From Parvularia atlantis (taxonomy: Eukaryota): a stretch of DNA of 32,252 bases. The translations under genes and the position numbers were made by a program. Shown here one piece after another: positions 1-32,252 of the stretch. The notes below the pieces were generated by a model. The model saw only the letters and a list, made by a program, of their open reading frames with translations, made no database searches and was not told the origin of the DNA. Numbering within the stretch: the stretch's first letter is position 1; the number at the start of each line of letters is the position of its first letter. The stretch covers positions 1 through 32,252 of the forward strand of contig CALSCO010000693.1 in the NCBI GenBank assembly GCA_943704415.1, read 5' to 3'.

Positions 1-38
1 CCCCCCTCGCGCCGCACGCTCACGCACAGCGCGCACAG

Positions 39-547
39 ACTGCCCGTGGGTGGCCAACTGCGTCGGGCGGCGCAACCACCGCTTCTTCACGGCGTTTGTG
101 ACGGCGGTGACGGTGCTCGCGGTGCTGGTCGAGGTCTTTGTGTGGGTGCACCTGGCCGAGCTCATGCGCGAGTCGTCGGCCGACAGCGGCCCGCAGCGCT
201 TCCGCGACGCGCTGCAGCAAAGCCCAATCTCGTGCGGCCCTGCGCCGTTTTGTGTGGGCGGGAGGCCATGTGCACTCACACGCCCGCGCAGGTTCGTGCT
301 GGCCGTGTACGCGTTCCTCTTCGGCCTGAGCGTGTCGGGCCTGGCGATCGGGCACTGGATGTTTGCGGCGCAGAACACGACGACGAACGAGAACCTCAAG
401 GAGATGTGGTCACGCGAGCGCGGGCGGGCCGCGAGCCCGTTCACGGACGGGCTGCTGACCAACCTCGCGCGGTTCTGGTGCGGGCCGATGCCGCCGCGCT
501 TCGCCGACTGGGCGCACGGCGGGCCGGCACAGACGCTTGTTGTGTAG
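39..547 (+). CDS. DHHC-type palmitoyltransferase, 3' part (5' end outside window); exons 39-231 and 292-547
   Basis: After the acceptor CAG at 36-38 the frame reads (H)CPWVANCVGRRNHRFF, the end of the DHHC-CRD motif. Two TM segments and the TTNE (TTxE) motif follow. In-frame 60-nt intron 232-291 (GTGCGG...CTCAC...CAG). Confidence 0.92.
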
Positions 548-845
548 CCGGCGGCCAAGCCTGCCAGCAGCACTCCGAGAGCCGGCATGCGAAGAGCATC
601 ACGTGCGCACAGCGGTGTTTTCTAGTCTCGCTTGCGCCCCAACGCAAACACGCGCTGTCCCCTTCGCCCGCCCTCGGCACGCCCACCGACCCCGCCGCCA
701 CCGCCACAGAGACCATGTGCGCGAAGGAGCTTGACGACCTGGACGCGCTCGTCGCGGGCCTGCAGGCGATGTCGCGGGTGCGTCGCATGCGCGTCTCGGA
801 TGCGTCTGTTTACGCGCCCGCTCCACCTCCGCGCGCGTCCCGCTC

Positions 846-3800
846 ATGAAACGCGCGACGACATGGGGCCCGCACTCGCCGCCGCCCGGCCCGCCGCCGC
901 CCGGCCCGCCGCCGCCGCCGCCCGCGTCCGTCGACGACCTGCTGCGACGGCTGCAGAGCGAGCAGAACTACGACTCGGACGACGACGACCCGTCCAAGAC
1001 GCTTGTCGCGCCGCCGCTGTCGGGCCCGCCGGTCGCGCCGCGGCGCAAGTCGGTCGACCAGGGCTCGGCCGCGCCGCCCGTGCCCACGTCGCGCCCGCCC
1101 CTCCCGCCCATGGGCACCAAGCCCGTCTCGCTCAGCATGGCCAACCTGCCCTCGGCCACGGGCAGCCCTGCCGGCAGCGTCCGCGGCGCCGCCCCGCGGC
1201 CGCCCCTGCCCGGGCACCTCCGCGCGCCCTCGTCCGGCACGATGACCTACCCGGTCAACACGGCGCTCAACCCGCCGCCGCCGCCGCCACCGCTGCCGCA
1301 GTCGCTCGCGCACGTGCAGCGCCCCGGCGGCGTGCCCCAGTCGACACCGCCACCGCCGCCGCCGCCCGTGGCCGGCGCGGGCCTGCCGCCGCCGCCGCCG
1401 CCGCCGCTGCCCTCCGCGGCCGCCGCGGGCTTCTCGGTCAACCCGCTGCTGCCCGAGCTGCCGCCGCCGCCGCCGTCGGACCTGCTGACGCTCATCGACA
1501 TGCCGCGGTCGGCGCAGGGCCAGCTGCACCAGCTGCAGGGCGGCGGCGCCGGCAGCACGCCGACGATCGCGCCGCAGATGCCGCTGCCGCCGACGCCGGT
1601 GGTGTCGCGCACCAAGCCCGGGACAACGCCGGCGGCGCGGGCGGCGAGCGCGCCGCGCGAGGACAAGCTCATGCTGACCGTGTCTAACCTGGACGGGACG
1701 ATCAAGAAGACGGTCGAGGCGACGCTGGACATGACCGGCCAGGACCTGAAGGCGCTCGTGGCGGGCAAGATGGGCCTGAACGGGCCCGAGTACTTTGGGC
1801 TGGCCCACGCGGGTCACGCCTTTGACAAGTTTGTGGACGCGGGCCGGACGCTGCGCGACCAGGACGTGCCGCGGCAGCTCGTGTTCAAGGTGCAGTACAT
1901 GAAGCAGCCGCGGGCGCTCAACAACGCGACGGCGATTGGGCTGTACTGGCTCCAAGTCAAGACGATGGTCGTGTCGGGTCTGTACCCGATCACCGACTAC
2001 CTCGGCGTCAAGTTGGGTGCGCTGCACCTGCAGGTCCACCACGGCGACTACAATGTCGGACGGCACACGACCGGCTTTCTGGCGTGCGTCCGGGGCGCGC
2101 GGGCGCATGCGCGCGGCTGGAGCGGGTGGAGCGGGCGCTGGTCGCAGCCGTCCCACTGCGCTCGCACGGCCCAACTGACGCCGTGGCCGCAGCACCCCCG
2201 ACGCGCTCAAGCCGTACTTGCCCCAGGCCCTGATCGAGCGCTACAAGCTGCAGTACTGGCAGCGCCGCCTGCTGGCGCAGTACTCGCGCTACCGCGGCCT
2301 GAGCGTGAGCGAGGCCCAGCTCGAGTACCTGCGCGTGGCGCGCAAGTCGCCGGCGTTTGGCGCGAGCATCTTCGAGGTGCGCGCGGGGGCCCACGCGCTC
2401 CTGGGCGTGGCCGAGGACGGCCTGCTCGTCAGCAGCAAGCGCAACTCGCTCTGCGGCGACTGGTCGTTCTTCCCGTTTGAGCAGCTGACGGCGTACAACC
2501 GGACCAACATCGGCATCATGTTCCAGACGAAGGACGTGGTCAACATGGGCATGCACGACGACGAGGCCGAGGCCGCCCTGAGCATCTTGCACGAGTACTA
2601 CTCGCTCTTCCGCGTCGCGCTCGACCCCAACTTTGTGCCGGACGTGATCCTCCCGCCCAAGGAGATGTTTGACCTACCGCCCAAGCGCATCATGCTCTCG
2701 AGCTTCCCCTCGCGCCTGGAGCTGTTCAAAGACGCGTACCAGCGCCACGTGGTTGAGGCCAACACCCGCCCGCTCCTGGCCGTGCTCGAGAAGATCGACG
2801 CCGACCTGGACGAGGGCCGCAACTGCGATGTGCTCGACCTCGACAGCGTCGACCTGACCGACGACCAGTGGCACCTCATCCGCAAGGCCCTCACCGACAC
2901 GTTTGCGTTCAAGCCCGCGGTCGGACAGGTGCGTGCCGCGTGCAACGGGCTCGGGCGATTCACGCCGCGCGCGCGTGCACAGGTCTTTGTTGAGAACTTT
3001 TCGGTCAACGAGCTGCGCATGTCCAACAACCCGCACCTGAGCGCGGCCGCGATCGAGTCGATGTGCGTTGCGCTCGCCGCACACCTCCCTTGCTGACCGC
3101 CGCGCGCGCGCGCCACGCCAGGGTGCCCCTGTTCAACACGTCGTTCCCCGCGCGCACGATCAACTTCTCCAACAACAGCAAATTCACCAAGGACCACTTC
3201 AAGGCGCTGTCGGGCCTGATGAACGGCGCGCGCCGGGTCGACTCGCTCGTCTTGCACGACACGGACTTGGGCGACCAAAACGCCCTTATGCTGCTCAAGA
3301 GCATCAAGACGAGCCTGATCTTCCGCACGCTCGACCTCGCGCGCACGGGCCTGACCGACGGCTTCTTCTTCCCGCTCGCGCTGATCATCCAGGGCCACCC
3401 GTCCCTGGCCGACCTCGACCTGGCCGGCAACGCGATCAGCGACGACGGCTGCACCAAGCTGGTCGAGGGTATCCGCTCGAGCCGGTCGATTGTGCGGCTC
3501 AACCTGACGTCGACGCGCGTGCGGTCGCACTCGATCAAGACCCTGCTCGACGTCATTGGCTTCCGCGGCCGGCCCAACCACCTCGAGGTGGCCAACACCA
3601 AGCTCTCGTTCAAGACCGCGATGAAGATCGCGTCGCTGCTCCAGCACAGCAGCACCACCAACAACAGCGTGGGCATGTCCGGGAGCCTGTTCTACCTGGA
3701 CGTGCACAACACGGGCCTGACCAAGAAGGGCGCCCTCGCGATCGCCGCTGCGCTCGACGGCAACAAGACGCTTGAGACGCTCGCGATCGGCGCCAACGAG

Positions 3801-4457
3801 CTCGACATGGACTTTGTGGCCGTGCTCGCGCGCGCCCTCGCCAACAACACCAAGCTCAAGATGCTCAGCGTGCGCAGCAGCAGCCTCGGCAGCGACGGCT
3901 ACGAGACCCTGGCGCGGCTCGTGCGCAGCAACACGACCCTGGTCGAGCTCGACTGCAGCAGCAACACGCTCAGCCAGGCCGACGTGCGCGCGCTCGCCGA
4001 GGCCCTCGCCTCCAACAAGACCCTCCAGACGCTCAACCTCAGCAGCTGCACCAAGGTTGGCGCCGAGGGCGTGGGCGCGCTTGTCGCGGCTGTCACGCGG
4101 CCCGGCAGCACCTCGGTCCTCGCCAAGCTCCTGCTCGACGGCTGCAACGTGGGCGATGCGGGCCTCAAGAAGATCGCCGAGGCGCTCGGGGCCGCCACCG
4201 GTGCGCTCGAGCACCTATCGCTGCGCGAGAACGCCATCACCACGGCCGGCCTCAAGGCTTTCGCGCCCGTGTTTGAGCGCAACACCAAGCTGCGCACGCT
4301 CATCTTTGACAAGAACCCGGCCGCGCTCCTCACCACCGGCGGCCCAGAGCTCTTCCAGCCGTTCTACGCGGCCGTGCTCAGCGGCCGCACGATCACGTGC
4401 GACGAGGACATCCGCGCGCTCGCCCAGGACGGCTCCAAGACGATCAAGAAGAAGTGA
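846..4457 (+). CDS. Proline-rich N-terminus + FERM domain + RNI-like leucine-rich repeats (FrmC/CARMIL-like architecture); introns 2084-2192, 2929-2982, 3063-3121
   Basis: Poly-Pro tracts, then FERM-like segments (EYFGLA; LYWLQVK..VVSGLYP; LGALHLQVHHGDY; AQLEYLRVARKSPAFGASIF). RNI-type LRRs follow (LADLDLAGNAISDDG, LQTLNLSSC, LEHLSLRENAI). Three GTGCG..CAG introns join ORFs 846, 2218 and 3063 in frame. The start is uncertain (see finding at 715). Confidence 0.85.
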
Positions 4458-4538
4458 GCGGGGCCGCCGTGAACTACTTCGCTTTTTTTTGTGCTTTCAC
4501 CCCCGGGGTAACGATCATTGGAACCGAGCGCGCGGTGC

Positions 4539-5204
4539 ATGTGGACGGTCGCATCGCACCCGGATCGCGGGCGGTACCTCGTGGCCGCGCGCGACGTCGA
4601 CGCGGGCGAGCTCGTCGTCGCAGCCGACTGTCCGCTGGCCTCAGTGTCGATCCACGACGACGACGACAACGACGAGACCGATCTCTACGTACGCCTCGCC
4701 CGCCGCGTCGAGGCGCGCATCCGCATCGACACGCACGCCCGCGCCCTCGTGCACGAGCTCTGCCCCGCCGGCGGCGACACCCTCGCACGCGTCCGCGCCA
4801 ACGCCTTTGGCGTCTACGCCCGCGACCCGCCCGGCCAGGTCGCCCTCGCGCTCTTCACCGGGCCGCTCGCCCTCCTCAACCACGCGTGCGCGCCGTCGTG
4901 CGCCCGCGCCGAGCCGTGGGGCAGCCCGGGCCTCGCCATCCGAGCGCTGCGGCGCGTCCCCGCCGGCGCCGAGCTCTCGCTGTCGTACATTGGGGCTGCG
5001 CGCCGCACGACGGCCGGCGAGCGCCGGGCGCAGCTGCGCGCGCACTGGGGCTTCGAGTGCGCCTGCGAGCGCTGCATCGCCGAGGACGCCGGCGCCGACG
5101 CCTCGCCCGAGCTGCCCGTCTGCGACCACGACGCCTGCGCCGGGTGGGTCGTGCGCGGCGCGTGCGTCTCGTGCGGCGCGGTCACGCCGTTGACCCGGAC
5201 ATAG
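4539..5204 (+). CDS. SET-domain (SMYD-like) lysine methyltransferase, single exon
   Basis: HPDRGRYLVAARDVDAGELV (SET-N), LLNHACAPSC, ALRRVPAGAELSLSYI and post-SET WGFECACERC. First ATG at 4539. Confidence 0.88.
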   Translation: MWTVASHPDRGRYLVAARDVDAGELVVAADCPLASVSIHDDDDNDETDLYVRLARRVEARIRIDTHARALVHELCPAGGDTLARVRANAFGVYARDPPGQVALALFTGPLALLNHACAPSCARAEPWGSPGLAIRALRRVPAGAELSLSYIGAARRTTAGERRAQLRAHWGFECACERCIAEDAGADASPELPVCDHDACAGWVVRGACVSCGAVTPLTRT

Positions 5205-5221
5205 GCGTTTCCCGCGCCGCT

Positions 5222-5232
5222 CTGCTGAGTGG
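5222..5232 (+). promoter_or_regulatory. A-box-like element in the leader of the permuted tRNA
   Basis: CTGCTGAGTGG matches the tRNA's own A box TGGCGGAGTGG (5290-5300) at 8 of 11 positions and ends 24 nt before the B box GGTTCGAATCC (5257-5267). Confidence 0.45.
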
Positions 5233-5234
5233 AG

Positions 5235-5319
5235 AGGTGTTCCCTTCGGGGGCGCAGGTTCGAATCCTGCCGTCGTCGTTGAGACGACGTGGCGGAGTGG
5301 TTAACGCGGCACCCTGCTA
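5235..5319 (+). tRNA. Circularly permuted tRNA-Ser(GCU): 3' half (nt 38-73) at 5235-5278, spacer TTGA at 5279-5282, 5' half (nt 1-37) at 5283-5319
   Basis: The re-joined halves fold into a full cloverleaf. Acceptor GACGACG/CGTCGTC with G73; D arm GCG-GAGTGGTTAA-CGC; anticodon stem GCACC/GGTGT with loop CT-GCT-A|A; long variable arm CCC-TTCG-GGG; T arm GCAGG-TTCGAAT-CCTGC. Confidence 0.9.
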
Positions 5320-5323
5320 TGAC

Positions 5324-5335
5324 TTTTCTTTTTTT
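5324..5335 (+). terminator. RNA polymerase III terminator (T4-C-T7)
   Basis: TTTTCTTTTTTT begins 5 nt after nt 37 of the tRNA 5' half, in otherwise very GC-rich DNA. Confidence 0.75.
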
Positions 5336-5487
5336 GCTACGTACCTACGGCGTGGTTAGTGCTCGATATCTAAATCAGATATACGTATGTTGCTCTTTTT
5401 TTTCCTCCTCACTGAGTCAGTGTCTTTCTTGCGCACTTCCATGCCGTGCGCACACACAGAGAGGCACACAGCTAAACCCAGACGCGC

Positions 5488-8400
5488 TTACTGCGCACTG
5501 ACGCTGTAGCACCGGAAGTAGCACACCTGCTGCCCGAGCCAGCCCGAGTAGTCGGTCGGGTCGACGACAAAGTCGTTCACCGTGACCGACGGCGCGAACG
5601 GGCAGCCGTACTCGCATGTAAGCGGGTCGCGCGACGTGATCCAGCCCTTGACCTGGCAGCAGTGCGTCTCGCCGGCGATCGTGACCGTAAAGCCCGTCGC
5701 GAGCTTGTCGGCCGAGGGCTGCATCCAGCAGTCGCGCTGGACGGGGCCGGGCGCCGACAGGCTGGTGCCGGTGCTGAAGCTGGCCGCGAGCGCGCCAGGC
5801 GGGGTGATAGTGAGGGCCTCCGAGCTGGCGATGGTCACGGTCGCGTCGATGCTCGGGTACAGCGTGTAGCAGCCGGCGTAGCACGGCGTGAAGAGGGCCT
5901 GCTCGACGAGGACGCAGGCCTCGGTCCACGTGTTGGTCGGGCAGCCCTGGAGCACGCAGCCGACGGGCCCGTCGACCAGGGGCGGCTGGTAGTTGCTCAG
6001 ACCCGTGCTGATGCAGCAGTAGACCGTCCCGTCCGCCGCCGTGACCTTCTTGCCCGAGCGCGCGCCCACGTCCGCGCTAAACGCGAAGCACTCGTCGCCG
6101 GGCTCGGGCTCGCTGCCGGGCGTGGGCGAGTTGAGGCGCTCACCGGTGTAGACGTGGTTATAGTACGGGCCTAGGCGAGCATGGCGTGCGCGCGAGTGAG
6201 CGAGGCGTGCGCGGGGAAGGGGAAAGCAAGGCACGCACCGGTCACGTTGAGCGGGGCGCCACCGCACGCAATCAGGCCAGGGCCCCCCACGGTCAGGACG
6301 GCGGGGCCGTAGATGCCGCGTGTGGCCGGGCACGAGAGCAGCGTGTCCGAGATGCGCGTCGCCTGGGTGCTGGCCACGCCGAGAAAGCCGCCGTCAAAGA
6401 CACACTTGAGCGTGATGTCTTCGACGAAGCCCGAGCCATAGATGGTCAGCGTCTCGTCAAACTGGGCCAGCAGCGGGCTCAGGCCGGTGACGACGGTGCA
6501 GACGGGCGTAGGCGTCGCCGTGGCCGTGGCCGACTGGGTATAGCTGTCCGTGGCGCTCTGCGTGAAGCTGTCCGTCGCCGACTGCGTGCTCGACTGGGTG
6601 TAGCTGGCCGTCTCCAACTGGGTGTAGCTCGCGGTCGCCGACTGTGTCGCCGAGCCGGTCGCTGACTTGGTCGCCGAGCCGGTCGCTGACTGGGTCGCCG
6701 ACTGGGTGTAGCTGGCTGTCGCACTCTGCGTGAACGACTGGGTGAACGTGTCCTGGTCCGTGCTCGTCGCCGATTGGGTGTAGCTCGCCGTCGCACTCTG
6801 CGTGAAGCTTGCGGTCACACTCTGCGTGAAGCTCGCGGTGGGGCTCTGCGTGAAGCTCGCGGTCACACTCTGCGTGAAGCTCGCCGTCGGGCTCTGCGTG
6901 AAGCTCGCTGTTGCCGACTGCGTGAAGCTCGCGGTCGACGATCGCGTCACCGACTGGGTGAAGCTCGCGGTCGCCGACTGGGTGAGGCTCGCTGTGGCCG
7001 ACTGGGTGAAGCTCGCGGTCGCCGACTGGGTGAGGCTCGCTGTGGCCGACTGGGTGAAGCTCGCGGTCGCCGACTGGGTGAAGCTCGCGGTGGCCGACCG
7101 CGTGAAGCTGGCGGTGGCAGACTGCGTGGAGCTGGCGGTGGCCGACTGCGTCCAGGTCTTGACCGGCGTGGGCGTGGGCGTGACGGCATCTGCGAGCGCG
7201 CAGGGCAAACGTCAGCGGGCGCACACGAGAGAGCGCCACGCACAGGTGAAGTTGGACGGGACAGGCGTGCACGACGACGAACCGCGCTGGATGGACAGCG
7301 ACGGCGACGAGAGGGGCGACAGTGCGGGCACGGTGCACGTCAGCTGGAAGTCGGTCACGGCCGTGGCGGGCGACGAGACCGTGCCCAGCAGGCTGTCGGT
7401 GAACAGGCACGAGATCGTGAAGCCGTCGTAGTAGAACGCGCCGTACACGGTCAGTTTCGTGCCCTGCACGCCCGACGCCGGGCTGACCGCGATCACCGTG
7501 GGGCACTTGGTCAGGTCCACTGAGCAGTCCGAGCCAGTGTAGTTGGCGAAGCACGAGCACGTGTTGGTCGCCACGCACGTCCCGTGCAGGCTGCAGCCCG
7601 TCTCGCACACGGGCCTGGTCGTCGTGGTCACGCTCGAGTTGCTGAACGCGCACATGTCGGCCAAGCCCTGGATCGCGGCCGCCACGAACGTCGTTGTGCC
7701 CGTGTCCGAGCCCAGCAGGTAGTCCTCCACGCACGCCAGCAGCTCCTCGATCGGGTCGTAGCCGCTGGCGCGGCACAGGTCGATCAGCGGTCCCATCGTC
7801 TGGTTGCAGACGGTCCAGGCCGGCAGCGTGTTGTTCGGGTAGGTGATGTCCGGGCGGGTAGAGTTGTACGGCGGCGACGACGGTGCCGTCTGGTTCTCTG
7901 CACGCACGGGTGGCGCCGCCGCGCCCACGTCAGTCGACGCCAGCGAGACCAAGCAGCGCTCAGAACGCACTAGAGCCGTTGATCACGTCGTTGGTGATGT
8001 CGACGACGGTGCTGTTGGGCGACTTGGGCAGGTCAGCGGGGATCGGATTGGCCGGCACGTTGGGCGGGGTGCATGTCAGCTGGGGCGGAGGGCTGCACGT
8101 GGCGTTGACCGCGCCCGCGGCCGTGCTCGTCGGGCACGACTCGCCGCTCGTCCAGAACGCGCTGAGAGGCTCAAACGTCGCGCTCGAGTTGTAAAACATG
8201 CTCTTGGCCAGGGGCACCTGGCGTGCTGGTCAGCACGCCAGCCCGCAAGCGCTGCCGGGCGGGGCGCACCAGCATTGCTTGCGCAAACGGGGAAAGGTCG
8301 TCGTGGCCGATGCCGTTGTGCAGGTTGAGACCCGTCGCAAGCGTGCCGTTGAAGAGCGTAAACTCGTTCTTGTTGTTGCCGTCGGGCGTGCCGCAGATGC

Positions 8401-10010
8401 CAATGCCGCTACCGCCGCGCACGCCGCTCTGGCACCCGGCACTGAACGCGGACGGGGCCTTGACGCGCGTGTTCTGCACGTGCGGCTCAGACCGCGCGCA
8501 CAACCTGCAGCAGCGCTTGATACGCACCAGCAGCCACGTCGACTCCTCGCCGTGGTACTGCACGCGCACGTGCACTTCCAGCCCGTCCGCGTACGAGAAC
8601 AGGTAGTTGCGGTGGTTGACCTGGCGGATCTTGAGCCCCGCGACGTTGTTGAGCGGCGCGTCCACCCAGAGCACGGGGATGCGGCTCGTCACGACGATGA
8701 TCACGGTTGTGTCGTACTCGCGGATGGCCACGCCGTGCGGGCACGAGACCTTGTTGCACGGGCCGAGGCGCATCTGTGCGCGCACGCTCAGCGTCGCGCC
8801 GCGTCGCGCGCGCTCGGGGCAGCCTGCCCCACGCACCTGCACGACGACGTTGCCGCTCGGCTGGTAGTAGGCATAGTAGTCTCCGCCCGTGTAGAAGTTG
8901 AATTGGACGTGGTCGAACGTGGCAAAGTGCGGGTCGCCGTAGTACGTGCACACGAGGCCACCCCAGCCCTTGTTGCCAGTCGACGTTGACGTGAACACGT
9001 CACTAGCAAGTGGCACGCGTTAGTAGGGCCGGGCTGAGCGCAACCGCAGCCAGCCGTCCGCCCCCGCCAGCCAAACAGCCGCGCGCAAAGCCCCCCATGG
9101 CCAGCGGACGCACGTGTTGCTTGTGCCAAACGTGACCGTGCTGTAGAGCTGGTAGAACACGTTGTCGAGGGTGCTCGCGGCATTCGAGACGGTCGCATTG
9201 AGGATGAGCGGGAAGATCATGTTGTGGCCCGGGTACACGGTCACCTGGCGTGCGGTGAGCAGCCGGGTGGCGTGTCCGCATTGACGCGCACCGGCACGCT
9301 CGTGTTCCAGTTGGCCGTGGTGAAGACCAGGTTGCAGACTGAGAGCTCGAACGGCTGCGTGGTCGAGTTGGTGCGGAAACTGACGGTGATGTTGCCGTTG
9401 GGCGCGGTCGCAAGCGAGACGCGGAAGGTCGCGCAAGCGCCGTCGACGACGAGGGTGGGCGAGCTGACAACAATGCCGATGCACTTGCCACCCGACAGGA
9501 CGTAGCCGGGCGCGCAGGCCGTGCACGTGGTCGCGGAGGAGCACTCGGTGCAGCCGGTGCAGACGCGCGCGCACTCTGCGTGCCGGTCAGCAAACCGCGC
9601 CACCAGCAGAAAAATTGCGCGCGCGCCAAGACCAAGCAACGCACTCAGGCATGCGCCGGTCAGCGTCGTAAAGTCCCAGTAGCAGCCGTTGGCGACGCAC
9701 GCCGTCTGACTCGGCGCCTTGGTGCAGTCAAGTGTGCACACGTTCTTGTTGCTCGAGCCCGAGAAGTAGAAGCCCGCAGGGCAGCCCACCTGCGCCGTGG
9801 CGCCGCAGTTGGTCGACGTCGGCCAGTTCAGGGTCGCGTCGCCGCAGGGGTACTCAAGCTGCATCGGCGCGGAGGCGAAAGTTAAGGTGCCGCGGCAGGG
9901 GCAGGCAGGGGCGCGCGCACCGTCGGGCACTGGCACGGCACGGCATGGCTCGGGCGCGCGAGGACCGCCAAGGCGGCGGCGACGAAAACCAAGATGGCCG
10001 CGAACTGCAT
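5488..10010 (-). CDS. Large secreted multidomain protein (~1289 aa, 11 exons): signal peptide, Cys-rich/furin-like, vWF type D, EGF, two IPT/TIG domains flanking a Thr/Ser repeat, two C-terminal Cys-rich repeats
   Basis: Signal peptide MQFAAILVFVAAALAVLARPSHA; furin-like CTGCTECSSATTCTACAPGY; vWD CTYYGDPHFATFD and GICGTPDGNNKNEF; EGF CSLHGTCVATNTCSCFANYTGSDC; IPT PTVIAVSPASG..GTKLTVYG and VTGLSP..TLTIYGSGF. Ten introns (9920-9859, 9644-9576, 9291-9245, 9113-9003, 8836-8774, 8527-8474, 8269-8218, 7970-7898, 7243-7190, 6238-6171) leave a 3870-nt open frame. Confidence 0.85.
6521..7154 (-). repeat. Coding tandem repeat, 24-bp unit with 12-bp sub-period, encoding (F/Y/L)TQSATAS
   Basis: About 25 degenerate units such as GACTGGGTGAAGCTCGCGGTCGCC on the + strand, in frame within the secreted protein. 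Confidence 0.93.
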
Positions 10011-10599
10011 GAGCACCTGCCGGATCCGGCAGTGAGCGCTGGGGGTGACTTGGCGGGCGCGCCCGCCCTTCCGGCGAAATGAGAGCCACTCGCGCGCCCG
10101 GTCCACCGTGCAGACCCCCCAAGACCCGGCCGTCCGGCGTCCGGTTCACCACGTAGCGCCGTTGGCCGCGGGGAGGAAAACGGTGAAATTTTTCACGGAA
10201 ACCGTGACTGCCAGCGCGAGCCGCGTGCGGCGAGATCTGCTAGGGCAGAAGATTTGCTGGGGCGCACGAGGCGCGGCGCAATGAAGCGAGCGCAGCCAGC
10301 ACAGGCCCGTCGCACTGGCACAGAGCGAGAGGGTAGAAGCGCAGACAGCACCGCGACGAAGGCACGCCTTGCCGGAGGTACAAGAGCGAGGTGATAGCAG
10401 CGCCTCCGTGAACATTCCGCGCCGAGTGAGAGAGACGCGCACACACAGATAAACAGCGCCGGCGTGAGCGCGGCCGCCAGCTGATAACCCCGAACGCCCA
10501 GTGAACAACACCCCAACGACCGGCGCGCACGCGGCCGCCAGCGGATAAAGAGGACGGCGAATAAAATAAATTTTTTGCCCTTTCCACACCGTCCACACC

Positions 10600-10609
10600 A
10601 GCCAATCAG
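10600..10609 (+). promoter_or_regulatory. CCAAT box (NF-Y-like) upstream of the SNF2-RING gene
   Basis: AGCCAATCAG fits the NF-Y consensus and lies about 55-65 nt upstream of ATG 10665, just after an AT-rich tract at 10560-10576. Confidence 0.4.
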
Positions 10610-10664
10610 CGGCGAGTTGGTAGTGTTTCATCCCACGGTTGAACGCAAAGCAGACCTTTCAAGC

Positions 10665-13600
10665 ATGCCCGCGAAGCGTGACAGACAACGTGACGGCGCG
10701 CCAAACGAGGAGCCATCGCCCGGGCCGTGCTGCCCGTGTGGTGCGCCCGTGGCGGCGGGCGGGGCCGCACCGGATGTCTGCGCGCGCTGCGGCCTGGCAG
10801 TGCACCGCGAATGCTGCGCCGCGCCGGGCCGCTGCTGGTGGTGCGGCGACAAGGACGGCGACGACGGCGCTGTTCGCGCGCGGTTTGCCAGCGCGGCTTT
10901 GCCGGCGGACGCGGAGCGGGGCCGGCTCGTGCGCGCGCGGCAGGACGCGGTGTTGCTAGCGTGGCGTGACGGCGGCAAGCGGCTGCACCCGGAGCCCGTG
11001 TGGCGGCGCGCGCTGCCGCGGCGGCCGAGTGCGCTCGAGGAGCTGGCGGCGGTGCTGAGCGCGGCGCGGCGGGCGCGTGTGGACGTGGTGGACAATGAAG
11101 TGCACTTGCGCCTGCTGCCGGGTGGCACGCGAGCCGCGGGCGCGATGCGCGAGCTCATTGGGCGCCTGTGGCCCGCGCCCGGCGCTGCGCATGCCGCGCC
11201 GGCCGACAACGACCGCCTGTGCGAGCTGTCGGCCGCAATTGGCGCGACCGACGAGGCGCCGCAGCCGCCCGGGCTGGCCTGCACGCTGTATCCGTTTCAG
11301 CGGCGTGCACTGCACTGGATGCTTGAGCGCGAGCGCGCCGACACGGCGCTTATGCCGGATCCTCGCTGGGAACGCGTGCCTTTGGAGATCGACGGCGGCG
11401 GCGCCTACGTGGACCGCCTGCACGGCCTCGTGAGCCTGCACGAGCCGCCGGCCGTCGCACTCGCCCGTGGAGGCATCCTCGCCGAGGAGATGGGTCTCGG
11501 CAAGACCGTTGAGCTGCTCGCGCTTGTCCTTGCGCACCCGGCGCCGCCTGGCGTGGCCGGCGCGACGCTGATCGCCACGCCGGCCGCGATCGCGCAACAG
11601 TGGGCGGGCGAGATCACGCGGCATGCGCCTGGCCTGCGCGTGCACGTCTACCGCGGCCTGGCTAGCAGCACGCGGCCATACCCGCTGTCGCCCGCGCAGC
11701 TCGCCGCCGACTTTGACGTCGTCCTGGCGACGTACGAGGTGCTGCGGGCCGAGCTGGTGTACGCGCGCGAGCCGCCACCGCGGCAGCTGCGCGCGCGCGA
11801 CAGCGCCGATCCGACCGGGCCGCCGCCGCCGCCGCGGTACCTGTCGCCGCTGACGCAGCTCGTGTTTTGGCGCGTTTGCCTGGACGAGGCCCAGATGATC
11901 GAGACGCCTACGGCCAAGTCGGCCGAGATGGTGCGCGAGCTGGTCGCGGTCCACCGCTGGGCGATCACGGGCACGCCGATCGGCCGGCGCGGCTTGGATG
12001 ACCTGTACGGGCTGTACCTATTTCTGCGCCAGGAGTCGCTGGCCGAGCGCGCGACGTTCCAACACGTGGCCGCGCGCGACCTCGTCACCCCGGCCGACGA
12101 CCGCAGCGCGCGGCTCTGGGCGCGCACGCTCTGGCGCGCCGCCAGACGCCTCGTTGGCCGCGAGCTCGACCTGCCCGAGCAGCGCCAGCACACCGCCACG
12201 CTCGAGTTTGAACCGTTTGAGCGCTTCAACTACAACCTCCTGCGCGAGCAGTGCCGCGAGGCGGCCGCGGCCGGCCGCGACGATGACGCCCTGCTGCCGC
12301 TGTTTCTGCGCCTGCGCCAGACGTGCTGCCATCCGCAGGTGGGCGAGCGCAACCAGCGCCTCTTTGGCGACAAGCCCCTGCCCATGGTCGACGTTCTGCA
12401 GATCCGCCGCCGCGTGCTCGTCAACGAGCGCGCCTCGGCCAAGCGCCAGCTCTGCGGCACCCAGCTGCGCCGCGGCCTCATGCTCGAGCGCCGCCAGCCG
12501 CCCGACCTGGCCGCCGTGCTCGACATCTACACAGCGCAGCTGGAGCTCGTGCGCGCCGAGGTCGACGCCAGCGCGCGAGCCCTGTCGGCGGCGGCCGACG
12601 CGAGCAGCGCCGGCGATGCCGATGACTCGGTCGAGGAGATGTCGTGGCGCCAGTGGCTCGAGCTCGAGCACCGCGTGCGCTTCCTGATCGCCTCGGTGCA
12701 CCTCGAGCAGGGCCTCGAGCAGCTGGCCAAGGGCGAGTTTGACGCGGCCGACCGTGTGCGCGCGCAGATCATGCGCGTGGTCGAGCAGCGCGCGCAGGGC
12801 GTGCTGACCGACGCCGGCGCGGCCGCGCCCGTACTGCCCAAGCCGATCGACGCCGACGCGGACGTGCTCCTGCTCGGCGGCCTGCTCAGCGCGCTCGCGT
12901 ACGAGCGCGTCCGCACCACGGTCAGCGACCTCAGCAGCACCATGGTCCGCCTGGGCGAGCTCTTCGCGGCCGCGCGCAAGCTCATCGTGCCCAAGGGCGG
13001 CGAGCTGCACCAGCAGTACGAGCGCGACGCCGAGGTCCAGGGCGAGATCGACCAGCTGTTCAACGACATGGACGACATGCTCCAGCTGCACGAGGTCCTC
13101 CTCACGGGCTACACGGGTGAGTCGCGCTGGCGGCACCGGCACCGCGCCATGGTCGAGCAGACGCTCGTGGCCGTGCGCGAGCGCGCCCTGGCCGAGGCGG
13201 CGAGCGCGCGCCTGGCCGCGATCGTGCAGCAGCACACGGCCGCGCACAAGGCCCTGCGACAGGAGCGCCTGCGCCTCGGCCGCTTCGACAACGCGCGCAT
13301 CTCCTTCTACCGCCAGCTGCAGCGCCTGTCGGACAACGTCGCGCACCCAGAGCTGCCGCCCGAGCAGACGCCCGAGGGCGAGCTCGCGCTCCTGGCAGAG
13401 CGCGAGCCAGGCGAGCGCACGCGGATTGAGACGCTCGAGGGCCGGCTGCGGTACCTGGACACGCTGCTGGCCGCGAACGTCAGCGGCCAGACGCCGCTGC
13501 ACGCCGCTGCACCCGAGCACCTGTGCCCGGTCTGCCACCAGGCGATCGGCCACCGCGGCCTGCTGACGGTCTGCAACCACCTGTTCTGCCACTGCGTGCT

Positions 13601-14276
13601 GCACTGGACCAACGTGCACCTGCGCTGCCCGACGTGCAAGCACCCGATCGCGCGCGGCATGGTCGACTTTCGCGAGATCTCGATGCTCGCGCCCGCGCAG
13701 CCGCTGGGTCAGGCGGTCAAGGCCACGCCGATCAAGGGCAGCTGGGGCACAAAGCTCGACGCGATCGTGCGCCACCTCTGCGCGCTCGAGGCGGACCGCG
13801 ACAAGGCCATCGTCTTCTCGCAATGGGACCAAGTGCTCGCGATCTTGGGCGAGGTGCGCTCCTTCGTCCGCTATGGCCGCCCGCGGCCCGTCCTCACCGG
13901 CTCGCAGGCCCTCGCGCAGAACGACGTGGCGCACGCCAACGCGAGCCAGGTCGACCGCTTCCGCGCCGACCCGAGCCTGCCCGTGCTCCTGCTCAACACG
14001 CGCAAGCAGTCGAGCGGGCTCACCCTCATCGCGGCCACGCACGTCGTCCTGGTCGAGCCCGTGCTCAACCCGGCCATGGAGCAGCAGGCGATGCACCGCG
14101 TTCACCGCATCGGCCAGACGCGCACGACGCACGTCTGGCGCTTCCTGATCGGGGGCACAGTCGAGCCGCTGATCCACCAGCACGCGCGCACACACACGGC
14201 CGCGGCGGACCTGGGCGTGCGCTCGCTGGACGAGCACGTGAGCGCGGCCGACGTGCGGCGCTTTGCCGAGCTGTAG
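10665..14276 (+). CDS. SHPRH: SHPRH/Irc20-like SNF2 helicase-RING E3 ligase with an N-terminal PHD-like finger; intron 13854-13907
   Basis: LYPFQRRALHWMLERE, GGILAEEMGLGKTVE, FWRVCLDEAQMIE, RWAITGTPI, LRLRQTCCHPQ, RING CPVC..CNHLFCHC..CPTC, GSWGTKLDAIV, KAIVFSQW, EPVLNPAMEQQAMHRVHRIGQ. In-frame 54-nt intron. Confidence 0.88.
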   Translation: MPAKRDRQRDGAPNEEPSPGPCCPCGAPVAAGGAAPDVCARCGLAVHRECCAAPGRCWWCGDKDGDDGAVRARFASAALPADAERGRLVRARQDAVLLAWRDGGKRLHPEPVWRRALPRRPSALEELAAVLSAARRARVDVVDNEVHLRLLPGGTRAAGAMRELIGRLWPAPGAAHAAPADNDRLCELSAAIGATDEAPQPPGLACTLYPFQRRALHWMLERERADTALMPDPRWERVPLEIDGGGAYVDRLHGLVSLHEPPAVALARGGILAEEMGLGKTVELLALVLAHPAPPGVAGATLIATPAAIAQQWAGEITRHAPGLRVHVYRGLASSTRPYPLSPAQLAADFDVVLATYEVLRAELVYAREPPPRQLRARDSADPTGPPPPPRYLSPLTQLVFWRVCLDEAQMIETPTAKSAEMVRELVAVHRWAITGTPIGRRGLDDLYGLYLFLRQESLAERATFQHVAARDLVTPADDRSARLWARTLWRAARRLVGRELDLPEQRQHTATLEFEPFERFNYNLLREQCREAAAAGRDDDALLPLFLRLRQTCCHPQVGERNQRLFGDKPLPMVDVLQIRRRVLVNERASAKRQLCGTQLRRGLMLERRQPPDLAAVLDIYTAQLELVRAEVDASARALSAAADASSAGDADDSVEEMSWRQWLELEHRVRFLIASVHLEQGLEQLAKGEFDAADRVRAQIMRVVEQRAQGVLTDAGAAAPVLPKPIDADADVLLLGGLLSALAYERVRTTVSDLSSTMVRLGELFAAARKLIVPKGGELHQQYERDAEVQGEIDQLFNDMDDMLQLHEVLLTGYTGESRWRHRHRAMVEQTLVAVRERALAEAASARLAAIVQQHTAAHKALRQERLRLGRFDNARISFYRQLQRLSDNVAHPELPPEQTPEGELALLAEREPGERTRIETLEGRLRYLDTLLAANVSGQTPLHAAAPEHLCPVCHQAIGHRGLLTVCNHLFCHCVLHWTNVHLRCPTCKHPIARGMVDFREISMLAPAQPLGQAVKATPIKGSWGTKLDAIVRHLCALEADRDKAIVFSQWDQVLAILGEVRSFVRYGRPRPVLTGSQALAQNDVAHANASQVDRFRADPSLPVLLLNTRKQSSGLTLIAATHVVLVEPVLNPAMEQQAMHRVHRIGQTRTTHVWRFLIGGTVEPLIHQHARTHTAAADLGVRSLDEHVSAADVRRFAEL

Positions 14277-14362
14277 AGAAACCGTGTGCGTGGATGGGGA
14301 ATAGAAGAAAGCAACAAGAACAAGGGAAAAAAAAAAAAAGCAACGCGCAAGGCTCAACCGTG

Positions 14363-15839
14363 TCACAGATACTGCCGCACGAGCGCGATCGTGTCGTTGT
14401 AGATCGTGCGGTAGGCCGACGTGCCCCACGTGAAGTCGAGGTGGCCGTAGGCAGGGATGAACTTGCGCAGGACGACGGCCACCGCGGGCAGGTCGGCTAG
14501 GATGTCCTCGGCGTCGCGCGGCGTCACGAGCTCGTCCGTCTCGCCGTAAAACACGGCCACGGGCACGCTCGCGGGCCAGTGCTGGCGCAAATCGTACGCG
14601 GGCGGCTCGGCCTGGCCGTAGCGCTCCTTGTTGCCAAAGTAGCCGTAGTCGTGGAAGTGCAGGAACTCGTCGCGGACGAGCGAGGACCAGTGAACCATGT
14701 TGAGCATCGACGTCCAGCCGATGCTCTGTGCGCAGGCGACCTCGAGCCGGTCCAGGTCGATCTCGCCGGGGGCGCTCTGGCCCATGACGAGCGCGAGCAG
14801 GTCGGCCACGAGCTGCGGCGCGGCGTTGCACACGTAGGGAATCGCGTCCTCGACCACGTCGGGCAGGTACAGGAACTTGTCCACGCCCAGGCTCTCGAGG
14901 ATGTCGGCCACGCGCAGGGCCGCGGCGTACTCGACGATGATGTTGGTAAGATAGTCAAAGTAGCCGGCCGGGGCGAGCGCGACAAAGAGCGCCAGCTTGC
15001 CGGCCAGGGCCGGGTGCTGCTGCATCGCCGAGAACATCTGCGTGCAGCCCTGCGAGTGCCCGACCGCGGCCAGGCGTGCGTTGCCCGTGCGCAGGAGGAT
15101 GTAGTCGACCGTGTCGACGACGTCGTACTGGCCCTGCTGGTCAAACGTGAAGTCCCACAGCTCGCGTTCGAGTGGGCCGTAGCGGACGTGGCCCGTGCCG
15201 TACGTGTTGCCGCGCGCGTTGCCCAGCCACACGTCGTAGCCGGCGTCGGCGAGCATGTAGGCCAGGCTGGCGTTGGGGTGGTTGAGGATCCAGCTGAAGG
15301 ACGTGTCGATCAGGCCGTGCGAGAGCAGCACGGGCTTCTTGCTGGCCGGCGTCGTGCGAAAGACGCGGAAGACCTGCAGCCGGTAGCCGTCGCCCGTCTC
15401 GACCGTATGCGTCTCGCAGCCGTAGCCGTGCGCCGCGGCCGACTCGCAGTGGGTGCGGAAGCAGTCGGGGTCGAGCGCGGCCCGCGCCGCTCCGGGCGCG
15501 CCCACCCGCGCGGCCACCTCGCCCAGCGCCGCCACCTTGGCGTACAGCTCGCCCCACGTCGGCACCTGCGCGCCCAGCCCGGCCAGCAGCGCGCTCAGCG
15601 TCGCGTTGAGCTGCTCGCGCGGTACCGACGCGAGGTCGCGCGGGAGGCCTGTGCACCGCACGGGGGATCAATCAGCAGCTGCGGGGATGACACACGGGGC
15701 GGGCGACAAACGCACCGGCGACGATCTCGCGCAACGCGCGGGGCAGCTGCGGGCGCGCGCGCACGGGCGCAGCCGCCGTCGCCACGGCCAGCGACGCCGC
15801 CACGACCAGCAGCAGCACGACGACCGAGGCGCCCCGCAT
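14363..15839 (-). CDS. Lysosomal acid lipase / gastric lipase family (alpha/beta hydrolase) with signal peptide; intron 15715-15649
   Basis: ETHTVETGDGYRL, PVLLSHGL, LADAGYDVWLGNARGNTY, GHSQG nucleophile and YGHLDF catalytic His. Exon 1 encodes the signal MRGASVVVLLLVVAASLAVA. Confidence 0.93.
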
Positions 15840-15882
15840 CGAGTCGCGCGTCAAGTTGGTCAACTGGCGTGTATCCACGCGC

Positions 15883-18025
15883 ATGATCGAGTACCTCGTC
15901 GTGTGCCAGCGGCGCGCTGTGCGCCGCCTCGCGCACGACAAGCCCGACGTCGACGTGGTCTTCATGGACGAGGTCGTGCAGGGCTTCCGGCTGTACATCG
16001 TGCAGCAGTGGGTGACCGACCGCGCGCACTTCCTCAAGTCGGTCGCGACGTACACGGCCAACCAGGCGCACACGGTGCGCGCTCCGTGTCCCCCTGCCAC
16101 ATCGGCCGCGCACGCATCGCTCAGTGCGCACACCTGTGTGCAGATGCTCGTCGACGTGGTCAAGTTTGACCCGGGGACGTTTGAGCGGTGTGCCGCGCGT
16201 GTGGGCGACGCAGCCGCGTGCGACGGCCTGACGCCGCGTGCGCCAGCTACCTCGGCAGCGCGCGGTCCGACCACATGCGTCCGATGAAGATCGCCCTCGG
16301 CGACATCCTCGTGACAAACCTGAGCCGCCTGCCGCCGCACCTCAACCTGATCGAGGTGCCCGAGGGCGACTTTGACCGGGCGATGGCCAGCGTCGTGCTC
16401 TCGATCAACCTGCGCCGGCTCGGGTGCAGCGGACGCACGACCGTGTCGCTGCGCTACCCGGCCGAGGCGCGCGACAAGTTCACGAGCCTGTACCGGGTCT
16501 CGCCCAACGTCCCGTTCGACTACGCCGTGAACGAGCTCGTGCGCCTGGCGCAGCGCGCGCTCACCTGCTTTGACCTGCTCCCGCCCGACGTCACCGACGG
16601 CCTCCTCTGCGACCAGACGCAGCGCGCGCTGCGGCAGTACGCGGCCGAGTACACCGTGCAGACGCCCGAGGAGGCCGCGGCCGAGGAGATGCTGCAATAC
16701 ACGCGCGTGTTTGCGCACCTGTTCAGCTCAATGCAAGTCGCACGGCACATGCTCCACGCCGCGGGCGTGCTCACGCCCAAGGACCCGTACCAGGACGTGG
16801 GCGCGTTCCGCAAGAGCGTCGCGGCGTTCCAGGAGGGCCACGGGCTCGAGCCGACGGGCGCGCTTAGCAGGGCGCTGCTGGCGAGCCTCGCGGCCGTGTC
16901 GTCGAGCTCGGCCCTGCTCAAGGCCAAGAGCACCAAGGACAGCGAGGTCGCGACCAAGCCCACGGAGGACCTCGAGTTGTACGTGCACGCGACCACGGTC
17001 GACCGCCTGCGCTACCTCTGGACGGGCACGGGCGGCAAGGCGTTTCTGGGCGACAGCGAGGACGCGGGCGCGGCCGAGGCCCTGGCGGGGACGCGCGCAG
17101 ACGGCGCCGCGCGCCTGGGCAAGTCGATCAAGGAGCTGATGATCAAACCCATCGACGGCGCCATCACCACCACGGTCGACGGCCTCAAGGACGCTTACAA
17201 GGGCATGAAGAACACGCCCTCAAACATCGCCCAGTCGCTCAAGGTGCTCAAGCTCCCGCGCGACCGCGGCAAGTCGGATCTGCCCTCGCCGGGCATCGGC
17301 GCGAGCCCGCCGCTCATCTCGCCCGCGGCCCCGACCGGCCCCGCCGCCGCGCCTGTGCCGCCCTCGCCGCCATCGACGTTCGCGCACGGCAGCGGCAAAC
17401 ACGAACGCACACAGCGCGCGCATGCCGAGTACCGCCTGGGCGCGGCCGACATCGATGAGGCGCTCGAGGTCCTGACGACGCAGGAGGACGTGTTCACGGG
17501 GCGAATGGACGAGCTGCGCAAGCTCGAGATGCTGTACGAGACGCAGATCGACGCGCTGCAGCGGCTGTGCGAGGAGCGGACGCAGGCGGTGAAGGAGCAG
17601 GACGAGCTGCTGCGGACGGCGCAGGGCCACATTGACGGGCTGCTGCGTGAGGTCGAGCGCATGGACACGACCAAGTCGATGCTGCAGTACCAGGTCTCCG
17701 TGTGCGAGGACAAGCTGGTCGAGGCGCAGGAGCTGATTGACAACTACACGAGCATCGTGCGCGGCCGGACCACTCGCCCGCGCGCCGCCTGACCCCGCGC
17801 CGCGGCGCGCAGATGGCCACGCTCGAGGCGTCCGTCTACGCCAGCGTGTCGTTCCGGCTGTCGCAGCGCATGCTCGGCGTCGGGCGCGCGATCCGGGCGC
17901 GGTTGCGCGCCTTCCTGGGCGAGATCGCCGCCGCGCCTCTGCCCGGACCGTCGGGCACCATGCCCGGGGCGTTGGCTGCCGGCGCCGCCGACCCCAGGGA
18001 CGCCGTGCCAGCACCGCCCTCATGA
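15883..18025 (+). CDS. STB6/STB2-like (Sin3-binding, STB6_N) protein with C-terminal coiled coil; introns 16075-16143, 16188-16246, 17757-17812
   Basis: GFRLYIVQQWVTDR, VTNLSRLPPHLNLIEVPEGD, INLRRLGCSGR, DGLLCDQT and LRYLWTG resemble fungal Stb2/Stb6 N-terminal motifs as I recall them. The three introns keep the frame. Confidence 0.75.
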
Positions 18026-18066
18026 TGTACATGTACAACACTTTGCACACAGTACACTCGCCTGCC

Positions 18067-19356
18067 TCAAGCCTGCGCCGCCGCGGGCTGCATCGCCAGC
18101 TGCACGAGGTCCAGGTCCGTGTGCACGATGCGGCGGACACTGCGCGCGAGCGCGTCCAGGACCGCCTTGTCGCGCAGGCCCGACAGGGCGTAGAGCGCGC
18201 GCTTGACCTCAGGCGTGCGCTGGTGCGCGGCCAGCCCGCGTGACTGGATGGCCGCGACGATGCGCTCGCGCAGGGCCGCGCGCTCGGCCTTGGCTGGCGC
18301 GACGCTCGCCAGCGTCGCCTCAAAGTCCTCGACCAGGTCGAGCGCGTGCCGCCGCGCCAGGCGGTCGAGGAAGGCCAGCTGGAGGTCGGCGGCGATCGGG
18401 CGGCGCGCGGAGTGTGCGGCCGCGCTACGCGGGACGACCGTGCGCAGCTGCGACCAGCGCGAGCGCGCGCCTGTCGGCGAGGGCGGCTCGAGGCAGACCG
18501 TGCGCAGTAGCAGCTGCAGGTCGTCGTGCGAGAGCGCGGCCTGCGCGAGCGTCGTGAAGACCTTGGTGACGATCTCGGGCGGCCAGAGCGCGCGGAACGC
18601 GCTGAAGGGCTGGCGGCACGTGAGCAGCAGCGGGTGGAGGTTGCGCGCGGCCGTGGTGAGCGTGTGCAGGCGCGCGATCGTGAAACCCTGGGAGAGCAGG
18701 GCCTCACTGAGCATCGGGCGGCGCCGGTGTTCGTAGTCGTCGCCGTGGGCGTGGGCGTAGTCGCGCATGATGGCCGAGTACCACGAGACCATGACCGGCA
18801 CGACGCGCTGGTTCTCGCGCGCTACGAAGCGCGTCGGCGCCGCACCGGCCGCGACCGCGCGCGCGCGCGCCTCGGCCACCGCGCGCACAACGTCGGCGGC
18901 CGACCAGCCGCGCTGGCGCAGCATCGGGATGATCTGCAGCAGCGCGGGCAGCTGGGCGCGCGCGCGGTGTCAGCGCCAGCCCCGCGTGCCTGCGCGTTCA
19001 TCGCGCACCGGCAGCGGTTGGCGTCGCGCATCGTACGCGGCCGTGTGCCGGATGATGTGCACGGGCGAGGTCTTGGACACGAAGACGAGCGCGACTTCGT
19101 GGTGCTCGGCCGGGCGGAAGCGCGCCGGGCCCGCGGCGCCGAGGCCGTCGGTGCCGCCCGCGTCGTCGTTGTTGTCATCCGCGTCACCAAACAGGTCCGC
19201 ATCGTCGGCGTCGGCGGCGCCAGCGCGTCCAGCGAGCACGGAGACGGCGCCCGCGGGCGCGCGCTCGAGGATGGCGTCGGCGACGTCGAGCGGCGGCATG
19301 CCCTGGCGCAGCAGGTACGGCACGCGCAGCAGGAGCGCGTCAAGTGTCTGTGCCAT
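18067..19356 (-). CDS. Hypothetical, mostly helical protein (~410 aa); intron 19008-18952
   Basis: ORFs 18970-19356 and 18067-18924 are joined in frame by a 57-nt GTGCGC..CTGAC..CAG intron. Codon usage is like neighbouring genes. I recognise no family. Confidence 0.7.
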
Positions 19357-19386
19357 CGCGTTGTCACCTGAACGCTAGCGCGAGGT

Positions 19387-20493
19387 ATGCAGGTAGCCGG
19401 CGTCGACGGCGGCGGCACATCCTCGACGCTCGTCCTGCTCGACGCCGCGACGGGCGCGCGCCTCGCGACGGTCGAGGGCCCGAGCACGAACCACTACGTG
19501 CGCAAGTGCGCCGGATGGACCTCGGCGATGGCGGCTGACTGGTGGCGCAGCTTGTGACGCTCGATGGCGCCGTCGACGCGATCATCGACATGGTGCGGCG
19601 CGCGAGCGCGACCGAGCCGCTGGCGGGGCTGGTGTGTGCTTGCGGGCACGTTGGATTCGCGGCTAACAGACGACGCTGGGCGTGCGCAGGGCCTGTCGTT
19701 GAGCGGGATCGAAAACGAGGAGATCAAGGGCGTGATGGAGCGGCGCCTGCGCGAGCGCGCCCCGGGGCTGGCCGAGCGCTACCACCTGTGCAGCGACGTG
19801 CTCGGGTCGGTGGCGACGGCCTCGCGCGTGGGCGGCGTGTGCGTGATCGCGGGCACGGGCTCCAACTGCGTTGCGGTGAGCGCCGACGGGACGCAGCGCA
19901 CATGCGGCGGCTGGGGCCACGTCCTGGGCGACCACGCCTCGGGCTACGACACGGCCATCCGCGCCATCCGCACCATCTTCGCCGTGACCGAGGGTATGTA
20001 CGAGCCCGACGAGGCCCCGCCTGATGTGAGCATGCTGCGCGCCGAGATGATGGCCTACTTTGGCCTCAGCACGCTGCGCGAAATGCTCGAGCGCGCCTAC
20101 ACGCGCTTCGACAAGGCGCACATCGCCGGCTTCACCGTGCGCATCGCCGAGGGTGCGTCGCGCGGCGACGCCTTCTGTCGCGTCGTGCTGCACGAGACTG
20201 GGCGCCAGCTCGGGCGACACGTGCGCGCGGTCCTGCCCGCGCTCAGCGCCGAGCTCCTGGCCGACCCGCGCGGCCTGCCCGTCGTCTGCGTCGGCTCGGT
20301 CTGGCTCGCCTTTGAGCACCTGCGCGACGGCTTCCTCGAGGTCCTGCGCACGACCGCGGCGCGGCTGCCGCACGGGCTGCGCCTGCTGCGCCTCACCACG
20401 ACGGCGGCGCTCGGTGCGGCCGTGCTCGTGTACCCGGCGCTGCCAATGGACCACGCGGCCAACGTCGAGGAGTTTTTCGCGTGTGTGCTGTGA
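19387..20493 (+). CDS. NAGK: N-acetyl-D-glucosamine kinase (BadF/BcrA family); introns 19498-19550, 19632-19689
   Basis: Exon 1 (missing from the ORF track) reads MQVAGVDGGGTSS...GPSTNHY. Then GLSLSG, GGVCVIAGTGSNC, CGGWGHVLGD and VVCVGSVW, as in animal-type NAGK. Confidence 0.92.
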
Positions 20494-20549
20494 GGTGGCG
20501 TGCACAGCAACTAGCAGGCTCCACAAAAGCAGTACAACACCGGTCAGGG

Positions 20550-22690
20550 TCACTCGAACCGCCACCAGAGCGGCAGCACCGTCGTCCGCAGAAGCGCCCG
20601 CGCCTCGTCGTCGGCCACGTCAAACAGCGTGCGCAGCGCCTCGTGCGCGCCCGGCTCGCGCGACGCCGCGGCGAGCCCCTGCACAACGCGCTGCCGCGTG
20701 CCGTCGATGATGTTGATCTCGCGCGGCGCGCCTTCGACGACGTACGTGCTCTGGCGGGGGTGCGCGTCTCGTCAGGTGCCGAGCGCACATGCCTGCGGGC
20801 CCGCGCACGCGCACCACGATCGCCGCCGCCGCTGCTGTCAGCTCGGGCGGTGCTGCGGTCGCAGCTGCGCGCTTGCGAAAGTCGCGAACGTCGATCACAA
20901 ACAGCGCAAGCTCGGCGCAGAAGCACAGCAGCGACAGCCGCACGAGCTTGTCTGAGTCGACCGGGTTGTCGAGAATGAGCGAGAGGCGCACGGGCGGCTC
21001 GGTCGCGCCGTGCATGAGGCCGATCTGCTGCATCACACGCCGCACGGCCGTGCCCGTGCGCGCCCACACGTCGTCGGCAGTGGCACTCGTGTCGGCAGGG
21101 GCAGCGGTGGCGGGCGGCGGTGGCGGCGGCTTGCGCGTCGACGCCTCAGACGCCTCGGCCAGGAACGCGTCCATGCTCGCGGCCTTCTGCGCCTCGTTCG
21201 GCTCTGCTCGCGACGCGAACGCGCTCAGCACCAGCGCGTCTTGGCAGGCGCTGGCGCGCACCTGGGCCCTTGGCGATTGGCGAGGTGGCAGCGGAGACTG
21301 TTGGCGACGCGCTGCCGTCCATCCACGACGTCGTGCTCGACGGTGCAATCACGCTGGCGCCCGCGCCCACGCCCTCCACGACTTGGACGCTGATGGCTTG
21401 CAGCTCCGTGTCGGCCGACGGCGAGCGCTTGCCATGCCAGCGTGCGTACGTCCAGGTTGAAAGCAGCGGCCAGCCGACGCTGATGACCAGGCTGTGCGCG
21501 CGGCCGATCAGCAGCGTGTCGCAGCCGCGCGCACGCGCAACGCACGTCGTCCAGAAGATCGTCAGGGCGAAGAAGGCGTTGGTCACGGGGATGACCAAGT
21601 AGATCGTCAGCACCTGCGTGCGCGGTCAGTGCGTCGGCCCGCACGGCACCGAAGGGCGCACAAAGAGGACGGCCAGCGGACAGCTCACGAGCGTCGTCGC
21701 GGCGAGCTCGTCCCGGATCGCGAACGCGTCGCGCGCGAGCCACACGAGCAGCGTCGTCAGCACGATCGCAACCACGATCAGCACGATCTGGCCCAACAGA
21801 ATGTAGCCGAAGCTGCGGCGCGCGCGTGCGCGTGAGGCCGGCTGTGCCACGGCGTGCACGGCACGGCACGGCAGGGCGCACCCGTTCGAGTTGCACCACA
21901 TCGGGTCGGCCGCGTCGGCAAGCCAGTACATGACGCCGCCCACGGCCAGGCTGAGCACGTACAGCGCCGTGAGCACGGCCACGGCGTTTGTCCAGCGCTG
22001 GGTCCAGGCGAGCGCGCGGACGACGCGCCGGTGCAGCTCGATGAAGCGCAGCTTGGGCGGCAGGCCGAGCGTGACGTAGCTGTCGGCGACCATGACCTGC
22101 CCGCGCATCGACTGCACGTACAGGCGGCATCCGCGCACGACGTACGGCTGCGCGACGGGGGTCAACTGAATCCGGTGGCGCGGATCACCGGGCGCGCTGC
22201 CAGTGGGCAACGCACCGCATACACGAGCGGCACGACGCCGACGCCCGTCCAGACGATGAGCGGGCACGCCAAGTGCGCCGTCGAAGCGCCCGCGGTCGCC
22301 GCAGCGTCGAGACTGTCCGCTTGCTGCTGCACCGACGAGAAGAAGGTGTAGTAGCCTGACGCGTACAAGACGTAGTTGCTGTCGGCACGCCGCGCCGCGG
22401 TGAGCGCTGCCCACGACAGGCGCCGTGCTCGCTGACGCACACGGTGCTGTAGGCCATCTGGAAGAGCACGAGCTCGGGCATGCGCGAGCGCACGGGCTCC
22501 AAGCGGCGGCTGGGTGGTCCGCGTCGGATCAGTGCGTCCATTTCCGACCGGGCGCGTCGCACCGCAGCCAGAAGAGTGTGCACAGTGGCACGCTGACCGC
22601 GAAGAAGACTAGCGCCGAGACGAGCGGCGCGACAGGCGCGACGAGCCCGACGTCGTTGAGGATCGCAAACGTGCCGTCGGTGAGCGGCAT
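20550..22690 (-). CDS. Seven-transmembrane protein with C-terminal RGS domain (7TM-RGS), 9 exons
   Basis: Introns 22562-22510, 22440-22379, 22215-22148, 21881-21813, 21661-21614, 21545-21492, 21261-21204 and 20814-20751 give one frame. It has seven hydrophobic segments, the motifs VRSRMPEL, PYVVRGCRL and DAFAIRDEL, and an RGS box LSLILDNP..CAELALFVIDVRDFR..IVSTYVVEGAPREINI..LFDVADDEARALL. Confidence 0.82.
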
Positions 22691-22764
22691 AGCGCAGCAG
22701 TGGGAGGGGCGCTGACGTCGTTCAAGGAGCGCAAACATGGGAACGTACCTGGTATCACATCTCA

Positions 22765-24285
22765 TCACTGTTGCGTGCATTCGCTGACCGCCTGGCGGTT
22801 GACAACGACGTGCTTGGCAGGGGCCGGGCCGGACGCGGGGACGGCGGCGACACGCGCGACGGCCGGCTGCGACGTCGTGGCCGGCTTCGGCGATGGGGCG
22901 GCCGTCACGACCTCGTTCTCCTTGTTGGCGCGCGGCGGCCGCGGCGGCGGCGGCGGCGAGGGCGCGGGCTGCTCGGCCAGCTTGTCGGCGCTGCTCTCGG
23001 CCCCGGCGCCCGACAGTTGGAAGCGCAGGCTCGCGATCGTTCGGTTGGCGCGACTCAGCTGCGCCTCGGCCTCCTGCAGCCGCCGCTCGGTCTGGTACAG
23101 CCGCTCGGTCTCGCTCGCCTTAAGCATGGTCGCCGTGCGCAGCTCACGCTTGACCCGGGCGAGCTCATCCGTGGTCTCGTGCAGCTGCTGCGTTAGCGCG
23201 GCCACCGAGCCTGCCTCGGACAAGGGCACCGCCGCCGCGGCGCCGTCGGCCCGGCCCGCGCCCGCACCGCCGCGGCACGTGCACTCGTCCACGCGCTCGC
23301 GCAGCACGCGCACCTGCTCCTGCAGCTGCTTGCCCTCGGCGATGCTCTGGGCCAGGCGCGATTCGAGCTGGCGCTGCGACAGCTCGAGGCGCTCGTTGCC
23401 GCTGTTCTGCGTCAGCTGCTGGATGCGGCTGCGCAGGCGGCGCTGCTCCAGCAAGTGTGTCTGCAGCAGGCCCTGGTGCTTCTCCTGCAGCGTGTTGTGG
23501 CGCGTCTCGAGGTCGAGCCGCCGGTCCTCGATCTCGGACAGGAGGCTCTTGCCGTCCTCGTGCCCGGGCAGGTGGCCCACGCGGCTCTCGGCCTGCACCG
23601 CGCGCTGCAGGAAGTCGACAGTGGCGCGCGCATCGCTCAGCGCCAGGTTGAGCTCGTCCACTTGGAACTGGAACGCCTCCTTCTCGCGGCGCTCCTGGTC
23701 CAGCTGCGCCGAGAGGTCCTCGAAGATGGCCGCGTCGCCCTGCGCCTGCTGCACCTGCTCCTCGAGCCGCGCGCACCGGTACTCGAGCGCCACTCGCTCC
23801 GTCTGCCACGTCTGCTGCTCGCGGCGCAGCGACGCCACTGATGCCTCGTACGACGCCACGAGCTGGCCGGCCTGCTGCTCGGCGGCGCGTGCCTCGCGCA
23901 GCTCGGCAATGAGCTTGGCGCGCGCCTCTTGCGCCACGGCGGCCTCGGCCTCGAGCTCGGCGGCACGAGCCTCGGCCTGCAGCACGGCCTCGTTTGACGC
24001 GCGCACGCCGTCGCTCGCGGCTGCGTTCTCGCGTTCGCGCGCCCGCAGCGCGTCGTGCAGCCGCGCGATGTCGGCGTCGAGGGCCGCGCGCTCGTTGTCG
24101 TTGCGCTCGCGCTCGCCGGCCAGGGCGCGCTGCGCGTCGTCCCAGCGACGCTGCGCCGCGGCCAGGGCCTCCTTGAGCCGCGCATTGTCGTCCAGCAGCT
24201 GCTGACCCATCTGGGCGGCCAGCAGCAGATCGTGCTGCAGCTCGGCGACCGTCGGCTCCATGAACGCGTAACGGTCTTTGTGCAT
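22765..24285 (-). CDS. SPDL1: Spindly-like kinetochore dynein adaptor (start 24285 or 24261)
   Basis: Long coiled coil with CC1 box LLLAAQMGQQLL, Spindly motif GKSLLSEIEDRR (human GNSLFAEVEDRR) and C-terminal CTQQ (human CPQQ, farnesylated). Confidence 0.8.
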   Translation of the reverse strand: MHKDRYAFMEPTVAELQHDLLLAAQMGQQLLDDNARLKEALAAAQRRWDDAQRALAGERERNDNERAALDADIARLHDALRARERENAAASDGVRASNEAVLQAEARAAELEAEAAVAQEARAKLIAELREARAAEQQAGQLVASYEASVASLRREQQTWQTERVALEYRCARLEEQVQQAQGDAAIFEDLSAQLDQERREKEAFQFQVDELNLALSDARATVDFLQRAVQAESRVGHLPGHEDGKSLLSEIEDRRLDLETRHNTLQEKHQGLLQTHLLEQRRLRSRIQQLTQNSGNERLELSQRQLESRLAQSIAEGKQLQEQVRVLRERVDECTCRGGAGAGRADGAAAAVPLSEAGSVAALTQQLHETTDELARVKRELRTATMLKASETERLYQTERRLQEAEAQLSRANRTIASLRFQLSGAGAESSADKLAEQPAPSPPPPPRPPRANKENEVVTAAPSPKPATTSQPAVARVAAVPASGPAPAKHVVVNRQAVSECTQQ

Positions 24286-24310
24286 CGATTGCTACGTAGC
24301 TTGTACCTGT

Positions 24311-25370
24311 ATGCATCACCGCATCACTCCTGCCGTGCTGCTGCTGCTGCTGCTGCTGCTCCTGCTCGGGCGCGCGGCCGCGCAGACGCCCGTCGTGCGG
24401 AGCGTCTTTCCATCGGCCGGGCCCTTCACCGAGTCGACGCTCGTGTTCATCAGCGGCGAGAACCTGGGCACTGCCGCCGTGCGCCCGCCCGCGCTCTGCC
24501 GCACGCGGATGCTGATCACGCGCGCATCGCATCGCCGCGCACAGAGCGACCTCGTCGACATCGTCGTCGCCGGCGCGTCCTGCCGCAACCGCAGCGGGTG
24601 GGTAAGTGCGAAGCAGCTGTTCTGCGTCGTGCCCGTGCCCTCGCCCCTGCCCGCGACCCTGCCCGCGCCGCCGTCGGGCCCCGTCATCGTCACCACGGCG
24701 AGCGGCGGCGCGTCAAACGCGGACGTGCTCTACACGTTCCAGTCGTGTGCGTGCCCGCGACGCGCCACCCTCGCTGCCGCGCGCGGTGCTCACGACCTGC
24801 TCGCCAGCGTGCGTCGTGCACGCCGCGGCCGATGAGTGCGATCAGTTCGCGCCCCTCTGCGCCTGGTGCAAGCACTCGGCGCAGTGCCGCGAGGCCAGCG
24901 CGTTCTGCGACCAGGGCTGTGCTGGTGGCTTCGTTTACCTCACGTGCAGCGAGCTCACCGGCATCGTCTTCATGTCGGTCGTACTCGCGGCGCTGATCGC
25001 GGGCCTAATCTGGTTCGGCGTCAAGCGCACGCGCATCCTCCGCAAGAAGCTCGGCACCAGCGACAGCCACGACGGCCTGCACGACCCGCACCCAGTGCCG
25101 GCGCCGGACGCCCCGCACGGCCGCGCCGCGTCCAACCGCGACCGGCGCAGTGTCGTCTCGACATATGGCGGTGGGGTCAACGACGGGCGGCTGCGGCTGG
25201 TCGACGAGAGCGACGAGGACGCCGAGGACGACGATGCGGAGGCGGACGAAGACGACTTTCTCGAGCCGGACATGTCGGCCTCGTACCAGCGCAAGCAGGC
25301 GGCGATCGAGCAGCGGTACCGCATGCTCCAGCAGCAGAACGCGCGCTCGAGCCTCACGTCGTTCTTCTAA
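24311..25370 (+). CDS. Small type I membrane protein: signal peptide, IPT/TIG domain, PSI-like Cys module, TM helix, acidic cytoplasmic tail; introns 24479-24544, 24747-24807
   Basis: Poly-Leu signal; IPT PVVRSVFPSAGP..TLVFISGENLG..IVVAGASC..SAKQLFCVVP; PSI-like CDQFAPLCAWCKHSAQC; TM GIVFMSVVLAALIAGLIWFGV followed by KRTR. Confidence 0.8.
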
Positions 25371-25454
25371 GTTTGCCCCCGCGCTGCGCCCCGCCTGTAC
25401 GTAGTCCGCTCCCGACGCATGCGAAAACGCCAGCGCGCACACATTAGCACAGTC

Positions 25455-28400
25455 TCACAGCGGCGCGTTGCGCACAATGTCCAGCAGGCACGCCGCGTTG
25501 TGAAACGCGTCCATCAGTCGCCGCGTGCTCCGCTGCTCGGCCGCGCGCAGCTCGCGCAGCAGCTCGCCCAGGCCCGGCGTCGCACCGAGCAGCTCGCCGT
25601 GCACGTGCAGAAACACCTGCAGGTACGCCTGGATCATCTCAAAGTTGCGCTGCGAGTCAAGCTGCCGCAGCAGGAACCGCGCAAAGTGGCCCAGCAGCGG
25701 CTGCGCAGGGTCGAGCGTCTCGAGCGAGCGGATCGCAGCGTCGGTGGCCGATGGCCCGAGCGACAGTAGGTGCTCGAGCAGCGCGTCGTCTGTCGCGCCC
25801 GGCCCTCATCAGCGTTCCCGCCGTCCCGCGCAGCCGCCCACGAGTACGCACACTTATCGCTCTCGGCACAGCGCTTCAGCAGTGCGTTTGTCGACGACTC
25901 GGCTTCACGCATCACGCTGTCCTTGATGATCGCGCTCTGCGTGCGCGCACCACAGTGTCACCGGCAGCGGAGCGCGTGCACGTGGCCCGCACCTTGCGTT
26001 CGGCTGTGGTCTCTTGATCGGGCGCGAAGGCCGTGCGCACGCCGGCGACCGTCGGCAGGAAGAAGGGCGCTGTGTCGAGACGCGCACATGAGCGCGTCCG
26101 GACTCCGCGCCCCATCGGCACGCACCGCGCTCGGGCGCCCTGGGCGGTTCGATCGGCTTGTTGCGCGCGCGAATGGCCTCGAGGCTGAGCAGGTTCTGCC
26201 AGCGCGTTTTGGGCAGGGCTGACAGTGAGATCAGCCCGTTCACCGGCAGCAACGTGTCCGCCGACGTCTGCTCGTCGACCGTGCCTGCCGGTGCAGTCGG
26301 CGCGTCGGCGGGGTGGTCGACGAAGAACGAGTCGTCGTCGACGCCGTTGACCCCGGGCAGCTCGAGCGCGACGGCCGCACCCGACGCAACGCCCGTGTCC
26401 GGCTCGAGCGACTGCACGGGCACAAGCGGGATGCTCGAGAACTGCAGCCGATTGGCCCAGAGAAACACACCGACGTGGTCGACGTGGCACGTCGCGAGAA
26501 AGTCGGCCGAGGGCGAGAACGCGACCGAGGTCGGGATGGCCGGCACGACAAAGACGTCGACCAGGTGCGACGTCGGCAGGTCCCACACGCGCACGGTCGC
26601 GTCCATGCCGCACGTGACGAGCAGGCGCGCGTCAGGCGAGAACGCCAGGTCGGTGACGCGGCTCATGTGGCCGCGGAAGACGCGCACGACCTTGGCCGTG
26701 TCGATGTCGATCACACGCACGGCCAGGTCGTCGCCGACGACAGCCACGAGGTCGCTCTGAGCCGCGCCGTCAGCACCCGCGCACAGACATGCACGGGTGC
26801 GCACGCACATCGCGTAGCAGCGTCAGCGCCGTCAGGCCGCAGCCGATGTTGTGCGAGTGCTGTATCCTCGCGTCGTTGAAGTCCCACACGCACACGGTCC
26901 CGTCCAGCGAGCACGACACGAGGCGCTGGTTCAGGCCGTCGACCGCCAGCCCCATCACCGCCTTGGTGTGCCCTGGCGGCGCGCCAGCGTGAGAACTCTG
27001 TATCCGCGGCGTGCTGTGCCGTGCGCGCACCCTTGAACACGCGCCGGTGCGCGCCCGACTGGAGGTTGTACATGTCGCAGCGGCCGGACGCGTAGCCGAC
27101 GACGGTGAAGTTGCCGCACGTGCTAATGCAGCAGGCCTGTTGCGCGCGCGACAACGTTCACGCCCTGGTCGCACGGGCAGAGGCAAGTCGGCTAGAAGGG
27201 GCACCTTGGGAAAGCTCCCGTCGAGCGACTTGAGCTCGTGACGGCCGATGGTCTTGTTGAGGTAGCGCCAGGTGTGGACGGTCGCGTGCTGGTGATGGCA
27301 CGTGACGATGTTGTCCCACTCCTTCTCCTTGGCTTCGGCTGCCAACGCGTGCGTTAGTGGGCGGCGAGCGCATGCATGCCCTGCCACGCACAGGCCGCGA
27401 AGCACGTGATCACCGGCAGCTTGAGCTGCTCGACCTTGAGCCCCGTCACGCGCACCTTCTTGGCCAGCGAGCCCTGCGACAGCTCAACCGACTGCGCGTC
27501 GCGTACGATCGAGAGGTCGCGCAGGGCCCGGTCGGCGCCGCTCGACAGCAGATGCGACCCCGTTGTGCCCTGCGCGCGGCACGCGTAAACAAGCGGTCGC
27601 AGGCCGTCCGCTGGGGTGCCGCGACGCACGTAGAAGCGCACGCAGGTCGGCGGCTTGGCGTGCCCGCTGCGCGACTTGAGCAGGCGGCCCGAGCCGTCTG
27701 CCGCGTCAAAGATCCATTGCTGCCGTGACGCAGGCACGGTCAGGGGCCCATCGTGCGCGCGCACGGCCGCGCGCACCTTGACCGAGTTGTCCGACGACGC
27801 CGACATGAGCAGCGGCTCGCCCGGGAAGAACACGAGCGACGAGACCGAGCCGTCGTGCGCCCCGGCCATCAGGTGGCTCAGCTGGCGGTGCTCCATGTCC
27901 CACAGCGCAATGTCGCCGAGCGAGTTGGCCGTGGCCATGACGGGCGTCTCGTCGCTGCGGAACGCCACGGCGGTGACGGCGCCCTCCTGGCGCACGGCCA
28001 TGACGCGCTCGCCGTGCAGGATGTCATACAGCACGATTGTGCCGTCGAGCAGCCCCACAGCGACGACGTCGGGCGCGGGGCTCGGCACGAGGCACGTCAC
28101 GGCCCCGCCCACGCTGTCAAACTCGTGCACGAGTTTGCTGCCGCGGAGCAGTCAGTCTTGCATGACCTGCGCAGCGCAGCACAGCGCAGCGCACCTTGTG
28201 CGGATGTTCCACAACTGCAGCGTGCCGAACGACGTGCCCACGAGGATCTTGTTGAGGTACGTGGCCGGGTGGCACAGCGCCGTGACGCGGAAGCGCGCGC
28301 CAAACTCGATCGCGCCCTCGAGTGCCGCAGCGCTGTCGCGCGCGCCCAGTTTCCACGTGCACAGCGTGTTGTCCTCGTCCAGCGACAACACGAGGTCACC

Positions 28401-28984
28401 CACGCGCAACAGCTGCAGCACGGTCGAGCGGTGCGGCCCGGCCATGACGTTGCGCTGCGCGAGCCGACGCGTGAGCCCCGCGTCTTTCGCGCGTCCCGTT
28501 GGCGCACCAGCCTCGCGCGCTCAAAGACGAGCACTTCGTTGCCGCACGCCGCGACGGTCAGGTCGCCCGCGCTAGCGAGCGCCGTGATCGGCCGCGTCGT
28601 GTGCGGGCCGACAAAGAGCAGGCCGAGCTTGCCGCACTGCGCGGCGGTCTGCGTGAGCACTGGGGCAACGACGGCCAAGCAGCGAGGGCGCACCTCGTAG
28701 ATCTGGAAGCTGTTGCCGGTGCATGTCGTGACAAAGTGCATCCCGCCGCGCGTCTGCAGCGAGAACGGGACGTCGTTCGTGACGCAGCCGAGCGCGCGGA
28801 ACGGCTGAAAGATGCGCGAGGCGCGGAGCAGGGCTGCACAAGCTTCAGCAACCACAGGCGCAAAAAGCGCTGCCCCGCACACGCCACCTCGCCGCACGGG
28901 CTGGTCCGTCGCGGGCTCAGACGCAGGCGCAGGCGCAGGCGCAGGCGCAGACAAGGCGCCGCGCCGCCGCTTGTTCGCGGGCAT
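25455..28984 (-). CDS. UTP21: U3 snoRNA-associated protein 21 / WDR36 (at least 12 introns)
   Basis: [86 protein letters not shown] and [12 protein letters not shown]. Intron donors at 28693, 28507, 28194, 27776, 27629, 27391, 27204, 27030, 26808, 26125, 25992 and 25851. Confidence 0.95.
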
Positions 28985-28987
28985 GGT

Positions 28988-29032
28988 GGCCACGTGGCGC
29001 GTCGGATCTGTCACGCTTCGGCGGCCACGTGG
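28988..29032. promoter_or_regulatory. Two GGCCACGTGG E-boxes in the 51-bp UTP21/glycerol kinase divergent spacer
   Basis: Identical 10-mers at 28988-28997 and 29023-29032, each containing the palindrome CCACGTGG. Confidence 0.45.
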
Positions 29033-29035
29033 ACG

Positions 29036-30942
29036 ATGTGCGCCGCGCGGGCGGCGGCCGTGCGCGCGCTCGTGGGCGCGATCGACCAGGGCACAACGAG
29101 CACGCGCTTCATCGTGTTTGACGAGACCGGGAGCGTCATCGCGACGGCGCAGAAGGAGCTGCCGCTGATCCTGCCGCGCGAGCGGTGCGTGCGCGCGCGC
29201 GCTCAAAGCGTGTGCATTGTGTCAACAACGCACGCCGTGCGCGCAGCTGGGTCGAGCACGACCCGCTGGCCATCCTCGAGACGGTCGAGTACTGCATCGA
29301 CCACGTCTGCCAGAAGCTGCACCGGGACGGGTACGATGTGCGCCGCGACATGAAGGGTGCGCACACATGCACGCACGCTTTCGCGCCACCAGCTCAGACG
29401 CGGTCCGCAGCCATCGGCGTGACCAACCAGCGCGAGACGACGGTGCTGTGGGACAGTGCAACGGGCAAGCCACTGCACAACGCGATCGTGTGGAAGGACC
29501 TGCGCACGACCGAGACCGTCGCGCAGCTGCAGGCGCGCACCGCGTCCAACAGCCGCGACCACTTCCAGACGCGCTGCGGCCTGCCGCTGCACTCGTACTT
29601 CAGCGCGGTGAAGGCGCGCTGGCTGCTAGACCAGCCGATCGCGGCCGTGCAGCGCGCCAAGGCGGAGGGCCACCTGCGCTTCAGCACAATCGACACGTGG
29701 CTGATCTGGGTGCGGGGCGAACAGACGCGCGCGCACGGGGCGATTGTGCTGAAACCGCGCGCGCGCGCGCGCGCCGAGGCAGAACCTCACCGGTGGGCTC
29801 AAGGGCGGGGCGTTCCTGACGGACGTGACGAACGCTAGCCGCACGATGCTCATGAACCTGAACACGCTCCAGTGGGACAGTGAGCTGTGCACATTCTTCG
29901 GCGTGGGCAAGGAGATGCTACCCGAGATCCGCTCAAGCAGCGAGGTCTACGGGCACATGGCCGAGGGACCGCTGCACGGCGTGCCGATCGCCGGGGTGCG
30001 TCGCTGCGCCAGTAGCGTATTCGCGCCTGACCGTGGTACGTCCCAGTGCGCCGGCGATCAGCAGGCCGCGCTGGTGGGCCACCGCTGCTTCGGCGCGGGC
30101 GACGTCAAGAGCACGTACGGCACGGGCTGCTTTGTGCTGTTCAACACAGGCGAGCGGCCCGTCTTCTCCAAGCGCGGACTGCTCACGACCGTCGCATACC
30201 AGCTCGGGCCGAACGCGCGCCCCGTGTACGCGCTAGAGGGCGCCGTGGCCGACGCGGGCTCGGTCGTGTCCTGGCTGCGCGACAAGCTCAGCGTGATCGC
30301 GCACGAGAGCGACGTCGGTGCGCACACGTGTGTAGGTGCTGATCGATTTTCGGTTGACGGGCCGCGACAGACGCGCTGGCGGGCGCCGTCGAGTCGACCA
30401 GCGGCGTGTGCTTCGTGCCGGCGCTGTCGGGCCTGATGGCGCCGCGGTGGCGCGAGGACGCGCGCGGGTGCGCGGGCCCGCTATGCTGCGCGGCGCGGGG
30501 CTGATCAAGCGCGCTCGCGCGCAGGACGATCGTGGGCGTGACGCAGTTCACAGACAAGCGGCACCTCGTGCGCGCTGCGCTCGAGGGCGTGTGCTTCCAG
30601 ACGAGCGAGGTGCTCGAGGCGATGGAGCAGGACAGCGGCACCAAGCTGCGCCAGCTGCGCGTGGACGGCGGGCTCACGCACAGCAACGTCTGCATGCAGA
30701 TCCAGGCCGACCTGCACGCCGCGGCGCTCGAGCGGCCCGCCATGGCCGAGATGACGGCGCTGGGCGCAGCGATGCTGGCCGGGCTCGCCGTGGGCGTGTG
30801 GAAGTCGGTGGACGAGCTTGTTGCGCAGCCTATGCGCGTGTTCCGGCCGCAGCTGGACGCCGCGGAGCGCGCGCGGAGGCAGGCCGTGTGGGAGCGGGCG
30901 GTGCAGGCCTCGCTCAGCGTGGGCAGCGAAGCGGATGTGTAG
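29036..30942 (+). CDS. GK: Glycerol kinase (FGGY family), 7 exons
   Basis: [62 protein letters not shown] and LRVDGG. Introns 29185-29247, 29357-29410, 29710-29782, 29996-30046, 30318-30370 and 30468-30524. Confidence 0.95.
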
Positions 30943-31088
30943 GCGATGTGCGCGCGTCATGGGCCACATGCAGAGGGGATAAGCGGGGAGGAAAGAGCGA
31001 GCGCGCCAGAAGGCGAACGAAAGAGGACGAGAGAGACAGAGACAGGGAGGCCCACGCGCACGCCGCTGACTGGGAACGCGCCGCGCGC

Positions 31089-31684
31089 TCACTTGGCGTT
31101 GGGCTGGCCGGCGATGTAGTTTATGGCGTCGGCCGTGCTGAGGATCTTGTCGGCGTCGGCGTCGGGAATCTCGATGCCAAACTCCTCCTCAAAGGCCATG
31201 ACGACCTCCACCGTGTCTAAGCTGTCGAGGTCGAGGTCGGCGAACTTGACGTCTGGCGAGAGCTGCGGCAGCGCGTGGCGGCGTGTCGTGGCAGCGGAAA
31301 AGGGCGGGAGGGGGGCGCGCGCGCGCGGGGAAAGAGTGAGTCGGGAGGCGTGGCGCCGCGCGCGGAAGGGGGGTCGCACCTTGGCCTGGTTGGCCTTCGG
31401 GTAGTTCTTGAGCACCTTGAGCACGCGGTCCTGCACCGTGCCCCGGTCGAGGGCGGCGGCGCCGGCCATCGTGCGCGCGACGACCATGAACGGCGAGAGC
31501 TGTGTCCGTGCCGGCGAAGTCAGCGGCAGTTGCGGCGCGGAGCCGCGTTGTGTGCGCGCGGCCGGGTGGCCGGGAGGCGCGCGGGGGGAGGGCGGGTGCG
31601 CGGCCGGCGGGTGTGCGGACGCACCGCGGGCATGGGGCGCGCGCGCGCGAGGCTCTGGCCCACGGCAGTGACGGCACGCAGCAT
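31089..31684 (-). CDS. NDUFAB1: Mitochondrial acyl carrier protein; introns 31624-31500, 31379-31263
   Basis: Arg/Ala-rich transit peptide [17 protein letters not shown]; phosphopantetheine site [26 protein letters not shown]. Confidence 0.93.
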
Positions 31685-31754
31685 CGGTGCAGAGTCGGTC
31701 GCGGCGAAAGTCACAATGGCCGCGTGCGTCACCGGGGTTTTCTGTACAGCGCAC

Positions 31755-32252
31755 TTAAAAATCCTTCGCTCGGTTGACGCGCGCCTCGCCCGCGCGCCAC
31801 TCAAACATGAACTGGGTAGCGGCGAAGAGCAGGAAGATGGTCACGGCGAGCATGGGCACCGACTCAAGCCGCAGCAGCCGCTCGAGCGCCGCGACCATGC
31901 CGTCGACGCCGAGCGAGAACCCGATCAGGTTGCAGACCATCATCGCAAAGATGTTGATGGCCCCGCCGAGCGCGCACAGGTGCCGGTAGTACCACGCCTC
32001 GCGCACGCCCTTGAGCGCGGGACGCCGGAAGTACCACGCAAGCAGCTCCTCCGGCACGACGAAGACCGCGAGCAGCCAGCCCCAGACGAGCAGGCGCAGC
32101 GAGAGGTCGTGCCAGACCGCGGTGAAGGTGAAGACGAGGAACGTGATGAGCACCTTGCGCGTGTTGCCGCCCAGCGGCACGTACAGGTACCGCACAAGCC
32201 ACCGGTTGAACGAGCGGTGCCACGAGCGCCAGAAGCCCTGCGCCGCCCCCCC
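31755..32252 (-). CDS. MBOAT acyltransferase, GUP1/HHAT-like, 3' part (5' end outside window)
   Basis: GFWRSWHRSFNRWLVRYLYVPLGG, FTFTAVWHD (catalytic His), LLVWGWL and MMVCNLIGF. Confidence 0.9.
   Translation of the reverse strand, partial: GGAAQGFWRSWHRSFNRWLVRYLYVPLGGNTRKVLITFLVFTFTAVWHDLSLRLLVWGWLLAVFVVPEELLAWYFRRPALKGVREAWYYRHLCALGGAINIFAMMVCNLIGFSLGVDGMVAALERLLRLESVPMLAVTIFLLFAATQFMFEWRAGEARVNRAKDF

Follow-up and report, generated by a model that had tools for sequence, protein, structure and literature searches.

A circularly permuted tRNA-Ser(GCU) gene in a GC-rich contig of a likely opisthokont

Within the window (the whole 32,252-nucleotide stretch of DNA analysed here), the two halves of a tRNA-Ser(GCU) lie in reverse order, which raises the questions of whether they form a single gene able to yield a mature tRNA, in what kind of organism this gene resides and how it might have arisen. 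We classify the locus as a circularly permuted tRNA-Ser(GCU) gene of type II (37/38). Our overall reading, which we hold to be probable, is that of a likely functional gene in a GC-rich, intron-rich opisthokont that is likely either non-fungal or a very early holomycotan. It should be noted that the locus is known as one copy in one contig.

Gene layout, detection and related loci

On the plus strand, the locus runs from the 3' half (5235..5278) through a 4-nt spacer (5279..5282) and the 5' half (5283..5319) into runs of T. The sequence, together with ARAGORN on the re-ordered halves, identifies the 3' half as tRNA positions 38-73: it begins with A38 (5235) and continues with the 3' strand of the anticodon stem (5236-5240), a 13-nt variable region made of a 3-bp stem and a UUCG loop, the T arm (5254-5270), with a B box at 5257-5267, and the 3' strand of the acceptor stem (5271-5277), ending in the discriminator G73 (5278) with no CCA encoded. 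The intervening 4 nt close the acceptor stem, as seen in the sequence and in precursor folds. The 5' half, likewise recognised from the sequence and by ARAGORN, supplies positions 1-37, namely the 5' acceptor strand, U8, the D arm with its A box (5290-5300) and the anticodon stem, with the anticodon GCU (5316-5318) set within C32-U33-GCU-A37.

The initial annotation had claimed this order of halves, a break at 37/38 and a Ser(GCU) identity, and its coordinates proved exact and its stems sound when re-checked. The re-joined molecule is also as intact as was claimed, with 7/7 pairs in the acceptor stem, 5/5 in the T stem and 5/5 in the anticodon stem (one G.U) and a D stem of 3 bp in the ARAGORN cloverleaf. 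Eukaryotic tRNA-Ser identity goes with G73 and a long variable arm, and serine class II features are present here (G73, long variable arm, GCU anticodon and 7-nt loop). The role of the variable arm in tRNA-Ser is stated in PMC3978253. The halves meet at A37 (5319) and A38 (5235), i.e., at the 37/38 junction; formally, this junction can be shifted by one base either way, but the neighbouring registers give G37 or U38, and 37/38 alone gives the usual A37-A38. The locus does not consist of adjacent complete tRNA genes, as there is no normal gene nearby and upstream just a possible decayed partial 5' exon. Thus the earlier statement that no matching 5' half lies upstream holds for an intact copy, but it overlooked a decayed resemblance at 5209-5226 (13/18 identical), while its companion statement that no 3' half lies downstream was borne out, no 3' exon remnant being found next to the locus on that side.

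ARAGORN reported 0 tRNA genes in the window as written, in line with the earlier remark that standard tRNA scanners would miss the gene. Scoring of the re-ordered halves had been suggested along with that remark; with ARAGORN they are called as tRNA-Ser(GCT) with a score of 121.0, inside the natural range of 117.3-122.2 (29 Ser(GCT) calls, partly redundant, in the loci fetched). A search pattern written for the permuted arrangement gave one match in the window and matched 0/100 shuffles. When the window was doubled and scanned with scoring, the best match was this locus (114.2) and no match was left once it was masked; the same scan on 100 shuffles reached a maximum of 110.6, with some weak match in 43/100, and the unscored version of the scan is unspecific (matches in 6/15 shuffles). 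The permuted Ser(GCU) gene is therefore real and not a product of chance. At a relaxed threshold (80%), ARAGORN made 86 calls, which were dismissed as noise. An Rfam search of 3000-8000 gave nothing of note beyond a chance mir-22 match, and a match of the 5' half alone to NsiR1 was also judged to be chance.

Pattern scans for relatives of the window locus found none among metagenome, viral and prokaryote loci. The 28 metagenome loci comprise 27 with tandem normal Ser genes (3 of them cut by a contig end) and one that is permuted (L008); the seven viral loci comprise six tandem and one permuted (L033); and among four prokaryote loci two are tandem, one is ambiguous and one lacks a tRNA. L008, at 854-942 of a metagenome contig of 1214 nt, is a type II permuted tRNA-Ser(GCU) gene with an 8-nt spacer, an evident bulge-helix-bulge-like motif whose outer helix measures 10 bp, and an AT-rich upstream region. 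L033 (978-1062, in an IMG/VR contig named as a giant-virus MAG) is of the same type and identity, with a 4-nt spacer, a re-ordered score of 117.6 and a leader and trailer that are able to pair; it heads a tRNA cluster in which Leu-UAA, Arg and Met follow. A Leu-UAA gene lies 3' of the permuted gene in both, and L008 probably derives from a giant virus related to that of L033, judging from their sequences. The remaining loci of the series L001-L030 are tandem Ser(UGA or AGA)-Ser(GCU) pairs with spacers of 4-25 nt, mostly on AT-rich contigs and in two cases in giant-virus MAGs; such Ser-Ser pairs are an arrangement that could give rise to a permuted gene. As a separate observation, in a Kapaibacteriota MAG contig (L036, ~1001-1076, minus strand) a D arm and a GCU anticodon come after a T arm, and no normal tRNA was called there. 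The re-ordered score of this element is 105.8, splice-register pairing is absent, and it is possibly a permuted tRNA-like element or mimic.

Transcription and maturation

Maturation through a circular intermediate is, in our analysis, the most likely route for this gene. On the model of the algal genes, RNA polymerase III would transcribe the leader, 3' half, spacer, 5' half and trailer, stopping at the T-run, and the halves would fold into a cloverleaf in which a small loop closes the acceptor stem and positions 32-36 are paired with leader bases -3 to -7. The cell's ordinary splicing endonuclease would then cut at 37/+1 and -1/38, treating leader and trailer like an intron, and a ligase would join 37 to 38 into a circle, from which RNase P and tRNase Z would excise the 4-nt spacer before CCA is added.

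Several features of the leader are consistent with this route. Bases -7 to -3 (5228..5232) pair with positions 36-32 in 5/5 cases (two G.U), a fit that 1.3% of the 5-mers in the window achieve by chance. The pair C32:G-3 is an anticodon-intron pair, of the kind that PMC3978253 describes as being read by the yeast/eukaryotic splicing endonuclease. According to the same source, algal type II genes carry a relaxed motif at 37/38, which suits the eukaryotic endonuclease, and mature via a circle. The junction here could form a relaxed bulge-helix motif, with 5/5 pairs in the central helix and no convincing outer helix. In both L008 and L033, leader bases -4..-7 pair 4/4 with positions 33-36, in the same register as in the window gene.

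Folding predictions (ViennaRNA) are less favourable to the splice-ready form, which lies 4-18 kcal/mol above the minimum with P(31:39) of 0-0.11, and a competing leader hairpin (5217-5232) sequesters the splice-pairing bases. The L008 precursor, by comparison, forms its motif (0.8) and that of L033 does so in part (0.36-0.49). This objection is weakened, however, because in the control the mature molecule misfolds too (0.01) and 6/23 natural Ser(GCU) sequences have P(31:39) <=0.1. The most stable element in the precursor folds is the acceptor hairpin closed by the small loop, with P(1:72) of 0.84-0.98.

The question of a promoter arises because the A and B boxes stand in reversed order, the A box (5290-5300) being 3' of the B box (5257-5267), and there is no TATA box: no TATA-like word occurs in the 120 nt upstream of the gene, a region that is largely the end of a SET-domain gene (4539..5204, plus strand; Pfam PF00856) whose stop codon lies 30 nt before the 3' half. 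The leader contains an A-box-like stretch (5222..5232, plus strand), 35 nt before the B box, that is a candidate substitute promoter element. It is identical to the gene's own D arm at 8/11 positions and lacks the first two bases of the consensus (T8 and R9); with one free position, the A-box-like 9-mer occurs in the window solely in this stretch and in the gene's own D arm. Since there is no TATA box upstream, the B box together with this leader stretch is the likely, if weakly supported, promoter, and we prefer it to the alternative that the tRNA is released from read-through of the SET gene. In algae, an upstream TATA element is considered to drive the permuted genes (PMC3978253), and promoter elements located in a removed 5' leader are described for yeast RNase P RNA (PMC5095917).

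Behind the 5' half, the trailer (5320..5335, plus strand) consists of 4 nt followed by T4-C-T7 (T-runs at 5324-5335), a candidate Pol III terminator. The T-run noted in the initial annotation is thus present, but it is weaker evidence than was implied, because T-runs also follow protein genes in the window: there are four runs of at least 7 T, two of which follow other protein genes. Two of the four lie behind the SET gene, which would be sufficient for it and the tRNA gene to have one each.

Host placement, origin and rival explanations

The window has 70% GC and many short introns, and its Pfam content comprises FERM-LRR, SET, EGF/VWD, SNF2, lipase, WDR36, glycerol kinase-family, acyl carrier and MBOAT genes. 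Two of these were placed in phylogenies, which narrow the opisthokont-like host of the initial annotation to the fungal side. The WDR36/Utp21 gene (25455..28990, minus strand, ends approximate), which has many short introns, clusters with fungi (100/98) but falls outside the 11 that were sampled (97/97) in a tree that used 20 of 120 matches and a protein pieced together from exons on an animal reference. The tree was repeated on this reference because a gene model from a fungal reference, which had given the same shape in a first tree, could bias the placement. Likewise, the SHPRH/IRC20-type SNF2 helicase (10665..14276, plus strand), which is without the insertion of animal and plant SHPRH, groups with the fungal IRC20 type and three further rows (100/97), outside nine fungi (100/99) and apart from animal, plant and Trebouxia rows (23 of 120 matches used). 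Both are single-gene trees with composition warnings on the window rows, and their samples are without named nucleariids, rozellids, aphelids, apusomonads, amoebozoans and unicellular holozoans. The best named matches of both proteins are fungi, and because these reach just 35-50% there is no close named relative on record.

Other genes serve as further host markers. For an STB6-like reading frame (16185..17792, plus strand), 12/12 named relatives among the 20 looked up are fungal, and a further relative is P0242 (69%). An intronless reading frame (22765..24261, minus strand) appears to encode a Spindly-like dynein adaptor, a coiled-coil protein with a terminal CAAX-type box, CTQQ (cysteine at -4): its top three atlas clusters are Spindly, at 0.95 with 152-166 shared features (guide value 170), and Pfam and PDB searches of it gave no match. 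It may also resemble proteins with a CC1-box and Spindly-motif and is a useful lineage marker. Spindly is inferred to have originated at the base of Obazoa (PMC10630089; PMC5579357).

The window also encodes a FERM and leucine-rich-repeat protein with a proline-rich N-terminus (754-4457, plus strand), for which the sole relative found was P0121 (1122 aa, 66%) and the atlas gave generic LRR clusters. FERM domains are scarce in fungi, and the gene is unusual for a host on the fungal side. An amoebozoan host, our first guess from this gene, was dropped, as three other markers speak for a place near fungi. A large intron-rich gene at about 5490-10100 (minus strand) probably encodes a secreted protein with VWD/EGF/TIG-like parts and a long Thr/Ser-rich repeat, and genes of the FERM and EGF/VWD/TIG kinds would be in keeping with a nucleariid-like amoeba, to judge from the account in 10.1101/2023.12.07.570557. 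At about 21200-22500 (minus strand) lies an intron-broken multi-pass membrane protein that looks 7TM receptor-like by eye and has no Pfam match. We place the host in Obazoa with high confidence and, with somewhat less assurance, in Holomycota; it is likely near fungi and outside the sampled fungi, and so not among algae.

A need for the product is suggested by codon usage: four window genes use AGC more often than any other serine codon (63/128), so the host should require a Ser(GCU) tRNA. How the gene arose may be recorded next to it. The stretch at 5209..5226 (plus strand), a possible decayed copy of 5'-exon positions 20-36, ends 8 nt before A38, and the first three bases of the trailer equal bases 5226-5228. 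In an anchored test allowing intron lengths of up to 20 or 40, a match as good was found at 4 or 16 of 1593 background anchors and in 23 or 30 of the 2000 shuffles (a post hoc p of about 0.003-0.015, the match having been seen before the test was designed), and by plain unanchored local alignment the resemblance is non-significant (332/3175 windows as good, p about 0.1). The stretch is therefore only a possible fossil of the 5' exon of an upstream duplicate. If it is real, the locus has the state predicted by the tandem-duplication model, in which the duplication of a tRNA gene that contains an intron, followed by loss of the outer exons, produces a permuted gene (PMC3978253). In our reading, the gene likely arose in this lineage from an intron-containing Ser(GCU) gene duplicated in tandem, and 5209-5226 would be what remains of the lost outer exons. 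Erosion is confined to the outer halves, which are ~30% diverged or undetectable beside intact inner ones, and this contrast would point to purifying selection on the tRNA product.

A dead relic is an unlikely explanation of the locus, in which two neighbouring Ser(GCU) copies are decaying, their inner halves survive by chance and a normal gene elsewhere supplies the tRNA. The possible upstream 5'-exon remnant, the missing TATA box, the unfavoured precursor fold and the single observation would all suit it; however, the inner halves have kept all their stems and invariant bases and their score is that of living genes, in contrast to outer halves that are either about 30% diverged or lost, and both breaks fall at the splice position, with a leader that retains the splice-register pairing. 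The intactness of the anticodon loop on both sides of the break supports a functional gene. An assembly artefact would mean that normal Ser genes in a tandem array had been collapsed or wrongly joined, and tandem Ser genes with 4-25 nt spacers do match the same search pattern (27/28 metagenome and 2/2 viral loci). We consider this very improbable: by reasoning, collapse of an array would produce a normal gene unless both of its ends fell at 37/38, the unique flanks of the locus start exactly at 37/38, the leader pairs in the splice register, and the gene on either side is intact and of the same GC-rich style.

There is equally little to be said for an unspliced tRNA mimic, working as transcribed in the manner of the tRNA-like domain of a YrlA Y RNA or as a mascRNA-like 3'-end element of the SET mRNA that tRNA enzymes would cleave. 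The loop-closed acceptor stem is indeed the most stable element, YrlA is the best Rfam match in 5200-5340, and the element begins 30 nt after the SET stop codon. Yet the YrlA match reaches 18.6 bits against a threshold of 69, covers model positions 27-81 of 114 without the closing stem and consists of the T, acceptor and D arms, as expected for any permuted tRNA, and the mascRNA score is 12.1 against 42.5; a mimic, moreover, would have no use for a full anticodon loop that is divided exactly at 37/38, for G73 or for a serine-type variable arm. Import of a functional gene from a giant virus or alga, with the same processing and another origin, is also highly unlikely in our view. It is brought to mind by the permuted type II Ser(GCU) genes of the giant-virus MAG (L033, with its 4-nt spacer), of the similar cluster in L008 and of Micromonas pusilla. 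Import from L008 or L033 is not indicated, because the window gene is no closer to them than to normal genes: its mature sequence is identical to theirs at 55-57/81 positions and to normal Ser(GCU) genes at up to 59, whereas L008 and L033 share 69/81 with each other. No viral genes were recognised among the window Pfam matches, and the possible local duplicate remnant suggests an origin in place.

We therefore return to the likely functional gene of the opening. As a bolder extension of that reading, which we put forward tentatively and regard as possible without thinking it likely, this gene could be the first of the permuted kind to work in the animal-fungal supergroup, of independent origin in a relative of fungi and with that origin still to be seen. 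Its leader would be the eroded upstream 5' exon and intron, acting both as the partner in splicing and in place of an A box, which would bring back the A-then-B order, so that standard TFIIIC and splicing machinery could express the gene without a TATA box.

Comparison with known permuted tRNA genes

PMC3978253 counts 34 permuted genes, from C. merolae, four prasinophytes, the B. natans nucleomorph and T. pendens. The entries in the initial list of known cases stand, but it omitted Bathycoccus, the viruses BpV1/BpV2 and Auxenochlorella: PMC3673656 describes a permuted tRNA in Bathycoccus and in both viruses, and PMC12633428 one in Auxenochlorella. In a 2026 review, permuted tRNAs are mentioned for algae and archaea only (PMC13578239). 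No report of an opisthokont permuted tRNA gene was found among the papers listed in literature searches, although supplements of genome papers could hold unadvertised cases. The kind of gene is already known, since Table 1 of PMC3978253 includes a type II permuted Ser(GCT) gene of Micromonas pusilla; what this one adds is its likely host lineage, a spacer of unusual shortness, the lack of a TATA box and a possible trace of origin.

The reviews, which limit permuted tRNA genes to a small number of algae and a single archaeon, leave open whether these are an ancient relic or of repeated origin (PMC3978253, PMC13578239), and a case near fungi with a possible duplication trace supports repeated, recent origin. 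The case also suggests that ordinary opisthokont enzymes can process a permuted gene, which is directly testable in yeast, and that tRNA sets of protist genomes and MAGs obtained with standard scanners may miss essential genes.

With YrlA (Rfam RF02553), the locus has in common a T arm, a loop-closed acceptor stem and a D arm in permuted order, but it scores far below threshold, has no Ro-binding stem and retains the full anticodon loop and splice register. The permuted iMet and Tyr genes of Thermofilum pendens share the permuted order and very short spacers (1 and 7 nt), whereas they are archaeal, have their junction at 59/60, encode CCA and carry an extra intron (PMC3218864). The cases in BpV1/BpV2 and Auxenochlorella share the permuted order and are missed by standard scanners, their hosts being an algal virus and a green alga (PMC3673656, PMC12633428). 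Cyanidioschyzon merolae, with types I-IV, has in common the layout and the proposed circle pathway, and six of its genes are type II; it differs in having upstream TATA boxes, no recognisable TFC1/TFC3 and junctions at several positions, and no permuted Ser gene is listed for it in PMC3978253.

The closest parallels lie in the Mamiellophyceae, for which type II permuted genes are described in Ostreococcus, Micromonas and Bathycoccus (PMC3978253, PMC3673656), and in the nucleomorph of Bigelowiella natans, with permuted Ser(AGA) and Ser(CGA) genes (PMC3978253). The 3' half coming first, the 37/38 junction, a class II serine tRNA, no encoded CCA and a T-run are common to these and the window gene, which may share the relaxed motif as well. 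In contrast, the window gene has no AT-rich or TATA-like upstream region and lies 30 nt behind a protein gene, and its 4-nt spacer compares with 5-64 nt in those genes (PMC3978253) and 5-85 nt in algal permuted genes (PMC3218864), making it shorter than any eukaryotic spacer given in these two sources. Finally, its host is likely not an alga but an opisthokont near fungi.
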